Source: Clostridia bacterium (lineage in GTDB: Bacteria; Bacillota; Clostridia; Oscillospirales; Acutalibacteraceae). From it: a DNA stretch of 64,000 nucleotides. The DNA is taken from assembly GCA_017507805.1 (NCBI GenBank), contig JAFWAC010000001.1, positions 23,695-87,694 of the forward strand. The letters are read 5' to 3'. Both the position numbers and the translations under genes were made by a program. Below the pieces are notes generated by a model that was given only the letters and a program-made list of their open reading frames with translations, did no database searches and was not told the DNA's origin. The first letter of the stretch is position 1. The number at the start of each line of letters is the position of its first letter. Below are positions 1-64,000 of this stretch, piece after piece.

Positions 1-42
1 GTTCTGCACCGCGATGAAATTGAGGTCTGCTCAGGCTTTTTT

Positions 43-711
43 GTGAGAAAAAAGTGTTATTTCAAAAAAAGTGCAGTAACGGCGGTGAAAATTGAGCAGG
101 CTCCGCTTATGAGGCTGTTCAAAAGATATTCAGTCGGTGCAGATATCGGCGGCTTCGGTGAAGCCAAGCATAAAAATCAGATTATCCTGCCTGCCGGCAG
201 AGCAACCGAGCTTAAATCAGTTTTAAAGACCTGCTTTCCCTTTATAGCGGCGGGAGGGAAAAGCATCAGGGTAAAAAGGAGCAGACTTTTAAGAAACCGT
301 TTTTTGTTTTTACCAAGCGTCTATTTGTTGTGTATGATTATTGGCTCTGCGGTTTTAGCCCGTAAATTCAAGGATTTCACCCACTTTATATTTTTTTCCT
401 GCCTGACAGCCCTCTTCCTGATTTTCTGTTATTCCTTCGTTTGTTTATATGAATACCGCCACAGCGCGGTTTGCTTTGGCAAGATTGTACACGCCAGAAG
501 CATTAAAGGCTTTCGCGCCTTTTCGCTTTATATTCCGCAAAAAAACTTAGGAGAAATCAAAATCACCCGTTTTGGAATGGATTTTCCCCTAAAAACCTGC
601 CGCGTCAGGCTTACGGTCTGCTCCGAGCAGGCGGAAAGCATACGAATAAAGCATTTAGATTACAAAACCGTTATGGCACAAATTAAGAAAGATTTTCTTT
701 CGGACGAATAA
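43..711 (+). CDS. hypothetical membrane protein (two predicted TM helices then a ~90-aa C-terminal domain; start uncertain)
   Basis: Only long ORF in any frame across ~670 nt. Hydrophobic segments LFLPSVYLLCMIIGSAVLA and FIFFSCLTALFLIFCYSFVCLY. No family recognised by eye; the architecture is reminiscent of membrane-flanked bacterial PH-domain proteins (inference only). Confidence 0.45.
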   Translation: MRKKCYFKKSAVTAVKIEQAPLMRLFKRYSVGADIGGFGEAKHKNQIILPAGRATELKSVLKTCFPFIAAGGKSIRVKRSRLLRNRFLFLPSVYLLCMIIGSAVLARKFKDFTHFIFFSCLTALFLIFCYSFVCLYEYRHSAVCFGKIVHARSIKGFRAFSLYIPQKNLGEIKITRFGMDFPLKTCRVRLTVCSEQAESIRIKHLDYKTVMAQIKKDFLSDE

Positions 712-738
712 TTCCCCAAAAAGTGTGAAAAATATCAA

Positions 739-754
739 TGTTTCACATGAAACA
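739..754. promoter_or_regulatory. parS-like centromere site TGTTTCACATGAAACA
   Basis: 15/16 match to the Firmicute parS consensus TGTTNCACGTGAAACA. Sits inside a longer palindrome with 12-bp arms (734..759). parA-parB lie 0.6 kb downstream. Confidence 0.6.
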
Positions 755-774
755 TTGATTGGAGGAAACATAGC

Positions 775-1143
775 GTGGAAATTTTTACTGATTGCCTTTA
801 TGCCTTTTTGGTCGGCGGTTTGATTTGTATGATTGGTCAGATTTTTATTGATTTCACCAGACTGACACCTGCAAGAATACTCGTTTCTTATGTTGTAAGC
901 GGTGTAATACTTACCGCCCTCGGTATTTATGAGCCGATCGTGGAGTTTGCAGGAGCAGGCGCCACCGTTCCGCTTACCGGCTTTGGTTACAGTCTGGCGA
1001 CCGGAGTTAAAGAGGCTGTTATGCAGTACGGCTTGCTCGGCGCATTTTGCGGCGGTCTCACCGCAACGGCGGCAGGAATTACCGCCTCGATAGTTTTCGG
1101 TTATATAATGGCGCTGATATTCCGACCGGGGGACAAAACCTGA
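775..1143 (+). CDS. spoVAE: stage V sporulation protein AE (SpoVAEB-like membrane protein)
   Basis: 122 aa, GTG start. Strong resemblance to SpoVAE (LVGG.IC..GQI.ID.T.LTPARILV ... GAGATVPLTGFGY.LA.GV ... GG.TATAAGI). Confidence 0.85.
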   Translation: MEIFTDCLYAFLVGGLICMIGQIFIDFTRLTPARILVSYVVSGVILTALGIYEPIVEFAGAGATVPLTGFGYSLATGVKEAVMQYGLLGAFCGGLTATAAGITASIVFGYIMALIFRPGDKT

Positions 1144-1165
1144 TTTTTTTGCTGTCTGATTAGCT

Positions 1166-1215
1166 GCGGTGCAAAATAGCCATAATTTAACGGTTATTTT
1201 GTACCGCGTATTTTT
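1166..1215 (+). terminator. putative intrinsic terminator after spoVAE
   Basis: 13-bp stem GCGGTGCAAAATA / TATTTTGTACCGC (one G-U pair) followed by GTATTTTT. Confidence 0.45.
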
Positions 1216-1224
1216 ATATTTGTC

Positions 1225-1253
1225 TTTACTTTTTACTGTATGGTTGGTATAAT
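1225..1253 (+). promoter_or_regulatory. sigmaA-type promoter for parA-parB
   Basis: TTTACT (1225..1230), 17-nt spacer, TGG-TATAAT extended -10 (1248..1253). Confidence 0.45.
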
Positions 1254-1279
1254 GTAAAACATAAAGTTATCAAACACAT

Positions 1280-1295
1280 AGTTTCACGTGAAACT
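1280..1295. promoter_or_regulatory. parS centromere site AGTTTCACGTGAAACT
   Basis: Perfect 16-bp palindrome whose 14-bp core is identical to parS (GTTTCACGTGAAAC). Located 18 nt upstream of the parA start. Confidence 0.75.
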
Positions 1296-1312
1296 TTTTT
1301 GGGAGTACATAT

Positions 1313-2083
1313 ATGGGTAAAATAATTTCAATCGTAAATCAAAAGGGCGGTGTCGGAAAAACCACAACCGCCGTGAATTTAGCCTCGGCAATAGGAATTG
1401 AAGGCAAAAAAGTGCTTCTTGTTGATGCTGACCCGCAGGGTAACAGCACCAGCGGCTACGGAATAAGCAAAAAAGAAACCAAGCTCACCTCATACGAGCT
1501 GTTGATTGGCAAGGGCACTGCCGATACTGCCGCAGTAAAAACCGAATATAAAAATGTTGATGTTGTGCCGTCCTCAATCAATCTTGCCGCCGCAGAGGTG
1601 GACTTGATTGAGATGGAAAACCGCCACGCACAGCTTAAAATGGCGCTCGCTTCTGTGAGAGAAAAATATGACTATATTTTTATCGACTGTCCGCCCTCGT
1701 TAGGCTTAATTACCATAAACGCGTTAAATGCAAGCGACACAGTTCTCGTGCCGATTCAGTGCGAATACTTTGCTCTTGAGGGACTTTCCCAGCTTACTGC
1801 CACGGTGCGTCAGGTAAAAAGGCTTTACAATCCCACCCTTGAAATTGAGGGCATCGTACTCACTATGTATGATGGCAGATTGAACCTTACACAACAGGTT
1901 GTGGGTGAGATTAAAAAATACTTTGCAACCAAGCTCTATAAAACCGCCATTCCGCGCGCTGTAAGGCTCTCGGAAGCACCGAGCTACGGTATGCCCATAC
2001 AGTATTACGATAAGCGTTCAAAGGGAAGCTCGGCATACAACGATTTGGCAAAAGAATTTTTGAAAAAGAACAGGAGAGGTTAA
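1313..2083 (+). CDS. parA: chromosome partitioning ATPase ParA/Soj
   Basis: 256 aa. Deviant Walker A KGGVGKTT. ParA-family conservation throughout (DADPQGN, IDCPPSLG). Confidence 0.96.
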   Translation: MGKIISIVNQKGGVGKTTTAVNLASAIGIEGKKVLLVDADPQGNSTSGYGISKKETKLTSYELLIGKGTADTAAVKTEYKNVDVVPSSINLAAAEVDLIEMENRHAQLKMALASVREKYDYIFIDCPPSLGLITINALNASDTVLVPIQCEYFALEGLSQLTATVRQVKRLYNPTLEIEGIVLTMYDGRLNLTQQVVGEIKKYFATKLYKTAIPRAVRLSEAPSYGMPIQYYDKRSKGSSAYNDLAKEFLKKNRRG

Positions 2084-2085
2084 GA

Positions 2086-2931
2086 ATGGCAGTAAAAAAA
2101 GGCGGTCTCGGAAAGGGACTTACATCACTCTTTGATGAAAACGCAACCGACAATGACGGTGTTGTAACGGTTGATATAAACGACATTGAGCCCAATAAAA
2201 ATCAGCCCCGCCGCGACTTTGACGAAAAAGCCCTTTCAGAGCTTGCTGACAGTATATCCAGACACGGTCTTATACAACCTATTGTGGTTCGTCCCACGAT
2301 AGACGGCAGATATACGATTATTGCAGGTGAGCGCCGTTGGCGCGCCTGCCGCATTGCAGGGGTAAATCAGGTGCCTGTTATGGTTAAAAACACCGATGAC
2401 CGCACCCTTATGGAATTAGCCCTGATTGAAAACCTGCAGCGCGAGGATTTAAACCCTGTTGAGGAGGCTTTGGGCTACCGCGCTCTCATTGAGGATTTTT
2501 CCCTCACTCAGGAGGAGGTTGCAACGAGAATGGGCAAATCGCGCAGTGCGGTCACAAACACTCTGCGTCTTTTGAGCCTTAACGAAACCGAGCTGGAAGC
2601 CCTCAGAAAGGGAATTATCTCGGCAGGTCACGCAAGAGCCCTTTTGAGCTGTGAGGACGAGGAGCTTCGCCGCAAAATGCTGATTTTGGCGGCAGACGGA
2701 GCCTCTGTGCGAGAGCTTGAGAGAATGGCGGCAGGTTCTAAGAAAAAGGCACAAAAGCCGACTGCTTCTCCAAAGCCCAATTTTTACAGTGAGGTTGAGC
2801 TTTCCCTTAAAAACGAAATGCGCCGCAAGGTATCGGTAAAACCCACGGGCAAGGGAAAGGGAACGATAACCATTGAATTTTTCAGCGATGCCGAGCTTTC
2901 GGAGTTTGCAAAAAAATTAGCAGGAGAGTAA
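2086..2931 (+). CDS. parB: chromosome partitioning protein ParB/Spo0J
   Basis: 281 aa. ParB box motifs (IEPNKNQPRR, IIAGERRWRA). HTH and C-terminal dimerisation region. Immediately follows parA. Confidence 0.96.
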   Translation: MAVKKGGLGKGLTSLFDENATDNDGVVTVDINDIEPNKNQPRRDFDEKALSELADSISRHGLIQPIVVRPTIDGRYTIIAGERRWRACRIAGVNQVPVMVKNTDDRTLMELALIENLQREDLNPVEEALGYRALIEDFSLTQEEVATRMGKSRSAVTNTLRLLSLNETELEALRKGIISAGHARALLSCEDEELRRKMLILAADGASVRELERMAAGSKKKAQKPTASPKPNFYSEVELSLKNEMRRKVSVKPTGKGKGTITIEFFSDAELSEFAKKLAGE

Positions 2932-2934
2932 TGA

Positions 2935-2963
2935 TTGACTTATTCTGTCTGATGTGATATAAT
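2935..2963 (+). promoter_or_regulatory. sigmaA-type promoter of the SCIFF locus
   Basis: TTGACT (2935..2940), 17 nt, TGA-TATAAT (2958..2963). GGAGG RBS at 2986..2990. Confidence 0.55.
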
Positions 2964-3000
2964 ATAAAAAAATTCTAATTCTTAACGGAGGATGACAAAT

Positions 3001-3147
3001 ATGAAGCGTATTCAGACTTTGGATACTAAAAATCTTTGTGAAAGCGCTAAAAACGGCGGTTGCGGCGAGTGCCAGACTTCCTGCCAATCTGCTTGCAAAA
3101 CCAGCTGCGGTATTGCAAACCAGGAGTGCGAAAACGCTGATAAATAA
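3001..3147 (+). CDS. scfA: SCIFF ribosomal peptide precursor (six-cysteines-in-forty-five family)
   Basis: 48-aa ORF absent from the ORF track: MKRIQTLDTKNLCESAKNGGCGECQTSCQSACKTSCGIANQECENADK. Contains the family signature GGCGECQTSCQSACKTSC. GGAGG RBS. Sits directly upstream of the cognate radical SAM maturase. Confidence 0.9.
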   Translation: MKRIQTLDTKNLCESAKNGGCGECQTSCQSACKTSCGIANQECENADK

Positions 3148-3162
3148 TTAAAGCTTTTCGAG

Positions 3163-3185
3163 TGCCGCCGTTTGGCGGCATTTTT
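3163..3185 (+). terminator. intrinsic terminator/attenuator between SCIFF precursor and maturase
   Basis: TGCCGCC-GTTT-GGCGGCA hairpin followed by TTTTT. Confidence 0.6.
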
Positions 3186-3217
3186 AGTGTATAGGATTTT
3201 TTAAGGAAGGTAAAAAA

Positions 3218-4597
3218 ATGATACATTGCTATAAGCTTGGCGGACTTAATATCGTGTTGGATGTCTATTCCGGCTCTGTGCATCTTGTGGACGAGGTGGC
3301 ATACGATATTATCAGTATGTATGAAACTGAAACACTTGAACAGATAACCGAAAAAATTCTCGCAAAATACGGAGCTTTACCCGATGTCACAGCAGAGGAA
3401 ATAAAGGCTTGCTTCGAGGAAATCGGAGAATTAAAGCAGGCAGGCAAGCTTTTTAAGGAGGACACCTTTAAACCGATGGCAGGTGACCTCAAGCAAAAAA
3501 GTGCAGGAATAGTAAAGGCTCTCTGCCTTCATGTGGCACACACCTGCAACCTCAACTGCTCCTATTGCTTTGCAAGTCAGGGCAAATACCACGGTGACAG
3601 GGCAATTATGAGCCTTGAGGTGGGTAAAAGAGCCTTGGATTTCCTTATTGAAAATTCGGGCAGCCGCAGAAATTTAGAGGTTGATTTCTTTGGCGGCGAG
3701 CCGCTTATGAATTTTGATATGATTAAAGAGCTTGTTGCCTATGCCCGAAAGAGGGAAAAAGAAGCCAACAAAAATTTTCGCTTCACCCTGACAACTAACG
3801 GAATTTTGGTTGATGATGAGGTAATCGACTTTGCAAACCGCGAAATGAGCAATGTTGTGCTCAGTCTTGACGGCAGAAAGGAAGTTCACGACCGCTTCAG
3901 GGTTGATTACAACGGAGTGGGAAGCTGGGAGAGAATTGTTCCCAAATTTCAGCGCTTTGTTGAGAAGCGCGGCAACAAAAACTACTATATGCGCGGCACC
4001 TTTACCCACGCAAACCCCGATTTTGTCAAGGATATTGAAGAAATGCTGTCCTTGGGCTTCACCGAGCTTAGTATGGAGCCGGTGGTCTGCGCTCCCGATG
4101 ATCCCTCGGCACTGACCGAGCAGGATTTGCCCATCGTTTTAGAGCAGTACGAAAAGCTGGCATTTTTAATGCTTGACTGCATAAAACAGGGCAAGCCCTT
4201 CACCTTTTATCACTATATGCTTGACCTTAAAAGCGGCCCTTGCATTTACAAGAGGATTTCGGGCTGTGGCTCTGGTACCGAATATATGGCGGTTACTCCT
4301 TGGGGCGACCTTTATCCCTGCCATCAGTTTGTGGGTGAGGAAAGGTTCAGGCTCGGCAATGTATGGACAGGGGTTGAAAACACCGCTGTTCAGGACGAGT
4401 TTGCCGCCTGTAATGTTTACACCCGTCCCGAATGTGAAAACTGCTGGGCAAAGCTTTATTGCTCGGGCGGCTGTGCGGCTAATGCCTATCACGCGACCGG
4501 CTCTGTAAACGGAATTTACAGCTACGGCTGTGAGCTTTTCAGAAAAAGAATGGAATGTGCAATTATGCTTGAAGCGGCAAAGACAGTGGGTAAGTGA
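3218..4597 (+). CDS. scfB: SCIFF radical SAM maturase (SPASM-domain thioether-forming enzyme)
   Basis: 459 aa. CNLNCSYC radical-SAM CxxxCxxC motif. Cys-rich C-terminal SPASM region (CGSG...CHQF...CxxC...CSGGC). Adjacent to the SCIFF peptide. Confidence 0.92.
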   Translation: MIHCYKLGGLNIVLDVYSGSVHLVDEVAYDIISMYETETLEQITEKILAKYGALPDVTAEEIKACFEEIGELKQAGKLFKEDTFKPMAGDLKQKSAGIVKALCLHVAHTCNLNCSYCFASQGKYHGDRAIMSLEVGKRALDFLIENSGSRRNLEVDFFGGEPLMNFDMIKELVAYARKREKEANKNFRFTLTTNGILVDDEVIDFANREMSNVVLSLDGRKEVHDRFRVDYNGVGSWERIVPKFQRFVEKRGNKNYYMRGTFTHANPDFVKDIEEMLSLGFTELSMEPVVCAPDDPSALTEQDLPIVLEQYEKLAFLMLDCIKQGKPFTFYHYMLDLKSGPCIYKRISGCGSGTEYMAVTPWGDLYPCHQFVGEERFRLGNVWTGVENTAVQDEFAACNVYTRPECENCWAKLYCSGGCAANAYHATGSVNGIYSYGCELFRKRMECAIMLEAAKTVGK

Positions 4598-4598
4598 T

Positions 4599-5939
4599 AT
4601 GGATACCCCGATTGTAGATTTTGTGAAAAGCTATGCAAACCAAAATAATATGAGGCTTCATATGCCGGGACACAAGGGCAAAGCCTTTTTGGGTCCCGAA
4701 CGGTGGGATATAACCGAAATCGAGGGTGCAGATGTGCTTTACAGCGCAAACGGTATTATAAAAAAAAGTCAGCAGAACGCCGCCTCACTTTTCGGCACAG
4801 AAAAAACCCTTTATTCAACCGAGGGCTCCTCACTTTGTATCAGGGCTATGGTCTCACTTATTAAAATGTATGCCGGTATACAAAAGCAAAAGCCGACTGT
4901 ATTAGCCGGCAGAAACGCGCACAAAAGCTTTGTTACAGCCTGCGCTGTGCTTGATGTTGAAGCCGATTGGCTTTTTCCGCCCGAAAGTGAAGCTCTGCTT
5001 TCCTGCAATATCACGGCGGAGTATCTCGAAAGTGTTTTAAGCAGTTGCTCGGTTAAACCGACCGCGGTTTATGTCACAAGTCCCGATTATCTCGGGAATA
5101 TGCTTGATATAAAGGCTTTGTCTCAGGTTTGCCGCAAGCATAAAGTTTTATTGGCAGTTGACAATGCCCACGGCGCATACCTCAAATTTTTGCCCGTTTC
5201 TCTCCATCCAATGGATTTGGGGGCTGATATTTGCTGTGATTCGGCGCACAAAACACTTCCCGTTTTAACGGGCGGCGCTTATTTGCATATAAGTAAGCTT
5301 GCACCCGAATTTTTAAAGCTTTGCTCGGAAACGGCAATGTCACTTTTTGCTTCAACAAGCCCGTCTTACCTGATTTTGCAATCGCTTGATATGGCAAATG
5401 AATATTTATCTCTTAATTATAAAGCAAGCCTTTCGGAATTTATTTCAGAGGTTCGAGGGCTTAAAAATGAGCTGGTAACACAAGGTTATCGGCTTTTAGG
5501 AAACGAGCCGTTAAAGCTTACCCTTGCCACTAAGGAATACGGCTACACGGGCCTTGAGCTTGCGGAAGCATTGGCAGAAAAGGGGATTATCTGCGAATTT
5601 TCCGATCCTGATTTTATATGCTTTATGCTAACCCCCGAAAACGGCGCCGAAAATCTTGAAAAGCTTAAAACTGCCCTGCTTGAGATACCAAAAAACGAGC
5701 CTTTGACCGCTTTGCCGCCCAAGCCAACCCTTAAAAAACGGGTGCTGAGCCTGAATGAGGCTGTTTTTTCGCCGGGCAGGCAAATTCCTGTGAGCCAATC
5801 CCTTGGAAAAATTCTGGCTTCCCCGACAGTGAGCTGTCCTCCGGCAGTACCCCTTGTGATGTGCGGTGAGGAAATCGACCAAGCCGCAATCGAAGGCTTT
5901 TCTTATTACGGAATTAAAGAATGTACCGTTGTTTTTTGA
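4599..5939 (+). CDS. PLP-dependent Orn/Lys/Arg decarboxylase-family protein
   Basis: Start moved to the ATG at 4599 (MDTPIVDF..), 1 nt after the scfB stop. MPGHKG N-terminal motif and DSAHKT PLP-lysine motif. Confidence 0.85.
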   Translation: MDTPIVDFVKSYANQNNMRLHMPGHKGKAFLGPERWDITEIEGADVLYSANGIIKKSQQNAASLFGTEKTLYSTEGSSLCIRAMVSLIKMYAGIQKQKPTVLAGRNAHKSFVTACAVLDVEADWLFPPESEALLSCNITAEYLESVLSSCSVKPTAVYVTSPDYLGNMLDIKALSQVCRKHKVLLAVDNAHGAYLKFLPVSLHPMDLGADICCDSAHKTLPVLTGGAYLHISKLAPEFLKLCSETAMSLFASTSPSYLILQSLDMANEYLSLNYKASLSEFISEVRGLKNELVTQGYRLLGNEPLKLTLATKEYGYTGLELAEALAEKGIICEFSDPDFICFMLTPENGAENLEKLKTALLEIPKNEPLTALPPKPTLKKRVLSLNEAVFSPGRQIPVSQSLGKILASPTVSCPPAVPLVMCGEEIDQAAIEGFSYYGIKECTVVF

Positions 5940-5960
5940 ATTTTGGTTTTCTGTTTCATT

Positions 5961-5995
5961 AAAAAATCTCCTGTCTTTAGGGCAGGAGATTTTTG
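5961..5995. terminator. bidirectional-looking hairpin terminator (A-tract, 8-bp stem, T-tract)
   Basis: AAAAA-ATCTCCTG-TCTTTAGG-CAGGAGAT-TTTTT between convergent genes. Homologous to the hairpin at 6800..6838. Confidence 0.6.
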
Positions 5996-6175
5996 TTACT
6001 TATATTCAATTTTAATTTCGCCATTTTGCGCCTCAAAATCTCTTATACATTGGCGGATTAGGTATAATATCTGTCCGTTTGCCGAACGCCCCTCATATTT
6101 TGCAATATAGTGAAGCTTTCCGTGTATTTCAGGCTCTATCTCAATTCCTAAATGCTTGTTATTCTTATTTCTCAT
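5996..6175 (-). CDS. small ribbon-helix-helix (Arc/CopG-like) DNA-binding protein
   Basis: 59 aa from the ATG at 6175 (GGTGA RBS). Predicted beta-strand HLGIEIEPEIH followed by two helices. Divergent from the SLOG gene with a palindromic operator between them. Confidence 0.6.
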   Translation of the reverse strand: MRNKNNKHLGIEIEPEIHGKLHYIAKYEGRSANGQILYLIRQCIRDFEAQNGEIKIEYK

Positions 6176-6238
6176 TAATATCACCAACAAATCTTAATTT
6201 AAGTATATTTTAAGATTAATTTATGATATAATGGGGTT

Positions 6239-6261
6239 AGTATACTTAAATTAAGTATACT
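6239..6261. promoter_or_regulatory. operator-like perfect palindrome AGTATACTTAA-A-TTAAGTATACT
   Basis: 11-bp arms. Immediately downstream of a TATAAT at 6227..6232. A third half-site, CTTAATTTAAGTATA, at 6193..6207. Confidence 0.5.
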
Positions 6262-6285
6262 AAATATATAGGAAAGAGTGTTTTT

Positions 6286-6723
6286 ATGGTTTGTACTTTT
6301 TTTGGGCACCGAACGATAGATAAAGGAATAGAGCCGACCTTGCGGTCAATCCTTGTGGATTTAATAGAAAATAAAAATGTAGAAAAGTTTTATGTTGGAA
6401 ATCATGGTTCCTTTGATTCTTTAGTAATAAGAAATCTTGAAGCATTAGAAACCATTTATCCGCATATTAAATATTCAATCGTACTTGCGTATTTAACGGG
6501 AAAAAAGAGTGAATATCATTGCTTTGATTTTTCTCGTACGCTTTATCCTGACGGGCTTGAAAAAACCCCTCCAAAATTTGCGATAGATAAGCGCAACCGT
6601 TGGATGATTGAAAAATCAGATTTTGTTGTAACCTATGTAAAAAGGTTTGGCGGTGCGTATAATTACAAAGAAATTGCTGAAAAAAAGGGAAAAATTATAA
6701 TTAATATAGCAGACTTAATTTAA
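6286..6723 (+). CDS. SLOG-superfamily protein, DUF1273/YpsA-like (paralog of 57790..58224)
   Basis: 145 aa. FFGHR N-terminus, FYVGNHGSFD, YPHIKY..VLAY, AIDKRNRWMIEKSD. About 53% identical to the 57.8-kb paralog by manual alignment. Confidence 0.75.
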   Translation: MVCTFFGHRTIDKGIEPTLRSILVDLIENKNVEKFYVGNHGSFDSLVIRNLEALETIYPHIKYSIVLAYLTGKKSEYHCFDFSRTLYPDGLEKTPPKFAIDKRNRWMIEKSDFVVTYVKRFGGAYNYKEIAEKKGKIIINIADLI

Positions 6724-6733
6724 TAAAGCTTTT

Positions 6734-6799
6734 GTAGGGGCAGGCGTCCTCGACTGCCCGTCAAACGCATCTAAACCTTTTCAGACAGCCCGTCCCTAC
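6734..6799. repeat. GTAGGG...CCCTAC palindromic element, copy P1-a (right arm degenerate)
   Basis: GTAGGGGCAGGCGTCCTCGACTGCCCGT ... CAGACAGCCCGTCCCTAC. Related to the copies at 42283..42355 and 51399..51471. Confidence 0.7.
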
Positions 6800-6838
6800 A
6801 AAAAATCTCTCCCTGATAAACACAGGGAGAGATTTTTG
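6800..6838. terminator. hairpin terminator, homologous to 5961..5995
   Basis: AAAAA-ATCTCTCCCTG-ATAAACA-CAGGGAGAGAT-TTTTT, an 11-bp perfect stem. Confidence 0.6.
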
Positions 6839-6856
6839 TTATTTACATTTGCCTAT

Positions 6857-7069
6857 AAATTATAGTTTAGCGGTTCGAATGTTTTTCACAACCATTAGCT
6901 CCCTCTGATGAGGGAGCTGTCACCGCAAGGTGACTGAGGGAGAGAAAAAACAAGGATTTATCTGTGTTTTAGCCTTTTCTCTCCCTCCGAGTTTGCTCCG
7001 CAAACCCACCTCCCTCGTCAGAGGGAGGCAAGGTTTCAGCTTTCTATTTAGCGCGGCAAACTATAATTT
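6857..7069. mobile_element. MITE-like unit bounded by the AAATTATAGTTTAGCG terminal motif, carrying palindrome S-a
   Basis: AAATTATAGTTTAGCG at 6857..6872 and an imperfect inverted copy CAAACTATAATTT at 7057..7069. No coding capacity. Confidence 0.55.
6898..7028. repeat. S-element copy a: ~130-nt multi-hairpin palindromic repeat
   Basis: GCTCCCTC-TGAT-GAGGGAGC, GTCACC-GCAA-GGTGAC, long stem GAGGGAGAGAAAA/TTTTCTCTCCCTC, GTTTGC-TCC-GCAAAC, CCTCCCTC-GTCA-GAGGGAGG. Other copies at 31042..31170 and 58288..58420. Confidence 0.85.
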
Positions 7070-7147
7070 ATATGTGTTTACACCATCGGGGTATTAGGTT
7101 GCGATTTTGCAGAATAAAAAGGCGGATAGACCGCGGGGGCACCCCGC
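7070..7147 (-). repeat. repeat module M (copy 1, inverted relative to 35607..35692)
   Basis: Reverse complement GCGGGGTGCCCCCGCGGTCTATCCGCCTTTTTATTCTGCAAAATCGCAAC..ATACCCCGATGGTGTAAACACATAT matches 35607..35692 and part of 57327..57364. Abuts the glmS stop codon. Confidence 0.75.
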
Positions 7148-8970
7148 TATTCCACAGTTACCGATTTTGCAAGGTTGCGGGGTTTATCAATATCACAGCC
7201 GTTATAAAGGGCAGCATAATAGGCATAAAGCTGAAAGGGGATAACCTCCAACGAAGCCGAAAGCAGTGGGTGGGTTTTTGGGATATATATAACCTCCTGT
7301 GCCTCTGCTTCAATGACGGTGTTACCCTCGGTCGCACAGGCTAAAACATCGGCGCCTCTTGCGCGCACCTCCTTAACATTGCTTAAAAGCTTATCGAAAA
7401 GTCTTTCGCAGGCACAAAGGGCTATCACGGTGCGCCCCTCCTCGATAAGAGAGATTGTTCCGTGCTTAAGCTCGCCTGCGGCATAGGCTTCGGAATGAAT
7501 GTAAGAAATTTCCTTTAATTTTAGGGAGGCTTCAAGGGCTACGGCATAGTCTGTATTTCTGCCGATAAAGAAAAGGGAATGTGGATTTCCGCATTTCTTT
7601 GCCGCCTGCTTTATAATCGGCTCTGCTTCAATAACCCTTTTGATTTTTTTAGGTAAAAGTCTCAATTCATCAAAAAGCGCCTCAATTTTTTCACTTTCCA
7701 TTGTGCCAAGCATTCTTGCCGCCCAGACAGCAAAAAGATAAAGCACAGAAAGCTGTGTGGAATAGCCCTTGGTTGTGGCAACCGCAATTTCGGGGCCTGC
7801 CCAGGTGTAGATTACATCGTCTGAAGCCTTTGCGATAGAGCTTCCCACCACATTAACGATTGAAAGCACATGCGAGCCGCGTTTTTTAGCCTCCTTTAAG
7901 GCGGCAAGGGTGTCAGCCGTTTCGCCCGACTGACTTATAACTATGGTAAGTGTTTTTTCATCAACAATCGGGTTGCGGTAGCGAAATTCGCTTGCCAAAT
8001 CAACCTCGGTGGGTATTCTTAAGGTTTCCTCCAAAACATATTTTCCCACCATACCCGCATGATAAGCCGAGCCGCAGGCTATAATTGATATGCGGTTGAT
8101 ATTTTTCAGGCTTTCACCGTTTAATTTTATATCCTCAAAAACAATTTCTCTGCCTCTGATGCGGCTTTCAACCGTTTGAGAAACGGCATCGGGCTGTTCG
8201 TGAATTTCCTTCATCATAAAATGCTCATACCCGCCCTTTTCAGCCGCCGCAACATCCCAGCCCACAACCGATGGCGTGCGCTCCAAGGCAGTGCCGTCCG
8301 CGGAATAAACCGTGACGGAATTCGGTGTTATAAGGGCGGTTTCACCGTCCTCAATATATAAAACCTTTTTTGTATGTGATACTATCGCCGTCACATCCGA
8401 GGCTATTATGTTTGCGTCCTCGCCCAAGCCGATAATAAGCGGGCTGAAATGCTTTGCCGCAACGAGGGTGTCGGGAAAATCGGTGCAAATAATGCCTAAT
8501 GCATAAGAGCCCTCAAGCCTTGCAGTCACTTCTCTTACCGCCTCGATTAAATTTCCCTCGTAATATTTCTGCAAAAGCTGTGGTATTACCTCGGTGTCGG
8601 TCTGACTTTTAAAGCTTATGCCCTCGGCTTCAAGCTCCGCCTTAAGAGAAGCATAATTTTCGATTATCCCGTTATGAACAACAGCAAATTTCATATTTTC
8701 ACTTGTGTGTGGGTGGGCATTTTCAACCGATGGCGCACCGTGGGTTGCCCATCTTGTGTGACCGATACCCAAAGCACCGCCGTCATTATCGAAGCCCTTA
8801 ATTGCTTTAAGCGCCTGCACGCGCTCGACCGTTTTATAAATATTGAATTTATCTTGATTTAAGAGGGCAATACCTGCAGAGTCATAGCCGCGGTACTCAA
8901 GCCTGTGAAGTCCCTCAAACAAAAAATCCTTTGCCGCGCTTTTGCCGGCAAAGCCTACTATTCCGCACAT
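7147..8970 (-). CDS. glmS: glutamine--fructose-6-phosphate aminotransferase
   Basis: 607 aa from MCGIVGF (Ntn-amidotransferase Cys2). Two SIS domains. C-terminal ..AKSVTVE. The upstream in-frame extension to 9024 was rejected. Confidence 0.97.
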   Translation of the reverse strand: MCGIVGFAGKSAAKDFLFEGLHRLEYRGYDSAGIALLNQDKFNIYKTVERVQALKAIKGFDNDGGALGIGHTRWATHGAPSVENAHPHTSENMKFAVVHNGIIENYASLKAELEAEGISFKSQTDTEVIPQLLQKYYEGNLIEAVREVTARLEGSYALGIICTDFPDTLVAAKHFSPLIIGLGEDANIIASDVTAIVSHTKKVLYIEDGETALITPNSVTVYSADGTALERTPSVVGWDVAAAEKGGYEHFMMKEIHEQPDAVSQTVESRIRGREIVFEDIKLNGESLKNINRISIIACGSAYHAGMVGKYVLEETLRIPTEVDLASEFRYRNPIVDEKTLTIVISQSGETADTLAALKEAKKRGSHVLSIVNVVGSSIAKASDDVIYTWAGPEIAVATTKGYSTQLSVLYLFAVWAARMLGTMESEKIEALFDELRLLPKKIKRVIEAEPIIKQAAKKCGNPHSLFFIGRNTDYAVALEASLKLKEISYIHSEAYAAGELKHGTISLIEEGRTVIALCACERLFDKLLSNVKEVRARGADVLACATEGNTVIEAEAQEVIYIPKTHPLLSASLEVIPFQLYAYYAALYNGCDIDKPRNLAKSVTVE

Positions 8971-9086
8971 AAAAAATACACCTTTCCGCTTGTATGGACG
9001 GAAGGGCGCAAAAAATAAACGCACAAAACTGCCGCAAGGGTATAATAACCCCTTGTGTTCCGTACATACAAAAAAATATTTTTTTA

Positions 9087-9230
9087 CAGCATAGCGAACA
9101 CCTTTGTTCCGAAATTACTTTCGGGTTTTGTGCATCCGTTTACGACATGTCTGCCGTGGGGCATCCGCCGAATCTTTCGATGAACCCCAACCTCGTCAAC
9201 CGCTATGCCATATGTACGGTCCCGGCGCTT
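9087..9230 (-). promoter_or_regulatory. glmS ribozyme (GlcN6P-dependent self-cleaving riboswitch)
   Basis: Minus strand reads A/GCGCCGGGACC...GGTTGACGAGG...TCGAAAGATTCGGCGGATGCCCC...CGGAACAAAGG. This matches conserved glmS ribozyme core blocks in the glmS 5' UTR. Confidence 0.88.
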
Positions 9231-9324
9231 GAAATTAATTAAACGGTTTTTTATCCTTTCATTTTATTTTATGGCATATAATCCGCAAACCGAGCATTTT
9301 TTATTTTTTACTCGATTATACTAT

Positions 9325-9353
9325 ATTATACGCGATTATACATAAGATGTCAA
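9325..9353 (-). promoter_or_regulatory. sigmaA-type promoter of glmS
   Basis: Minus strand TTGACA (9353..9348), 17 nt, TATAAT (9330..9325). Confidence 0.55.
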
Positions 9354-9377
9354 TTAAAAAATTTCTATTTTTAGGTG

Positions 9378-9405
9378 TTGACATTATTCGACAATATATT
9401 ATAAT
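9378..9405 (+). promoter_or_regulatory. sigmaA-type promoter of an orphan short transcript
   Basis: TTGACA (9378..9383), 16 nt, TATAAT (9400..9405). Confidence 0.55.
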
Positions 9406-9557
9406 TATAATGTGGAAATCTGCTGTCATTGTCGAACTTGCATCTTCATAGACAGTTGATGGTTAAAAAGGACGGTTGCCTGTGATCCCGCTTGGGCGGA
9501 ATTGAGGTTAAAGTTATAGCCCTTGCGGGAAATTTTTCTCGAAGGGAGCTGATACTT

Positions 9558-9656
9558 ATTACTTTTTCTGTTATACTTGGTATTTGTACCGTCATCGGTA
9601 CGGCTGTAGGAATAATATCGCTTGCGATTTATTTATATGACCGAAAGAAAAAGTGA
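9558..9656 (+). CDS. candidate type I toxin-like hydrophobic peptide (~32 aa; non-ATG start, tentative)
   Basis: Strong SD GAAGGGAG (9541..9548). Open frame ..ITFSVILGICTVIGTAVGIISLAIYLYDRKKK*. One TM helix plus a basic tail. The only plausible start near the SD is ATT at 9558 (9-nt spacing). Confidence 0.3.
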   Translation: MTFSVILGICTVIGTAVGIISLAIYLYDRKKK

Positions 9657-9749
9657 GCCGTCTGCGGCAACAGACGACTCACGGGTTTGAGATAACATCT
9701 CACATCTCAAGTTGTTTTAAGTGCTGTGGCAACCGTCTTGGGTTTCCAC
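9643..9749 (-). ncRNA. candidate antisense sRNA overlapping the 3' end of the small ORF
   Basis: Minus-strand promoter TTGACA (9784..9779), 17 nt, TAATAT (9761..9756). Three predicted hairpins. Terminator GTGAGTCGTCTG-TTGCCG-CAGACGGCTCAC + TTTTTCTTT ends inside the ORF's last codons. Confidence 0.35.
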
Positions 9750-9803
9750 ACCCTTATATTAACACACTATGATTTTTTTGTCAACATTTCTATTGAATTT
9801 TTT

Positions 9804-9830
9804 CCGCACCTTTTTGAGGGGCGGTTTTTT
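9804..9830 (+). terminator. plus-strand intrinsic terminator
   Basis: CCGCACC-TTTTTGA-GGGGCGG followed by TTTTTT. Lies just before the convergent cysK stop. Confidence 0.5.
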
Positions 9831-9835
9831 AATCT

Positions 9836-10756
9836 TTATAAATTAGATAAATAGCGTTCGCCTGTATCGGGCAGGAGGACAACAATCCTTTTATTTTTGT
9901 TTTCCTCTCTTTTTGCAAGCTCAAGCGCCGCAAAAAGCGCCGCGCCCGATGAAATTCCAACCAAAACACCCTCCGTTTTGGCGATTAGTCTTGCGGTGTC
10001 AAAGGCTTGCTCATCCGAAACGGTGATAATTTCATCTAAAATATCGGTGTTGAGGGTATCAGGAACAAAGCCTGCGCCAATTCCCTGAATTTTGTGTGCG
10101 CCCGCCTTTCCGCCTGACAAAACAGGGGAGCTTAGCGGTTCTGCGCCGACAATCTTAATATCAGAATTTTTTTCCTTTAAAAAGCTTCCGACACCTGTAA
10201 TCGTGCCGCCTGTGCCTATGCCTGCAACAAAAATATCAATATTTCCTGCTGTGTCGGCATAAATTTCGTAAGCTGTGGTATTAAAATGAGCCTTTGGATT
10301 ATCGGGGTTTCCGAATTGGTCGGGGATGAAGCTGTTTTCATACTCCTTTGAAAGCTCATTTGCCCTTTCAATTGCGCCCGACATTCCCTTTGCACCCTCG
10401 GTTAAAACAAGCTCGGCACCGTAGGCTGAAATCAGCTTTTTTCTTTCCTCAGACATAGTTTCGGGCATAACAATTATAACCCTGTAGCCCTTAACTGCCG
10501 CAACAAGGGCAAGACCTATTCCCGTATTTCCCGAGGTTGGCTCGATTATAACGGTATCGCTTTTTATAAGCCCCTTTTTTTCTGCTTCAGCCAGCATATT
10601 AAGGGCAACCCTGTCCTTTGCCGAGCCGCCGGGATTGAAAAGTTCAAGCTTCGCAACAAGCTCTGCCTGCAGATTAAAGCGCTTTTCAATATTATAAAGT
10701 CTCAGCAACGGGGTTTTGCCAATCAGCTCCAAAGCGGAGGAATAAATTTTTTCCAT
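9836..10756 (-). CDS. cysK: cysteine synthase A (O-acetylserine sulfhydrylase)
   Basis: 306 aa. PLP-lysine motif [26 protein letters not shown] loop. Confidence 0.95.
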
Positions 10757-10758
10757 AG

Positions 10759-11208
10759 CTATTCCTTTCTTAAACGGTTAAAAAAATCCCGTAAAATCTC
10801 AAGGCACTCATCCTCGCAGATGCCGCCATAGATTTCGGGCTTGTGATTATAGGGATAGTTGCAAAGGTTAATAACACTGTCAATGCTGCCTGCCTTCGGG
10901 TCGTAAGCCCCGAAAACAAGCTTTGTGATGCGTGAATTTATAATTGCCCCTGCACACATCGGGCAAGGCTCTAAGGTGACATAAAGCTCACAACCGTCAA
11001 GCCGCCAGCTTTTTAATTTTTTGCAGGCGGCATTAATTGCCTCAATTTCTGCGTGAGAAAGGGCATTTTGCTTTTCCTCACGCATATTTTTTCCCTCAGC
11101 GATTATCTCGCCGTCCTTAACAATTACGGCACCAACCGGCACCTCACCCATTTCGGCGGCTTCGCGCGCCAGCTCAATGGCTCTGAGCATAAATTTTTTT
11201 ATTTTCAT
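10759..11208 (-). CDS. tadA: tRNA adenosine(34) deaminase
   Basis: 149 aa. CDA-fold zinc motifs HAE and PCPMCAGA. Confidence 0.94.
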
Positions 11209-11846
11209 TATTCCACAGTAAAAAAGGGCTCTTGAATACTTTGCGGAGCATTTTTTCTGTGAATAAAGAGGAAAATCGGCGCTAAGAAGCCGAATAATAC
11301 AGAAAGCACCGTAAAGGTTGTGGCATTATCCCTTGTAAAGATTGCAAAAATACGCCAAAGGGATACATAATAAACAACCTCGTAAACCACAGCCAACGCC
11401 AAAGCTACAAAGTAAACGGCGATTACAGGGATTAATGACGAAAACATCTCAAAGGTAACAGCAGAATCGGCAGAAACCGCGTTTTCCACATTTGCGATAA
11501 TTTGTGAAACTGCAAAAATAGAAAGCAGGATGAAAACCGCAAGTAATATTCTTACCAAAATATAAAGAATTAAAAGCCAAGCTCCCAGCTTTGCGGATTT
11601 TGTGCCGTTTTTCTTTTGATATTTTTGTGCCACCCTGCCAAAGGTTAAAACATTTAAAACGGGGATGAAAGCCAGCACACTTCCCTTAACACCCAAGGTT
11701 TTGGACATATCATAAATTCCGAAAGCCCTTAAAATGTAAAGAATTAAGCCGACAATACCCGAAAAGGTAAGGGTAATACCGTAAATAGTTAAAATTGCCC
11801 CCGAAATAGCAGGAAAAGCTTCTTCAATTAAAGAAAAATTGAACAT
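11208..11846 (-). CDS. hypothetical multi-pass membrane protein
   Basis: 212 aa, 5-6 hydrophobic helices. Its stop overlaps the tadA start. No family recognised. Confidence 0.6.
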   Translation of the reverse strand: MFNFSLIEEAFPAISGAILTIYGITLTFSGIVGLILYILRAFGIYDMSKTLGVKGSVLAFIPVLNVLTFGRVAQKYQKKNGTKSAKLGAWLLILYILVRILLAVFILLSIFAVSQIIANVENAVSADSAVTFEMFSSLIPVIAVYFVALALAVVYEVVYYVSLWRIFAIFTRDNATTFTVLSVLFGFLAPIFLFIHRKNAPQSIQEPFFTVE

Positions 11847-11863
11847 TTAAACATTCTCTCCTT

Positions 11864-12970
11864 TTAAATCACAAAAAATGCAAGCGATTCAATCAAGCAG
11901 TAAGCAATAAAAATTATAATAACTACTGAGCAGAAAAACCATTTATATTTCTTACCCTCTGTAGCCTTTGTTTCGGGAGGATTAAGCTTAAAAAGCTCAG
12001 CAGAGCTTCCGCTTTTCAGCAAAAGCGCCGCCAATCCGCCCAAAAGACAAAGGGTTAAAAATACAGTATAAAGAATATTTTGCTGAACTGTTGTAAGCCC
12101 TTCCAAAAGGGAATTGAAAACAACCGAAATAAAGTTATTAAAGGCGTGAACTGCCATCGCAATTAAAACTGAGCCGCTTTTCACGGTTATAAATCCAAGC
12201 ACAAGCCCCACTAAAAAGGCAAAAGGCATCTGCTCAAAGTTTCCGTGCATAAGTCCGAAAAGGATTGCCGAGGTTATAATTGCAAAGCTGTCCCCGAATT
12301 TGCGCAAAAGCCCCAAAATCAAGCCGCGACAGGCAAATTCCTCAACCAAAGCAGGCACTATAACGGTTGAAATGAGCACCAGCAAAAATCCGAAAATTCC
12401 CTTTGGATTGTCCCCGAAATCAACATCGTATTCTATACCGAAGCGCTCAAAAATACTTCCGGCATAGGAAACTGCAATGTTTGCAAAGAAGCAAAAGGAA
12501 ATACCAAAAAGGAAAAAGGGTAAAATTAATTCCTTTTCAGGCTTTGAAAAGCTTATCAAATCACTTATTCGCTCTCCGCCTATCTTAAAACAGATAATGA
12601 ACGGAACTGTGAATGCAGAAAGTGACAGAATTATCTGCAGGGTATGCAACACTGCCGGCTCCTCAAGACTGATATTCATATTAAAAACCGGACTTAAAAA
12701 AGAAATTAAAAAAACCGAGACAAAATTAAGCACAAGGATAAATGCAGTCATCACTAAAAATGAAGCGCCTATTATGTTTGCCGCCCGTTTGATTTTTTTT
12801 CTTTCCTCATAGGTTTCAGGTGAAAACCCATAAGGAATATATGTCACATACTGTGGGATTGGTCGGTCTTGTTCAATTTCGGTTTTTTGTTCTAAAGGCT
12901 CAGCCCCGGAAGTCTCAGCTTCCGAGGCATCATTATTATATTGTTGATTGATATTATTTTCTTCAGGCAT
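11864..12970 (-). CDS. CPBP-family intramembrane glutamic endopeptidase (CAAX protease/Abi-like)
   Basis: 368 aa. Motifs EEFACRG, FGLMHGN, HAFNN. Multi-pass membrane protein. Confidence 0.85.
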   Translation of the reverse strand: MPEENNINQQYNNDASEAETSGAEPLEQKTEIEQDRPIPQYVTYIPYGFSPETYEERKKIKRAANIIGASFLVMTAFILVLNFVSVFLISFLSPVFNMNISLEEPAVLHTLQIILSLSAFTVPFIICFKIGGERISDLISFSKPEKELILPFFLFGISFCFFANIAVSYAGSIFERFGIEYDVDFGDNPKGIFGFLLVLISTVIVPALVEEFACRGLILGLLRKFGDSFAIITSAILFGLMHGNFEQMPFAFLVGLVLGFITVKSGSVLIAMAVHAFNNFISVVFNSLLEGLTTVQQNILYTVFLTLCLLGGLAALLLKSGSSAELFKLNPPETKATEGKKYKWFFCSVVIIIFIAYCLIESLAFFVI

Positions 12971-13010
12971 AATCTAACCGTTCACCTCTGTATTAAATTA
13001 GCCGCTTTTT

Positions 13011-15605
13011 TTATTCCTCACTGTCCTCTGTCTGTGCCTCAGCCTCAGCAATATTTGCTTCCGCTAATTCTGCCTCGGTTTCACCCTCTGCAGAATCGGC
13101 ATCGGGCGCATCGGGGGTATCGGTGACCTCCTCCTCGTCATGCTCGGCAATACCGACAGACAAAATCTTACGCACGCTGTTACCCGAGGAATCGGTTGTG
13201 CGCATTATTCTTACACCCTTTGCAGGACGGGCAAATTCCGAAATATCCTCTGTGAATATTCGGATAATAATACCGTCATCCGCAATCATTATAATATCTG
13301 TGTTTTCCATTGCAGGAAGCACAGCCGCAACATCGCCGTATTTTTCAACGCGGTAATTCTTAATACCCTTACCGCCTCTTGACTGCAGACGGTAATCGGA
13401 AATTTTGCTCACTCTGCCGTAGCCCGTTTCGCTGATTGTAAGCACGCGGGTATTTTCGTCACAGATTGCCATATCAACAACGCTGTCACCCTCGCGCATG
13501 GTGATAGCCTTAACACCGCGGGCTGTTCTGCCCATCGTGCGGACATTTGTTTCCTTAAATCTTATCGAAACACCCTTCTTGGTGGCAAGCAGTAAATCAT
13601 CCTCGCCTGTGGTCATTCTGACAAACTTAAGCTCATCATCCTCATCAATGGAAAGAGCAATAATACCGTTTTTACGGGTATTTTTAAACTCGGAAAGCTT
13701 TGTTCTCTTAATAATACCCTTCTTTGTAACCATACAGAGGTAGCGTTCCTCGTCATCCTCAACGGTGCAGGGCAGAATGGTGGTAATCTTTTCCTCACTC
13801 ATAAGAGGCACAACATTAACAACATTTAGTCCCTTACTCTGTCGGCTGCCCTCGGGAATTTCGTAAGCCTTAATTCTGTAAACACGGCCTAAGTTAGTGA
13901 ACATCATAATAGAATCGTGAGAGGAGCAGACAAACATATTCTGAACAATATCGTCCTCTCTTGTGCTCATTCCCTTAATACCCTTACCGCCGCGGTTCTG
14001 AACGCTGTACTCACTTGCGGGAACACGCTTGATATAACCGTTTTGGGTTTTGGTTATAACGCAGGACTCCTCGGGAATAAGGTCCTCAATATCAACCTCG
14101 CCCAAAACATCCGAAATTTCGGTGCGGCGGTCATCGCTGAATTTATCCCTTAAATTAAGAGCCTCTGTCTTAACAATATCGAGTATTCTCTCTCTGCTTG
14201 CAAGGATTGCTTCACATTCCTTAATAAAGTCAAGCTTTTCCTGCAATTCGTCAAGAATTTTTTGCTTTTCAAGACCGGCAATCTTACCTAACTGCATCTG
14301 AACAATAGCAGTTGTCTGAATATCATCAAGCCCAAATCTCTCGGAAAGTCTTTCCTTACTTTCGGGAATAGTCTTGCTGGAGCGAATGATTGAAATTACC
14401 TCGTCAATGAAATCAAGAGCAATTTTCAAGCCCTCTAAAATATGGGCGCGCTCCTCTGCCTTCCTTTTATCGTATGCTGTGCGGCGATAGATTATATCAT
14501 ATTGGAAATCAATGCAGCTTTGCAGCATTTCCTTTAAGGTTAAAATCTGCGGCTTTCCGTTTACTATTGCCAGCAAAATTGCGCCGAAGGTGGTCTGCAA
14601 GGCAGTATAACGGTAAATTTTATTAAGCACAACCTGCGGATTTGCATCCCTTTTAAGGTCAACAATAATTCTGATACCGCCGTCCCGCTTTGAGGAATAG
14701 TCCACAACATCGTCTATACCCTCAATTCGTTTTTCAGCGGCAAGGTCGTAAATATTCTTAACAAGCTCCTGCTTTTTAACCTTATAGGGAATTTCGGTTA
14801 TAATAATGCGGAATTTTCCGTTTTTGGTTTCCTCAATCTCGGCTTTACCGCGGACAACAATCTTTCCTCTGCCTGTAGCATAAGCCGCGCGGATACCTGC
14901 CCTTCCCATTATAATACCGCCTGTCGGGAAATCGGGGCCCTTTATGTGCTGACAAATTTCCTGCAATTCAGCCTCAGGGTTATCAATAAGACAGCACATA
15001 CCGTCAATAACCTCACCTAAATTGTGGGGCGGAATTTCGGTTGCCATACCAACCGCAATACCCGATGAGCCGTTTACAAGAAGCTGCGGAAATCTTACGG
15101 GTAAAACCTGCGGCTCCTCCAAACGGTTATCGTAGTTAGGGGCAAAATCAACCGTTTCCTTGTCAATATCGTCAAGCATACTCAAGGACAGTCTGTTCAT
15201 TCTCGACTCGGTATAACGGTAAGCGGCGGCAGGATAACCGTCAATATTACCGAAATTTCCGTGACCGTCAATAAGAGGATACCTGAGAGAAAAATCCTGT
15301 GCCATACGCACCATTGAATCGTAAACACTTGCGTCACCGTGGGGATGGTAACGACCGAGCACCGAGCCTACCGTGTCTGCGCACTTACGGTAAGCCTTGT
15401 CAGGTGTGAGACCGTTTTCATACATTGTGTAAAGTATTCTGCGGTGAACAGGCTTCAAACCGTCACGCACATCGGGGATAGCACGGCCTACCAGCACCGA
15501 CATTGAATACTGAAGCATACTTTGCTTTACTTCATCAACAATTTCAACCGGCTTAATATTTGTTTCTTCACTGCTCGGCCAATATACATTTTCTTGCTTT
15601 GCCAT
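13011..15605 (-). CDS. gyrA: DNA gyrase subunit A
   Basis: 864 aa. QRDR HPHGDASVYD. Catalytic Tyr in AAYRYTE. Acidic C-terminal tail. Confidence 0.98.
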   Translation of the reverse strand: MAKQENVYWPSSEETNIKPVEIVDEVKQSMLQYSMSVLVGRAIPDVRDGLKPVHRRILYTMYENGLTPDKAYRKCADTVGSVLGRYHPHGDASVYDSMVRMAQDFSLRYPLIDGHGNFGNIDGYPAAAYRYTESRMNRLSLSMLDDIDKETVDFAPNYDNRLEEPQVLPVRFPQLLVNGSSGIAVGMATEIPPHNLGEVIDGMCCLIDNPEAELQEICQHIKGPDFPTGGIIMGRAGIRAAYATGRGKIVVRGKAEIEETKNGKFRIIITEIPYKVKKQELVKNIYDLAAEKRIEGIDDVVDYSSKRDGGIRIIVDLKRDANPQVVLNKIYRYTALQTTFGAILLAIVNGKPQILTLKEMLQSCIDFQYDIIYRRTAYDKRKAEERAHILEGLKIALDFIDEVISIIRSSKTIPESKERLSERFGLDDIQTTAIVQMQLGKIAGLEKQKILDELQEKLDFIKECEAILASRERILDIVKTEALNLRDKFSDDRRTEISDVLGEVDIEDLIPEESCVITKTQNGYIKRVPASEYSVQNRGGKGIKGMSTREDDIVQNMFVCSSHDSIMMFTNLGRVYRIKAYEIPEGSRQSKGLNVVNVVPLMSEEKITTILPCTVEDDEERYLCMVTKKGIIKRTKLSEFKNTRKNGIIALSIDEDDELKFVRMTTGEDDLLLATKKGVSIRFKETNVRTMGRTARGVKAITMREGDSVVDMAICDENTRVLTISETGYGRVSKISDYRLQSRGGKGIKNYRVEKYGDVAAVLPAMENTDIIMIADDGIIIRIFTEDISEFARPAKGVRIMRTTDSSGNSVRKILSVGIAEHDEEEVTDTPDAPDADSAEGETEAELAEANIAEAEAQTEDSEE

Positions 15606-15618
15606 TTCTCACACCACC

Positions 15619-17562
15619 TTAAATATCCAAATCTGTCGCATAAATTGCGTTTTCTTCAATAAATTTTCTTCTTGGCTCAACTTCCTCACCCATTAAAATG
15701 GTAAAGGTCTGGTCTGCCAATTCAGCATCTGCCATTGTAACCTGAAGCATTGTTCTGTGCTCAGGGTCAAGGGTTGTCTCCCAAAGCTGTTCGGGGTTCA
15801 TTTCACCAAGACCTTTATAGCGCTGAACATCAGCCGTTCCGCCCAACTGCTCTATATATCTGTCCTTTTCCTCGTCTGTAAAGGCATCAAAATATTTTTT
15901 GCCCTTTGCCACGCGGTAAAGCGGAGGCTGAGCTAAATAGATGTGTCCCGTCTCTATAAGCTGGGGCATATAACGGAAAAAGAAGGTAAGCAAAAGTGTT
16001 CTGATGTGGCTACCGTCAACATCGGCATCCGCCATAATTACAATTTTATCGTATCTCAGCTTACTTATATCAAAGTTTTCGGCAATACCTGTGCCAAGAG
16101 CCACGATAACGGGGGTTAGCTTGTCATTACCGTAAACCTTGTCCTCTCTTGCCTTTTCAACATTAAGCATTTTACCCCAAAGCGGTAATATTGCCTGATA
16201 GGTGCTGTTTCTGCCCTCAACCGCCGAGCCTCCTGCAGAGTCTCCCTCTACTATAAATATTTCGGTTTTGGTCGGGTCGTCCGAAATACAGTCCTTAAGC
16301 TTTTCGGGCATACGGGTTTTACCGCCTATACCCGACTTATTTCTCGAAGCATCGCGGGCTTTTTGTGCCGCTTCTCTTGCATTTGAAGCCGCAATAGCCT
16401 TTTCGATTATTATCTTTGAGTCATTTGGATGCTCCTCAAGGAATTGATAAAGCTGGTCGTTTACAAGGTCTCTCACAAGCTGACCGATTGAGGTATTACC
16501 AAGCTTTGCCTTGGTCTGGCTTTCAAACTGTGCATCTGCAAGCTTAACCGAAACAACTGCTACCAAGCCCTCTAAAATATCGTCACCCTTTAAATTATCC
16601 GAGCTTTCCTTGAGCTTTTTGAAATCGTGGGCATATTTATTAACAACCCTTGTCACTGTCTGGCGGAAAGCCTGCTCGTGTGTACCGCCGTCAATAGTGT
16701 GGAGTGTGTTTGCAAAGGATAAAATTTTACTGTCATAGGCAGTTGACCACAAAAGAGCAATCTCTGCGGTGCTGTCTCCCTTTTGGGCTGAAAGATAAAT
16801 TACTTCACTTGTAAGGCTTTCCTTTTTTATGCCTGCAAGCAGATACTCAACATAGGATTTAATACCGCCCTCAAAGCACAAATCATCTGTCTTTTCGCTT
16901 GTAAAGGAATCGCTTCTTTTGTCGGTCAAAACAATTCTTATACCTGCGTTAAGGAATGCCTGCTCTCTTAAACGGGTAAGCAAAATATCGTAATCGTAGG
17001 TAGTGGTATCAGTAAAAATTGCGGGGTCAGGCTTAAAGGTAACGGTTGTTCCTGTTTCGGTTGTGTCACCTATAATTTCAAGCTCGGACACAATATTACC
17101 CTTTTCATATCTTTGCTTGTAGATATTTTTACCGTCCTTAACCTCAACCTCAAGCCAGCTCGACAGGGCATTAACAACCGAAGCGCCAACACCGTGAAGT
17201 CCGCCCGAAACCTTATAGCCGCTGCCGCCGAATTTACCGCCGGCATGCAAAATGGTGAAAACAACCGTAACGGTGGGTATTCCCTTTTGAGGGTTAATTC
17301 CCACAGGTATACCGCGTCCGTTATCGGTAACACGGATAATACCGTCATCAAGAATGTCAACAGTTATTTTATCACAATAACCTGCTAAGGCTTCATCGAT
17401 TGAGTTGTCCACTATCTCATACACCAAGTGGTGGAGACCTCTTTCACCCGTTGAGCCGATATACATACCCGGTCTTTTTCTTACCGCCTCAAGACCTTCT
17501 AAAACCTGAATGGAATTTTCGTCATAGCTTTCGGTAACCGGGGTGATAATTTCGTTGTTCAT
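15619..17562 (-). CDS. gyrB: DNA gyrase subunit B
   Basis: 647 aa. GHKL ATPase motifs (VYEIVDNSIDEA, GLHGVG). Toprim EGDSAGG. Confidence 0.98.
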   Translation of the reverse strand: MNNEIITPVTESYDENSIQVLEGLEAVRKRPGMYIGSTGERGLHHLVYEIVDNSIDEALAGYCDKITVDILDDGIIRVTDNGRGIPVGINPQKGIPTVTVVFTILHAGGKFGGSGYKVSGGLHGVGASVVNALSSWLEVEVKDGKNIYKQRYEKGNIVSELEIIGDTTETGTTVTFKPDPAIFTDTTTYDYDILLTRLREQAFLNAGIRIVLTDKRSDSFTSEKTDDLCFEGGIKSYVEYLLAGIKKESLTSEVIYLSAQKGDSTAEIALLWSTAYDSKILSFANTLHTIDGGTHEQAFRQTVTRVVNKYAHDFKKLKESSDNLKGDDILEGLVAVVSVKLADAQFESQTKAKLGNTSIGQLVRDLVNDQLYQFLEEHPNDSKIIIEKAIAASNAREAAQKARDASRNKSGIGGKTRMPEKLKDCISDDPTKTEIFIVEGDSAGGSAVEGRNSTYQAILPLWGKMLNVEKAREDKVYGNDKLTPVIVALGTGIAENFDISKLRYDKIVIMADADVDGSHIRTLLLTFFFRYMPQLIETGHIYLAQPPLYRVAKGKKYFDAFTDEEKDRYIEQLGGTADVQRYKGLGEMNPEQLWETTLDPEHRTMLQVTMADAELADQTFTILMGEEVEPRRKFIEENAIYATDLDI

Positions 17563-17584
17563 AAAAATATTCCTTTCTACCGCT

Positions 17585-17860
17585 TTATTTTTTCAAACCT
17601 AAAATATCTGTTAAATCTCTGCGCCTTGACAGCACCGAGGAAGAAATCTGTGAAATATATACCCTATTTCTTTTTAATTTATCTGAGCAGACAATAAAGG
17701 ATTTTGGCATTTCAAGGCTAACATTTGTAACAATACCGCTTTTTTCTGCCTTGTTTAAAAATATTCTGGTATTACTTACAACGGTTGAGCTTTCAATATC
17801 AAAAATACCGATTATATCCTTTTCATTTACAACCCTGCCTTGACCTAAATGCACAAACAT
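17585..17860 (-). CDS. DUF370-family protein (RemB/YaaB-like)
   Basis: 91 aa. Conserved position between recF and gyrB, as for B. subtilis remB. Starts MFVHLG... Confidence 0.75.
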   Translation of the reverse strand: MFVHLGQGRVVNEKDIIGIFDIESSTVVSNTRIFLNKAEKSGIVTNVSLEMPKSFIVCSDKLKRNRVYISQISSSVLSRRRDLTDILGLKK

Positions 17861-18924
17861 TAAATCAAACTGCCTTTCGAAACCTTAAATATTTTACCTG
17901 CTTTAAGATTTTTGAAATTTGAGGGGTCACAGCAGGTTAAAAATGCCTGCATTCCCTCAATATGATTAAGCACAAAATTCTGCCTTTCGGGGTCAAGCTC
18001 ACTCATAACATCGTCAAGCAGAAAAACCGGACTTTCTCCCGCGCTTTTTTTTATTACCTCTGCTTCCGAAAGCTTAAGGGAAAGTGCAACACTGCGTTTT
18101 TGTCCCTGTGAGCCAAAGCTTCTTGCAGAAACCCCGTTAATTTTAAAAACAAGGTCATCCCTGTGCGGCCCTACCGAGGTTTTTCCGCTGAACATATCCT
18201 CTTTTCTTGAAATAACAAGCCTTTCACTTAAATCCTTGCCCTCACAGACACAAAGGTAAGAGGTATCAAGTATTTCCTTGCCTGAGGAAAGTCCGGAATA
18301 AACAACCGGCAAAAATTCGTTAAGCCTTTCAACATACCGTTTTCTTAAATTAATTATTTTCTCGCCGTTAATTGCAATTTCATTTTCAAAAGCATCAAGC
18401 ATAACACTAAGGCCCGAATCGTTTTTAAAATCCTTTATAATTCGGTTTCGCTGTGTTACTGCCCTTGTATAATTTCTTAAAAGCTCTATATAGGAGGGGT
18501 AAAGCGAGCCTATCGCAATGTCTAAAAATCTCCGTCTTAATGCCGGTCCCTCTTTAACAATACTTAAATCATTCGGAGAAAAAACAATCGCATTAAAGCT
18601 TCCTGCAAGCTGTGACGCCGTTTTTAATTTATTGTTGTTTAAAACAGCACTTCTTTTTTCGGTTATCTGAAGCCTTGCATCCTTTTTAATTCCCTCTGCA
18701 AAGAAATCAAGCTCCAAATCCGCCTGCTCCTTGCCGAAAAGTACAAGCTCCTTATCCTTGCTTCCTCTGAAGCTTTTAGCACCCGTGAAAAGCCAGATTG
18801 CCTCAACAATATTCGTTTTTCCCTGAGCATTTTCACCGCAGATAACATTCATTCGGTCACACGGCTCAAGAGAAAGCCCTCCGATATTGCGGAAATTTTT
18901 TATTTGAAGCCTTAAAACCCTCAT
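17860..18924 (-). CDS. recF: DNA replication/repair protein RecF
   Basis: 354 aa. Walker A GENAQGKTN. SMC-like signature GSQGQKRS. Walker B LLDDV. Confidence 0.96.
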   Translation of the reverse strand: MRVLRLQIKNFRNIGGLSLEPCDRMNVICGENAQGKTNIVEAIWLFTGAKSFRGSKDKELVLFGKEQADLELDFFAEGIKKDARLQITEKRSAVLNNNKLKTASQLAGSFNAIVFSPNDLSIVKEGPALRRRFLDIAIGSLYPSYIELLRNYTRAVTQRNRIIKDFKNDSGLSVMLDAFENEIAINGEKIINLRKRYVERLNEFLPVVYSGLSSGKEILDTSYLCVCEGKDLSERLVISRKEDMFSGKTSVGPHRDDLVFKINGVSARSFGSQGQKRSVALSLKLSEAEVIKKSAGESPVFLLDDVMSELDPERQNFVLNHIEGMQAFLTCCDPSNFKNLKAGKIFKVSKGSLI

Positions 18925-19133
18925 AAAATAACAAATCCGCTGTCTTCAAATTCCACACTGTCTCCGCTTCTGAGCTTCTTTCCGCGCATAGTGCAAACCT
19001 CGCCGTTCACCTTAACTTCACCGTTTTGAATAACGATTTTTGCGTGACCGCCGGTAACAACCAAATCTGCCAATTTCATTGCGCTGTCAAGACGGATAAA
19101 ATCCTCTTTTATCCTGATTTCCTTAAATTCCAT
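18921..19133 (-). CDS. yaaA: S4-domain RNA-binding protein YaaA
   Basis: 70 aa. Conserved dnaN-yaaA-recF synteny. Overlapping start/stop codons. Confidence 0.85.
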   Translation of the reverse strand: MEFKEIRIKEDFIRLDSAMKLADLVVTGGHAKIVIQNGEVKVNGEVCTMRGKKLRSGDSVEFEDSGFVIL

Positions 19134-20233
19134 TATTTCAACCTCATCGGCATTATCATATATTTAAATTCGTCACCGTCTGCCGGTACAATCAGCACAC
19201 CTGCATTCGGGCCGTTAAAGAGAATTTGAACCGTTTCAGCCTCTGCCGCGCGCAAAGCCTCCAAAAGATAGCGGCTGTTAAGACCGATTTCAAAGCTTTC
19301 ACCCTCTAATTTTGTGTTAAAGGTTTCGGTAGCCCTTCCCATCGCGGTAGCGCAGGTGAAAACCACATTAAGCTCGTTAAAATAACAGCGAAGCGGAGTG
19401 GAAAAGGATTCGCTTATAAGCAGAGATACGCGCTCTATAATATCGATAAGCTCCCTTGTGTTAATAACAACCCTTTGCTGATGCTCCTGCGGAATGGTTT
19501 TTTGATAATTAACAAACTCTCCCTCTAAAAGACGGGAAATAAAGCAATAGCCCTCAATTTCAAAGCTTATGAGACGGTCTCCCACACTAACGGTTATGTC
19601 CTCGCTTTGGTTTTCTATAAGCTTAACCGCCTCTAAAACAGCTCTGCTTGTAACCGTAAAGGAAAGCTCATTTTCAATATTAACCTTCTGTTTTCTGATT
19701 GCTAAACGGTAACCGTCAATCGCAACCAACTGCATAACGCCGCCGGTAAAGGAAAAATTAATTCCGGTTAAAATCGGTTTTGCACCCTCGGTCTGAGCCG
19801 CTGCAAAGCTTGTGCCCTTAACCATTTCCGAAAGAATTTCAGCGCCTAATTTTACCGAAACCCCATCCTCAACAGCAGGCATTTCGGGATAATCAATCGC
19901 CGCCATACCCATAATATCAAAGGTTGCCCCTCCGCATTTGATGTGACAGTTAAGACGGTCATCAGCACTTATCTCAACCTGTGTACCGTTTAAGCGGCGC
20001 AGAATGTCGGCAAGAAGGCGCGCGTTTATAACAATGTCACCCTCCTCGTCACATTTAGCGTATATTTCCTTTTTCATTCCTATTTCCAGATTGTAGGATA
20101 TGAGTGTAAGGCAGCCTTGCCTTGCAGAAATGAATATACCTTCAAGCACAGGCATTGAGGTTTTTGCTCCCACTGCCCTCTGAAGCTTTGAAACGGTATC
20201 TAAAAGTGCTGAACGCTCAACTGAAAAAATCAT
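19133..20233 (-). CDS. dnaN: DNA polymerase III beta sliding clamp
   Basis: 366 aa. Typical DnaN N-terminus and three-domain length. Follows dnaA. Confidence 0.97.
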   Translation of the reverse strand: MIFSVERSALLDTVSKLQRAVGAKTSMPVLEGIFISARQGCLTLISYNLEIGMKKEIYAKCDEEGDIVINARLLADILRRLNGTQVEISADDRLNCHIKCGGATFDIMGMAAIDYPEMPAVEDGVSVKLGAEILSEMVKGTSFAAAQTEGAKPILTGINFSFTGGVMQLVAIDGYRLAIRKQKVNIENELSFTVTSRAVLEAVKLIENQSEDITVSVGDRLISFEIEGYCFISRLLEGEFVNYQKTIPQEHQQRVVINTRELIDIIERVSLLISESFSTPLRCYFNELNVVFTCATAMGRATETFNTKLEGESFEIGLNSRYLLEALRAAEAETVQILFNGPNAGVLIVPADGDEFKYMIMPMRLK

Positions 20234-20439
20234 AATTTTTGCTCCTTAAAACAATATAAAAAATAACAGTAGTAATAAGTGCGGTGGAAATTGTGGAAAA
20301 CCTGATTTTGCCTTTTAAAAAAAGGAAAGGGCTGTCCAACGGGGGGTGTGTATAAAAAGTGAATAATTAGGACAACCAAAACGATCCACACCCCGTGTTT
20401 ATAACTTTTCGGTGTATAACGGTTAATTTAGTGGAAAAC
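20234..20439. other. oriC part: DnaA-box cluster in the dnaA-dnaN intergenic region
   Basis: One-mismatch boxes TGTGGAAAA (20292..20300) and TGTGTATAA (20347..20355). At least five 2-mismatch boxes (20382..20390, 20395..20403, 20411..20419, 20430..20438 and others). Confidence 0.65.
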
Positions 20440-21792
20440 CTAACTCCACAAATTACCCTCTTTACTGCTCTTTAAATTTTTAATAATATCCTCAACAAGC
20501 TCGCGTTGGTGAGGCTTGTCCTTTAAAAAGTTTTCAATTTTATTTACATTGTGAAGCACCGTTGTGTGGTCCTTACCGAAGCTTTCACCGATTGCTTTAA
20601 AGGAAAGGGCTGTGGTTTCCCTTGCAATATACATCGCAACCTGACGCGCCAGCACAAGGTTTGCGGTTTTTCTGTTTGAAAGAATGTCCGATTCCGAAAC
20701 ATTGTAGGTTCTGGCAACCTCGGAAATTATTTTGTCAATCGTTATCGGCTCAGGCTCAGTATCGGTGGTAACCTCCTTGATATACTCCTGAACAATGGCA
20801 ATGGTAGGCACCTTGTTTTGAAGTGTGGCATAAGCCTTTAGCTTTTTAACAATTCCCTCAAGCTGTCTAGGGCTCATTTTCAATTGCTCCGCAATAAAGA
20901 AAACAATGTTTTCGTTGATTTCAAAACCGTGATGCTCCGCCTTTTTCTTTATAATTCCAACCCTTGTTTCAAAGTCGGGAATTGTGATGTCTGCAAAAAG
21001 ACCGCTTTCAAGTCTTGAACGGATACGGTCGTCAAGGGTTTTAACGTCCTTCGGGGGGCGGTCAAGGGTGACAACAATCTGCTTGTTTTTTTGTTGCAGA
21101 GTATTAAAGGTATTGAAAAATTCCTCCTGTGTCTGCTCCTTGCCTGCGATAAAATGAATATCGTCTATAAGCAGGACATCCGCATTGCGGTATTTCTCGC
21201 GGAAATCGTCAATCGAGCCCATTCCAAGCTTACCGTCCTGCAAGGATTTTATAAGCTGATTGGTAAACTCCTCACTTCTTATATACTCAAGCTTTTTGTT
21301 CGGAAACTTTTGCCTTATTGCGTTTTTGATTGCAAGCATAAGATGGGTTTTTCCCACACCCGAGGGCCCGTAAATAACGAGGGGATTAAACTTTATTTCG
21401 GGGTAGCTTTCAACAATTCCCTTGGCGGCGGCGTGAGCAAAGCGGTTTGTTGAGCCGACAATGAAGTTCTGAAAGGTGAAAAAGTCCTCAAAAGAAAGCC
21501 CCTCACTGAATTGCTCGGCATTAAGTATCTCTTTTTCCTCATCCTCAAGAATAATCCTGATTTCCACGGGTATTCCCATCACAGCCTTAACACAGTCGTT
21601 TAAAAGCTCGGTGTAATTCTGCTCTATAAGACCGCGCATATAATCGCTGTTGATAGAAACCGTTAATTCGCCCGAATCAAGAGAAACAGGCTTTAGGTCC
21701 TTTAAAAAGCAGTCAAAGGCAATGTCTGAAATATGCTTTTTACATTCCTCACAAACTGCAAACCAAATATCATCCAAAGAATTAATTGGCAT
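20440..21792 (-). CDS. dnaA: chromosomal replication initiator protein DnaA
   Basis: 450 aa. AAA+ Walker A GPSGVGKTHL. C-terminal DNA-binding helix KDHTTVLHNV. Confidence 0.98.
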   Translation of the reverse strand: MPINSLDDIWFAVCEECKKHISDIAFDCFLKDLKPVSLDSGELTVSINSDYMRGLIEQNYTELLNDCVKAVMGIPVEIRIILEDEEKEILNAEQFSEGLSFEDFFTFQNFIVGSTNRFAHAAAKGIVESYPEIKFNPLVIYGPSGVGKTHLMLAIKNAIRQKFPNKKLEYIRSEEFTNQLIKSLQDGKLGMGSIDDFREKYRNADVLLIDDIHFIAGKEQTQEEFFNTFNTLQQKNKQIVVTLDRPPKDVKTLDDRIRSRLESGLFADITIPDFETRVGIIKKKAEHHGFEINENIVFFIAEQLKMSPRQLEGIVKKLKAYATLQNKVPTIAIVQEYIKEVTTDTEPEPITIDKIISEVARTYNVSESDILSNRKTANLVLARQVAMYIARETTALSFKAIGESFGKDHTTVLHNVNKIENFLKDKPHQRELVEDIIKNLKSSKEGNLWS

Positions 21793-21960
21793 TGTATTTT
21801 TACCGTCCTTTTATATGTACTAAGTATATAAGATTATATATATACTTATCTTTATACTATATACTAAATTAGTATAACATACGAACAAATTTTTTTCAAC
21901 TTTTTTCCACCAAAAAAGTGCATAAAAAAACACACTTTTGTTAATGCTTTTTAAAAAGAG
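21793..21960. other. AT-rich dnaA upstream region (possible DNA-unwinding element / dnaA promoter)
   Basis: Very AT-rich run with TATACT/TATATA iterations. One weak DnaA box TTTTCCACC at 21903..21911. Confidence 0.4.
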
Positions 21961-21975
21961 AAGGAGAATATAAAA

Positions 21976-22818
21976 ATGGGTGTCAGAACTGACCTTGCGA
22001 TTGAGCTTTTAAACGGGCAGGAGCAAGAGGGTGTAAGGCTTGAAAATCGGGAAAAGGGAGGGGTCAAAATAACCGAAACCGAAATAATTACAGAGGAGGC
22101 GGAAAAAAGACTTTCAAAGCCAAGAGGAAAATATGTGACGCTTGAATTTGAGTCTGTTGAGAGGCTTAACAGCTTTGATAATATCATCGAAGCGCTGAAA
22201 GAGGAAGTAACAAAGCTTTTACCGCAGGATTTCCAAAGTATTCTGGTTGTGGGCTTGGGAAACAGCGAAATCACTGCCGATTCGATAGGGCCTGCCGTTT
22301 CTGCAAGACTGCTTGCAACCCGCCACATTGCCGGAAAATTTGCCGAAAGCATCGGGCTTAAGGGGCTTAAAAGCGTTTCGGTTGTAGCCCCGAATGTTTT
22401 AGGTAAAACAGGGATTGAAGCGGCAGAAATAATAAAGGGAATTGTGGAAAAAACAAAGCCGCAGGCGGTTGTTGTGACCGATGCATTGGCAAGCAGCAGT
22501 ATAAACCGTCTTTTCAGAACGGTTCAGCTTTGCAACACCGGAATTTCCCCCGGCTCGGGAGTGAAAAATTCGCGCAAGGAATTAAGCCCCGAAGTCCTTG
22601 GAGTGCCGGTAATTGCAGTGGGAGTTCCCACCGTTGTAGATGCCCTCACCCTTGCGGCAGAGATAACCGATTCACAGCCGGTTTTTGATACCGATATGGT
22701 TGTCACTCCAAAGGATGCCGACCTGCTTTGCCACCGCATAAGTGAAATTATTTCCCATGCCTTAAACCTTGCCCTCCAGCCCGAAATCGACCCCGAGCTT
22801 TTAATGAGTCTGGTATAA
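21976..22818 (+). CDS. gpr: germination protease (spore endopeptidase GPR)
   Basis: 280 aa. N-terminal RTDLAIE. GPR-family conservation (VVGLGN, GISPGSGV). Confidence 0.93.
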   Translation: MGVRTDLAIELLNGQEQEGVRLENREKGGVKITETEIITEEAEKRLSKPRGKYVTLEFESVERLNSFDNIIEALKEEVTKLLPQDFQSILVVGLGNSEITADSIGPAVSARLLATRHIAGKFAESIGLKGLKSVSVVAPNVLGKTGIEAAEIIKGIVEKTKPQAVVVTDALASSSINRLFRTVQLCNTGISPGSGVKNSRKELSPEVLGVPVIAVGVPTVVDALTLAAEITDSQPVFDTDMVVTPKDADLLCHRISEIISHALNLALQPEIDPELLMSLV

Positions 22819-22860
22819 AAAGGAAGCCACGGACATAAAATTATCTATGGAGATGAGATT

Positions 22861-23919
22861 ATGTCAGGAAACGGTGTTTTAAGGCTTTTTTTGGTGTTTT
22901 TAAGCTGTTTTGCCATTATTTTTTGCAACGCGGCGGAAATAATAAAAAAGGACACATTTTTTAATTATTTTGAAAGCAAAGGCACTGCCGATTATTTTTT
23001 ATCAGACGGCGGTGAGCTTGAATTAGTCCCCGAAGCCCCTCAAAAAACCGAAAGCGAACCGCAAAAGACCGAAAGCTCCTCAAAAGCTGAAAGCACCGCC
23101 GACACCTCCTCAAAGCAAACCTCTGCCGAAGCGGTTAAGGGGAAAATATTAAGTCAGTACATTTCACCCTATAACGCGCCCCTTTCCTATAACGGCGTAT
23201 ATATGAAAAACAGCACCGACCTTAAAATAGATATAAAAGCCCTGCTTGGTGCAAAGCTGGGCTTTAAAATAGAAAAAAACTCCCAGCCGCAGGTTTTGAT
23301 ACTTCACACCCACGCAACCGAAACCTTTATGCAGACAGATAACGATTATTACACCGCCGATTTTTCCTCCCGAACCAAGGATACCTCGAAAAATATGGTT
23401 AAAATCGGCTCCATCGTAGCCGAAAAGCTAAACTCAGCCGGTATTAAGACCTTGCACGATAAAACACTTCACGATTCGCCGCAGTATTCAGGGAGCTATT
23501 CCCGTGCGGCAGAGACAATCTGCTCCTACCTCAAAAAATACCCCTCAATAAAAATTGTTTTAGACCTCCACCGCGATGCCGTGACCTCCGGAAACGATAA
23601 GGTCAAGCTTGTCACCGAGATTGAGGGCAAAAAGGCGGCACAGGTGATGCTTGTGATGGGCTCGCAAAGCGGAAGCGTGACCAATTTCCCGAAATGGCAG
23701 GAAAATTTGAAATTGGCGCTCAGGCTTCAGCAAATTTTGGAGATTAAATTTCCAACCCTTGCCCGACCTTTAAGCCTTATGCCTAAAAATTATAACCAAA
23801 GCCTCACAACCGGCTCTCTGCTTTTGGAGTTCGGTACAGATGCCAACACCCTGACCGAAGCCTGCTTTTCGGCAGAGCTTGTGGGAGAAGCCCTTGTCAG
23901 CCTTCTTAACACACTTTAA
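22861..23919 (+). CDS. spoIIP: stage II sporulation protein P
   Basis: 352 aa. N-terminal anchor. SpoIIP amidase motifs ILHTHATE and LDLHRD. Confidence 0.92.
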   Translation: MSGNGVLRLFLVFLSCFAIIFCNAAEIIKKDTFFNYFESKGTADYFLSDGGELELVPEAPQKTESEPQKTESSSKAESTADTSSKQTSAEAVKGKILSQYISPYNAPLSYNGVYMKNSTDLKIDIKALLGAKLGFKIEKNSQPQVLILHTHATETFMQTDNDYYTADFSSRTKDTSKNMVKIGSIVAEKLNSAGIKTLHDKTLHDSPQYSGSYSRAAETICSYLKKYPSIKIVLDLHRDAVTSGNDKVKLVTEIEGKKAAQVMLVMGSQSGSVTNFPKWQENLKLALRLQQILEIKFPTLARPLSLMPKNYNQSLTTGSLLLEFGTDANTLTEACFSAELVGEALVSLLNTL

Positions 23920-23933
23920 AAAAACAAAAAGGA

Positions 23934-24140
23934 ATGATAAAAATAAAAAAACAGACAAAAACCTTTTTAAGAAGCTTTTATATCTCCTCTGTAGTGGTTT
24001 TCTGCCTGCTTTTCGGGTTGCTTGCCGCCGCAAAGGCTTATGAAAGCATCCGCCTTATCGGCTTCGGCGAATACCGCCGCGCGGTTGAATACCGTGACGG
24101 CACCCTTTATTTGTTCGATATTTCGTTTTTTGAAAATTGA
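23934..24140 (+). CDS. hypothetical small membrane protein
   Basis: 68 aa with one TM helix (VVVFCLLFGLLAAA). AAAGGA RBS. Follows spoIIP. Confidence 0.45.
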   Translation: MIKIKKQTKTFLRSFYISSVVVFCLLFGLLAAAKAYESIRLIGFGEYRRAVEYRDGTLYLFDISFFEN

Positions 24141-24178
24141 TGAAAAAAATTTATTATGTAAATATAATAAAATCAAAC

Positions 24179-24201
24179 GGGAGGCGAAACGCCTCCCCTA
24201 C
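24179..24201 (-). terminator. short GTAGGGGA-family hairpin (H-1); probable terminator of the RHH gene
   Basis: Minus strand GTAGGGGAGGCG-TTT-CGCCTCCC followed by GTTTGATTTTAT. Homologous, in inverted orientation, to 47676..47699. Confidence 0.45.
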
Positions 24202-24257
24202 AATTTATCAAGAAAATATAATTAACATTTCGTAGGGAACGAGTTTTAAAATTTGGT

Positions 24258-24443
24258 TTATTCCGATTGACCTTTTTCCTCTTTTAAATTTGCCAAAGCA
24301 ACCCTCACTGCTTCAATAACAAAAGCAGTGAAAGTGCAGTTAGTTCCTTTTATTTCATTTTCTACCTGTTCTATAATATCATTTGGAAAGCGAATACATT
24401 TATTAGTAGTAGGTGGTTGGGACGGAATTTTAAAGCTTTTCAT
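24258..24443 (-). CDS. small ribbon-helix-helix (Arc/YlcI-like) DNA-binding protein
   Basis: 61 aa from the ATG at 24443 (GAGGTGA RBS). KCIRFPNDIIEQVE beta-strand/helix signature. The 23-aa upstream extension was rejected. Confidence 0.6.
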   Translation of the reverse strand: MKSFKIPSQPPTTNKCIRFPNDIIEQVENEIKGTNCTFTAFVIEAVRVALANLKEEKGQSE

Positions 24444-24453
24444 AAAATCACCT

Positions 24454-24489
24454 CTGCAAATATTATTGTATATCAAAAAATATTTGCAG
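24454..24489. promoter_or_regulatory. operator-like inverted repeat CTGCAAATATT-N14-AATATTTGCAG
   Basis: Perfect 11-bp arms in the divergent control region. Additional ATTGCA direct repeats at 24495..24512. Confidence 0.45.
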
Positions 24490-24569
24490 TATGCATTGCA
24501 AATGTATTGCAATCATAAAAATTTTATGTTACCATATTAAAAAAGAAAATTATAATAAAGGTAAAAAAT

Positions 24570-24971
24570 ATGATTAAAAAAATAGTGGTTGCAGGGTGCA
24601 GGGATTATCAGGATTATGAACAGGCAAAGGAATACATAGATTTCTGCATCAGTAATATAAAAAAGAAATATACCCTTGTTTTTGTGTCGGGTGGGTGTGC
24701 CGGCGCGGATATGCTCGGTGAGCGCTATGCCAGGGAAAACGGATATGAAATTGAGCGCTATCCTGCCGAATGGGAAAAATACGGCAGGTCTGCAGGACCG
24801 AAAAGAAACGAACAAATGGCAAAGGCTGCGGATTTTGTTATCTGCTTTTGGGACGGACAAAGCCGCGGCACAAAAACAATGATTGAATTTGCAAGACAAA
24901 TGGGAAAACGCGTAAAAATCAAGAAAATAAAATTAACATTCCCTACAAATAATTTATGTTTAAAACATTGA
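24570..24971 (+). CDS. SLOG-superfamily protein, DUF2493-like
   Basis: 133 aa. VVAGCRDY, VSGGCAGADMLGERYA, GPKRNEQMA, WDGQSRGTK. The last ~15 aa read through a repeat terminus and overlap the polC 3' end by 12 nt. Confidence 0.75.
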   Translation: MIKKIVVAGCRDYQDYEQAKEYIDFCISNIKKKYTLVFVSGGCAGADMLGERYARENGYEIERYPAEWEKYGRSAGPKRNEQMAKAADFVICFWDGQSRGTKTMIEFARQMGKRVKIKKIKLTFPTNNLCLKH

Positions 24972-27900
24972 AATCTGGTTTGTGTCGGGAAGGTCGTTCA
25001 TTGCGCCCAAATCCGAAAGATTTTGAATTATGGTTTTGGAGACACCTGCTTCAAGCTGGAAATCCTCACGTGAGACAAAATTACCCTTTTGGGCGGCTTC
25101 GTATATAGAGTATGCCGCCTTTTCACCGACACCGCTGAGGGCGCCGAAGGGCAGACGCATTTTGCCGTTTTCGGGTACATATTTCATCGCGTGGGATTTA
25201 TTCAAATCAATAGGTAAAACACCTATTCCTCTTGACATCATCTCATTGAAAATAAGCATATTCTCATAAACATCAAGCTCTTTTTTGGTGGCATCCTTGC
25301 CCTTTGCCTTAATATCACGGATAAACCGCTTGACAGCCTCGTGTCCCTGAATTATGGTTGGCACATCCACATCCTCGGGACGGGCGGTGAAATAGGCGCA
25401 GTAAAACTCCAGGGGCTTATGCACCTTGTACCACGCAACCCTTATTGCGGCGGTAACATAAGCCGCGGCGTGAGCCTTGGGGAACATATACTTAATTTTA
25501 TAACAACTGTTGATATACCATTCGGGTACATTAACGGCGCGCATATCGTCCTCCATTGCGCCCCATTCCTCTTTGGAAACCTTGCCTTTGGCAACAAGTC
25601 CCTTACGCACCGTTTCGGTAATCTTAAAGGCTCTGCCCTCCTCCATACCCTGATGGATAAGGTAAACCATTATGTTGTCACGCGTACCGATAACCTCCGA
25701 AATGGTGCAGGTGCCGTTTTCGATAAGGTCTTTAGCATTGCCGAGGTAAACATCGGTACCGTGGGAAAGTCCCGAAATCTGCAAAAGGTCGGAGAAATTC
25801 TTAGGCTTACAGTCCACCAGCATTCCGCGGACAAAGCTTGTACCGAATTCGGGTATACAGTATGTACCTGTGGGGGAGTCGATTTCCTCGGGTGTAACAC
25901 CCAAAGCCTCGGTAGAGGTGAAAAGACTGTAAACCGCGGGGTCGCTCATCGAAACATCACTTACGGATATTCCCGAATATTCCTCAAGATACTTGTAGGT
26001 AGTGGGGATTACATGCCCCAGCTCATCCAGCTTCAAAATGGTATCGTGGATAGAATGGAAGTCAAAATGGGTGGTAACAACATCGGAGTTGACATCGTCT
26101 GCAGGGTGCTGAACGGGGCAGAAATCGTAAATTTCCTTATCCCTCGGCACAACAATCATACCTGCAGGGTGCTGACCTGTTGTGGTCTTGACCTGTGCGC
26201 CCTCAACCAGCTTTGCCAAGCGGTTAAGCTCGGCATTGCTGAGTGTCACGCCCTTTTTCTCAGCATAAGCCTTGGCAAAGCCGAAAGCGGTTTTTTCGGC
26301 AACGGTTGAAATTGTACCTGCCTTGAAAACATTTTCGCTTCCGAACATAGTCTCGGTGTATTTTTGCACCTGTGTCTGGAATTCGTTGGAGAAGTTAAGG
26401 TCTATATCGGGCACCTTGTCGCCCTTAAAGCCCAAAAAGGTTTCAAAGGGAATGTCGTGACCGTCACGCTCCATCATTTCTCCGCATTCGGGACAAGCCT
26501 TTTCGGGCAGGTCAAAGCCCGAGCCTACAGAGCCGTCCGTGAAAAATTCGCTGTGACAGCATTTGGGGCAGACATAGTGCGGAGCTAAGGGATTAACCTC
26601 CGAAATACCTGCCATTGTGGCAACAAAAGAGGAGCCAACCGAGCCACGCGAGCCTACAAGGTAGCCGTTTTCCTCACTGTAAGCCACCAGCTTTTGCGCC
26701 GAAATATACATTATCGAGAAGCCGTTGTTGATAATTGAATTAAGCTCCTTTTCAAGCCGTTTTTCAACTATTTCGGGTACATTTTCCCCGTATTTTTTAT
26801 GTGCGTTATCCCAGCAAATGCGCCTCAGCTCATCGTCCGACCCCTCGATTACGGGGGGATAGTTTCCGTCAGGCACAGGGATAACATCGCCGTCCACCAT
26901 ATCGGCAATTTTATTTGGGTTATCAATAACAAATTCCTTTGCGCGGTCACCGAAATAATCAAAATCAGCAAGCATTTCCTCTGTGGTTTTGAAGTAAAGC
27001 GGAGCCTGATTGTCGAAATCATCAAAGCCCTGCCCTGCCATAAGGATTTTGCGGATAATTTCATCGCTCTTTTTAAGAAAATGCACATCACCCGTTGCAA
27101 CAACGGGAAGCCCAAGCTCGTCCGCCAATTCAACCACCTTGCGGTTAAAGTCCTTCAAAACCTCGTCACTTGTGACCTTGCGGAATTTATTGGGAATAAC
27201 TGCCCCCGTCTTTTTGTCCTTTTTATCGGGCAATCCCGATTCCCTTACCATAAATTGGTTGTTGCCCAAGGGCTGAATTTCAAGATAATCGTAAAAGCTT
27301 GCAATCCTTATAAGCTCCTCGTGGGGCTTTTCCTCAATGATTGCCTGAAAAAGGTCGCCCTGCTCACAGGCACTGCCGATGATAAGCCCCTCGCGCAGAG
27401 CTTCAAGCTTGCTTCTCAGGGTTATGGGCTTGCCGTGAAAATCCTTCAGGTGGGCTTCGGAAATCAGCTTGTAAAGATTTTTAAGTCCTGCAAGATTTTT
27501 AACCAATATAATCTGGTGGTGGCGAAGCTTGCCTATCTGCTTGGCGTTAAGCTCGGAAATATCGTTGGCTATATCGTCCACGAAATAGGCTTCCACACCG
27601 TAGATAACCTTAAAATCTCCGCCACCCTTGCGGATGCCCTTAACCGCGCCTGCCGCTGTGGGGTATGCCTGAACAACACCGTGGTCGGTGATGGCAACTG
27701 CCTTGTGTCCCCAGCTAAAGGCTTGGTTTATAATATCCGCCGCAGAGGAAACGGCATCCTTTGCCGACATATTTGTGTGGCAGTGAAGCTCCACACGCTT
27801 TTCGCCCTCGTAGCTGTCGGTCTCGGTATATTTCTGCAAAAGCGCCATCGCCTTTGGCTTTACGCGGAAATCCTTTTTATAATCGTCAAATTCGTAAGCA

Positions 27901-28793
27901 CCGCTGACAAGAACAAAAGCACCCTTTTTAACGGGGGCAACATCACCCGTCCGATTTTTATCAATAAACATCGAGGCGGTGAGAGAATTGGTATAATCAC
28001 TAAAGGAAAAGGTGAAAATATTACTTTCGCCGCGCTTGGTGTTAATGGTGCGCATTTCGGTCTCGAAAACCTCACCCCAACAGCAAATATCCGTGTCATC
28101 GCCCGTGACATCTATCATCTGCTTGATATTGCCCTCTATCCGTCTGCCGTAGAAAAGCTTGGGGTTGTCAAGGTAAACCACACCGTTTTGGGGCTTTTCT
28201 GCCCTTTTTTCAAACTTAATTTCGGGCTTTGGCGGCGGTGGTGCGCCCTCGCTTCTTTGGGGCTTGGCAGGCGCACTGCTAACGGTGGGCTCGGGGTCGG
28301 GAAGCACGATTTCCATATCCTCAAGCTGACCTTCAAAGCTAACCTCCGCCTCTATACCGAAGCGGCCGATGATGCATTTTGTAAAGTTTTTGAGGAAATC
28401 GGTTTCACAGATTTTTTTATAGCCGCCGTGTTTGAGGGTAATTGTGATTTTTTCACCCTCAAGGCGATAGTCCGCGCCCCCGAAATAACCGTTGAGCGCG
28501 GCATTTTTCATTTTAAGCTCTGCCGCAATATCGGCACAGGCTTCGGCGCAAAAAGCGCCCTGCCCAAAGGTAAACTCAATAAAACATTTCTCTAATTTCA
28601 GCGCCGATTTTATGGTTTGGGTAACATTAAGCTGTGTCTGGCGGTTTATGTAGCTCTCGGAAAAAATCACAGCAATAATACTGCGGTTTTCCGTATCCAA
28701 CGCGCATTTTTCAACCGCGGCATTTCCCAAATCCGTATTCTTTTCCTGTGGCACAAGCGCACCGAAAACATCTGAAAAGGTAGCCTTTGGCAT
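24960..28793 (-). CDS. polC: DNA polymerase III PolC-type catalytic subunit, lacking the internal 3'-5' exonuclease domain
   Basis: 1277 aa. OB fold. PHP motif ELHCHTNMS..ITDHG. Zn module CPKCCH..CPECG. Polymerase core. No ExoI/II/III motifs. Confidence 0.93.
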   Translation of the reverse strand: MPKATFSDVFGALVPQEKNTDLGNAAVEKCALDTENRSIIAVIFSESYINRQTQLNVTQTIKSALKLEKCFIEFTFGQGAFCAEACADIAAELKMKNAALNGYFGGADYRLEGEKITITLKHGGYKKICETDFLKNFTKCIIGRFGIEAEVSFEGQLEDMEIVLPDPEPTVSSAPAKPQRSEGAPPPPKPEIKFEKRAEKPQNGVVYLDNPKLFYGRRIEGNIKQMIDVTGDDTDICCWGEVFETEMRTINTKRGESNIFTFSFSDYTNSLTASMFIDKNRTGDVAPVKKGAFVLVSGAYEFDDYKKDFRVKPKAMALLQKYTETDSYEGEKRVELHCHTNMSAKDAVSSAADIINQAFSWGHKAVAITDHGVVQAYPTAAGAVKGIRKGGGDFKVIYGVEAYFVDDIANDISELNAKQIGKLRHHQIILVKNLAGLKNLYKLISEAHLKDFHGKPITLRSKLEALREGLIIGSACEQGDLFQAIIEEKPHEELIRIASFYDYLEIQPLGNNQFMVRESGLPDKKDKKTGAVIPNKFRKVTSDEVLKDFNRKVVELADELGLPVVATGDVHFLKKSDEIIRKILMAGQGFDDFDNQAPLYFKTTEEMLADFDYFGDRAKEFVIDNPNKIADMVDGDVIPVPDGNYPPVIEGSDDELRRICWDNAHKKYGENVPEIVEKRLEKELNSIINNGFSIMYISAQKLVAYSEENGYLVGSRGSVGSSFVATMAGISEVNPLAPHYVCPKCCHSEFFTDGSVGSGFDLPEKACPECGEMMERDGHDIPFETFLGFKGDKVPDIDLNFSNEFQTQVQKYTETMFGSENVFKAGTISTVAEKTAFGFAKAYAEKKGVTLSNAELNRLAKLVEGAQVKTTTGQHPAGMIVVPRDKEIYDFCPVQHPADDVNSDVVTTHFDFHSIHDTILKLDELGHVIPTTYKYLEEYSGISVSDVSMSDPAVYSLFTSTEALGVTPEEIDSPTGTYCIPEFGTSFVRGMLVDCKPKNFSDLLQISGLSHGTDVYLGNAKDLIENGTCTISEVIGTRDNIMVYLIHQGMEEGRAFKITETVRKGLVAKGKVSKEEWGAMEDDMRAVNVPEWYINSCYKIKYMFPKAHAAAYVTAAIRVAWYKVHKPLEFYCAYFTARPEDVDVPTIIQGHEAVKRFIRDIKAKGKDATKKELDVYENMLIFNEMMSRGIGVLPIDLNKSHAMKYVPENGKMRLPFGALSGVGEKAAYSIYEAAQKGNFVSREDFQLEAGVSKTIIQNLSDLGAMNDLPDTNQISMF

Positions 28794-28814
28794 CTGTTTT
28801 ACAACTCCGTTTTT

Positions 28815-29867
28815 TTACATTTTTTCTATCTCGTCAAGTAAAGCGTCAAGAAGCTCCGCTTCGGGCAAACGGCGGATAATCTCACCCTTTTTGAAAATCA
28901 CTCCGCAACCGTCACCGCCGGCAATGCCGATATCCGCGGCGGATGCTTCGCCCGGACCGTTTACAACACAGCCCATAATTGCAACCGTGATATCCTTGTT
29001 CACTCCTTCGAGCCTTTTTTCAGCTTCCTTTGCAATTTCTATGAGATTAATTTTGGTCCGTCCGCAGGTCGGGCAGGAAACAAGTGTCACGCCGCCCTTT
29101 CTCACTCCTATCGCTTTGAGCAGCTTTTTGCCTGCCTCGACCTCCTTCACGGGGTCATCTGTCAAAGAAATACGAATGGTTGCGCCGATATTTCGGAGCA
29201 AAAGACCGCCTATTCCTGCAGCCGATTTTATAACCCCCATACCCTCTGTGCCTGCCTCGGTAACACCCAAGTGAAGCGGATAGGGGCATTTTTCTGCCGC
29301 CAGCTCGTATGCCTTATACATTCTCGCCGTATCGGAGGATTTGAGCGACAGCACAATATCGTGAAAATCAAATTTTTCAAGCAGAGAAATATGATAAAGT
29401 CCGCTTTCCACCATAGCTTCGGGTGTGGCAGAGCCGTATTTTGCAAGGATATTTTTCTCAAGCGAGCCTGAATTTACCCCTATTCTTATCGGCACATTGC
29501 GGCTTCTGCAGGCATCTGCTACCAGCTTCACCTTATCGTCCGAGCCGATATTTCCCGGGTTAATTCTCACCTTATCCACACCTGCGGCAATGCTTTCAAG
29601 CGCCAAGCGGTAATCAAAGTGAATATCCGCAACAAGGGGAATAGAAATATTTTCTTTGAGGGCTTCCACCGTTTTAAGCGCCCTCTTGTCGGGCACAGTA
29701 ACACGCACAATGTCACAGCCTGCCGCCTGCAAGCGGCGGGCCTGTTCAACATTGCCCTCTATATCGTGAACGGGCACACAAAGCATTGACTGCACCGTTA
29801 TCGGCGCACCTCCGCCTATAAATGTGTTTCCCACCTTCACTTTCACGGTTTTATCGTTGGTATACAT
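28815..29867 (-). CDS. ispG: 4-hydroxy-3-methylbut-2-en-1-yl diphosphate synthase
   Basis: 350 aa. GcpE family. C-terminal 4Fe-4S cysteines (SCPTCGRT ... GCVVNGPGE). Confidence 0.95.
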   Translation of the reverse strand: MYTNDKTVKVKVGNTFIGGGAPITVQSMLCVPVHDIEGNVEQARRLQAAGCDIVRVTVPDKRALKTVEALKENISIPLVADIHFDYRLALESIAAGVDKVRINPGNIGSDDKVKLVADACRSRNVPIRIGVNSGSLEKNILAKYGSATPEAMVESGLYHISLLEKFDFHDIVLSLKSSDTARMYKAYELAAEKCPYPLHLGVTEAGTEGMGVIKSAAGIGGLLLRNIGATIRISLTDDPVKEVEAGKKLLKAIGVRKGGVTLVSCPTCGRTKINLIEIAKEAEKRLEGVNKDITVAIMGCVVNGPGEASAADIGIAGGDGCGVIFKKGEIIRRLPEAELLDALLDEIEKM

Positions 29868-29880
29868 AAAAAATCAATCC

Positions 29881-30930
29881 TTAAAAAACAAGTGATAAAA
29901 TATCCTTTGCGGCTATCAGCACCATTAGTCCCATCAAAATCGCAAAGCCAACCGCGTGAACTGCCGCCTCGTATTTCTGAGGGACAGGCTTTCTGAAAAT
30001 CATTTCAATCAGTATGAAAAGCAGTCTGCCGCCGTCAAGGGCAGGAATGGGCAACAGATTAAAAAGTCCCAGATTAATGGTTATAAGCGCCATAATCGGC
30101 AACAGGTTCTGAAGGCTTTGCTTTGCCGCATTGCTGATTGCCACCGTCACCCCGACAGGGCCGGAAACCGCGCTGATACCGTATTTCCCGCTTAAAAGGT
30201 CTATGAGACTGCGCCAAACCACCGCGCAATAGGAAACCGCGGTTTTCACCGTCTGCTTTATATATGAGCCGACCGTTTTCTTTATCCCGTAAACCTTGAA
30301 ATCCACCGTAAGGTAGGTTATGCCCTGCTCCTCGGCAGTATCAAAGGAAACTCCTCTGAGCAAAACCTCTTTCCCGTCACGAAGGACGGTTATATCAAGC
30401 TTTCCGTCCTTAACATTTGTAAAGGCATAGCTCAAATCGTAGGTGGTGAATATTTTTCTGCCGTTTACTTCGGCAATGCGGTCGTTTATTTCAAGCCCCG
30501 ACTGCTGACTCACAGCATTTTCGTCAAACTCGGCTATAACAGTCGAGGTGAAAGCCTTTGACGGAGCCAATATTACTGCCACAATTATAAGTCCCAACAA
30601 AAGGTTGAAAAGCGCGCCCATTACCACAATAATAAATCTGCGCCACGGCGCTTTATTGCAAAATGCCCGTGTGTCGGAGCTTGTTTCGTCCTCTCCCTCC
30701 ATTGCGCAATAGCCGCCCAAGGGAATGAGGTTAAGAGCATATTTTGTCTCCCCCCACTGTTTAGCAAAGAGCTTCGGACCGAAACCTATGGCAAATTCGT
30801 TGACACGGACGCCCATAAGCTTTGCGGCAATGAAATGCCCGAATTCGTGTATTGTTATAAGCAGAATAAAAAGAAGTATCGCCACAAGATATGGCCAGAC
30901 ATTGTTCCAAAGGTTTAAAATCGTAATCAC
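29881..30930 (-). CDS. rseP: RIP metalloprotease RseP (M50 site-2 protease)
   Basis: 349 aa. HEFGHF zinc motif. PDZ-like insert. NLLPIPALDGG. Confidence 0.93.
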   Translation of the reverse strand: MITILNLWNNVWPYLVAILLFILLITIHEFGHFIAAKLMGVRVNEFAIGFGPKLFAKQWGETKYALNLIPLGGYCAMEGEDETSSDTRAFCNKAPWRRFIIVVMGALFNLLLGLIIVAVILAPSKAFTSTVIAEFDENAVSQQSGLEINDRIAEVNGRKIFTTYDLSYAFTNVKDGKLDITVLRDGKEVLLRGVSFDTAEEQGITYLTVDFKVYGIKKTVGSYIKQTVKTAVSYCAVVWRSLIDLLSGKYGISAVSGPVGVTVAISNAAKQSLQNLLPIMALITINLGLFNLLPIPALDGGRLLFILIEMIFRKPVPQKYEAAVHAVGFAILMGLMVLIAAKDILSLVF

Positions 30931-31041
30931 CTACAAAAAGTTAATTAAAGGCTTATCGCCCCAGACTGTAGACAAAGCCTATTTTAGGTGGTTGTCTCAC
31001 TAAGGTTAAGATACGCAATTACCGAAGCGGTTTCAACATTG

Positions 31042-31170
31042 GCTCCCTCTGATGAGGGAGCTGTCACCGGAAGGTGACTGAGGGAGAGAAAAACAAAAAT
31101 TCATCGCGGTTTCACCCTTTCTCTCCCTCCGTCAAAACTTCGTTTTGCCACCTCCCTCGTCAGAGGGAGG
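31042..31170. repeat. S-element copy b
   Basis: Same module order as 6898..7028. Interior hairpins GTCACC-GGAA-GGTGAC and CAAAAC-TTC-GTTTTG. Lies between dxr and rseP. Confidence 0.85.
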
Positions 31171-31185
31171 CTGTGTTTGGCGTGT

Positions 31186-32319
31186 CTATACTTTTAGGCT
31201 TATCGCCCGTGCCGCTTTATCGGCTTCCAAAATATCCTCTAAAGTAAATTCTCTTTTATTATTCACATTAACAAGGGCTTTTTCCACCAAATCGGCAATT
31301 TGCAGGAATTTAATTTTGCCCTCTAAGAAAAGGCGCACCGCCTCTTCGTTAGCTCCGTTTACAGCGGTCGGCGCAAGACCGCCCCTGTTTATTGCCTCGA
31401 TACAAAGTCCCAAGCAACGGAAGGTATCCAAGTCGGGCTTTTCAAAGGTAAGGGTGCCAATATCCGAAAGGCTTAAATGCTCAAAGGCAAAGTCGCTTCT
31501 TTCGGGGTAGGTCAGGGCATACTGAATGGGCAGGCGCATATCGGGTGTGCCAAGCTGTGCAATAACTGCACCGTCCGACAGCTCAACTCCCGAATGAACA
31601 ATACTTTGTCTGTGCACCAGCACCTCAATCTGTGAAGCCGTAACACCGAAAAGATGCACCGCCTCAATAACCTCAAGTCCTTTGTTCATCAAGGTTGCCG
31701 AGTCAATGGTGATTTTAGCACCCATCGACCAATTCGGATGATTAAGCGCTTCTTTCACGGTCACATTTTCCAAATCGGCGCGTTTTTTGCCGTAAAAAGG
31801 GCCGCCCGAAGCGGTTAGTAATATTTTTTTCAGGGATTTTTCGGGTGTGCCCTGCAGGGATTGAAAAATTGCCGAATGTTCACTGTCCACCGGCAGAATT
31901 TTAACACCCTTTTCTCTTGCGGCTTTGTTTACAAGCTCGCCGCCTGTGACAAGGGTTTCCTTATTTGCAAGGGCGATTGTTTTGCCTGCCTCGATTGCGG
32001 CAAGTGTGGGGCGAAGCCCTGCGATACCCACAATGGAGTTAAGCACAATCTCGCCCTCGCCCTGTGCGGCGGCGCAAACGCCCTCCACACCCGACAGCAC
32101 CTTTATATCGGTATCCTTAAGCTTTATTGCAAGCTCCCTTGCGGCATTTTCATTAAAAACCGCAACAACCGCGGGCTTGAATTCACGCGCCTGTTTTTCC
32201 AAAAGCTCTGTGTTTCTACCTGCCGCCAACGCGGTAACGCGGTAGCCGTCCCTGCGGCAAACCTCAAGCGCCTGAGTACCGATTGAGCCGGTAGAGCCTA
32301 AAATTATCAAGCTTTTCAT
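31186..32319 (-). CDS. dxr: 1-deoxy-D-xylulose-5-phosphate reductoisomerase
   Basis: 377 aa. GSTGSIG NADPH motif. Dxr family throughout. Confidence 0.96.
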   Translation of the reverse strand: MKSLIILGSTGSIGTQALEVCRRDGYRVTALAAGRNTELLEKQAREFKPAVVAVFNENAARELAIKLKDTDIKVLSGVEGVCAAAQGEGEIVLNSIVGIAGLRPTLAAIEAGKTIALANKETLVTGGELVNKAAREKGVKILPVDSEHSAIFQSLQGTPEKSLKKILLTASGGPFYGKKRADLENVTVKEALNHPNWSMGAKITIDSATLMNKGLEVIEAVHLFGVTASQIEVLVHRQSIVHSGVELSDGAVIAQLGTPDMRLPIQYALTYPERSDFAFEHLSLSDIGTLTFEKPDLDTFRCLGLCIEAINRGGLAPTAVNGANEEAVRLFLEGKIKFLQIADLVEKALVNVNNKREFTLEDILEADKAARAISLKV

Positions 32320-33114
32320 TTATATTACCCCGTATACTATAAGCATAAAAAGCATTGGCACTATCATTATTATGCTGTCAACACGGTCTAAAATACCACC
32401 GTGACCGGGAATAAGGCTTCCGTAATCCTTAAGTCCCACAGCTCTTTTGATTGAGGAAGCAAACAAATCACCCAGCATACCTATAACGCAAAAGGGGATT
32501 GTGAGAACAATGGGCAGCAGCATTGCTTTTTTGAAGCAGAGGGTTAAAATCACGGTGACAATTACACTCGCGGCTATTCCGCCGATTGCGCCCTCCACCG
32601 TCTTTTTGGGGCTTACATTCGGGCAAAGCTTGTGCTTGCCCAAAAAGCTTCCTGTAAAGTAAGCCCCCATATCGCAGACACTTGAAAAATTAAGCAGCAG
32701 CAAAAGATAGTAAATACCGCCGAATTTTTTATTCAGCACAAACTCTAAGCAGAAAAAGGCAAAGCCCAATGCCAAGGGCAGACCGCAAAGAGATGCTATA
32801 TGCGCGAGGGTAAGCTCCTTATTATTCTTAAGGACGATTACCACCGCAAAAAGGAAATAAATAATACTCACAAAAAAGAAGGAATGGTAGGTATACCGTG
32901 TTGCAAGCACCGCAAGTCCTGCATAAATACAAGCGCCTATTATCGCCGCCTTCGATTTTATCCCAACCGCGTTGTGTATAAGCTCATAAGCGGCGCCTGC
33001 CGCAATAAGCGCAACCGCAACCGTGATTATAAAGGAATTTAAAAGATACCCTGCCGCCAAAACCGCCGCAACAATAGCTCCCATTACAATTCCCGAAATT
33101 ATCCTCGTCTTCAT
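32320..33114 (-). CDS. cdsA: phosphatidate cytidylyltransferase
   Basis: 264 aa. Signature SSIKRAVGLKDYGSLIPGHGGILDRVDS. Confidence 0.94.
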   Translation of the reverse strand: MKTRIISGIVMGAIVAAVLAAGYLLNSFIITVAVALIAAGAAYELIHNAVGIKSKAAIIGACIYAGLAVLATRYTYHSFFFVSIIYFLFAVVIVLKNNKELTLAHIASLCGLPLALGFAFFCLEFVLNKKFGGIYYLLLLLNFSSVCDMGAYFTGSFLGKHKLCPNVSPKKTVEGAIGGIAASVIVTVILTLCFKKAMLLPIVLTIPFCVIGMLGDLFASSIKRAVGLKDYGSLIPGHGGILDRVDSIIMIVPMLFMLIVYGVI

Positions 33115-33330
33115 ATTTTTAGTCCGCCTTTACTGTTTACTAATGCTAAGCTTTTACCCCGATGGGGAGTTTGTATGAAATTCACAGCTTTTTAATCCGC
33201 CTTTACATTGTAATGAATAGTGAATAATGAATAATGAATAATGAATAATTAATGTGTCGGCGGTGCCGACATTATATATCGTGCTGAAGGCACACCTTAC
33301 CGATTCACTTTTCACTATTATCTTTTACCT
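33115..33330 (-). repeat. R-element copy a: ~210-nt structured repeat ending at the cdsA start codon
   Basis: Minus strand is homologous to 45070..45277 (about 97% over the first 85 nt, about 80% over the rest, by eye). Contains a (TGAATAA)n tandem repeat at 33216..33250. Confidence 0.8.
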
Positions 33331-33352
33331 GTTTGGTTTTTTCAAAACCAAA

Positions 33353-34066
33353 CTATACTCCTCCGAAGCGGCGGTTGCGGTGATTATATTCATCAATCGC
33401 CCTTTCCAGATGCTTAGGTCTGAAATCGGGCCACAAAATGTCCGAAAACCAATATTCCGCATAAGCCGACTGCCAGATAAGATAATTTGAAAGCCTGTAT
33501 TCACCGCTTGGTCTGATAATAAAATCAGGATCGGGCATACCGGCTGTGTAAAGATGTGCCGAAACCGTCTCCTCGGTGATTTCCCCGGCAGGGATACCCT
33601 CGGCAACGATTTTTCTCACCGCGCGGGTAATTTCATCCTTACCGCCATAGTTTATGGCAATGTTAAGGTTCAGTCCCGTAGCCTCCTTAGAGCCGTCCTC
33701 GTTCTTTTTTATGAGCGCCTTAATATCCTCGTCAAGCACCTCTAAATTACCGATAAACCGAACTCTTATATTTTCGTCCTTAAAATTCTCGGCATCCTTA
33801 AGGTAATCGCGCAAAAGCTTCATAATACCCTCCACCTCGTCCTTGGGCCTTTTCCAATTTTCGGTGGAAAAGGCGTAAACCGTGAGGTATTTAAGCCCGA
33901 TTTTGTTGCAATATCTTGCAATATCCTTAAAGGTTTTAGCTCCGGCAACATGCCCTGCCGAGCGCGGCAGGGAGCGCTTCTTTGCCCATCTGCCGTTCCC
34001 GTCCATTATTATTGCAATATGGGTTGGCAGTATGCGCTCAAGGTTTTTCTTTTTCATAAATGCCAT
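33353..34066 (-). CDS. uppS: isoprenyl transferase (undecaprenyl diphosphate synthase)
   Basis: HIAIIMDGNGRWA motif. Start placed at the ATG at 34066 (GGTGGTG RBS); the ORF is open to 34087. Confidence 0.93.
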   Translation of the reverse strand: MAFMKKKNLERILPTHIAIIMDGNGRWAKKRSLPRSAGHVAGAKTFKDIARYCNKIGLKYLTVYAFSTENWKRPKDEVEGIMKLLRDYLKDAENFKDENIRVRFIGNLEVLDEDIKALIKKNEDGSKEATGLNLNIAINYGGKDEITRAVRKIVAEGIPAGEITEETVSAHLYTAGMPDPDFIIRPSGEYRLSNYLIWQSAYAEYWFSDILWPDFRPKHLERAIDEYNHRNRRFGGV

Positions 34067-34167
34067 AAAAGCACCACCAAACAGCAAAATGCAGGGGTCG
34101 CTGCCAACATCGGCCCAAAGCTCGGGCGGACGAAGGGCAACCGCCCCTGCAAAGTGAATTTTATTTA

Positions 34168-34722
34168 TTAGATTTCAAGAATTTCCTTTTCCTTGATACC
34201 TGCAAGCTCGTCTATTTCCTTGCAGTATTTATCGGTGAGGTTTTGTATCTGCTTTTCGCCGTTTGCAACATCGTCCTCTGTAACGGTGTTTGCCTTTTTG
34301 AGGGCTTTAAGCTTTTCGATAGCATCTCTGCGTGTGTTTCTTATTGCAACCTTGCTGTCCTCTGCAAATTTCTTGACATCCTTAACGATTTCCTTTCTGC
34401 GCTCCTCGGTAAGAGGGGGGAAGGAAAGGCGGATAACTCTACCGTCATTCTGAGGGTTAATTCCAATGTCAGAGGTCTGGATTGCCTTTTCAATGGTCTT
34501 AAGTGTTGAAGCGTCCCAAGGCTGAATCATAAGCACGCGCGGCTCGGGAGTTGAAACAGCCGCCATCTGCTGAATGGGGGTGGGTGCGCCGTAATAATCA
34601 ACGGTGATACGGTCTAAAACAGAGGCATTTGCTCTGCCTGCGCGTATAGATTTATAATCTCTCTCCAAAACGGCAACCGTTTTGTTCATCTTTTCCTCGG
34701 TATTTTTAATTAATTCTTTCAT
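34168..34722 (-). CDS. frr: ribosome recycling factor
   Basis: 184 aa. Canonical Frr sequence and pyrH-frr-uppS-cdsA synteny. Confidence 0.97.
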   Translation of the reverse strand: MKELIKNTEEKMNKTVAVLERDYKSIRAGRANASVLDRITVDYYGAPTPIQQMAAVSTPEPRVLMIQPWDASTLKTIEKAIQTSDIGINPQNDGRVIRLSFPPLTEERRKEIVKDVKKFAEDSKVAIRNTRRDAIEKLKALKKANTVTEDDVANGEKQIQNLTDKYCKEIDELAGIKEKEILEI

Positions 34723-34734
34723 AAACCTTTCTCC

Positions 34735-35439
34735 TTACTTTACTATTGTGCCGATAGTTTCGCCTGTCATTGCGGCAACGATATTATCGGGATTTTCAAG
34801 ATTAAACACAAGTATCTCAATACCGTTATCCATACAAAGGGAAGCGGCGGTGCTGTCCATAACATGAAGTCCCTGCTTGAGCACCTCAAGATGCGAAAGG
34901 GTGTCATACTTCTTTGCGTCGGGATTAAGCTTGGGGTCGCTGTCATAAACACCGTCAACATTGGTTGCCTTAAAGATAACATCTGCGCCGATTTCTGCCG
35001 CGCGCAATGCCGCCGCAGTGTCGGTCGAGAAAAAGGGATTTCCCGTTCCGCAGCCGAAAATCACAACTCTGCCCTTTTCGAGATGCCTTACTGCCTTATT
35101 GCGGATATAAAGCTCTGCAATCTGGCGCATTTCGATAGCAGTCTGCACCCTTGCGGTAACACCCAACTGCTCAAGCGCATCGGCTAAAGCCAGAGAGTTT
35201 ATAGAGGTTGCCAGCATTCCCATGTGGTCAGCCCTTGTTCTGTCCATCTTGCCGCTTGAACGACCGCGCCAGAAATTGCCGCCGCCAACCACGATTGCAA
35301 CCTGAACGCCCATTTCCACGCAGGTTTTAATCCTTTCACAGACGCTTAATACCTTATCAAAATCAATGCCTGAGCCTTTTTCGCCGGCAAGCACCTCGCC
35401 GCTGAGCTTAAGCAACACCCTTTTATAAACAGGTTTCAC
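34735..35439 (-). CDS. pyrH: UMP kinase
   Basis: [15 protein letters not shown]-terminus. Start placed at the GTG at 35439 (GAGGGG RBS 8 nt upstream); the ORF is open to 35448. Confidence 0.95.
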
Positions 35440-35477
35440 AAGCCACACCCCTCAAAATTTTATTCATATCTAATCAT

Positions 35478-35506
35478 ATTTTACCTTAAACTGTCTGCAA
35501 AGTCAA
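35478..35506 (-). promoter_or_regulatory. sigmaA-type promoter of pyrH operon
   Basis: Minus strand TTGACT (35506..35501), 17 nt, TAAAAT (35483..35478). Confidence 0.5.
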
Positions 35507-35593
35507 TCAAATTATATATAAGTTTTTCATACTGCCGCTTTTAGCTTTTCCGTTCCAACCCATCACCGCATTTTACTCGATTTAGGGAGTGTT

Positions 35594-35883
35594 AAATTAT
35601 AGTTTAGCGGGGTGCCCCCGCGGTCATTCCGCCTTTTTATTCTGCAAAATTACAACACGATACCCCGATGGCGTAAACACATATAAATTATAGTAGGGGA
35701 CGATGGGTCTCGTTGCGGCTCGGTCACTTTTTGGCTCTGACAGTCCACCGGACTGTCATTCACTACCAAAAAGCCGCTTCGCTACCCACATCGTCCCGCT
35801 TGGTTTCTGCAAATTCTGGCGGGACGATGTGGGCATCGTCCCCTACAAAATGTCAATTTAATTAGTGCGCTAAACTATAATTT
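35594..35883. mobile_element. composite MITE-like mosaic bounded by perfect 16-nt inverted termini
   Basis: AAATTATAGTTTAGCG at 35594..35609 and CGCTAAACTATAATTT at 35868..35883. The interior holds module M (35607..35692, ending in AAATTATAGT) and palindrome P2-a. Confidence 0.7.
35693..35846. repeat. GTAGGGGAC...GTCCCCTAC palindrome P2-a, left arm split by a 79-nt nested palindromic insertion (35706..35784)
   Basis: Apart from the insertion, the arms match the perfect copy at 57402..57476. The loop is in the inverted orientation with one base difference. Confidence 0.8.
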
Positions 35884-36035
35884 GTTTTTTGCTTCGCCGT
35901 CACATACTGTGTTTTTGCCGAAGGCTTAAATGCAAAACAGCAATATTTCTAAAGTTTTTGTCAATAAAACCTATTGATTTACGGGGGATATAGCATTAAA
36001 ATTAAAATAAAATAATTTTAAAGGGAGTGCTTGTT

Positions 36036-37124
36036 ATGCCGGTCAGAGAAAAATCCTTCAGAATTGGCTGTGGCAGATATCTGCAGGAGCCGGGTATTCT
36101 TAAAGCTTGCGGAGAGGAGATTTTAAGGCTGGGAAATTCTCCGCTTATTGTCGGGGGTAAAACCGCCCTTGAGCTGACACGCAGCTACATTGAGCAAAGT
36201 GTTGCCGCCGTCTGCAAAAAATATGAAATAACCGAGCATTGCGGCACCTGTAACGAGGAGCGCGCCTCGGAGCTTGCGACTTATGCAAGGAAAAACGGGT
36301 TTAATGTGATTGTAGGTGTCGGAGGCGGAGTTTTAATGGATTTTGCCAAGCTTACAGGCGATTTTGCAGAGCTTCCCGTTATCAACATTCCAACCTCCTC
36401 TGCCACCTGTGCGGCATACACTCCGCTTAGCGTGCGCTATACAACGGACGGCAGAACGGTGGGAAGCCGCCATTTCGGTTATGAGGTTTCAGGTGTTCTG
36501 GTTGATACGGAAATTTTGGTACATCAGCCGACAAGGCTGTTGCTTTCGGGTGTGTTTGATGCCCTTGCCAAGTTTGTTGAAATAAAGCAACGGTTTAACG
36601 AAAGCACCTGCGAATATCCCTTAGGGCTTGATTGGGCTTATGTTCTTGCAAAAAGGTCATTTGATGAGCTTGTAAGCAAAACCGAAAAATGCATAGAGGA
36701 TATGGCGAAAGGTAAGTGCACAGACACGGTTGAGCAGATTACCTTCACCAACATTGCCGCAACGGGTGTTATAAGCGGAATTGCCAGAGGCTCCAATCAA
36801 TGTGCTTTGGCGCACAAGTTTTATGAGGGTACACGCGCAATGTTTTTCGAGCAAAGCCGCAGTTATCTCCACGGTGAAATAGTGGGTATTGGACTGCTTT
36901 TGCAGAATTTCTTTAACGGCGAAACCCAAAACAATGAATTTCTTTTGTCGCTGATGAGAAAGTACGGTATGCCCTGCTGTCTTTCGGATATCGGCATTGA
37001 GCCGACAGCCGAGGCATTGGAGCTTTACTTTGAACGGCTTAAGGGCGGCAGTGCCATAGATGAAAACAACCCCGAGGAGACGGCTTTGCTCCGAAAGGGC
37101 TTGGAATATTTGTGGAGCATATAA
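36036..37124 (+). CDS. iron-containing alcohol/glycerol dehydrogenase-family oxidoreductase
   Basis: 362 aa from the ATG at 36036 (AAAGGGAG RBS). GVGGGVLMDFAK nucleotide-binding motif. His-rich metal site region (HKFYE..HGE). Confidence 0.85.
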   Translation: MPVREKSFRIGCGRYLQEPGILKACGEEILRLGNSPLIVGGKTALELTRSYIEQSVAAVCKKYEITEHCGTCNEERASELATYARKNGFNVIVGVGGGVLMDFAKLTGDFAELPVINIPTSSATCAAYTPLSVRYTTDGRTVGSRHFGYEVSGVLVDTEILVHQPTRLLLSGVFDALAKFVEIKQRFNESTCEYPLGLDWAYVLAKRSFDELVSKTEKCIEDMAKGKCTDTVEQITFTNIAATGVISGIARGSNQCALAHKFYEGTRAMFFEQSRSYLHGEIVGIGLLLQNFFNGETQNNEFLLSLMRKYGMPCCLSDIGIEPTAEALELYFERLKGGSAIDENNPEETALLRKGLEYLWSI

Positions 37125-37135
37125 GGAGCAGGGTT

Positions 37136-37786
37136 ATGCAACAGACAATTGACAGTATTTTAAAGGAAAAGCTGATTGTTATTGTGAGGGGTGTTGCCCG
37201 CGAAAAGCTTATCCCCTTTGCGGAGGCGGTTTACAGGGGCGGCGTCCGTCTTTTGGAATGCACATACGATGCTTGCGGTAATACGCCTGATGAGGAAATT
37301 GCCTCAAACATACAAATGCTTTGCGAGCATTTTGATGGCAGAATGTTAATAGGTGCCGGCACGGTGCTTACCGAGCATCAGGTTGAGCTTACCAAAAAGG
37401 CAGGCGGCAGATTTATTATTTCGCCCGACACAAATCCTGCCGTTATCGCAAGGACAAAGAAGGAGGGCTTGGTTTCAATACCCGGCGCTCTCACCCCCAC
37501 AGAAGTTTCTGCGGCACACAATGCCGGTGCGGATTTTGTGAAGCTTTTTCCCGTGGGGATTTTCGGCGCAAAATATATTAAGGACATCAAAGCACCGCTT
37601 TCACATATCCGTTTTCTGGCTGTGGGCGGTGTGGGCAGTGATAATATGAAGGAATATTTCGATTGCGGTGCCTGCGGTATCGGTGTGGGGTCAAGCATAG
37701 TAAATCACAGTCTTTTGGCGCAAAATGATTTTGCGGCGATTGAGGCTTGTGCGCGTAAATATACAGATTGTATAAGGGGACTTTGA
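37136..37786 (+). CDS. eda: KHG/KDPG aldolase (4-hydroxy-2-oxoglutarate / 2-dehydro-3-deoxyphosphogluconate aldolase family)
   Basis: 216 aa from the ATG at 37136 (AAGGAG RBS). Class I aldolase Lys in ADFVKLFPV. Eda family length. Confidence 0.85.
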   Translation: MQQTIDSILKEKLIVIVRGVAREKLIPFAEAVYRGGVRLLECTYDACGNTPDEEIASNIQMLCEHFDGRMLIGAGTVLTEHQVELTKKAGGRFIISPDTNPAVIARTKKEGLVSIPGALTPTEVSAAHNAGADFVKLFPVGIFGAKYIKDIKAPLSHIRFLAVGGVGSDNMKEYFDCGACGIGVGSSIVNHSLLAQNDFAAIEACARKYTDCIRGL

Positions 37787-37787
37787 A

Positions 37788-38939
37788 ATGAAGGATTTTA
37801 ATAAGCTTTGCGAGGTTATCGACAGCCTTGAGGAGGAGTTTATAAAGGTTTGGGTGGATGTGTGTAACATCGAAAGCCCGACAGAATGTAAAGCAGGGGT
37901 AGATGCGGTTGGCAGATATTTTGCCGAGAAATCCCAAAAAAACGGCTGGCAGGTTGAAATTTTTGAACAGCCGGTTTCGGGCAACTGCGTTTGCATTACA
38001 ATGAACCCAAATTCCTGCAATCAGCCGATAACCCTTTCGGGGCATATTGACACGGTGCATCCTGTCGGTTCCTTCGGAACACCTGCCGTCCGTCTTGATG
38101 AAAAGTATATTTACGGGCCGGGAGTTACCGATTGCAAGGGCGGAACGGTTGCGGCACTGCTTGCTATGACCGCGCTCGGTAAAATCGGCTTTGATACCCG
38201 TCCTGTGAGGCTGATTTTGCAAAGTGACGAGGAAGCCGGCAGTATTTACAGCAATAAAAAAACAATAGAATACATCTGCCGCAAAGCAGAGGATTCCATT
38301 GCATTCTTAAACTGCGAAAGCACGCGCGGCAACACTGCGGTTTTGTGGCGCAAGGGTATTTGCAGATATAATTTTGACATTACCGGAAAAACAATTCACG
38401 CTTCCCGTTGTGCCGAGGGGGCAAGCGCAATAGCCGAAGCGGCACATAAAATATTGGCTCTTGAAGGCTTTAAGGACCCCGATGGCATCACCTGCAATTG
38501 CGGACTTATAAGCGGAGGAACTGCGGCAAACTCTGTGCCGGAGCATTGCTCCTTTACCGCCGAGATACGCTTTAATACCAACGAGGAGTGGGAACGGGCA
38601 GATAAATTTATAAAAGAGGTAGCCCAAAGGACTTACATACCCGGCACCGAGTGCAGTCTTACCAAAACAACCAGCCGTTCGATGATGGAAAAATGCGAAC
38701 GGAATTTTGAATTACTTGAACGGCTCAACAAAATTTATGCCGAAAACGGTATGCCCACACTTACCGCAAGGCAAAGCCTCGGCGGCTCTGACGCGGCAGA
38801 GGTCACGGTACACGGTATTCCTTGTATAGATTCTATCGGTGTTGCAGGGGACAGAATTCATAGCCCCGAGGAATACGGGGTGTTAGCCTCCCTTACAGAG
38901 GCGGCAAAGCGAATTGCCGCCGCGTGTTATTTTATTTAG
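37788..38939 (+). CDS. M20-family metallohydrolase (carboxypeptidase G2/ArgE/DapE-like)
   Basis: 383 aa. Metal ligand motifs GHIDTVHP, GPGVTDCKGG, SDEEAGS. Confidence 0.85.
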   Translation: MKDFNKLCEVIDSLEEEFIKVWVDVCNIESPTECKAGVDAVGRYFAEKSQKNGWQVEIFEQPVSGNCVCITMNPNSCNQPITLSGHIDTVHPVGSFGTPAVRLDEKYIYGPGVTDCKGGTVAALLAMTALGKIGFDTRPVRLILQSDEEAGSIYSNKKTIEYICRKAEDSIAFLNCESTRGNTAVLWRKGICRYNFDITGKTIHASRCAEGASAIAEAAHKILALEGFKDPDGITCNCGLISGGTAANSVPEHCSFTAEIRFNTNEEWERADKFIKEVAQRTYIPGTECSLTKTTSRSMMEKCERNFELLERLNKIYAENGMPTLTARQSLGGSDAAEVTVHGIPCIDSIGVAGDRIHSPEEYGVLASLTEAAKRIAAACYFI

Positions 38940-38959
38940 TGTGACAGGTTCGGCTCCTG

Positions 38960-40135
38960 TCACACCTTAAGCTCACTCAAAAATTCACCCATTCGTTTAA
39001 GGGCTTCGGTTATGTGCTCAACCGAGTAGCAGTATGACGCGCGGATAAAGCCCTCGCCGCTGTCACCGAAGGCGGTACCGGGAACAACCGCAACCTTTTT
39101 GGAATAAAGCAATCTTTCGCAAAATTCCTCACTGCTCATTCCGGTAGCCTTGATGGACGGAAAGGCATAAAAAGCGCCTTTCGGCTCACGGCAGGTAAGT
39201 CCGATTTTATTAAAGCCTGCAACCATCATTCTGCGGCGCATATTATATTCCTTAAGCATAACCGCAACCTCATCATCACAGTTTTTCAGCGCCTCTATTG
39301 CGGCATACTGCGAGGTTGTGGGTGCGCACATAATGGCATATTGGTGAATTTTAAGAAGCTGGCTCATTATTTCCTTTGGTCCGCACGCAAAGCCCAAGCG
39401 CCAACCGGTCATGGAAAATGCCTTTGAAAAGCCGTTGATTGTTACGGTTCTTTCGCGCATACCCTCGACCGAGGCGGTGGCTGCGTGCGGATTTTTTCCG
39501 AATGTGAGCTCGGCATATATCTCGTCCGACAAGATAAGGATATTTGTATCCTTTATCACCTCGTAAAGCGCGGCAATATCCTCTTTTTCCATTATAGCGC
39601 CTGTCGGGTTACAGGGGTAGGGCAGGATGAGAAGCTTTGTGCGGTCGGTTATAGCGGCTTCAAGCTCCTGCGGAGTGACCTTGAAATCGTTTTCTGCCTT
39701 TGTGTTTATAATCACCGGCGTGCCGCCTGCAAGACGGGTCATCGGCTCGTAGCAGACATAGCTCGGCTGGGGGATAATAACCTCGTCCCCCTGTGAAACT
39801 GTGGCGCGGATGCAGGCATCAATGGCTTCACTGCCGCCCACGGTAACCACAATTTCGTTATCAGGGCAGTAGTTAAGACCGAATTTGCGCTCCATATAGG
39901 TTGAAATTTCGCACAAAAGGGGATAAAGACCTGTGTTTGAGGTGTATTTCGTTTTGCCGTTTTGCAGGGAATTAATACCTGCCTTGCGAATCTGCCAGGG
40001 GGTTTGGAAATCGGGCTCACCCACACCGAGAGAAATTACCCCCTCCATTGTGGCGGCAATATCGAAAAATTTCCGTATACCCGAGGGCTTGATTTCGGTT
40101 ACGGTTTTGTTCAAAACCTTGGAATAATCTATCAT
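38960..40135 (-). CDS. class I/II PLP-dependent aminotransferase
   Basis: 391 aa. NPTG and SKAFSMTGWRLG (PLP lysine) motifs. Confidence 0.92.
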   Translation of the reverse strand: MIDYSKVLNKTVTEIKPSGIRKFFDIAATMEGVISLGVGEPDFQTPWQIRKAGINSLQNGKTKYTSNTGLYPLLCEISTYMERKFGLNYCPDNEIVVTVGGSEAIDACIRATVSQGDEVIIPQPSYVCYEPMTRLAGGTPVIINTKAENDFKVTPQELEAAITDRTKLLILPYPCNPTGAIMEKEDIAALYEVIKDTNILILSDEIYAELTFGKNPHAATASVEGMRERTVTINGFSKAFSMTGWRLGFACGPKEIMSQLLKIHQYAIMCAPTTSQYAAIEALKNCDDEVAVMLKEYNMRRRMMVAGFNKIGLTCREPKGAFYAFPSIKATGMSSEEFCERLLYSKKVAVVPGTAFGDSGEGFIRASYCYSVEHITEALKRMGEFLSELKV

Positions 40136-40614
40136 ATCCAGAGCTGCCCCCTGTCATCCTCGTCCATTGACACAAGCTCAACATCCATTTCCTTGTATCT
40201 GCGCATAACGAAATGGGTTGTGGTGGAGGTCACAGAGTCAATGGTGGCAAGCTCCTTTGCAACAAACCACGCAATATCCTTAAGGGTTTTGCCCTTTACC
40301 ACAACATTCAGGTCATAAACACCCGACATCAGGTAAACCGACTCAACCTCGGGGTATTTCATAATCTTTTTGGCAACCTCCTCAAAGCCCAAGCCTGCCT
40401 TGGGAACAACATTAAGCTCAATTATTGCCGAAACATAAGCACCGTCCAGCTTGTCCCAATCGACCAAAGCCTTGTAGCCGCGAAGCAGTCCGTCCTTTTC
40501 AAGCTCCTTTATGGAGGAGGTGACCTCCGCCTCGGTTATTGCAAGCATTGTTGCGATTTCTTCTGTGGTGTAGCGCGCATTGCGGGCTAAAAGCTTGAGT
40601 ATTTCGTATTTCAT
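40132..40614 (-). CDS. Lrp/AsnC-family transcriptional regulator
   Basis: 160 aa. N-terminal HTH (ILKLLARNARYTTEEIA) and RAM domain. Overlaps the aminotransferase start. Confidence 0.9.
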   Translation of the reverse strand: MKYEILKLLARNARYTTEEIATMLAITEAEVTSSIKELEKDGLLRGYKALVDWDKLDGAYVSAIIELNVVPKAGLGFEEVAKKIMKYPEVESVYLMSGVYDLNVVVKGKTLKDIAWFVAKELATIDSVTSTTTHFVMRRYKEMDVELVSMDEDDRGQLWI

Positions 40615-40630
40615 AATTAAAACTCCTTTT

Positions 40631-40853
40631 TAAAAAAATAACGCCCTGAAAAAATTTCAGGACGAATAAAAATCCGTGGTACCACCCGATTTCGGGAAAA
40701 TCCCGCACTCAAAACCCGTAACGAGGGTGACGGCAATCCCTTTCGGGCGCAGCTGAGGAAAGAGCTTCACAGGGCTTTAAAGGTGGATTTTCACCGGCCA
40801 TCCACTCTCTTGACACTTAAAACCGAGCTACTTATTTTCCCTTATCGCTTTTA
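40631..40853 (-). promoter_or_regulatory. T-box leader (tRNA-sensing riboswitch), probable Ala (GCU) specifier
   Basis: Minus strand has AGTA S-turn, AGAGAG, GGTGAAAA distal loop, T-box sequence AATCGGGTGGTACCACGG and terminator CGTCCTGAAATTTTTTCAGGGCG + T-run. GAA-GCU-C lies in the specifier position (codon at 40765..40763). Confidence 0.8.
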
Positions 40854-40860
40854 CAAATTA

Positions 40861-40889
40861 ATCATACTATTTTTTAAGGTATATGTCAA
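40861..40889 (-). promoter_or_regulatory. sigmaA-type promoter of the T-box operon
   Basis: Minus strand TTGACA (40889..40884), 17 nt, TATGAT (40866..40861). Confidence 0.55.
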
Positions 40890-40980
40890 GCAAAAAAATA
40901 ATCCGATAAACAGTATTAACCATTGACTTGCGGGCAATTTAGTATTAAAATAATGATATAAAAATTTTAGGAGTATAGTT

Positions 40981-41289
40981 ATGAGCGAAGAAATCAAAAA
41001 GGATTATGACCCCGATTTAATTACACTTACAGATGATGAGGGCAAGGAGTACACCTTCGAGGTGCTTGATGCTATCGAAACCGACACCGGCAGATACCTT
41101 GCAATGCTTCCCACCTTTGACGATCCTCAAAAAATGCTTGAGGACAGCGGCGAGCTTGTAATCGTTAAGGTTGAGGAAGAGGACGGCGAGGAGTATTACT
41201 GCGAAATCGAGGATGACGATGAGTATGAAACCGTTGCTGATGCATTTATTAACCGCCTTCAGGATTTTTTTGAGATAGAAGACAAATAA
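40981..41289 (+). CDS. DUF1292-family protein
   Basis: 102 aa, acidic. DDEGKEYTFEVLD...YLAML pattern typical of DUF1292. Confidence 0.8.
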   Translation: MSEEIKKDYDPDLITLTDDEGKEYTFEVLDAIETDTGRYLAMLPTFDDPQKMLEDSGELVIVKVEEEDGEEYYCEIEDDDEYETVADAFINRLQDFFEIEDK

Positions 41290-41310
41290 TATAAATAAAT
41301 ATCAAAATTT

Positions 41311-41516
41311 TTGTCCTGCGCTGTTCGCGGACCGTGACTTATATAACCCTACAACCTTTTTAAAAGGGACCACAGCTCGTACGGCGGGCTTGCAGACCTC
41401 CCGCGGCGGTGCCGAGTTCGGAAGAAGGGAGCGCGAAGCCGTACGGCCGGTACCCACCTGGCTTACGCTAGGTTATCTTAAGCACATTACGGCAGCGCGG
41501 GACACTCGTGTTTTTT
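41311..41516 (+). ncRNA. ffs: signal recognition particle RNA (SRP/scRNA)
   Basis: Closing helix GTCCTGCGCTG / CAGCGCGGGAC. Domain IV-like GAGTTC-GGAA-GAAGGGAGCGC resembles CAGGUCC-GGAA-GGAAGCAGC. Long helix CGTACGGC../..GCCGTACG. T-run at the 3' end. Confidence 0.7.
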
Positions 41517-41568
41517 GGGGAAAATGGAACAGCCCAAAAGAAAGAAAACCCGATTAGAAAAGGTAAAA

Positions 41569-42258
41569 ATGAAAGACAGTATAACACTTAACATAATTGC
41601 AAAAATAAAAACCGATTTTCCCACCAAGTTCGGAATACCCCGTCAAAGCGGTATAATACCCGAGCTTAAAGGAAAAATCGTATTTGAACCGGAATACCGC
41701 AACCCTGAGGCCCTGCGCGGACTTGAGGGTTTTTCGCATTTATGGCTTTTGTGGAAATTTTCCGAGGCTGTGTCAGAAGCCTGGTCGCCCACAGTGCGCC
41801 CTCCAAGGCTTGGCGGCAACCGCCGTATGGGTGTGTTTGCCACCCGTTCGCCCTTCAGACCAAATCCGATTGGGCTTTCCTCGGTCAAAATTGAGGACAT
41901 TATCCACGGCACACCCGAGGGTACGGTTATTGTGGTTTCGGGAGCCGACCTTCTGGACGGCACTCCGATATATGATATAAAGCCTTATATTGCTTATACC
42001 GACAGCCACCCTGACGCGGTTGGCGGTTTTTCGCAGGCTGTAATGGAAAATTCACTGCAGGTGGTCTTTGAAGGGGGAGCCGAGCAAGGCTTGCCGCAAG
42101 AAATTCTCCTGCCTCTCAGGAAAATACTTGAAAATGACCCCCGTCCCGGCTACCAACGGGACAGCGAGCGCATATATTCCTTTGAATTTTCGGGGTATAG
42201 AATCAAATTCAAGGCTGATGACCTGAACCTGACGGTCATTTCGGCAGAAAAAATGTAA
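41569..42258 (+). CDS. trmO: tRNA (N6-threonylcarbamoyladenosine(37)-N6)-methyltransferase TrmO (TsaA/YaeB family)
   Basis: FGIPRQSG, GFSHLWLLWKF, RSPFRPNPIG motifs. Start chosen at MKDSITLN (41569); alternative ATG at 41524. Confidence 0.88.
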   Translation: MKDSITLNIIAKIKTDFPTKFGIPRQSGIIPELKGKIVFEPEYRNPEALRGLEGFSHLWLLWKFSEAVSEAWSPTVRPPRLGGNRRMGVFATRSPFRPNPIGLSSVKIEDIIHGTPEGTVIVVSGADLLDGTPIYDIKPYIAYTDSHPDAVGGFSQAVMENSLQVVFEGGAEQGLPQEILLPLRKILENDPRPGYQRDSERIYSFEFSGYRIKFKADDLNLTVISAEKM

Positions 42259-42282
42259 AATTTTAAAAATGAAAAAATTACA

Positions 42283-42355
42283 GTAGGGACAGACGTCCCC
42301 GACTGTCCGTTGATTCAGATGTGTTTTACGGACAGTCGGGGATGCCTGTCCCTAC
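42283..42355. repeat. GTAGGG...CCCTAC palindrome P1-b (27-bp arms, ~19-nt loop)
   Basis: GTAGGGACAGACGTCCCCGACTGTCCG ... CGGACAGTCGGGGATGCCTGTCCCTAC between convergent trmO and the DD-carboxypeptidase gene. Confidence 0.85.
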
Positions 42356-42385
42356 ATTTATTCTTTTAGATACCGAAATTCAAAT

Positions 42386-43501
42386 TCAGGAAGCAAAGCT
42401 TTTGTAAAGGTCAATCTGACCGTAAAAAGCGGGCCAACGCGCTGAATTTGCCAAGGTCACAACAATATATTCGGTGCCGCTTGAGTTTGCCTTGCCAAAG
42501 GAAGCAATGCAATAGCCCGATTCATTCACAAAGCCGGTTTTACCGCCCAAAATGGTGGCGGTTTCGGGCTCTGTGCCGTACATATAACTGAAAAGTGTGC
42601 TTGAAAGCAGAATACCGTTCGGATTTTGGGGTGTTTGGGCGGTGGTGTGCTGATAGGATGAAAGCACCTGTCGGCAAAGGGGATTTTCCATCGCCGCCCT
42701 GAGAATTACCGCCATATCATAGGCGGAGGAATAGTTGTTTTCAGAATGAAGCCCCGTGACATTATCAAAACAGGTGTTTTCAAGCCCCAATTCCTCAACC
42801 CTTTTATTCATAAGCTTAACAAATGCCTTTTCACTGCCTGCAAGCTTTATTGCAATCCCCATTGCCGCATCTGCGCCCGAGGGCAGAATCGTTCCGTAAA
42901 GCAGGTCGTTAATGCTGACCTCCTCACCGTCCAGAAAGCCTGCAACCGAAGCCTCCGCAACATATAACGGATCGGTAATTTCGTAGGTCATGGTAAAGGT
43001 ATCGTTAAGGTCGGTAAGGGTTTCAGCCGCTACAAGCAGTGTCATTATCTTGGTGGTTGATGCCGGATATGCCCTTTGGTGGGGATTTCTCGCCGCAACA
43101 ACGGTATTGTTGTTGGAATTAACAATTATAGCGCATTTGGCATCGTTAGTGCTTAAAATATCGGGGGTTTCACCGCTTGGAAAGGTGAAATGGATTTCGG
43201 GAACCCTGTCCTCATTTTTGTCGGTAGTCTCTGCGCCACCTTTTTCGGAGCCATTTTCCTGCTTTTCTGCCTTGCCCTTAAAGCCTGAAGCCACAGCTGC
43301 CGAGGTTATTATAATAACCAGCCCCAGCATTATTGCAAGAACTGATTTTCGCAATCTTATAACCTTGTAAACACCGCGTTTTTGGGTGGTTTGAGCCTGC
43401 GGCTTTTGTTCGGCAGGGGAGGGATTTTCCCTCTTATCAAGCTGTTTTTCAAGGTTTTTGAAATATTCACCGTAATCCTTGTGATTAAACTCGTTAGACA
43501 T
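42386..43501 (-). CDS. D-alanyl-D-alanine carboxypeptidase (S11 family)
   Basis: 371 aa. N-terminal anchor. SxxK (ASTTK), SxN (SEN), KTG (GGKTGF). Confidence 0.9.
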   Translation of the reverse strand: MSNEFNHKDYGEYFKNLEKQLDKRENPSPAEQKPQAQTTQKRGVYKVIRLRKSVLAIMLGLVIIITSAAVASGFKGKAEKQENGSEKGGAETTDKNEDRVPEIHFTFPSGETPDILSTNDAKCAIIVNSNNNTVVAARNPHQRAYPASTTKIMTLLVAAETLTDLNDTFTMTYEITDPLYVAEASVAGFLDGEEVSINDLLYGTILPSGADAAMGIAIKLAGSEKAFVKLMNKRVEELGLENTCFDNVTGLHSENNYSSAYDMAVILRAAMENPLCRQVLSSYQHTTAQTPQNPNGILLSSTLFSYMYGTEPETATILGGKTGFVNESGYCIASFGKANSSGTEYIVVTLANSARWPAFYGQIDLYKSFAS

Positions 43502-43528
43502 TTATGCTCTCCGTTCGTGGAAATATCA

Positions 43529-43564
43529 TAAAAAATATGCAGGGTGGGTATTGCTCTACCCTGC
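43529..43564 (-). terminator. intrinsic terminator after the TPM gene
   Basis: Minus strand GCAGGGT..ACCCTGC hairpin followed by ATATTTTTTA. Confidence 0.5.
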
Positions 43565-43572
43565 AATAAATA

Positions 43573-44349
43573 TTAAAACTTTCTGCCGGCGCCGCCGCCT
43601 CCGAAGGAGCCGCCACCGCCCGAAAAACCGCCGAAGCTGCCTGACGAGCCACCAAAGCCGCCTGAGCCAAAGCCTCCCGGACCGCCGAAAAAGAAAAATC
43701 CGCCGCGTCCGTGTCTGTTTGTCAATAATGAAAATACAATCAAAATTATTAAAAGTATTACCCAGGAAAGAGCAACCCTGCCGCTGTACCCCTCGGAGAC
43801 AGATTCAGCATCGGAAATATAATCAATCGAAACATAGCCGGTTTCAGGCTCTAAACCGTATTCAATATAAACCTCGTTTATGAGTGCGTTTGTGATGGCA
43901 GTAATTCCTGACGAAAAATCGTCCTGCTGTAAAAGGGAAAGCCCGTAATGGTCGATAATTCTGCCGGTTTTGCTGTCGGGCAGGGCGCCCTCTAAGCCGT
44001 AACCCACAGCGATATATATTTCACGGTCACTTTCGGACAACAAAATCACAATTCCGTTATCCTTTTCCTCGTCTCCCACACCCCATTCTCTGCCTAATTG
44101 CAGAGCATAGTCGGCAGGCTCCTGCCCGTCAAGGCTTTCGATTGTAACCACAACAACCTGCGCGGTGGTTTTTTGTTCCAAAGCGGCTGCTTTGGAAACG
44201 ATTTCCGCTTCGTGTGTGTCGGTTAAAACCTCGGCAAAATCGTTGACAAAGAAATATTCGGTAGGCTCCGGAAAGGAACTGCTTTCCTCACAGCCGCAAA
44301 GCAATACAAGGAAAAGAGAAATTACCGCAATTAATATTTTTCTTTTCAT
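43573..44349 (-). CDS. TPM-domain lipoprotein with Gly-rich C-terminal tail
   Basis: 258 aa. Lipobox LLCGC. TPM phosphatase-like domain. TM helix. GGFGG-rich tail. Classic partner of LemA. Confidence 0.85.
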   Translation of the reverse strand: MKRKILIAVISLFLVLLCGCEESSSFPEPTEYFFVNDFAEVLTDTHEAEIVSKAAALEQKTTAQVVVVTIESLDGQEPADYALQLGREWGVGDEEKDNGIVILLSESDREIYIAVGYGLEGALPDSKTGRIIDHYGLSLLQQDDFSSGITAITNALINEVYIEYGLEPETGYVSIDYISDAESVSEGYSGRVALSWVILLIILIVFSLLTNRHGRGGFFFFGGPGGFGSGGFGGSSGSFGGFSGGGGSFGGGGAGRKF

Positions 44350-44351
44350 AA

Positions 44352-44924
44352 TCAGTTAAAGCTTACCTGCGGTACATCCTGGGCATCACTGTCTGCTTCA
44401 AAATATTCGTAAGCCTCAAAGCCGAAAATACCTGCAAGGAGATTGCGTGGGAATTTCTTTATCGAAACATTAAATTCCTTTGCTCTTTCGTTGTAATCCC
44501 TGCGTGCTTGTGCGATGCGGTTTTCGGTGCCTGTAAGCTCATCCTGCAAACCGATATACTGCTCGCTTGCCTTAAGCTCGGGATAAGCCTCGGTCACAGC
44601 GTTTACCCAAATGTCAATCGCACTGTCAAGCCTCTGGGAAGCCGCCGCCTGTTCACCCACAGAATCGGCATTGGCAACTGCGTTTCGTGCCTCGGTAACA
44701 GCGGTAAAGGTTTCCTGCTCGTAATCGGAATAGCCCTTAACGGTTGCGACAAAGTTGGGAATTAGGTCTGCCCTTCTTTGAAGCTGGGTAGAAATTTCTG
44801 CGCTTGCGGCGGTCACCCTTTCGCTTCTTTCAACGAAATTGTTATAAGAACCGATAAGTGAGCCGATAAGCACCACGATAACTGCAATAACTATACCTAT
44901 TATAATCAGTTTTTTATTTTTCAT
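44352..44924 (-). CDS. lemA: LemA-family membrane protein
   Basis: 190 aa. N-terminal TM helix. LemA conservation (YNNFV..., RRDYNERAKEFN). Confidence 0.9.
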   Translation of the reverse strand: MKNKKLIIIGIVIAVIVVLIGSLIGSYNNFVERSERVTAASAEISTQLQRRADLIPNFVATVKGYSDYEQETFTAVTEARNAVANADSVGEQAAASQRLDSAIDIWVNAVTEAYPELKASEQYIGLQDELTGTENRIAQARRDYNERAKEFNVSIKKFPRNLLAGIFGFEAYEYFEADSDAQDVPQVSFN

Positions 44925-45033
44925 AAAAACGCTTCCTTTCGGAAAAATTTTCTTTTATTTTTACATTGTACTATATTTTATTAAAAAAAGCTACTACAAA
45001 TATATTATTATTTTTTATTGCCGCAATAAACTG

Positions 45034-45062
45034 TTGATTTTTGGAAGAAAAATGGGTATTAT
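45034..45062 (+). promoter_or_regulatory. sigmaA-type promoter firing into R-element copy b / sufC
   Basis: TTGATT (45034..45039), 17 nt, TATTAT (45057..45062). The -10 overlaps an ATTATAGT terminal-motif variant. Confidence 0.5.
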
Positions 45063-45069
45063 AGTATGT

Positions 45070-45277
45070 AAGATAAAAGATAATAGTGAAAAGTGAATAG
45101 GTAAGGTGTGCCTTCGGCACGATATATAATGTCGGCACCGCCGACACATTAATTATTCATTTTTCATCCTTCATTATTCATTACAATGTAAAGGCGGACT
45201 AAAGGGCTGTAATTACAGCTAAACTTCCCATCGGGGTAAAAACTTGGCATTAGTACAAAAGAAAAGGCGGATTAAAA
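45070..45277 (+). repeat. R-element copy b: ~210-nt structured repeat ending at the sufC start codon
   Basis: Homologous to the minus strand of 33115..33330. Hairpins GTGCC-TTC-GGCAC, TGTCGGC-ACC-GCCGACA, CCC-ATC-GGG. Two AAAGGCGGA SD-like boxes, the second 6 nt before the ATG. Confidence 0.8.
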
Positions 45278-46009
45278 ATGTTGGAGTTGAAAAATATTTG
45301 CTTTAGTGCGGAAAATGATGACGGCACAAAGGAAATTTTGAAAAATATAAATCTCAAAATTGATACGGGCTTTGTGGTTATCACCGGCCCTAACGGCGGC
45401 GGAAAATCCACCCTGGCAAAAATAATTTCGGGTATCATAAAACCCACATCGGGACAAATTTTGCTTGACGGTGAGGATATAACCGAGCTTTCTGTGACCG
45501 ACAGGGCAAAACGCGGCATAAGCTTTGCTTTTCAGCAACCGGTACGGTTTAAGGGTATCACCGTGCACGACCTCATAAGCCTTGCGGCAGGTAAAAAAAT
45601 CGGTATAACCGAGGCTTGCGACTATCTTTCACAGGTGGGACTTTGCGCAAGGGATTATATAAACCGCGAGGTCAACGCATCCCTTTCGGGCGGCGAGCTT
45701 AAGAGGATTGAAATTGCGACAGTGCTTGCAAGGTCAACCAAGGTTTCGATTTTTGACGAGCCTGAAGCCGGAATTGATTTGTGGAGCTTTAACAGCCTTA
45801 TCAAGGTGTTTGAAAAAATGCACAGCACTTTGGGCGGCTCGATTATAATTATTTCCCATCAGGAAAGAATACTTAACATTGCCGACAGGATTGTGGTTGT
45901 GTCGGCAGGGAATATTAAAAGCATCGGCACAAAAGAGGAAATTTTACCCGACCTTTTAGGAACTGCCGATAGGGGCTGCAAGGCGCTTGCGGCTTCGGCG
46001 GAGGTGTAG
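45278..46009 (+). CDS. sufC: Fe-S cluster assembly ATPase SufC
   Basis: 243 aa. Walker A GPNGGGKST. LSGGE signature. Walker B IFDEPEAG. Confidence 0.9.
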   Translation: MLELKNICFSAENDDGTKEILKNINLKIDTGFVVITGPNGGGKSTLAKIISGIIKPTSGQILLDGEDITELSVTDRAKRGISFAFQQPVRFKGITVHDLISLAAGKKIGITEACDYLSQVGLCARDYINREVNASLSGGELKRIEIATVLARSTKVSIFDEPEAGIDLWSFNSLIKVFEKMHSTLGGSIIIISHQERILNIADRIVVVSAGNIKSIGTKEEILPDLLGTADRGCKALAASAEV

Positions 46010-46011
46010 GT

Positions 46012-46929
46012 ATGAACAGCACAGAGCTTGAACTGTTAAAAATTATTGCTGATATGGACGGTACACCCGAGGGTGCGTATAATATACGCGCCAACAGCGG
46101 TCTTACCGACCGCCGCGTTACCGAAAATATAGATATTAAAACTAAAACCGATAAAAGCGGAATAGATATTATTATAAAGCCCGGCACAAAGGGTGAAAAG
46201 GTGCATATCCCCGTTATAATAAGCGAGTCGGGACTTACAGAGAATGTTTATAACGATTTTATTATAGGCGAAAATGCCGATGTTGAGATTGTTGCAGGCT
46301 GTGGTATTCATAACTGCGGTGACGGCGAGTCCCGACACGATGGTATTCATAGCTTTTTCGTGGGCAAAAACGCAAGGGTGCGTTATGTTGAAAAGCATTT
46401 CGGCGGCGGTGACGGCAACGGAGAACGCAATATGAACCCCACCACCGTTGTAAACATTGCCGAGGGCGGCTATATGGAAATGGAAACCACACAGATTGAG
46501 GGTATTGATTCGACAAAAAGGGTGACCAAAGCCCGCCTTGCCGATAATGCCACCCTTGTTATCAAGGAAAAGCTTATGACACACGGCTCTCAGCGCGCCG
46601 AAACCGATTTCACGGTTGATTTGGACGGCGAAAACTCAAGCGCAAATGTTATTTCGCGCTCGGTTGCAAAAGAAAATTCGTATCAGCTATTTATTTCTAA
46701 AATTAATGGTAATAATATCTGTAATGGACACACCGAATGTGATGCGATTATTATGGATAATGCCCATGTGTCTGCAGTGCCGGAAATTACTGCAAATCAC
46801 ATAGACGCTTCCCTTATTCACGAAGCGGCAATCGGTAAAATTGCAGGTGAGCAGCTTATAAAGCTTATGACGCTGGGACTTACCGAGCAGGAAGCAGAGG
46901 AGCAGATTGTAAACGGATTTTTGAAATAA
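46012..46929 (+). CDS. SufB/SufD-family Fe-S assembly scaffold protein
   Basis: 305 aa. Beta-helix SufBD core. Immediately follows sufC. Confidence 0.85.
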   Translation: MNSTELELLKIIADMDGTPEGAYNIRANSGLTDRRVTENIDIKTKTDKSGIDIIIKPGTKGEKVHIPVIISESGLTENVYNDFIIGENADVEIVAGCGIHNCGDGESRHDGIHSFFVGKNARVRYVEKHFGGGDGNGERNMNPTTVVNIAEGGYMEMETTQIEGIDSTKRVTKARLADNATLVIKEKLMTHGSQRAETDFTVDLDGENSSANVISRSVAKENSYQLFISKINGNNICNGHTECDAIIMDNAHVSAVPEITANHIDASLIHEAAIGKIAGEQLIKLMTLGLTEQEAEEQIVNGFLK

Positions 46930-46972
46930 CACAAATTTGTGTTAATTATATTTTATTTTGAGGTGATTTTTA

Positions 46973-47506
46973 ATGGAATTAAAAGGAACAAAAACAGAAA
47001 AAAATCTTATGGCGGCATTTTCGGGCGAAAGTGAAGCCAGAAACAAGTACACCTACTTTGCATCGGTTGCAAAAAAGGAAGGCTTCGAGCAGATAGCCGC
47101 AATATTCCTTGATACCGCAAACAACGAAAAGGAACACGCAAAAATGTGGTTCAAGGCTTTGGGTGCTTTGGGCGATACCGCCGCTAATCTTGCTGCCGCC
47201 GCCGCAGGCGAAAACTATGAGTGGACCGATATGTACGCCGGCTTTGCCAAGGACGCTGAGGAGGAGGGCTTTACCGAGCTTGCCGCAAAATTCCGTATGG
47301 TTGCCGCTATTGAAAAAAGCCACGAGGAAAGATACCGCAAGCTTCTTAACAATGTTGAGATGCAGCAGGTTTTCGAAAAGGCAGAGCAGACGATGTGGGA
47401 ATGCCGCAACTGCGGTCACCTTGTAATGGGTAAAAAGGCTCCGCAGATCTGCCCCGTTTGCGCACATCCCCAGAGCTTTTTCGAGGTTAGAAAAGAGAAT
47501 TATTAA
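46973..47506 (+). CDS. rbr: rubrerythrin
   Basis: 177 aa. Ferritin-like di-iron ExxH motifs. C-terminal rubredoxin CRNCGH...CPVCAHP. Confidence 0.94.
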
Positions 47507-47522
47507 TTGGAGATGTATTAAA

Positions 47523-47547
47523 GGCGACCGTTACGGCCGCCTTTTTT
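47523..47547 (+). terminator. intrinsic terminator of rbr
   Basis: GGCGACCG-TTA-CGGCCGCC (one mismatch) followed by TTTTTT. Confidence 0.65.
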
Positions 47548-47577
47548 GTCGCTTTAATTTCAGCAAACGCATTATTC

Positions 47578-47675
47578 GAATTATAGTTTATGTGTCTGAA
47601 CGGATAGTAGCATCTAATGCCTCCCTTGCCTAAAGGGTTTGTGCTGTCAATTAACACCCCGCTAAACTATAATTT
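47578..47675. mobile_element. 98-bp MITE-like unit with AATTATAGTTTA / CGCTAAACTATAATTT termini
   Basis: GAATTATAGTTTATG at 47578..47592 and CGCTAAACTATAATTT at 47660..47675. The interior contains an S-element flank remnant (CCTCCCTTGCCTAAAGGGTTTGTGC). Confidence 0.6.
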
Positions 47676-47699
47676 GTAGAGGAGGCGTTTCGCCTCCCC
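47676..47699 (+). repeat. short GTAG(A/G)GGA-family hairpin H-2
   Basis: GTAGAGGAGGCG-TTT-CGCCTCCCC. Inverted homolog of 24179..24201, including the flank AAAATCAAA. Confidence 0.6.
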
Positions 47700-47740
47700 T
47701 TTGATTTTACGATATTTTGCTACAAGGTATATATGTATCA

Positions 47741-47989
47741 TTAGTCGGTGCTTTCAAATAATGCCTCCATCGGAAGCTTTAATATTTTAGAAATGACATA
47801 TATTTCCTTGTCCGAAGCAAGCCGCACCTGCCCTTCAAGCTTTGAATAGCTTGTCGGATTAATATCACAGCCGTGAGACTGCATTTGGGCTATAAAATCC
47901 TTTTGTTTAATTCCTCTTTCCTTACGGAGGCGCTCGATATTTTTACCAACCATATTGCAGTTTCCGTAAATGTGTTTTCTTGTTTTCAT
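47741..47989 (-). CDS. XRE-family helix-turn-helix transcriptional regulator
   Basis: 82 aa from the ATG at 47989 (GGAGTG RBS). NIERLRKERGIKQKDFIAQM HTH. AT-rich gene. Confidence 0.8.
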   Translation of the reverse strand: MKTRKHIYGNCNMVGKNIERLRKERGIKQKDFIAQMQSHGCDINPTSYSKLEGQVRLASDKEIYVISKILKLPMEALFESTD

Positions 47990-48040
47990 AAGTATCACTC
48001 CGTTTATAATTCCACAATAGAAGTATAAACGAAAAAACAC

Positions 48041-48069
48041 TTGACATAATTCCGTAACGGAATTATAAT
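48041..48069 (+). promoter_or_regulatory. consensus sigmaA promoter with embedded perfect palindromic operator
   Basis: TTGACA (48041..48046), 17 nt, TATAAT (48064..48069). The spacer contains AATTCCGT-A-ACGGAATT (48048..48064). Confidence 0.6.
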
Positions 48070-48175
48070 GTTTTTGTTGAGTTATATTAAATGTTTGAAT
48101 AGGGAAAAGGAGATATAAGCGCAAAATTTTTTTGGTTGTCACTCAAGCCGACTTGGCAAGCAGTGGAGAAAAGGG

Positions 48176-48208
48176 CTGCCCCACTGAGGATTTTCCTCGG
48201 TGGGGCAG
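48176..48208. terminator. hairpin terminator shared by the short plus transcript and the convergent EF-G-like gene
   Basis: CTGCCCCAC-N15-GTGGGGCAG. T-rich on the plus side (GTCTGTTTATTT) and CCCTTTTCTCC on the minus side. Confidence 0.5.
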
Positions 48209-48249
48209 GTCTGTTTATTTGGGGCTTTTAGAGATTTTAGCTTAATCTT

Positions 48250-50286
48250 TTATGCCTTTGCCGCTTCAATGATTTTTTGAGCGATATTCTGGGGAACCTC
48301 CTCATATCTTGCAAGCTCTAAGCTGAAGACAGCAGTGCCCTGTGTTATGGAGCGCATTGCGGTCGAGAAATCTGACATCTCGCTCATTGGAACCTCGCCG
48401 ATGATTTCCTGCAGCTTGTTTTCTGCCGGATTCATACCTATAATTCTGCCGCGGCGCTTGTTTATATCGCCTATCACATCGCCGAGCATTTCATCGGGAA
48501 CAAGCACCTTAAGGGTGCCGATTGGCTCAAGCAGAACGGGTGAGGTCTGGGGAATACCCTCCTTGAATGCGATTGCGGCCGCCATTTTAAAGGACATTTC
48601 GGAGGAGTCAACCGGATGGTAGGAGCCGTCCACCAAGACAGCCTTGACACCTACCACGGGATAGCCTGCAAGCACACCCTTGGCGGTACATTCACGCAAG
48701 CCCTTTTCAACTGCGGGGAAGAAATTTTTAGGTACAGAGCCGCCGAAAATCTCATCCTCAAATACAAGCTCCTCACTCTCGCAGGGCTCAAATCTTATCC
48801 ACACATCACCGAACTGACCGTGACCGCCCGACTGCTTCTTGTGTCTGCCTTGAACCTTAACCGATTTGCGGATGGTTTCGCGGTAGGCAATCTTGGGCTT
48901 TTTAAGCTCAACCTCGGCGCCGAACTTGGTTTTAAGGCGGGAGATTATAACATCAATATGCTGTTCACCCAAAGCCTCAAGTATCTGCTCGTGGGTTTCG
49001 TTGTTCATATAAACCGAGATGGTGCGGTCCTCCTCCATCATACGGTTAAATGCGGCGGTGATTTTTTCCTCATCGCCCTTTGCCTTGGGGTAAACCGCAA
49101 CCGAAAGATTGGGTGCAGGGAAGGCAATTTCTGCCGCCTTGACATCGCCCTTTAATGAGAGTGTGTCACCTGTAAGCACATTGCCAAGCTTTGCAACGGC
49201 ACCTATATCACCTGCGGCAATGCTGTCCGCATCCTCCTGCTTGCCGCCCTTGAGCCACATTACCTTTGAAATGCGCTCCTCATCACCCGTGCGGGCATTA
49301 ATGAGCCTGCTGTCTGGGCTTATCTTGCCCGAAAGCACCTTGAAATAGGAAAGCTTTCCGACAAACGGGTCGGCAATGGTTTTGAATATTGTAATGGCAG
49401 TGTTACCCGAGGAATCAAAGCTGACCTCGTTGCCGTCCGCCGTTTTATATTTGCTGTCTGCCGCAGTGGGCATAATTTTCAAAAGATTGTCAAGCATCAT
49501 ACCAACGGCATCGCCTGTTTGCTGAACACCGCAATAAACAGGGCAGATGTCGCCGTTTTTCACGCCTGTGGCAAGACCTGAAATAATTTCCTCGGGGGTG
49601 AATTCCTCGCCGCCGAAATATTTTTCCATCAGCTCCTCATCGGTGGAAGCAACTGCCTCAAGCAGCATACTGCGCATATCGTCAAGCTCTGAGCTGACAG
49701 GCATTCTCAGCTCCTTGATTTCGGTGCCCGAGCAGGAATATGCCTTGTTTTCGATAAGATTTATGTAGCACTTAAGCTCGTCATTTTCAATGTAAGGTAC
49801 CGTTACGGGACAGATTACCGCACCGTAATTTGCAACCAAAGCCGATAAAACCCTGTAAAAATGCGCGTGGGTGGAATCAAGCTTACCAACGAAAAATGCA
49901 ACGCTCTTGTTAAGGGCGCGAGCCTTTTCATAAGCCTGCTTTGCGCCAACCGTGAGGCCCGATTTACCCGAAATGGCAATAAGTGCGCTGTCTGCCGCGG
50001 TGAGCGCCTCGTAAACACCGCCTGCAAAGTCAAACAAGCCGGGGGCATCAATAATGTTAAGCTTTTTATCGGAAACCTCAAGGGCATAAACCGCGGTGGA
50101 AACCGAAACCTTGCGCTTTTTCTCCTCGGGGTCAAAGTCGAGAACGGTTGTGCTGTCACCCGTTTTGCCGATTCTGTCAATAGCGCCTGCACAATAAAGT
50201 ATAGCATCAGCCAGAGTGGTCTTTCCCGAGCCACCGTGACCTAATATTGCAATATTACGCACAAAATTTTCAAGATACTGTTTCAA
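48250..50286 (-). CDS. elongation factor G paralog with divergent GTPase motifs
   Basis: 678 aa with five-domain EF-G layout. G1 GHGGSGKT. G3 DAPGL (canonical DTPGH). G4 GKLD (canonical NKMD). Confidence 0.9.
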   Translation of the reverse strand: MKQYLENFVRNIAILGHGGSGKTTLADAILYCAGAIDRIGKTGDSTTVLDFDPEEKKRKVSVSTAVYALEVSDKKLNIIDAPGLFDFAGGVYEALTAADSALIAISGKSGLTVGAKQAYEKARALNKSVAFFVGKLDSTHAHFYRVLSALVANYGAVICPVTVPYIENDELKCYINLIENKAYSCSGTEIKELRMPVSSELDDMRSMLLEAVASTDEELMEKYFGGEEFTPEEIISGLATGVKNGDICPVYCGVQQTGDAVGMMLDNLLKIMPTAADSKYKTADGNEVSFDSSGNTAITIFKTIADPFVGKLSYFKVLSGKISPDSRLINARTGDEERISKVMWLKGGKQEDADSIAAGDIGAVAKLGNVLTGDTLSLKGDVKAAEIAFPAPNLSVAVYPKAKGDEEKITAAFNRMMEEDRTISVYMNNETHEQILEALGEQHIDVIISRLKTKFGAEVELKKPKIAYRETIRKSVKVQGRHKKQSGGHGQFGDVWIRFEPCESEELVFEDEIFGGSVPKNFFPAVEKGLRECTAKGVLAGYPVVGVKAVLVDGSYHPVDSSEMSFKMAAAIAFKEGIPQTSPVLLEPIGTLKVLVPDEMLGDVIGDINKRRGRIIGMNPAENKLQEIIGEVPMSEMSDFSTAMRSITQGTAVFSLELARYEEVPQNIAQKIIEAAKA

Positions 50287-50585
50287 AATAATACACTCCT
50301 TACGCGTTTAAGCTTTATGAAAAACATTATAACACATCTCGCTATCAAATACAACAAATTTTTTTATTTTTTACTTTTTAAACTGTTTAAAACGCATAAA
50401 AGGCACTTTAAAGTCGAAAAGTGTTGGTAAAGGTCACCAAAAAAATTACATTTTGTAATTTTTTCGTTCCTTCACAAACCGAAACGGTAACATTTCTGAT
50501 ACAATTTGTAACCGAATTGTATCTGCTATTTTTAAGAGCTTTATTGTATAATATTTTAGTAGAAATAACGAAAGGGGCAGTATGA

Positions 50586-51212
50586 ATGAAAAGGACTGTT
50601 TTTGGTGTAACAGCAGTTATGCTTGCGGTTGTTGCCGTTTCTTTAGCATTTTTCCGTACAGCGCCCGCCACCCCTTCGGTTGACAGTGTGCCTGACAGTG
50701 CCGTTGTCACGGTTGCAAATTCCGCAAACGGCAGTTCACATTCGCAAAAGGTTTTGCAGGCTCGCTTTCTTAATATGCTTAATCACAATTTTGTCTACGG
50801 CAGTGATTTTGAAACGGTTGAGGGTGTGGTTAATTCCTCGGTTATAGCCTTGCTTGATATGCGCGAGGATGAAAACAGCTCCTTTATAAATCAGGCAATC
50901 GTTTCGGATTATATCTTTAATATGTACGGGATAGAGGATGCGGACTTTTCTGCAATAAATGCGGACGCTCCCCAAAAAGAGGGATATGTTTACATTATGC
51001 CCCGCGGATATTCGGTGTATAGCCACACGATTAATTCTGTGGCAGAAAATCCTGACGGCAGCTATACCGTAATAACCGATGTTTCGGTTTCCTCGCATGA
51101 CGGTGTCGGTCTTACGGAAAGGTGCGAAACCCTTTTTGTTCCCAACAGCGCTTCTCAGTTCGGCTTTTGCATTATTTATTCAAATATGCAAAGCAGCTCT
51201 GCGGCAATATAA
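50586..51212 (+). CDS. hypothetical secreted/membrane-anchored protein
   Basis: 208 aa. N-terminal signal/anchor (VTAVMLAVVAVSLAFF). AAAGGGG RBS. No family recognised. Confidence 0.6.
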   Translation: MKRTVFGVTAVMLAVVAVSLAFFRTAPATPSVDSVPDSAVVTVANSANGSSHSQKVLQARFLNMLNHNFVYGSDFETVEGVVNSSVIALLDMREDENSSFINQAIVSDYIFNMYGIEDADFSAINADAPQKEGYVYIMPRGYSVYSHTINSVAENPDGSYTVITDVSVSSHDGVGLTERCETLFVPNSASQFGFCIIYSNMQSSSAAI

Positions 51213-51361
51213 TGTGATTTTAAAATATAAAAAAGGCTGTAAAAAACTCAACACTCTAAAAAACAATAAAATAAGGCAAGTTAAAATAATAAAGTGCGTA
51301 AGAAGTGAAAAATACAAACTTCTTACGCACTTTTGCCCTTTTATAATCTGATTTGAGATGT

Positions 51362-51495
51362 AAAATATAGTTTGATAAACAAATCAAAATGATATATCGT
51401 AGGGGCATGCGTCCCCGAACGCCCGTTAGTTACGATGAATTTTGCGGACAGTCGAGGACACCTGTCCCTACAAATAATCCCAATAAACTATAATT
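51362..51495. mobile_element. MITE-like unit (AAAATATAGTTTG ... AAACTATAATT) carrying palindrome P1-c (51399..51471)
   Basis: Degenerate terminal motifs at 51362..51374 and 51485..51495. The interior is GTAGGGGCATGCGTCCCCGAACGCCCGT ... GCGGACAGTCGAGGACACCTGTCCCTAC. Confidence 0.6.
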
Positions 51496-51525
51496 GAGTT
51501 TTTTACAGCCGCTTTAATTCTTTTA

Positions 51526-51948
51526 TTAAATATCTGTTTCTCCTGCAAGCTTTATGCCCTTTTCCTCAAGTAAAGCGGCTGCCTTTGCCATATCGTCCGC
51601 CTTTAATACCATAAGGGCTTTACCCTCGGTTCTGCCAAGGAAAGCATAGGTATATTCGATGCCGATCTGTGCATCCGAAAGGTGGTCAAGCACAGCAACA
51701 AGTCCGCCTGCGCGGTCATCAATATAAACTGCGATAACCTCGGTTATTTTGGAAATAACACCCTCCGCCTTTAAAATCTCGCGTGCGGCATCGGCATCGC
51801 TCACGATAACGCGCAAAATACCGAAATCGGTGGTATCGGCAATGGAAAGGGCGCTTATATTAATGCCCTTGTCTGCCAAAGCATCCATAATAGAATGAAG
51901 TCTGCCTGCCTTGTTTTCAACAAATATAGAAAGCTGTTTAATAAACAT
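51526..51948 (-). CDS. ACT-domain protein (tandem ACT, amino-acid binding)
   Basis: 140 aa with two ACT repeats. Conserved partner downstream of paaK/iorAB. Confidence 0.85.
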   Translation of the reverse strand: MFIKQLSIFVENKAGRLHSIMDALADKGINISALSIADTTDFGILRVIVSDADAAREILKAEGVISKITEVIAVYIDDRAGGLVAVLDHLSDAQIGIEYTYAFLGRTEGKALMVLKADDMAKAAALLEEKGIKLAGETDI

Positions 51949-51960
51949 AAGGTTTCCTCC

Positions 51961-53268
51961 TTAGTGTAATTTACGCTTGTCAATAACGCGTTTTGCCTTG
52001 CCCTCGCTGCGTTCAATGGATTTGGGGTTGACAAGGTTTACCTTGGGCGCAATACCTAACATACTTCTCAGCTTTTCGGTGATAAGCTTTTCGATTTTTT
52101 CGATACCCTTTACACCGTCCGAGAAAAGGTTTTCGCTCATTTCAACATTAACCTCAAAGGTGTCGGTGTTATTCATACGGTCAACAACTATCTGGTAGTT
52201 AGGTGTAATGCTTCCGCCAACGCTGAGCAAAACCTCCTCAATCTGGGAGGGGAATACATTTACGCCGCGAATAATGAGCATATCGTCTGTTCTGCCCTGC
52301 GGCTTGTTCATTCTCACATGGGTTCTGCCGCATTTGCACTGCTCATAATTAAGGGAGCAGATGTCTCTTGTGCGGTATCTTATGAGGGGGAAGCCCTCCT
52401 TGGTAATGGTGGTGAAAACAAGCTCACCCTGCGCGCCCTCGGGCAAAACCTCGCCTGTGTCGGGGTCGATGATTTCGGGGATGAAATGGTCCTCACAGAC
52501 ATGCATACCGCACTGATATTCACATTCGTAGGAAACACCGGGGCCCATAATTTCGGAAAGACCGTAAATATCATAAGCCTTAAGCCCTAATTTTTCCTCA
52601 ATCTGCTTGCGCATTTCCTCGGTCCAGGGCTCTGCTCCGAAAATACCTGCCTTGAGCTTGAGCTTATCCTTAAGCCCCATTTCCTCGATGGTCTCGCCAA
52701 GGTAAAGGGCATAAGACGGGGTACAGCAAAGCACCGTTGCGCCGAAATCAATCATAGTCTGGATTTGGCGCTGGGTGTTACCTGCCGAAATCGGGATTGC
52801 GGTAGCGCCTATTCTCACGGCGCCGTCATGCGCGCCGAAGCCGCCTGTGAAAAGACCTAAGCCGTAGGAAACCTGAACAAAGGAATTTTCGTCATTACCT
52901 GTGGCAATCAACATTCTTGCAAAGCAATCTGCCCAAAATGAAAGGTCATTATCGGTGTAGCCCACAACTATCTGCTTGCCTGTTGTGCCCGATGACGCAT
53001 GCACGCGGCGGATATCGCTCATCGGAACGGCAAAAAGACCGTAGGGGTAGTAATCTCTTAAATCCTGCTTGTAGGAAAAGGGAAGCCTGTGAAGGTCCTC
53101 AACACCCTTGATGTCATCGGGCTTCAGGCCCTTTTCGTCCATTCGCTTTCTGAAAAGCTCCACATTTTCGTACATTCTTTTAACCTGAGCTACAAGTCTT
53201 TCGCTTTGAAGCTTTTTAAGCTGTTCTCTCGGCATGGCTTCGTATTCGGGTTGCCACATTTTGCTCAT
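51961..53268 (-). CDS. paaK: phenylacetate--CoA ligase family protein
   Basis: 435 aa. AMP-binding motif SSGTTGK. PaaK-family length and C-terminal domain. Confidence 0.93.
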
Positions 53269-53286
53269 GAGGGGTCACTCCTTATT

Positions 53287-53853
53287 TTAATAATTATATC
53301 CTAAGTCAAAGGCTTTAAGATTGATTTCAAGAAATTTCGGCGGAACGGTTTGCTTAATGGTATCCACCCATTTTTCGTAAGGAATATCGCTTTTACTTGC
53401 CATAACACCGATAAGCACGATATTGACAGCCTTTATATTTCCTGCCTCTTTAGCTAAGGAAAGGGCGTCAAGCTCGGAGACATCTGCCACAGCGCTCAGC
53501 TTTTCGATGATATTTTCGGGGTAGCTTGCCGCACCTGTGATTACAGGCATTGGGTTTATCTGCTGAGAGTTGACGATTATTTTACCGCCCTTTTTAAGAA
53601 AAGGCAACGCGCGGTAGGCTTCAAGCAGCTCGAATGCCAAAATCACATCCGCCTCGCCCTCGTCAACGATGGGGGAATAAACCTTTTCACCGTATTTAAC
53701 ATAGGTGATAACGCTTCCTCCGCGCTGGCTCATACCGTGAACCTCTGAAATTTTAACATCGTAGCCCTCGTTTATAACGGTGTTACCGAGAACACGGCTT
53801 GCAAGGAGGGTGCCCTGACCGCCAACGCCGACAATCATAATATTTTTGCTCAT
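53287..53853 (-). CDS. iorB: indolepyruvate ferredoxin oxidoreductase subunit beta
   Basis: 188 aa. GVGGQGTLLASR motif. Follows iorA. Confidence 0.93.
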   Translation of the reverse strand: MSKNIMIVGVGGQGTLLASRVLGNTVINEGYDVKISEVHGMSQRGGSVITYVKYGEKVYSPIVDEGEADVILAFELLEAYRALPFLKKGGKIIVNSQQINPMPVITGAASYPENIIEKLSAVADVSELDALSLAKEAGNIKAVNIVLIGVMASKSDIPYEKWVDTIKQTVPPKFLEINLKAFDLGYNY

Positions 53854-53854
53854 A

Positions 53855-55594
53855 TCAGTTATCCTCCTTTACAATCGCCTTAAAGGGACAAACATTTATG
53901 CAAAGACCGCAGCCGTTGCACTGTGTACTGTCAATAACCACAGTATCATCCTTAACCGAGATTGCAGGACAGCCCAGCTTCATACACATTTTGCAGTTCT
54001 TGCAGTTTTCGGTAACGGTGCAGTGACCGGTGTACTTAACACTCTTAAGCAATGCGCAGGGACGCTGTGCAATGATAACCGAAGGCTCCTCGCGGTTGGT
54101 TTCTTCCTTTACAACACGCTCAAATTCCTTAACATCAAAGGGGTCGGCAACAATCACATGCTCCACACCAACCGCCTTGCAAAGGGCAATAAGATTAACC
54201 TGCTTGGTTTCCTCGCCCTTTATGGTGTAGCCCGTGGTGGGATTATTCTGATGACCTGTCATACCCGTAATTGAGTTATCAAGAATTATAACGGTGTTGT
54301 TGCCCTTGTTGTAGACAATATCAACAAGACCTGTAATTCCTGAGTGCATAAAGGTAGAGTCGCCTATAACAGAAACTAACTTTTTGTTAAATTCTGCTCC
54401 CTGTGCCTTTGCCATACCGAGCGCTGCGCTTACCGAAGCGCCCATACAAATTGTGGTGTCAACCGAAGCCAAGGGTGCGGCGGCGCCGAGGGTATAACAG
54501 CCGATATCGCCCGAAACCACAAGCCCCAGCTTTTTAAGCACATAGAAGGTACCTCTGTGGGGACAGCCTGCGCACATAACGGGCGGTCTTACGGGGATAG
54601 CCTCTGTCGGGCGGTTAATCTCAGGCGAAGCCTCGCCCAAAACCGCCTTTTTAATCATATTTGGGGTGTACTCGCCCAAAAGGGTGAATACCTCCTTACC
54701 GATAATATTGGTAATGCCTAAAGCCTTGCAGTAGTCCTCGATTACAGGGTCAAGCTCCTCAATAACGAAAACCTTGTCATAAGCGGCGGCAAATTTCTTA
54801 AGCTTATTATCGGGCAGAGGATAAACCGTGCCGAGCTTTAGAAAATCAACCTTGTCGCCCAAGGCTTCCTTAGCATAGGCATAGGCAATGCCTGCGGTGA
54901 TAACACCGATACGGCTGCCGTTGTTTTCGGTTGTGTTGAGTGGGCTTGTTTCGGCATAAGCCTTTAAAGCCTCAATTCTTTCCTCAACCGTTACATGACG
55001 CTTAACTGCGTTTGCAGGCATCATAACATATTTGCCGATATTTTTTTCGTAGGGCTTAACGGGTACATCCTCCCTGTCGCACAGCTCAACAAGGCTCTGT
55101 GAGTGTGAAACGCGGGTGGAAAGACGGATGAAAACGGGTGTGTCATATTCCTCCGAAAGAGAGAAGGCGAGCTTTGTGAATTCCTTGCACTCGGCAGAAT
55201 CGGCAGGCTCCAGCATCATAATTTTAGAAGCCCTTGCGTAATGCCTTGAATCCTGCTCGTTTTGGGAGGAGTGCATACCCGGATCATCTGCAACGCAGAA
55301 AACCAAGCCGCCGTTTACACCTGTGTAGCTTACGGTGAAAACGGGGTCCGCCATAACATTAAGACCTACATGCTTCATACAGCTCATAGCCCTGCCGCCT
55401 GCTATTGAAGCGCCAATCGCTACCTCTGCCGCAACCTTTTCGTTGGGAGACCATTCGGAATAAACCTCGTTAAATTTTGCAATTTCCTCTGTGATTTCGG
55501 TGCTGGGTGTACCGGGATAGGAAGCAACAACATTAACGCCTGCTTCAAAAGCACCTCTGGCAACAGCGGCATTGCCGAGTAATAACTTTTTCAT
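53855..55594 (-). CDS. iorA: indolepyruvate ferredoxin oxidoreductase subunit alpha
   Basis: 579 aa. TPP-binding GDSTF motif. C-terminal 2x[4Fe-4S] ferredoxin motifs (CKNCKMC, CNGCGLCINVCP). Confidence 0.95.
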   Translation of the reverse strand: MKKLLLGNAAVARGAFEAGVNVVASYPGTPSTEITEEIAKFNEVYSEWSPNEKVAAEVAIGASIAGGRAMSCMKHVGLNVMADPVFTVSYTGVNGGLVFCVADDPGMHSSQNEQDSRHYARASKIMMLEPADSAECKEFTKLAFSLSEEYDTPVFIRLSTRVSHSQSLVELCDREDVPVKPYEKNIGKYVMMPANAVKRHVTVEERIEALKAYAETSPLNTTENNGSRIGVITAGIAYAYAKEALGDKVDFLKLGTVYPLPDNKLKKFAAAYDKVFVIEELDPVIEDYCKALGITNIIGKEVFTLLGEYTPNMIKKAVLGEASPEINRPTEAIPVRPPVMCAGCPHRGTFYVLKKLGLVVSGDIGCYTLGAAAPLASVDTTICMGASVSAALGMAKAQGAEFNKKLVSVIGDSTFMHSGITGLVDIVYNKGNNTVIILDNSITGMTGHQNNPTTGYTIKGEETKQVNLIALCKAVGVEHVIVADPFDVKEFERVVKEETNREEPSVIIAQRPCALLKSVKYTGHCTVTENCKNCKMCMKLGCPAISVKDDTVVIDSTQCNGCGLCINVCPFKAIVKEDN

Positions 55595-55612
55595 TTTATG
55601 TATCCTCGCTTT

Positions 55613-57250
55613 TTATTTTATCTCGTTTTGTTGGGCGACCACGCTGTCACCGCAGTAGATACGGCGAAGCTTGGGCTTTTCAATTTTTCCTGTGGGGTTG
55701 CGCGGTACCTCGGCAAAAATAATTTTGCGCGGCCGCTTATATCTTGGCAATTCAAGGCAAAATTCCTCTATCTCAGCTTCGGTGAGGGTAAGCCCCTCCT
55801 TTGCCTGAATAATAGCCGTTGCAATTTCTCCTAAGCGCGCATCGGGCAGACCGATTACCGCAACATCGCTTATTTTTTCGTGCTTTCTTAAGAAATCCTC
55901 AATCTGAACGGGGTAAAGATTTTCGCCGCCTGAAATGATAACATCCTTTTTGCGGTCAACAAGGAAAATAAAGCCGTCCTCATCCTCGGATGCCATATCG
56001 CCTGTAAAGAGCCAACCGTCACGCAAAACCTCGTTTGTTGCCTTTTCGTCCTTGTAATAGGCGGTCATAACACCGGGACCTCTAACGGCAAGCTCGCCCA
56101 CCTCGCCGCGGGCAACGGTATTGCCGTTTTCGTCAACGATTTTTGTCTCCCAGCCGAAGCCTGCCTTACCGATTGCGCCAACCTTGTGCTCGTTTTCCAC
56201 TCCAAGGTGAACACAGCCGGGACCGATAGACTCCGAAAGACCGTAGTTTGTATCGTAGGAATGGGTGGGGAAATACTGCTTCCACCTTTTTATAAGGCTG
56301 GGCGGCACAGGCTGTGCGCCGATGTGCATAAGTCTCCACTGAGAAAGGTCGTAATCCTGAAGCTTTATATCGCCGCGCTCAATTGCGTCAAGAATATCCT
56401 GTGCCCACGGCACCAACAGCCAGACGATAGAGCATTTTTCCTCCGAAACGGCGCGCAAAATCCATTCGGGGTTAATACCCTTAAGGATTACCGCCTTACC
56501 GCCCACAAGGAAGCTGCCGAACCAATGCATTTTAGCGCCTGTGTGGTAAAGGGGCGGTATGCAGAGGAAAACATCCTCCTTGGTTTGTGAATGGTGGTTC
56601 TGCTCGGTCATTGCCGAGTGAACAAGGCTTCTGTGTTTATGTATAATAGCCTTGGGGAAGCCTGTTGTTCCCGAGGAAAAGTAAATCGCGGCATCGTCCT
56701 CATCAGTAAGCTTGATTTGGGGGCTTTTTGATGAGCAGTAGGACACTAAGCTGTCATAGCTTTCGGCAAAGGTGGGGCAATCCTCACCTAAATAAAGCCA
56801 CATTTTTATTCTCGGCACCCTGCCCACAATCTGTTCGACACGGCCTGTAAATTCCGGTCCGAAAATTATTACATCGGCATCGGCAAGCTCAAGACAGTAT
56901 TTAATCTCATCCGAAGCGTAACGGTAGTTAAGAGGTACTGCCAACGCGCCTGTTTTAAGCACACCGAAATATATGGGCAGCCACTCAATGCAGTTCATTA
57001 AAAGAATGGCAACCTTGTCCCCCTTTTTAATTCCGCGGGAGAGCAAAAGGTTTGCAAAGCGGTTAGCCTTCTTGTTAAACTCGCCCCAGGTAATTTCCTT
57101 GCGGTAGGCATCGTTGGGGTTGGCCTCTATAAGGGAATATTCCTGCCAGGTAAGACGGCGGTTATTTTCGTTTTTTGGATTTATTTCCACAAGGCTTATG
57201 TCCTCGGGGTAAAAATCCGCATTTTTTTGCAAAATTTCGGTAATAGGCAT
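55613..57250 (-). CDS. AMP-dependent acyl-CoA synthetase/ligase
   Basis: 545 aa. SSGTTGFPKA, GYGLSE-like NYGLSE and GWLFTGD motifs. C-terminal PRNPTGKI. Confidence 0.92.
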   Translation of the reverse strand: MPITEILQKNADFYPEDISLVEINPKNENNRRLTWQEYSLIEANPNDAYRKEITWGEFNKKANRFANLLLSRGIKKGDKVAILLMNCIEWLPIYFGVLKTGALAVPLNYRYASDEIKYCLELADADVIIFGPEFTGRVEQIVGRVPRIKMWLYLGEDCPTFAESYDSLVSYCSSKSPQIKLTDEDDAAIYFSSGTTGFPKAIIHKHRSLVHSAMTEQNHHSQTKEDVFLCIPPLYHTGAKMHWFGSFLVGGKAVILKGINPEWILRAVSEEKCSIVWLLVPWAQDILDAIERGDIKLQDYDLSQWRLMHIGAQPVPPSLIKRWKQYFPTHSYDTNYGLSESIGPGCVHLGVENEHKVGAIGKAGFGWETKIVDENGNTVARGEVGELAVRGPGVMTAYYKDEKATNEVLRDGWLFTGDMASEDEDGFIFLVDRKKDVIISGGENLYPVQIEDFLRKHEKISDVAVIGLPDARLGEIATAIIQAKEGLTLTEAEIEEFCLELPRYKRPRKIIFAEVPRNPTGKIEKPKLRRIYCGDSVVAQQNEIK

Positions 57251-57326
57251 TTTAAAATTCCTTCCTGATAATTATACAAATATATTTTAACACTTTAAAG
57301 CGAATTTTGCAAGGGTTTATTATTCA

Positions 57327-57501
57327 AAATTGCAACATGATACCACGATGGTGTGAACATATATAAATTATAGTTTAGCGCACTAATTAAATTGACATTT
57401 TGTAGGGGACGATGCCCACATCGTCCCGCCAGAATTTGCAGAAACCAAACGGGACGATGTGGGCATCGTCCCCTACGAACAACCCCAATAAACTATAATT
57501 T
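57327..57501. mobile_element. composite repeat: partial module M + AAATTATAGTTTAGCG (57365..57380) + perfect P2-b palindrome + AAACTATAATTT (57490..57501)
   Basis: 57365..57401 is the exact reverse complement of 35847..35883. 57327..57364 matches module M. Confidence 0.75.
57402..57476. repeat. P2-b: perfect 27-bp-arm palindrome GTAGGGGACGATGCCCACATCGTCCCG-N21-CGGGACGATGTGGGCATCGTCCCCTAC
   Basis: The arms are exact reverse complements. The loop CCAGAATTTGCAGAAACCAAA is the reverse complement, with one base difference, of the loop at 35799..35819. Confidence 0.9.
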
Positions 57502-57521
57502 ATTGCAAGAAAGATTTTTGG

Positions 57522-57550
57522 TTGTAAAAATCACAAAGGTTTGGTATAAT
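57522..57550 (+). promoter_or_regulatory. sigmaA-type promoter of the SLOG-3 leader
   Basis: TTGTAA (57522..57527), 17 nt, TGG-TATAAT (57545..57550). Confidence 0.5.
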
Positions 57551-57743
57551 GCTTCTGCCAAGCAATTTTAACAAGTAAGCCAAAGGTAATTTCTTGCAGG
57601 AATTATACCTTTTTTCTTTGCACACAATATGAATGATGAATTTGGTAAAAATGCAAATTCCTTCATTTGTATTGTGTAGGATTTATTATATCCTTGAGCT
57701 TACTTTTGAATTGTTTGGCGACAATTGGGGTTTGCGTTTTTCA

Positions 57744-57772
57744 GTGCGTGACTTCGGTTGCGCGCTTTTTTA
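57744..57772 (+). terminator. leader terminator/attenuator 18 nt upstream of the SLOG-3 start
   Basis: 9-bp stem (GTGCGTGAC / GTTGCGCGC, with G-U pairs) closed by a UUCG loop, followed by TTTTTT. Confidence 0.5.
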
Positions 57773-57789
57773 TTTAGGGGGAAACGGAA

Positions 57790-58224
57790 ATGACGGTTAC
57801 CTTTTTCGGGCACAGAATAACACCAAACGAAATAAAACCAAGGTTAATGCTGGTTTTGAGGGATTTAATAGAAAACAGCCAAGCAGACACCTTTTATGTT
57901 GGCAACCAAGGCGATTTCGATCGGTTGGTAAGGCAAAGCCTCAGGGAGCTTGAAAAGCAATATCCGCATATCAGGTACAATGTAGTCCTTGCTTATATGC
58001 CAATCCGAAGCGGGTTAGACGAGTGTCGCGATTTTTCGGACACAATCTACCCTGAAGGTCTTGAAGCTGTATCCCCGAAAAATGCAATCGACAGGCGCAA
58101 CCGATGGATGCTTGAAAAATGTGACTGTGCGGTGGTTTATATCACAGGTGTCGGCAATGCGAGTACATACGGGGAGCTTGCCGAGAAAATGGGCAAGACA
58201 GTGATTAACATTGCAGAAAAATAA
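57790..58224 (+). CDS. SLOG-superfamily protein, DUF1273/YpsA-like (paralog of 6286..6723)
   Basis: 144 aa. TFFGHR, FYVGNQGDFD, YPHIRY..VLAY, AIDRRNRWMLEK. GGGGG RBS. Confidence 0.78.
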   Translation: MTVTFFGHRITPNEIKPRLMLVLRDLIENSQADTFYVGNQGDFDRLVRQSLRELEKQYPHIRYNVVLAYMPIRSGLDECRDFSDTIYPEGLEAVSPKNAIDRRNRWMLEKCDCAVVYITGVGNASTYGELAEKMGKTVINIAEK

Positions 58225-58230
58225 TAAAAT

Positions 58231-58458
58231 AAAGGGCTGTCTAACAAAGGTTAAAATGCACAAATTAACGGAGTAGCTTCACCACCGGCTCCCTCTGACG
58301 AGGGAGCTGTCGAGTGAAACGAGACTGAGGGAGAGAAAAAACTACACTAATTGTAGAAATTTCACTTTTTCTCTCCCTCCGTCACGGCCACACCGTGCCA
58401 CCTCCCTCGTCAGAGGGAGGCAGGGTTTGTGCACAAACCTTTAATGAGACAGCCCTTT
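58231..58458. repeat. 228-nt compound palindrome filling the SLOG-3/symporter intergenic region; core is S-element copy c (58288..58420)
   Basis: Outer arms AAAGGGCTGTCTAACAAAGGTTAAAATGCACAAA (58231..58264) and TTTGTGCACAAACCTTTAATGAGACAGCCCTTT (58426..58458) enclose S-c. Confidence 0.8.
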
Positions 58459-58471
58459 AATATTTTGAATT

Positions 58472-60013
58472 TTATTCCCCCAAGGATTCCTTGGATTTAA
58501 CCACAACCTGCTTTTCATAGCAAGCAAACATTTCGTTTGTTTGCTCCCTTGAAGGCTTTGGTGTGATAAGGCTTACAACCGGCACGATAACAAGACCTGC
58601 AAGCATTGCGATAACACCGCAGTTAATCGGAGACTGCAAAATTGCGGGGAATGCGCTCCTTGCCACCATATTGAGGATCATAATACCCGAGCCGAAAATA
58701 AAGCTTGCCCAAACCGAAAGCTTGGTTGCCCGTTTCCAATAAAGACCAAAAAGGAAGGGAGCTAAGAATGCGCCTGCAAGCGCGCCCCAGGAGATACCCA
58801 TCATATCTGCTATGTAGCCCAGCTTATCCTTATTAAGTGCGATAAATGCAGAGATTACGATGAAAATCACAATCAGCACCCTTAAAATAAATACCTGCTT
58901 TTTTTCACTCATCTGCTTCACGATATGCCCCTTTATAAGGTCGAGTGTGAGGGTGGAGCTTGAAGCCAGAACAAGGGAGGAAAGGGTTGACATTGAAGCC
59001 GAAAGCACCAGCACGATAACCACGGCAATCAAAATATCGGGAAGTCCCTCAAGAACGGTGGGAATAATCGAGTCAAAGCCGCCTGCAGGCATACCGTCCA
59101 CAACGCTGAGCTTGTCGGTGAACAGTCTGCCGAAGCCGCCGAGGAAGTAACAGCCGCCGGCAACTATAACGGCAAAAACGGTTGAAATAATAGTGCCCTT
59201 ATTGATGTCCTTCTCACTCTTTATGGCATAGAACTTCTGCACCATCTGCGGCAAGCCCCAAGTACCCAATGAGGTGAGGATAACAACGAACAAAAGACCT
59301 AACGGGTCTGGCCCGAAGAAGGAGTTGAATGCCCCGGGAGCAGTGCCCTCTGTCTCAATTTTTGCAAGACCGTCAAGCGCTTCGATAAAGCCGCCGTTTT
59401 GGTTTAAGACAGCGGCAATTACCATAATAATGCCTGCAATCATTATAATTCCCTGAATGAAATCGTTAATTGCGGTTGCCATATATCCGCCTGCTATTAC
59501 ATAAATACCGGTGAGGATTGCCATAACAATAACACACACCGAATAATCAATTCCGGGGAATGCCATTGAGAAAAGCCTTGAAAGACCGTTGTAAAGGGAA
59601 GCGGTGTATGGAATAAGGAAAATAAACACGATAACCGAGGCGGCTACTTTAAGCGCAGGACTTAGATAACGCTTGCCGAAAAATTCGGGCATGGTGGCAC
59701 TTTCAAGGTGCTGTGACATAAGTCTGGTTCTCCTGCCCAGCACAAGCCAAGCCAAAAGCGAGCCTAAAACTGCGTTTCCGATACCAATCCATGTAGAGGC
59801 AATTCCGAACTTCCAACCGAACTGTCCGGCATAGCCCACAAAAATAACGGCAGAGAAATAGGAGGTGCCGTAGGCAAAGGCAGTAAGCCAAGGACCGACC
59901 GACCTGCCGCCCAGAACAAATCCGTTTACATCTGTTGAATGCTTGCGGCAGTAAAGTCCGACAAAAAGCATTGCAGAAAAGAATACTATTAGCATCAGGA
60001 TTTTAATAATCAT
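58472..60013 (-). CDS. sodium:solute symporter family transporter (PutP/PanF-like)
   Basis: 513 aa from the ATG at 60013 (AAGGGTGA RBS). About 13 TM helices. SSF-family conservation. Confidence 0.9.
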   Translation of the reverse strand: MIIKILMLIVFFSAMLFVGLYCRKHSTDVNGFVLGGRSVGPWLTAFAYGTSYFSAVIFVGYAGQFGWKFGIASTWIGIGNAVLGSLLAWLVLGRRTRLMSQHLESATMPEFFGKRYLSPALKVAASVIVFIFLIPYTASLYNGLSRLFSMAFPGIDYSVCVIVMAILTGIYVIAGGYMATAINDFIQGIIMIAGIIMVIAAVLNQNGGFIEALDGLAKIETEGTAPGAFNSFFGPDPLGLLFVVILTSLGTWGLPQMVQKFYAIKSEKDINKGTIISTVFAVIVAGGCYFLGGFGRLFTDKLSVVDGMPAGGFDSIIPTVLEGLPDILIAVVIVLVLSASMSTLSSLVLASSSTLTLDLIKGHIVKQMSEKKQVFILRVLIVIFIVISAFIALNKDKLGYIADMMGISWGALAGAFLAPFLFGLYWKRATKLSVWASFIFGSGIMILNMVARSAFPAILQSPINCGVIAMLAGLVIVPVVSLITPKPSREQTNEMFACYEKQVVVKSKESLGE

Positions 60014-60087
60014 AAAATCACCCTTCAAAAATTTTTACTTTAGCATTTTAACACATAAAAGCGCTAAAGTCAAGCTCTAAAAAATAT

Positions 60088-60116
60088 TTGACTTTGAATG
60101 GGAGATACAATATAAT
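60088..60116 (+). promoter_or_regulatory. sigmaA-type promoter of ymdB
   Basis: TTGACT (60088..60093), 17 nt, TATAAT (60111..60116). Confidence 0.55.
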
Positions 60117-60152
60117 GAAAAAGATAATATTTTTTAGTTTCGGGAGGGTAAA

Positions 60153-60929
60153 ATGCGGTTATTGGCGATAGGCGATGTTTGCGGACAGGCAGGGTGTGAC
60201 TGTGTGCGCAGGGTATTACCCTCATTAAAAAAGGAAAAAGAGATTGATGTGGTTATAATAAACGGGGAAAACTCTGCCGAGGGTAATGGCATAACTCCCT
60301 TCAGCGCCGACCTGCTTTTTGCTTACGGCGCGGATATTATTACAGGCGGCAATCATTCCTTAAGAAGACCTGAAATTTATGATTATCTTGACGGCTGGGA
60401 TTATATTTTAAGACCTGACAATCTGCCCGAGGCAGAGTTTGGCTGTGGTTATTGCTTTGCCGATTTCGGAAAATTTGCCTTGGCGGTAATCAATCTTTCG
60501 GGTACGGTTTACCTTGAAAGGGCGGGTGCTTCAAACCCGTTTACCGCCGCGGATGAGCTGCTCAAAAGGGCTGAGGCGGACGGTGCTGTGGTTACGGTGG
60601 TGGATTTTCACGCAGAGGCAACGAGTGAGAAAAGGGCGTTGGGGCTTTATCTTGACGGTAGAGTGTCTGCCTTTTTCGGAACACATACCCATGTGCAGAC
60701 CGCGGACGAGCAAATTCTGCCGAATGGCACAGGGTATATCACAGACCTTGGTATGACGGGGCCGAAAAACTCGGTTTTGGGTGTGAAAAGTGAGATAATA
60801 ATAAACCGCTTTAAGGATAACGATATGTCAAAATTTGTTTTTGCCGAGGGTGAAGCTGTGTTCAGCGGATGTATTTTTGATATTGACAGCCGCGGCAGGA
60901 CGACAGCGGTGGAAAGAATACTGTTATGA
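60153..60929 (+). CDS. ymdB: YmdB-family metallophosphoesterase (2',3'-cyclic-nucleotide 2'-phosphodiesterase, TIGR00282-like)
   Basis: 258 aa. MRLLAIGDVCG, NGENSAEGNGIT, GGNH, DFHAEATSEK motifs. Confidence 0.92.
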   Translation: MRLLAIGDVCGQAGCDCVRRVLPSLKKEKEIDVVIINGENSAEGNGITPFSADLLFAYGADIITGGNHSLRRPEIYDYLDGWDYILRPDNLPEAEFGCGYCFADFGKFALAVINLSGTVYLERAGASNPFTAADELLKRAEADGAVVTVVDFHAEATSEKRALGLYLDGRVSAFFGTHTHVQTADEQILPNGTGYITDLGMTGPKNSVLGVKSEIIINRFKDNDMSKFVFAEGEAVFSGCIFDIDSRGRTTAVERILL

Positions 60930-62509
60930 AATTAAAAAAATTTTTTGCTTGTTTTTTGGCGGTGGCTTTAAGCCTTGGTATTGTTGCCTGCCGTAAAATG
61001 CCGGGTGAGACCTCCTCCTCGTTGAACGGGGGCGGCGAAGCCGGAAAGGAAAAGGATACGGTCACACTTATCTATTCCGCGGCTGATACCTTTAATCCCT
61101 ATACCGTTAAAACAGACACAAACCGTCAGCTTTGCAAGCTTTTATATGAGCCGCTTGTCAAGCTTGATAATGAATTTAATCCCGTTTATGCGGTGGCGCA
61201 GTCGGTTGAAACCAAGGGACTGACCTGCACCGTTACACTGAAGGACATTGTTTTTTCGGACGGCTCAGCCCTCACGGCAGACGATGTGGTTTATTCGGCA
61301 AAGCTGGCGCTCGGCTCTGAGACCTCCTATGCCGCCAAGCTTTACGAGGTTAAGTCGGTTAAGGCGAGCAATGCCAAAACGGTTGTATTCAGTCTGAAAA
61401 AGGCAGACCCTTATTTTGTCAATATTCTTGATTTCCCGATAATTAAGGCAAAAAGCGAAACGGTTACCGATTCGGACAGTGTTTTGCAGCCTCCTGTCGG
61501 AAGCGGCAGATACAAGGTCTCTGCTGACCGACAGTATTTGGAGCAAAACGGTATGTATTACGGTGAGACGGGGAATATTAAAAGGGTAAGGCTGATAAAC
61601 GCGCCCGACACCGAGTCGGTTTCGCATTATGTTGAAATTGGCGCCGCCGATATATATTACAGTGATATGGCAGACGGCAAAATCATAAGAATGAGCGGCA
61701 GTAAGCTTAATATAAATCTCAACAATATGGTATATATAGGTGTTAATAAAAATTACGGCGAATTGGAGCAAAATGCTCTGCGTCAGGCGATTTCTGCCGG
61801 TATTGACAGAGAGAAAATCTGCCGGAATGCCTATTACAACAATGCTCTGCCCGCAACAGGCTTTTTCAGCCCCGTCTGGGAGCCGACTAAGGCGGTGCAA
61901 AATTTACAAATTAACGCAAATAAAGAAATAACAGTTGAGAATTTGGATAAAATAGGATATAATAGATTAGATGGAAGCGGAAAGCGCACTAACGCAAGGG
62001 GCAGACAGCTCAGGTTTTCCCTGCTTGTCAATTCCGAAAACCGCATCAGGGCGGCGGCGGCACAGCTTATTGCCGAGCAGCTTTCGGAGTACGGGATAAC
62101 CGTAACGGTGGTCGAGAAAAGGTATGCCGATTACATCAAGGCTTTGAACGAGGGTGATTTCCAGCTTTTCCTCGGTGAGATAAGGCTTACCGAGAATATG
62201 GATATTTCCCCCTTGGTTCTGGAGGACGGCGCCGCGGCTTACGGACTTAAAAAGCCCGATAAGGACAAAAAAACGGATAAGGCTGAGGCCGAAGCCGAGC
62301 TTTTAAATAAATCCGCCGTTGTCACAAAGGGGCTTTATGAGGGGAAAAATACCGTTGCCGATGTAGCATCGGTTTTGCAGACCGAAATGCCCTTTATTCC
62401 GGTTTGCTATCGCACAGGAGTGCTTTTTTACAGTGATAATATCGAAAATGTAAATAATTCATCTGCGAGTGATATTTATTTTTCGATTGAATCATATATC
62501 TTAGGGTAG
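60926..62509 (+). CDS. ABC transporter substrate-binding lipoprotein (family 5, peptide/nickel type)
   Basis: 527 aa. Lipobox LGIVAC. SBP_bac_5-like layout. ATGA overlap with the ymdB stop. No permease or ATPase genes adjacent. Confidence 0.85.
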   Translation: MKLKKFFACFLAVALSLGIVACRKMPGETSSSLNGGGEAGKEKDTVTLIYSAADTFNPYTVKTDTNRQLCKLLYEPLVKLDNEFNPVYAVAQSVETKGLTCTVTLKDIVFSDGSALTADDVVYSAKLALGSETSYAAKLYEVKSVKASNAKTVVFSLKKADPYFVNILDFPIIKAKSETVTDSDSVLQPPVGSGRYKVSADRQYLEQNGMYYGETGNIKRVRLINAPDTESVSHYVEIGAADIYYSDMADGKIIRMSGSKLNINLNNMVYIGVNKNYGELEQNALRQAISAGIDREKICRNAYYNNALPATGFFSPVWEPTKAVQNLQINANKEITVENLDKIGYNRLDGSGKRTNARGRQLRFSLLVNSENRIRAAAAQLIAEQLSEYGITVTVVEKRYADYIKALNEGDFQLFLGEIRLTENMDISPLVLEDGAAAYGLKKPDKDKKTDKAEAEAELLNKSAVVTKGLYEGKNTVADVASVLQTEMPFIPVCYRTGVLFYSDNIENVNNSSASDIYFSIESYILG

Positions 62510-62530
62510 AGCAAAATAGGAGGATATTTT

Positions 62531-62881
62531 ATGATAGCTTATGAAACCAGATTGGGTAAAATAGACATCTCGGAAGCTTATCTTTCTAAGCTTATCGGTC
62601 ACGAGGTAACATCCTGCTTCGGTGTTGTGGGAATGGTTCCCAGCAATAACAGGCAGCGCATTTTCAGCAAGCTTTATAAGAATGACCCGATTGATACCGG
62701 TATAAAGGTTATCGGCAATACAGACAGTATAATTGTAGAGCTTCATATTGTTGTTACCTACGGAATGAATATAAATGCCATTGCGGCAAGCATTACCGAA
62801 AAGGTTAAGTACATTGTAAAAGAAGCAACCGGCATCACTGTCGAAAAGGTTATCGTTAAAATAGATGGTATCAAGGAATAA
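62531..62881 (+). CDS. Asp23/Gls24-family envelope stress protein
   Basis: 116 aa. Asp23 family. Conserved yloU-yloV-like synteny with the next gene. Confidence 0.9.
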   Translation: MIAYETRLGKIDISEAYLSKLIGHEVTSCFGVVGMVPSNNRQRIFSKLYKNDPIDTGIKVIGNTDSIIVELHIVVTYGMNINAIAASITEKVKYIVKEATGITVEKVIVKIDGIKE

Positions 62882-62945
62882 AACAAAAAACAGTGCAAAC
62901 CGTCAAAGATAATCAGGCTTTGATGTTTTAAGGAGTGTTTATATT

Positions 62946-64000
62946 TTGATAAACGGCGATATATTAAGAGACGCGCTGATTTCAGCAGCAAACAATCTTG
63001 CAAATAACCGCAAGCAGTGTGACGATTTAAACATATTCCCCGTGCCTGACGGTGATACGGGTACAAATATGTCTATGACCTTGGCAAACTCTGCCCGCGA
63101 GCTTGAGAAGCTGAGTGGTGCCACTGCAGGCAAGGTTGCGGCAGTCAATGCTTCGGCATTACTGCGCGGCGCAAGAGGAAATTCGGGTGTTATCACATCT
63201 CTGCTTTTCCGCGGCTTTGCCAAGGGCATTGGTGACGGTGAATTTGTCACCGCAGAAAATCTGGCGGCAGCCTTTGAGCTTGGTGTTCAGGCGGCTTACA
63301 AGGCAGTTATGAAGCCTACCGAGGGTACAATTCTCACCGTTGCGCGCGTGGCTTCGGAATATGCAAGGGCGGCGTATGACAGCGGTAAGGACGAATTGGG
63401 CGTTTTCACCGCCGCAATCGAGGGTGCCGAAAAGGCTCTTGCCGAAACACCTGAGCTTCTGCCCGTGCTCAAAAAAGCAGGGGTTGTGGATGCAGGCGGC
63501 TTTGGCTTTGTGCTTATATTAAAGGGTATGCTTTCGGTAATGCAGGACGGTGTTATGATAAAATCGGCAAACGCTCCCGCGGCTGACGAGGAGGAAGAAG
63601 CCTCAAGAAATGCGGCAGGCGAGTTTGAGACCGAGATAACCTTTACCTACTGCACCGAGTTTATCGTAAACCGTGCCGAGGAATGTGAAAAGGAGCCGAG
63701 CGAGCTCAGGGCTTATCTTGAAACCATTGGTGACTGTGTGGTTGTGGTTGACGATGAGGAAATCATCAAGGTTCATGTTCACACCGACCATCCGGGTAAC
63801 GCAATCGAAAATGCCCTTACCTTTGGTGCCCTTGTTCACCTTAAGATAGAAAATATGCGCGACCAGCACGAGCGCGCAAAGCATGATGCCGAAAGGGCAA
63901 AGAAAACCCCTGCAAAGAGTGCTGACCGCACCGAAACTTTTACTCCCGTAGAGCCGACAAAGCCGGTAGGCTTCGTCTCGGTTTGCGCAGGTGACGGCCT
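62946..64000 (+). CDS. DAK2-domain protein (YloV-like), 5' partial view: runs off the window end
   Basis: TTG start after an AAGGAG RBS. FPVPDGDTGTNM and ARGNSGVI Dak2 motifs. The frame is open to the last base. Not in the ORF track because no stop lies within the window. Confidence 0.88.
   Translation, partial: MINGDILRDALISAANNLANNRKQCDDLNIFPVPDGDTGTNMSMTLANSARELEKLSGATAGKVAAVNASALLRGARGNSGVITSLLFRGFAKGIGDGEFVTAENLAAAFELGVQAAYKAVMKPTEGTILTVARVASEYARAAYDSGKDELGVFTAAIEGAEKALAETPELLPVLKKAGVVDAGGFGFVLILKGMLSVMQDGVMIKSANAPAADEEEEASRNAAGEFETEITFTYCTEFIVNRAEECEKEPSELRAYLETIGDCVVVVDDEEIIKVHVHTDHPGNAIENALTFGALVHLKIENMRDQHERAKHDAERAKKTPAKSADRTETFTPVEPTKPVGFVSVCAGDG

Follow-up and report, generated by a model that had tools for sequence, protein, structure and literature searches.

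Two small divergent genes lie between spoIIP and polC in the stretch of DNA analysed here (64,000 nt, hereafter the window), and the locus raises the question of what these genes encode, whether they form an inserted unit and which sequences delimit it. An earlier note on this DNA had described a ~715-bp cassette with an RHH gene and a SLOG gene, bounded by the 8-nt termini of a GTAGGG...CCCTAC palindrome family, and had interpreted it as a cargo-carrying relative of those palindromes.

The two genes and their control region

Direct reading and the list of open reading frames (ORFs) confirmed all the coordinates previously reported (Table 1). The AT-rich two-gene islet with a common control region was also borne out; the cassette is a discrete, AT-richer unit (35.7% GC versus 45% in the window, and 42% in the SLOG gene alone). 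The region is probably a compact two-gene accessory cassette of ~0.7 kb that was inserted between spoIIP and polC. The small ORF on its left is kept after spoIIP in 17 of 20 loci of GTDB relatives (tblastn) and also in the closest relative, L207. On its right, the SLOG ORF overlaps the polC stop by 12 nt (24960..24971), as had been noted.

Table 1. Coordinates of the features at the spoIIP-polC locus (positions in the window)
Feature	Position	Strand	Remarks
Small membrane-protein ORF, 68 aa	23934..24140	+	Chromosomal neighbour of the islet on the left, after spoIIP; ORF list
c1, third copy of the repeat motif, truncated (AATTTATTATGTAAATATAAT)	24148..24168	+	Before the mini-hairpin
Mini-REP hairpin GGGAGGCG-AAA-CGCCTCCC, then CTAC tag	24168..24208		GC-rich; terminator for the small minus-strand gene
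DR-L ATCAAGAAAATATAATTAACATT	24207..24229	+	Copy of the SLOG 3' end; in-frame TAA kept at 24219-24221
GTAGGGAA, solitary REP-type tag without hairpin body	24232..24239	+	Direct reading
YlcI/YnfO-family small protein, 61 aa, putative RHH DNA-binding repressor	24258..24443	-	ORF list; NF041551
Divergent control region, 19.8% GC	24444..24569		Direct reading and promoter scan
DUF2493/YAcAr SLOG ORF, 133 aa	24570..24971	+	Native body, codons 1-120, at 24570-24929; TGA at 24969-24971
DR-R ATCAAGAAAATAAAATTAACATT	24918..24940	+	Within the SLOG 3' end, codons 117-124
TTCCCTAC (24939..24946), then AAATAAT; REP tail-like 13-mer CCCTACAAATAAT, no hairpin	24939..24953	+	
polC (PolC-type DNA polymerase III)	24960..28793	-	Right chromosomal neighbour; SLOG tail runs over its last 4 codons

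The product of the plus-strand ORF belongs to the DUF2493/YAcAr SLOG family and has the Rossmannoid fold common to DprA, LOG and the SLOG domain of ThsA, which agrees with the earlier assignment. It matched PF10686 with 50.9 bits over residues 4-71 (gathering cut-off 28.2) and phrog_289 with E = 4.1e-31, and the motifs SGGxxGAD...GE and WDGxSxGT were conserved. DUF2493 (PF10686) is a family that we take to belong to the YAcAr ("YspA, cpYpsA-related") class of SLOG proteins. A PDB search by sequence gave no match. Foldseek was run with the AF2 model (pLDDT 92.1, tail disordered) and retrieved ShosA (3e-5), DprA (1e-4) and the ThsA SLOG domain (1.9e-4), followed by TM1055 and LOG, all of these top matches belonging to the SLOG superfamily. 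By analogy with these proteins, the 120-aa DprA/LOG-like domain may bind nucleotide or single-stranded DNA. Defence-system models did not match the protein significantly; the PADLOC model of ShosA gave a weak, sub-threshold match (E = 0.0069).

By its sequence, the product of the minus-strand ORF is a member of the YlcI/YnfO family. The protein scored 33.9 bits against NF041551 over residues 13-51 (NCBIfam cut-off 30) and E = 1.2e-9 against phrog_949, and it has 1829 homologues, with 77-95% identity among the 120 listed. The earlier note had placed the ORF correctly and had called its product an RHH protein; the family found is YlcI/YnfO, and the Pfam scan of the protein gave no match, RHH models included. 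DUF3950 was matched in only 3 of 28 homologues, with E = 0.029 or worse. The AF2 monomer consists of two helices and no strand (pLDDT 66.8), and Foldseek found no match with this low-confidence model. A profile search of the PDB was non-significant (CopG, 9kkd_A, at E = 2.1), as was hhalign against a CopG-like partner (E = 0.1). The strand-helix-helix spacing of the conserved residues does fit RHH, and the YlcI/YnfO family is one that we take to be RHH (Arc/CopG-related) from its Pfam clan assignment. An RHH fold is plausible. The likeness to the E. coli DLP12/Qin prophage proteins of NF041551 lies in the score above the cut-off, the residue spacing and an operator-like inverted repeat, whereas the lack of a Pfam RHH match and the poor fold prediction are points of difference.

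The perfect inverted repeat reported in the control region was confirmed by direct reading (CTGCAAATATT-N14-AATATTTGCAG, 24454..24489), and the ATTGCA iterations were confirmed as TTGCA(A/G), starting at 24484, 24496 and 24507. The promoter scan placed a promoter-like TTACCA-16-TATAAT (24529-24556) before the SLOG gene. This region is kept wherever the small gene occurs, and positions 24450-24512 are conserved, with most columns identical, both in L038, where the SLOG gene is linked, and in L033 and L036, where it is unlinked. The small protein would bind these inverted and phased TTGCA-type repeats, so as to repress its own gene and hold the SLOG gene under tight control. The terminator scan returned the mini-hairpin as its only site (minus strand, 24197..24179 plus T-run), downstream of the small ORF, and an Rfam scan of the islet yielded nothing at or near gathering scores.

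The 23-nt direct repeat and the palindrome tags

A 10-nt direct repeat (AATTAACATT, at 24220..24229 and 24931..24940) had been listed at the locus. It is present, and its true extent is 23 nt with a single mismatch (22/23 identical; DR-L and DR-R in Table 1). The 23-mer motif occurs in the window at these two sites only, against 0.01 expected. When the whole window was scanned at spacings of 300-2000 bp, only three pairs had at least 19 of 21 positions identical; the two SLOG islets of the window are flanked by one such pair each, and the third is a repeat internal to gyrA. The 23-mer comprises the last four SLOG codons, the stop and 8 nt. In the SLOG frame it reads I-K-K-I, followed by TAA in the left copy and by AAA in the right copy (24930-24932); because the right copy reads AAA instead of TAA, the native stop after residue 120 has been lost and a 13-aa tail has been gained. 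Residue I120 is aligned with the commonest end of the family (18 of 39 SLOG homologues), and the tail runs 13 aa past it and overlaps polC. The read-through previously described is, thus, real, and the tail length is corrected from ~15 to 13 aa. The first 15 nt of DR-L also resemble the native SLOG ends of two other loci, L046 (13/15) and L007 (12/15). A target-site duplication was considered as the source of the 23-mer and was rejected, because the repeat encodes a family-typical C-terminus and stop.

The ~715-bp cassette of the earlier note therefore stands as an islet, but its delimitation by 8-nt termini does not; the boundary that carries the signal is the 23-nt direct repeat made of the SLOG 3' end, which probably marks the real edges. 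The truncated copy c1 is an 83% direct repeat with 24202-24225. Its full-length equivalent in L207 matches 24202-24232 at 27 of 31 positions, and none of 2000 shuffles was as good. Since this copy of the motif precedes the hairpin in L207, where no SLOG gene fits, the motif may be chromosomal or REP-associated and not purely a cassette scar.

The inverted octamers GTAGGGAA and TTCCCTAC do exist, at 24232 and 24939, but they are not the termini of the hairpin family. The window palindromes, which are GTAG-outside dimers of 66-75 nt located mostly between convergent genes, start with GTAGGGGC, GTAGGGAC or GTAGGGGA and have only GTAGGG+R in common. The octamer was observed in the window twice, at these two sites only, against 1.67 expected. 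An inverted repeat of at least 8 nt in this geometry was found in 10.6% of 3000 random placements, so that the octamer pair is not significant alone. No REP stem exists at either end: the fold z was -0.14 (24225-24265) and +0.32 (24915-24960), versus -9.3 for the palindrome at 42283 and -13.7 for that at 57402 (best palindromes, -9 to -14). A search with the pattern GTAGGG N4-30 CCCTAC gave no match, because the arms are longer. Insertion of the cassette in the loop of an existing palindrome was rejected, the tag-adjacent sequences being AT-rich and non-complementary. Related cassettes devoid of these termini, which the earlier note had named as evidence against its model, were found: both octamers are absent from the L038-L042 cassette (74% nt identity), the left one from L211 (about 83% column identity in the window alignment), and the octamer termini from L005, L007 and L008.

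Other observations tie the tags to the palindromes. They face outward and are inverted, as in the window palindromes, and the three GTAGGG/CCCTAC tags within ~750 bp were the sole case with at least three among 1264 windows of 800 nt. CCCTACAAATAAT is identical to the end and flank of a palindrome (51466-51478), and GTAGGGAACGA is similar to GTAGGGGACGA of the 57402 copy. The mini-hairpin reported at 24179..24201 was confirmed by direct reading; the mini-REP that contains it has a fold z of -4.75 and a second copy at 47669-47709 (93%), is conserved at the equivalent place in L207 and has a copy of a 21-nt repeat on either side. In the other SLOG islet of the window (islet 1), a full palindrome lies 10 nt past the SLOG stop. 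The two octamers are probably REP-tag debris in a REP-rich spacer, and not transposon ends.

Relatives of the cassette

The earlier note had proposed to look for empty spoIIP-polC sites in relatives. The SpoIIP scan of GTDB covered 20 relatives (41-75% identity), none of which has polC after the small ORF, the gene order after this ORF being variable, and the search yielded no empty site. Exact matching of the 68-aa ORF returned no record, and with SpoIIP the contigs listed were either occupied or broken at the hairpin; the contig of the closest relative (L207, 91% SpoIIP) stops at the mini-hairpin. Nine contigs have the identical SLOG protein, and all those listed carry it at the spoIIP-polC locus. 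PolC, SLOG and the small protein are each the only member of their 90% cluster. The closest other SLOG protein is only 76% identical, and none of 77-99% identity was found in the database, although this includes the sample of the 91%-SpoIIP relative. A repeat that is intact at 22 of 23 positions and a nearest homologue at 76% aa identity point weakly to a recent insertion.

A search for other cassettes had also been proposed in the earlier note. Pairs of a small regulator and a SLOG protein of the same family were found at unrelated housekeeping loci in Oscillospirales, with seven or more different regulators and in some cases with similar repeats on their flanks, at sites that include rpoC|L7Ae-rpsL, thrS|lexA and lgt|DAGK. 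The partner genes, of HTH_26, HTH_3/19, CopG-like or YlcI-like type, are transcribed away from the SLOG gene, and this divergent layout is common to the present locus and all the homologous loci examined. L092 and L095 have tandem SLOG-regulator-SLOG arrangements (copies 96-99% identical), L005 keeps a 5' relic of the SLOG gene, and L046 has on both sides a 57-nt repeat in which the SLOG stop is included. This indicates that the present pair behaves as an insertable cassette and is part of a large family, in Oscillospirales, of regulator-swapping, sometimes tandem pairs of a small regulator and a YAcAr SLOG protein.

The boundary-repeat test gave 19/20, 18/20, 20/20 and 20/20, versus a maximum of 17/20 in 396 random placements. 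At a looser threshold (at least 17 nt and 85%), short repeats were as common around control segments (11 of 86) as around SLOG genes (7 of 61). This looser test was aimed at extra partial SLOG copies; since the controls were as rich in 17-24-nt repeats, the generality of flanking repeats is argued from a few strong cases only. The repeat sequences differ among islet 1, L046 and L005, with no conserved att core, and only the two genes, with no recombinase, are present between the repeats in the ORF list.

Homologues of the DUF2493/SLOG protein are present in 1013 phage records, which places DUF2493/YAcAr among the commoner uncharacterised phage "DprA-like" proteins. The order is helicase-primase-SLOG-RecB in phage pW4 and DnaB-MazG-SLOG-EndoVII-primase in phage Orange; a DNA replication or recombination context was seen in two of the four phage regions inspected, in addition to one helicase fusion. 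HelB of phage ICP1 is an SF1B helicase joined to DUF2493 (bioRxiv 10.1101/671271). The present protein resembles the phage "DprA-like DNA processing chain A" (PF10686/phrog_289) in its HMM match, SLOG fold, standalone size of ~120 aa and conserved motifs. Most known PF10686 members are phage proteins, encoded in replication/recombination modules or fused to helicases, whereas this one is chromosomal, is paired with its own divergent regulator and has a 13-aa read-through tail. Members of the chromosomal branch, found in gut and rumen Oscillospirales, are in all cases under a private, swappable putative repressor and lie between core genes (such as rpoC/rpsL or spoIIP/polC), and they can be tandem or leave end-scars.

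Origin and possible role of the cassette

The explanation that we favour, with a probability of about 0.6, is that of a repeat-bounded YlcI/YnfO plus YAcAr SLOG cassette, with its own promoters, in a repeat-rich spacer. The 23-nt repeat would be a recombination scar, left either when a circular or tandem copy of the cassette entered the chromosome by Campbell-style integration at a motif-like site or when a tandem array collapsed. The left copy would have kept TAA, while the functional gene would have acquired AAA and, with it, the 13-aa tail over polC. Under this explanation, the expected empty junction would read ...CGCCTCCCCTACAATTT + 23-mer + CCCTACAAATAATTTATG, and the junction of a circle or tandem ...GGGAAAACGCGTAAAA + 23-mer + TCGTAGGGAACGAG.

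The model of the earlier note, in which the 715-bp GTAGGGAA...TTCCCTAC segment is an HH REP dimer with inserted cargo, mobilised in trans by a RAYT-like enzyme, can draw on the real outward-facing inverted tags, on their clustering within 750 bp, on the likeness of CCCTACAAATAAT and GTAGGGAACGA to palindrome sequences and on the palindrome beside the islet 1 SLOG gene; DNA insertion between REP dimer partners has also been described (PMC3733652). We consider it very unlikely, since complementarity ends at 8 nt, a length reached or exceeded in 10.6% of random placements, there is no REP stem, the octamer is found nowhere else in the 64 kb and related cassettes lack it. Moreover, closeness of REPs to SLOG 3' ends is expected, given that REPs here generally lie between convergent genes, and the model leaves unexplained the 23-nt repeat and the stop kept in DR-L. 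Compared with GTAG-tagged REPs/REPINs and RAYT (PMC3733652, PMC3337134), the window palindromes are likewise GTAG-outside dimers and the islet lies among such tags, but the cassette ends have a 6-8-nt tag only and other cassette copies are without tags. An older residence of the gene pair in the lineage, with c1, DR-L, DR-R and the tags arising by REP-associated reiteration around the mini-REP, would account for the motif before the hairpin in L207 (truncated in the window), for the 21-nt repeat around the mini-REP and for the presence of the cassette in all the contigs listed for the species. This is nevertheless improbable, as no SLOG of 77-99% identity is present in the database, which includes the sample of the 91%-SpoIIP relative, this type of cassette occupies unrelated loci elsewhere, its GC content is lower and the gene order after the small ORF is variable.

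A decayed prophage or integrative element, from which an immunity-type repressor and the first early gene were left after deletion, would fit the matches to phage families (phrog_289, E = 4e-31; phrog_949, E = 1e-9), the naming of YlcI/YnfO after E. coli prophage genes, the divergent repressor/early-gene layout and the attL/attR-like flanking repeat. Such an origin is highly improbable: the bare pair of genes turns up at many loci, with various regulators and without further phage genes, tandem cassettes exist, and the repeat corresponds to the end of the SLOG gene itself and not to that of a host gene or tRNA. With respect to function, the SLOG protein could be a growth inhibitor, or a sensor or degrader of nucleotide signals, in a toxin-antitoxin-like or abortive-infection module with the small protein as transcriptional brake. 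Its best fold match is ShosA of the ShosTA defence system, which also gave the weak PADLOC match, the unit has two small genes, as type II modules do, the DNA-binding partners (HTH and RHH types) are mixed and matched like antitoxins, and the CopG_antitoxin model matches one partner type; overproduced YpsA, another SLOG protein, blocks cell division (PMC6459960), and degradation of cADPR-type signals has been suggested for viral SLOGs (PMC9503650). We regard this role as decidedly unlikely, because the genes are divergent instead of forming one co-directional, co-transcribed operon as in type II systems, no partner effector domain (PRTase, phosphoribosyltransferase, or other toxin) is present, no defence model matched significantly and the phage contexts indicate replication or recombination in two of the four regions inspected, besides the helicase fusion.

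Integron cassettes and att-flanked cis-mobilisable elements share with the repeat-bounded cassette a unit of 0.65-0.85 kb, tandem arrays, the lack of a recombinase inside and direct repeats on both flanks, one of which lies at the 3' end of the cassette gene. Unlike them, it lacks attC-type core sites and a nearby integrase, its two divergent genes have their own promoters and its repeats differ between genomes. Integrons are not known to occur in Firmicutes. A broader proposal, which we consider doubtful, is that the pairs are a hitherto undescribed kind of self-promoted mini-cassettes of Clostridia, which would move or multiply as circular or tandem units of 0.65-0.85 kb via recombination at their own 3'-end/terminator sequence, leaving repeats of 20-60 nt with no linked recombinase; the DprA-like SLOG protein might promote RecA-dependent integration and REP-tag sites might be preferred entry points. 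The family may represent a route of small-cassette traffic in Firmicutes, and it provides a tractable two-gene unit for asking what SLOG proteins do. For annotation, the 133-aa product is to be read as the read-through form of a 120-aa protein.

Organization of the islet and its two products

The islet, a cassette of two genes divergently transcribed from a common spacer, is preceded by dnaN, dnaA, gpr, spoIIP and a conserved 68-aa membrane ORF, and followed by polC, ispG and rseP. All the coordinates assigned to it in the earlier note were found to be correct by direct reading and with the ORF list. The plus-strand product is a DUF2493/YAcAr protein with a SLOG (DprA/LOG-like Rossmannoid) domain, as it had been called from the sequence (PF10686, 50.9 bits vs a cut-off of 28.2). 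In the alignment-based AlphaFold model, residues 1–120 reached a pLDDT of 92.1 and residues 121–133 formed a disordered tail. The top structural matches of this model all belonged to the SLOG superfamily (ShosA, DprA, the SLOG domain of ThsA, TM1055 and LOG), and a sequence search of the PDB found no relative.

The 61-aa protein encoded on the minus strand scored above the cut-off of the NCBIfam YlcI/YnfO model (33.9 vs 30 bits), also matched phrog_949, and its conserved residues show a strand-helix-helix-like spacing. Its assignment as a ribbon-helix-helix (RHH) protein is only likely, because none of the Pfam RHH models matched it and the structure model of the monomer was poor. A YlcI-like gene 90% identical to that of the window was also observed without any SLOG gene at loci L033–L037, L212 and L213 from other genomes or metagenomes, where it is placed between the gene for a zinc-ribbon protein and a PepSY gene and keeps the upstream control sequence. 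The YlcI-like regulator is thus a separable module.

Features of the two SLOG islets and of the repeats in the window
Feature	Position	Strand	Remarks
Small ORF, 61 aa	24258–24443	-	ORF list
SLOG ORF, 133 aa	24570–24971	+	ORF list; 12-nt overlap with polC stop
Spacer between both ORFs			126 nt; 19.8% GC
Perfect inverted repeat CTGCAAATATT-N14-AATATTTGCAG	24454–24489		Inside spacer
TTGCA(A/G) sites (n = 3)	24484, 24496, 24507		Inside spacer; 11–12 nt apart
Octamer GTAGGGAA	24232–24239		
Octamer TTCCCTAC	24939–24946		
Direct repeat ATCAAGAAAATA[T/A]AATTAACATT	24207–24229 (left), 24918–24940 (right)		23 nt
68-aa membrane ORF	23934–24140		After spoIIP
Islet 1, Arc-like small ORF	5996–6190	-	phrog_582, E = 9e-4
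Islet 1, YpsA-like SLOG ORF (weak)	6286–6723	+	PF06908, E = 0.0033, below cut-off
GTAG-tagged REP dimers	6734–6799, 42283–42355, 51399–51471, 57402–57476		First one: islet 1 GTAGGG palindrome, after SLOG ORF
Interrupted GTAG-tagged REP dimer	35693–35846		
16-mer AAATTATAGTTTAGCG	6857, 7054, 35594, 35868, 47660, 57365, 57486		
Complex palindromic repeat	6890–7036, 31035–31177, 58289–58419		About 150 nt
glmS ribozyme	9085–9240	-	Upstream of glmS
T-box leader	40655–40854	-	
6S RNA	41310–41507	+	

The repeat at the cassette edges and the proposed insertion site

The 10-nt direct repeat described in the earlier note is present, but it is only part of a 23-nt direct repeat. With 0.01 copies of this motif expected, only these two sites were found, even when three mismatches were allowed. 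A scan of the whole window for direct repeats (all spacings of 300–2000 bp, threshold 19/21) returned three pairs; two of them flank the two SLOG islets, and the other lies inside gyrA as an internal repeat. Read in the SLOG frame, the right copy encodes I-K-K-I-K-L-T and the left copy I-K-K-I-stop. The typical family end, ...IKxI-stop, is located at the same residue in 18 of 39 aligned homologues; 120 aa is the most frequent length, and the native ends of the SLOG genes of L046 (GTTAAGAAAATATAA) and L007 (ATCAAACAAATATAA) match the repeat. Therefore, the 23-nt repeat corresponds to the 3' end of the SLOG gene itself plus 8 nt. The single T/A difference between the copies took away the stop of the functional gene, giving rise to the 13-aa tail.

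The identical SLOG was present on nine contigs, and all the places shown were the spoIIP-polC locus. Spanning this locus in public assemblies is difficult, because the short-read (Logan) contigs of the species and of a 91% relative (L002–L004, L044, L045 and L207) all break at a mini-hairpin (24168–24208) of which a second copy, 93% identical, lies at 47669–47709. In 20 GTDB relatives (Acutalibacteraceae and allies, SpoIIP 41–75% identical) the order dnaA-gpr-spoIIP-small ORF was mostly kept, and the small ORF was detected by tblastn at 17 of the 20 loci; in none of them was either polC or the cassette next to it. This membrane ORF is skipped by the gene callers in public contigs and matched no curated family. 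The metagenomic relative L207, with a 91% identical SpoIIP, shares the small ORF and the hairpin with the window, and the sequence of its contig stops at ...CCCCTAC. Since no SLOG of 77–99% identity occurs in the protein collection that includes its sample, there is indirect indication that this organism may lack the cassette. Unexpectedly, the repeat motif is also present, in diverged form, before the hairpin of L207 (27/31 match to 24202–24232, equalled in 0 of 2000 shuffles), and a shortened copy occupies the equivalent place in the window (24148–24168).

The cassette family at other loci

Almost all SLOG homologues of 53–76% identity are transcribed divergently from a gene for a small DNA-binding protein, the nature of which varies (two HTH_26, four distinct HTH_3/HTH_19 XRE, one 48-aa CopG-like, and YlcI-like). 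The pairs are placed between unrelated housekeeping genes, such as rpoC and the L7Ae-rpsL-rpsG-fusA cluster, thrS and lexA, or lgt and the diacylglycerol kinase gene. Two regulator-SLOG cassettes are arranged in tandem in L092 (1541–2857) and also in L095, with SLOG copies that are 96–99% identical, different regulators (a frameshifted XRE type and an HTH_26 type) and 9 nt from the stop of the first SLOG gene to that of the second regulator. In L005 (4292–5372), an extra HTH_26 gene is followed by about 30 nt of a SLOG 5' end and then by a complete HTH_19-SLOG pair, an arrangement that resembles an ongoing replacement of one cassette by another.

Regarding the flanks, a gapped direct repeat (about 48 nt) borders the L005 unit on both sides, and the repeat on either side of the L046 cassette is 57 nt long and consists of the SLOG stop and a palindromic terminator. 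Islet 1, the other SLOG islet of the window (5963–6849), has on both sides a direct repeat of about 45 nt that is composed of a terminator-like hairpin and TTTTTGTTAYTTAYATT; on the left, this repeat overlaps the stop codon of the small ORF. The architecture of islet 1 is the same as that of the cassette studied here. In a boundary-specific repeat test, the flanked cases reached 18–20/20, and none of 396 random placements exceeded 17. Flanking repeats are recurrent, not universal, since a looser survey found short repeats around control segments as often as around SLOG genes.

Palindromes of the window and origin of the islet

The window contains a real family of GTAG-tagged palindromes, which are dimers of repetitive extragenic palindromes (REPs) of 66–75 nt with GTAG outside, mostly located between convergent genes. 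The two best-preserved ones fold with -29 and -37 kcal/mol (z = -9 and -14), and only GTAGGG plus a purine is common to the family. They fit the known GTAG-REP class, a published survey of which nowhere mentions Firmicutes or Clostridia (PMC3733652). The 16-mer AAATTATAGTTTAGCG occurs seven times (0.07 expected), mostly as inverted pairs around two of the palindromes (35693 and 57402) and a structured repeat (6890–7036), which suggests larger nested inverted-repeat elements. The complex palindromic repeat (GCTCCCTCTGATGAGGGAGC ... TTTCTCTCCCTCCG ... CCTCCCTCGTCAGAGGGAGG) varies in its sub-hairpins among the three copies, with pairing kept, and an Rfam search with it found no family.

We favour, with a probability of about 0.6, that the islet is a self-regulated two-gene accessory cassette and that the junction repeat is a recombination scar, which would have arisen when a circular or tandem cassette copy integrated at a site resembling the motif, or when a tandem array collapsed. 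The earlier note had proposed a cargo-carrying relative of the palindromes bounded by their terminal octamers. Such termini were not confirmed: both octamers are absent from the L038–L042 cassette (74% nucleotide identity over both genes and spacer), and the left one from that of L211, which has the closest small protein (95% aa). Related cassettes without these termini are the outcome that the earlier note itself had named as refuting its proposal. Moreover, GTAGGGAA is absent from the rest of the window, palindromes included, an inverted repeat of at least 8 nt in the cassette-end geometry occurs in 10.6% of random placements, and no stem is formed by the sequences beside either tag (fold z ~0). 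Three GTAGGG/CCCTAC tags do lie within 750 bp at the islet, the sole 800-nt segment with at least three among 1264, a clustering that is beyond chance, and the 13-mer CCCTACAAATAAT at 24941 is identical to the end and flank of the palindrome at 51466. We read these tags and the 13-mer as REP debris in a REP-prone spacer. A REP-cargo element and a prophage remnant are both highly improbable, and a REP-associated local reiteration around two genes that are old residents of the locus is unlikely.

Members of the SLOG family are common in phages, with 1013 records and a further 175 metagenomic viral contigs, and carry the annotations 'DprA-like DNA processing chain A', 'GTP-binding domain' or DUF2493. 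The gene order in Bacillus phage pW4 is helicase, primase, SLOG gene and RecB exonuclease, in mycobacteriophage Orange the SLOG gene is located between DnaB/MazG and endonuclease VII/primase, and in ICP1 the SF1B helicase HelB carries a SLOG domain as a fusion (bioRxiv 10.1101/671271); two further phage contexts were not informative on function. By analogy, the SLOG protein may bind a nucleotide or ssDNA in the course of DNA transactions. That the pair acts as a TA-like or abortive-infection module is quite unlikely: the fold match to ShosA, the swappable partners and the toxicity of YpsA (PMC6459960) speak for it, whereas defence models gave no significant match and the SLOG and small genes do not form an operon.

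The SLOG and YlcI/YnfO protein families are both already known. Within the literature collection searched, five papers mention DUF2493 and none describes a chromosomal 'swappable repressor + YAcAr SLOG' cassette; this cassette, with its tandem copies and end-derived flanking repeats, is apparently a new element. The ordinary RNAs detected by an Rfam scan of the whole window were a glmS ribozyme, a T-box leader and a 6S RNA.

Follow-up and report, generated by a model that had tools for sequence, protein, structure and literature searches.

Tandem 7-nt words are the mark of the cyanobacterial STRR, intergenic heptamer direct repeats. REP/REPIN elements with RAYT are palindromic and dispersed; they carry a conserved hairpin and form a larger foldback. 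In the TAACTGA heptamer repeats of Beggiatoaceae, Cyanobacteria and Bacteroidetes, as described in PMC4679880, tandem copies of one word form direct arrays, often just 5' of the start codons of unrelated genes, and a role in translation was proposed. BOX, RUP and SPRITE of pneumococcus, BIME, and the NIME and Correia elements of Neisseria are short, AT-rich, palindromic and multi-copy; according to the account in PMC3049150, they form modular combinations, are patchily distributed, and are co-transcribed with their neighbours as 5' or 3' adducts. The intervening sequences (IVS) in the 23S rRNA of Coxiella burnetii and Leptospira, with an S23p/PF05635 ORF, are described in PMC4990558 as selfish, dispensable insertions in a transcribed essential region. 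They have a long inverted-repeat stem with heptameric repeats of variable number, and the terminal stem is cut by RNase III.

The window analysed here, 64,000 nt from the genome of a Clostridia bacterium (Acutalibacteraceae), carries two copies of a repeat named the R-element: at 45071-45277 (+), before a sufC-like gene, and at 33115-33330 (-), before cdsA. A search of the own genome gave 87% identity (query 6-212, E 2.1e-69). All 212 nt of R have just two occurrences in this genome (G000), while module H alone or parts of it, described below, match elsewhere. The alignment had 82/85 identical columns (96.5%) over 45071-45155 and 105/130 (80.8%) over 45156-45277, 187/215 (87.0%) in total, in agreement with the ~97% and ~80% estimated by hand in the sequence-only reading. 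Identity was 21.6% over 45034-45070 and 41% past the ATG, so the homology stops on both sides. One difference in length between the copies comes from a 7-nt unit of the 3' arm. As had been noted, both copies are sense to the downstream gene and have the SD-like box at their end; they stop at the ATG of that gene (45278; 33114). The ~210-nt repeat had been taken for a single element; it is instead a composite of two modules, H and S, each dispersed separately. We consider it probable, with moderate confidence, that R combines intergenic repeats of a selfish type, is present in two copies, and is not a dedicated regulatory leader.

We interpret module H as a gene-less foldback element forming the 5' half of R. 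Over its ~115 nt, 7-nt words repeated in inverted arrays make up two ~37-nt arms, and these flank a conserved core in which an A/T linker joins two GC hairpins (38 nt in R, no ORF). On the sufC side, H (45071..45185, +) scored 104.6 bits sense and 61.9 bits antisense with the R1 covariance model. Its 5' heptad arm (45071-45107) is followed by the hairpin GTGCC-TTC-GGCAC (45108-45120), the linker GATATATAAT (45121-45130), the hairpin GTCGGC-ACC-GCCGAC (45131-45145) and the 3' heptad arm (45146-45185). On the cdsA side, H (33216..33330, -; 97.7 bits sense, 57.7 bits antisense) has one heptad more and a C·A mismatch in the first hairpin (GTGCCTTCAGCAC); the hairpins named in the sequence-only reading are otherwise all present.

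Module S (~90 nt) is the low-copy, A-rich 3' half, ending in AAAGGCGGAYTAAAAAT. At sufC its inserted part (45186..45257, +) is without counterpart in the sufC leaders of the closest relative (G009) and 28 other relatives. It holds the first AAAGGCGGACTAAAG box (45190-45204), the hairpin GCTGTAATTACAGC (45206-45219) and CCC-ATC-GGG (45227-45235). At cdsA the module covers 33115..33215 (-). The box AAAGGCGGAYTAAAA was indeed found twice in each R copy, at 45190-45204 and 45263-45277, and at 33190-33204 and 33117-33131. With up to two mismatches it had five matches in the window, against 0.91 expected.

R shares with the 23S rRNA IVS of PMC4990558 the long inverted-repeat stem, the tandem heptamers of variable copy number, and the character of a selfish, dispensable insertion in a transcribed essential region. 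Moreover, PF05635 genes in this genus lie between H-type arms. Whereas the IVS occupy 23S helix 25 or 45, R sits in the leaders of mRNAs and the junctions of operons, and it has no ORF, just its two-hairpin core; processing by RNase III would hold for R by analogy. R also resembles the BOX, RUP, SPRITE, BIME, NIME and Correia group, as portrayed in PMC3049150, in being short, AT-rich, palindromic, multi-copy, modular and patchily distributed, and presumably in its co-transcription with neighbours. Tandem 7-nt words just 5' of unrelated start codons are common to R and the TAACTGA repeats (PMC4679880); unlike those, H has two inverted arrays that pair round a core, with words that differ by subfamily.

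The gene 3' of the first copy (45278..46009, +) encodes an ABC ATPase (ABC_tran, Pfam), its MLEL start is conserved in relatives, and a SufBD-core gene (46012-46929) follows. The second copy lies between uppS (33353..34087, -; Prenyltransf, Pfam) and a CTP_transf_1 (Pfam) gene (32320..33114, -), whose MKTR start is likewise conserved in relatives. These domains bear out the names sufC and cdsA. The promoter TTGATT-17-TATTAT reported 5' of sufC was confirmed at 45034..45062 (+), native and outside the repeat, with 9/12 consensus positions. The promoter scan was not above shuffles (3 found vs 2.5 expected), yet the motif TTGATTTTT...GGTATTAT stands 5' of sufC in about 22/28 relatives (by reading) and in G009. 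The transcription start predicted from it, ~45069-45071, is the beginning of the R homology.

In relatives, the -10 box and the ATG of sufC are just ~25-45 nt apart, and an R-element before sufC was found in none of 28 same-genus relatives nor in G009. There, a ~30-nt leader free of H and S leads up to AAAAAAGGCGGATTTTAAAAAGTG, and the sufC leaders of two further relatives (G010 and G007) contain GAAGGCGGAAT. Because G009 has the box without the insert, the AAAAGGCGGATT box at sufC is, judged by these leaders, native and not element-supplied. The terminal AAAAGGCGGATTAAAA box (45258..45277, +), the sufC SD, is thus most likely part of the native leader.

At the other site, the uppS-cdsA gap is 238 nt in this genome, 1-20 nt in 21/28 relatives, 36-133 nt in the other seven, and 2 nt in G009. 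At this uppS|cdsA junction, R was seen in none of the 28 same-genus relatives; G004, one of the 28, has an H-like hairpin of another kind in the gap, which could reflect a hotspot or an older presence there. Since R was not found at the orthologous sites of the relatives examined, we read the R copies as lineage-specific insertions and not as a conserved leader. A short A/T hairpin TTTGGTTTTGAAAAAACCAAAC (33331..33352, -), not common to the sufC copy, runs from the uppS stop to the insert. The last uppS codons, GGAGGAGTATAG, hold the putative ancestral cdsA SD. The terminal box of R is now the sole SD-like sequence before the cdsA ATG, where it would serve as SD on an insert co-transcribed with the downstream gene. 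Of the claim that R supplies the SD of both genes, the sufC half fails and the cdsA half probably holds. A MITE that donates translation signals had also been suggested, and at cdsA R probably does donate one, the ribosome-binding site of an essential gene. As an SD, AAAGGCGGA is of a weak and uncommon kind: among 1738 crude gene starts, 39 have GGCGG on their 5' side and 280 have GGAGG. The 16S 3' end with the anti-SD is absent from the assembly.

The 3' ~60-80 nt of S are found again on contig C25 of this genome, where the trmB ATG directly follows, and one more time in G009. In none of 27 relatives was S found before trmB, and in the nearest relatives the gene upstream of trmB ends 0-18 nt before the ATG. 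This third S copy split a tightly coupled junction, and its SD-like box is the sole one there. The S-like copy in G009 precedes no gene; its neighbour is a convergent gene, whose 3' end it adjoins.

In the history that we propose, H and S became lodged in the sufC leader, between its native promoter and its native SD, and did so solely in this genome's lineage. The whole unit, from predicted transcription start to start codon, would have been copied from sufC into the uppS|cdsA junction, and the 3' part of S would also have been placed before trmB. Before that, cdsA and trmB would each have relied on an SD within the final codons of the gene ahead; the insert would have moved this SD away from the start codon, and the terminal box would have taken over. 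The H stem in RNA may be cut by RNase III like IVS stems, and the insert would therefore be tolerated inside operons; the genome carries an rnc gene. The insertions hit translationally coupled essential junctions (uppS|cdsA and the gene before trmB) and would have brought a replacement ribosome-binding site at the insert end. This suggests how repeats invade operons without killing the host.

The same features had been put forward as a possible common cis-regulatory leader RNA, e.g., a switch that uses the two AAAGGCGGA boxes to sequester the SD, which would co-regulate Fe-S assembly and phospholipid synthesis. Such an RNA would be in keeping with two sense copies that reach the ATG, a promoter that reads into the one at sufC, duplicated boxes, conserved hairpins and the weak sense bias of the H family. 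Nevertheless, we regard it as very unlikely, as R was not found at the orthologous cdsA site in 28 relatives, of which G004 has only its different hairpin, nor at the sufC site in G009 and 28 relatives. In G009 no gene follows the S-like copy, and H copies are also found between convergent genes, as detailed below. The predicted folds speak against sequestration: the terminal box is mostly unpaired at sufC (P 0.70) and at cdsA (P 0.72), with no partner above P 0.25. Folding and covariation had been proposed as a check. The whole leaders fold no better than shuffles (z-scores -1.53 and -0.91); the structure of the H family is supported. Rfam gave no relevant match at E up to 10. In the search of the whole window no match at the R sites reached the gathering score, and both copies stayed at chance level (E~1 or more), mostly with snoRNA, miRNA and sRNA models. 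What stands of the mobile leader common to two operons is a real, leader-oriented repeat that behaves as a mobile or copied insert; a conserved shared regulatory leader does not. For searches of leader RNAs this is a caution: what unrelated operons share as a structured "leader" can be interspersed repeats, patched together recently, and not a regulator.

The structure of H is visible in the whole family. In the alignment 83.3% of the cells are paired, compared with 39-52% when partners are slid, and 30/45 pairs change on both sides. None of 500 shuffles reached the observed values on four of five measures, and 16/500 did so for further pair types. The arms are thus complementary, with compensating changes. 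Their period of 7 nt is strict, each word leaving one or two positions free, and at every 7th column the pairing falls to 7-19 of 44. The heptad words vary between subfamilies while the core is constant. A surplus of G·U over A·C, the signature of a structure maintained on the RNA strand, was not seen in the arms of 94 unique copies (G:T 139 vs A:C 143, positions 6-37), which also argues against the regulatory RNA.

This genome has eight full H copies, each matching on both strands, and two long-core copies. The full copies were counted by covariance model, as a strict period-7 scan was too strict and recovered just seven arrays. The Rfam search on the long-core copies (L003 and L007) gave just a sub-threshold AdoCbl-II hit beside one of them. 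H DNA matches were found in 17/40 other genomes, and R1 model hits in 16/150 other genomes of the order, in 13/30 families. More than 100 H-type loci, low in GC, were found in MAGs of Acutalibacteraceae, Oscillospiraceae and Ruminococcaceae. This heptad-armed foldback family is abundant in uncultured rumen and gut Oscillospirales. In viral contigs, the one match of the core pattern was a high-GC chance hit in coding-like sequence.

The sequence-only reading asked whether all copies are leader-oriented and took random placement relative to genes as its refutation; for H, the structured half, the copies are not always leader-oriented, and that refutation applies. Three of ten copies in this genome lie between convergent genes. 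Among 34 copies from other genomes, 15 are in co-directional, six in divergent and three in convergent contexts; nine have one flank missing and one is unclear. H is a family patchily scattered over Oscillospirales, in every intergenic context. Six of the seven co-directional copies with a definable strand are sense. The gene upstream of H shares its strand in 27 cases and has the opposite one in 11, as called by a longest-frame rule that leaves about half of the flanks ambiguous or empty. This weak sense bias would fit an RNA-level or transcription-linked role.

This tendency to follow a co-oriented gene (27 vs 11), together with the copies between convergent genes, would also suit a transcription terminator, an attenuator or a stabiliser of mRNA ends, in the manner of REP and BOX elements. 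BOX-type repeats are thought to act so, according to PMC3049150, and in both R copies the second core hairpin plus the T-rich arm was flagged as terminator-like. The flag comes, however, from a loose consensus (1 found vs 0.4-0.5 expected), and the T-run is not at the stem, as ACACC, which pairs with GGTGT, intervenes. Termination in uppS-cdsA or dnaK-dnaJ would moreover cut off essential downstream genes. We therefore hold this function to be quite unlikely.

The heptad arrays could alternatively be putative sites for a protein that sets the expression of flanking genes, either the PF05635/Avd-like product or a single-strand binder, e.g., a cold-shock protein. The strict 7-nt periodicity with free positions in each word is in line with this, as is the finding of the same heptad words next to PF05635 genes. 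Heptamer arrays before start codons were proposed as regulator sites in Beggiatoaceae, as described in PMC4679880. The words differ among subfamilies around a constant core, though, and copies occur in all intergenic contexts, which makes such a role unlikely in our view.

Module H is also tied to PF05635 genes, of which this genome has three full copies and one fragment. The PF05635 gene at C24:36063 is preceded by inverted TATTCAT/ATGAATA arrays that are 88-90% identical to the R arms over 30-42 nt. A twin near C31:10980, recognized by reading its start and outside the PF05635 gene listing, has the same arrays ahead of it. Inverted period-7 arrays bracket the PF05635 gene in 10/15 testable loci of the genus and do not in the other five. 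At the PF05635 locus L279, each arm has heptads, a GGTGTCC-TGC-GGAC hairpin and then CATTTATA; the layout is that of H, here enclosing a gene. Of 30 other same-genus genomes, 27 gave PF05635 hits, with one to nine each. Within the genus H is thus linked to PF05635, and it looks like a gene-less copy of a PF05635 ("23S rRNA intervening-sequence"/Avd-like) cassette. The hairpins of the H core are not mutual mirror images, unlike the product of a simple arm-to-arm deletion. The family thereby ties in with the PF05635/Avd-like cassettes and the old puzzle of the 23S rRNA intervening sequences, a link that our full-text searches of the literature found in no paper.

Some hallmarks of MITEs are present, namely inverted terminal arms, small size, AT-richness, multiple copies and patchy distribution. 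Unlike a MITE defined by its TIRs, H is conserved in the centre and variable in the arms, which are heptad arrays. No shared direct repeat that would indicate a target-site duplication was seen by reading at the two R borders, the duplicated AAAGGCGGA boxes being internal, and no transposase or other mobility mechanism was identified for R. PF05635 cassettes share the heptad arms with H, and PF05635 is no known transposase. The two Y1_Tnp genes of this genome were rejected as a source: the best R1 hit in their loci had E 0.059, and their flanks are unrepeated in the genome. Unlike in REP/RAYT systems, these genes are not flanked by H, and H has no GTAG-type REP head.

R begins precisely at the transcription start predicted for sufC and extends up to the AUG, and for this reason it could be taken as an RNA-defined unit. 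H copies would then be non-autonomous derivatives of Avd-like (PF05635) cassettes that colonise essential 5' UTRs and stop-start junctions by way of RNase III excision, and R would have reached cdsA and trmB by copying via an RNA intermediate, taking the sufC ribosome-binding site along. We rate this scenario as highly improbable. Still less credible is that the copies matter as DNA, as outward-facing 210-bp inverted repeats allowing inversion of the 11.7 kb between them (33331-45069). The coordinates give the required geometry, and 210-bp copies at 87% identity suffice for homologous recombination from time to time. Through such an inversion, cdsA-dxr and sufCD would exchange the sufC promoter and the frr-uppS transcript. 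Frequent exchange is at odds with the 13% divergence. A seemingly analogous case in another genome (G047), with two opposed H copies 8 kb apart, was rejected, as these are not at the cdsA or sufC orthologues.

Two smaller candidates within R were also dismissed. A short ORF (GTG...TGA) over the cdsA ATG is not conserved in the sufC copy, where a stop follows the CTG. S is not a diverged copy of another repeat in the window, "module M", with which just two short motifs at equal spacing are common (nhmmer E 0.3-0.4, not significant). The core CCATCGGGGTA is shared with module M, as had been claimed: two of its four exact sites in the window lie inside that repeat, and with up to one mismatch there are ten sites, against 0.65 expected.

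The R-element, a repeat of ~210 nt, occurs at full length only twice in its genome of origin (G000; 2.34 Mb in 36 contigs, 41.9% GC, 87.6% complete): at 45071–45277(+) before sufC and at 33115–33330(−) before cdsA. A search of this genome recovered the second copy with 87% identity over query positions 6–212 (E 2.1e-69). The copies agreed in 187 of 215 alignment columns (87.0%), with 82/85 (96.5%) in 45071–45155 and 105/130 (80.8%) in 45156–45277, the segment-wise values that the sequence-only reading had reported. Homology stopped sharply: identity fell to 21.6% in the 37 nt that precede 45071 and to 41% past the ATG. Both copies are sense to the next gene and end at its start codon. As that reading had described, each carries the AAAGGCGGAYTAAAA box twice, and a TTGATT-17-TATTAT promoter is found at sufC. 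With up to two mismatches, the box had five matches in the window, against 0.91 expected. Pfam backed the gene names: the sufC-like gene encodes an ABC_tran ATPase and is followed by a SufBD-core gene, and cdsA (CTP_transf_1) has Prenyltransf (UppS) and RRF genes as 5′ neighbors and Dxr as 3′ neighbor. The copies (33115–33330 and 45070–45277) are inverted repeats that face outward from the 11.7-kb segment between them, and recombination of one with the other would exchange the transcripts feeding cdsA-dxr and sufCD. The cdsA copy alone has a 24-codon GTG...TGA frame (33130–33205, minus strand), which begins after the first box and terminates across the start codon of cdsA (ATATGA). The frame is not preserved at sufC.

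The R-element is a composite of dispersed repeats, and its two halves have separate distributions. Module H (45071–45185) is a foldback. Its 5′ arm of purine-rich 7-nt words (GTGAAWA type) is followed by GGTGT and the hairpin GTGCC-NNN-GGCAC, an A/T linker (GATATATAAT), a second hairpin GTCGGC-NNN-GCCGAC with ACAC(C), and a pyrimidine-rich 3′ arm (TATTCAT type). Module S (45186–45277) ends in the SD-like box. Its 3′ ~60–80 nt were also found on contig C25, immediately 5′ of the start codon of a gene for a TrmB-type methyltransferase. The closest relative, G009, has one such stretch, which precedes no gene and adjoins the 3′ end of a HIT-like gene in convergent orientation. The motifs CCATCGGGGTA and AAAGGCGGA, 23–24 nt apart, are common to S and to another repeat, module M; kinship beyond these motifs was not significant (nhmmer E 0.3–0.4). 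Module M consists of ~92-nt units bounded by AAACTATAATTT, with CCATCGGGGTATTAGG...AAAAAGGCGGA and then a GC hairpin. In G000 it is present ~30 times or more, partly as tandem arrays (self-BLAST depth up to 30), and it lies in the window at 6854–7149, 35593–35895 and 57316–57504. Repeated sequence makes up ~126 kb of the assembly. More intergenic repeat segments, with 10–13 other genomic copies, were seen at 30986–31179, 42274–42361, 51306–51495 and 58223–58464.

Orthologous sites in relatives showed that the insertions are recent and lineage-specific. At uppS|cdsA, the R-element was absent in 28 same-genus relatives. The gap measures 238 nt in G000, 1–20 nt in 21 of the relatives and 36–133 nt in the other seven; in G009 it is 2 nt. 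In these relatives, the cdsA SD sits within the final codons of uppS (GGAGGAGTnTAA). The gap of G004 is occupied by a different H-like hairpin, which is shorter and has the same orientation. A 111–128-nt insert unlike that of G000, GTAAAAT(C/T)GCC...CTGCAAAC..., was common to two further genomes (L040 in G021, L044 in G014), so this junction has been invaded more than once. At sufC, the R-element was absent in 28 relatives and G009. The promoter motif is kept there in ~22 of 28 relatives (by reading) and in G009, and the leader is only ~25–45 nt. The G009 leader reads TATTAT-ATAACTAAGGAAAATTTTATAAAAAAGGCGGATTTTAAAAAGTG, and those of G010 and G007 carry GAAGGCGGAAT. Since these leaders have the box, sufC of G000 keeps its native terminal box, upstream of which H and the rest of S were inserted. 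Before trmB, S was found in 0/27 relatives. In the closest of these, 0–18 nt separate the upstream gene from the ATG, and the final codons of that gene contain GAGGAA or GGAGAA. The native SD was thus kept at sufC, and the ancestral SD was displaced at cdsA and trmB.

At these two genes the insert splits coupled junctions, and apart from its terminal box no SD-like sequence now lies at a suitable distance. The proposal that the repeat donates translation signals therefore probably holds for cdsA but not for sufC, where the box is native and also present in G009. This makes the R-element an instructive case of ribosome-binding-site replacement. The insert is presumably co-transcribed with the downstream gene, and the terminal AAAGGCGGA box would serve as its SD. 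GGCGG is a weak SD type, found upstream of 39 of 1738 crude starts in G000 vs 280 for GGAGG. The cdsA copy probably derived from the sufC leader: only there is the box native, and the unit extends from the predicted start of sufC transcription as far as the start codon. As RNA, the H stem is expected to fold and is possibly cleaved by RNase III; this would account for its tolerance within operons. G000 has an rnc gene.

A common cis-regulatory leader RNA, also considered in the sequence-only reading, is contradicted by the absence of the R-element at the relatives' sites, by H not being leader-specific and by the lack of an RNA-strand signature. H is not always leader-oriented: by crude ORF calls, the ten G000 copies lie in three convergent, four co-directional and three divergent contexts. 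The co-directional sites are uppS-cdsA, two on C20, and one between a 610-aa gene and a gene starting ...DYYEVLGV, which we take to be dnaK-dnaJ. Among 34 copies in other genomes, 15 were co-directional, six divergent and three convergent, nine had one flank missing and one was unclear. These contexts are roughly what random intergenic placement would yield. Co-directional copies in other genomes with a strand difference of at least 15 bits were sense in six cases vs one antisense. The upstream flanking gene was on the same strand in 27 cases vs 11 opposite, the downstream gene in 16 vs 21, with about half of all flanks ambiguous or empty. The orientation bias tracks the upstream gene, not the downstream one, and could equally stem from replication-strand-biased insertion. 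In the arms, G:T (139) equaled A:C (143), so neither strand is marked as a functional RNA. Whole-leader folds were unremarkable (z −1.53 and −0.91; antisense −1.60). A switch sequestering the SD is not supported, the terminal box being predicted unpaired (0.70 and 0.72) with no partner above 0.25. The second core hairpin was flagged as terminator-like in both copies under loose criteria. An Rfam search found nothing for the R-element; matches at gathering score in the window were a T-box leader (40655–40854, minus), a glmS ribozyme (9085–9240, minus) and 6S RNA (41310–41507, plus). The R-element is real but not regulatory, a variant of known interspersed foldback repeats.

H is a large family with a patchy distribution. 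DNA searches matched 17/40 other genomes (13/24 of the same genus, 4/16 of other families). A covariance model (E up to 1e-5, stricter filters) matched 16/150 other genomes of the order and 13/30 families. In G000 it recovered eight full copies. Owing to the palindromic design, every one of them scored on both strands. Scanning contigs of one genome per species for the two-hairpin core gave at least 124 loci. Among the core matches listed, 105 were low-GC pattern instances, from Acutalibacteraceae, Oscillospiraceae, Ruminococcaceae and "Clostridia" MAGs, mostly of the ruminant gut; high-GC matches among those listed were dismissed as chance. Arm words vary by subfamily (GTGAATA/TATTCAT, GAATAAA/TTTATTC, GTAATAA/ACTTATT, GAGAAAT/CTCATT), and the core is constant. 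Arm pairing over 94 unique copies stays in register to ~37 nt, with a drop at each seventh position. In a 44-sequence alignment, 83.3% of cells were paired vs 39–52% with partners slid, and both sides had changed in 30/45 pairs. None of 500 shuffles matched the observed values on four of five measures; for further pair types 16 did.

Similar arms surround genes of PF05635, the family of 23S rRNA intervening-sequence (IVS), S23p and Avd-like proteins. Three full PF05635 genes and a fragment are present in G000, and matches occurred in 27/30 other same-genus genomes (1–9 each). The gene at C24:36063 has inverted TATTCAT/ATGAATA arrays upstream. An array and a gene start almost identical to these are located near C31:10980; judged from its start, this copy appears to be a twin of the C24 gene, outside the PF05635 profile matches. 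Both arrays were 88–90% identical to the R-element arms over 30–42 nt. The C24 gene start (36040–36062) has a TTGATT-17-TATAAT promoter and the SD GGAAAAGGCGG(T), as does the start near C31:10980, and the uncommon AAAGGCGG box is common to these starts, S, M and the sufC leader. Upstream of the gene at C27:5583 there are word-plus-hairpin arrays; they include GTGTGCCTTGCGGCACGATA, which is hairpin 1 of the H core. C16:2662–2781 is a cassette whose gene is decayed to the fragment, with AATKCGT heptad arms/AATTACG arrays. Its upstream gene ends ...DEADIS and is presumably gyrB, and the start of the gene on the other side is presumably that of gyrA. Six relatives have an intact gene between such arms (L284, L285, L287, L288, L289, L290), and the upstream gene at L287 also ends ...DEADIS. 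Of 16 PF05635 loci taken from the genus, 15 were testable (one flank was too short); inverted period-7 arrays bracket the gene in ten but not in the other five. The bracketing arrays start 13–259 nt before and 17–55 nt after the gene, with period-7 identity of 0.54–0.88. At L279, the arms consist of heptads, a GGTGTCC-TGC-GGAC hairpin and CATTTATA; such arms joined without the gene would give the H layout.

H is thus best filed as a gene-less variant of the PF05635 cassette design. The Coxiella IVS is 428 nt long. RNase III cuts its 28-bp terminal stem in the middle, its tandem heptamers vary in number among strains, and its loop contains an S23p ORF (PMC4990558). In contrast, H has neither the rRNA location nor the ORF, both IVS-defining, and can therefore be said to work like an IVS, not to be a member. 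PF05635 is similar to the Avd protein of diversity-generating retroelements (PMC10053308). The one RVT_1 gene of G000 (C17:3426–3995, 384-aa frame) is unlinked to the PF05635 genes. Full-text searches of open-access articles gave no description of the H family or its PF05635 link in Firmicutes.

No target duplication was seen at the R-element, the Y1 transposases of G000 had no link to H, and no H copies were found in viral contigs. Two G000 H copies (C20:9970–10205 and C31:102993–103228) have the second core hairpin replaced by a ~110-nt GC-rich structured insert, near-identical between them and with no Rfam match. On the same strand, 49 nt upstream of the C31 copy, there was a sub-threshold AdoCbl-II riboswitch match (31.1 bits, cut-off 36.5). 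One H subfamily is always flanked by ATGAAAGCAACAGG plus a GC hairpin and by AAGAGGAGTTAATATATTATGAAAGCAAC... (L009, L026, L010 and a dozen core-scan loci, e.g., L121, L134, L144, L149, L201 and L220). Each side of the insert shows an SD and first codons (MKATG..., presumably an AbrB/SpoVT-like gene start), and in G016 these flanked units repeat 2–3 kb apart on one strand.
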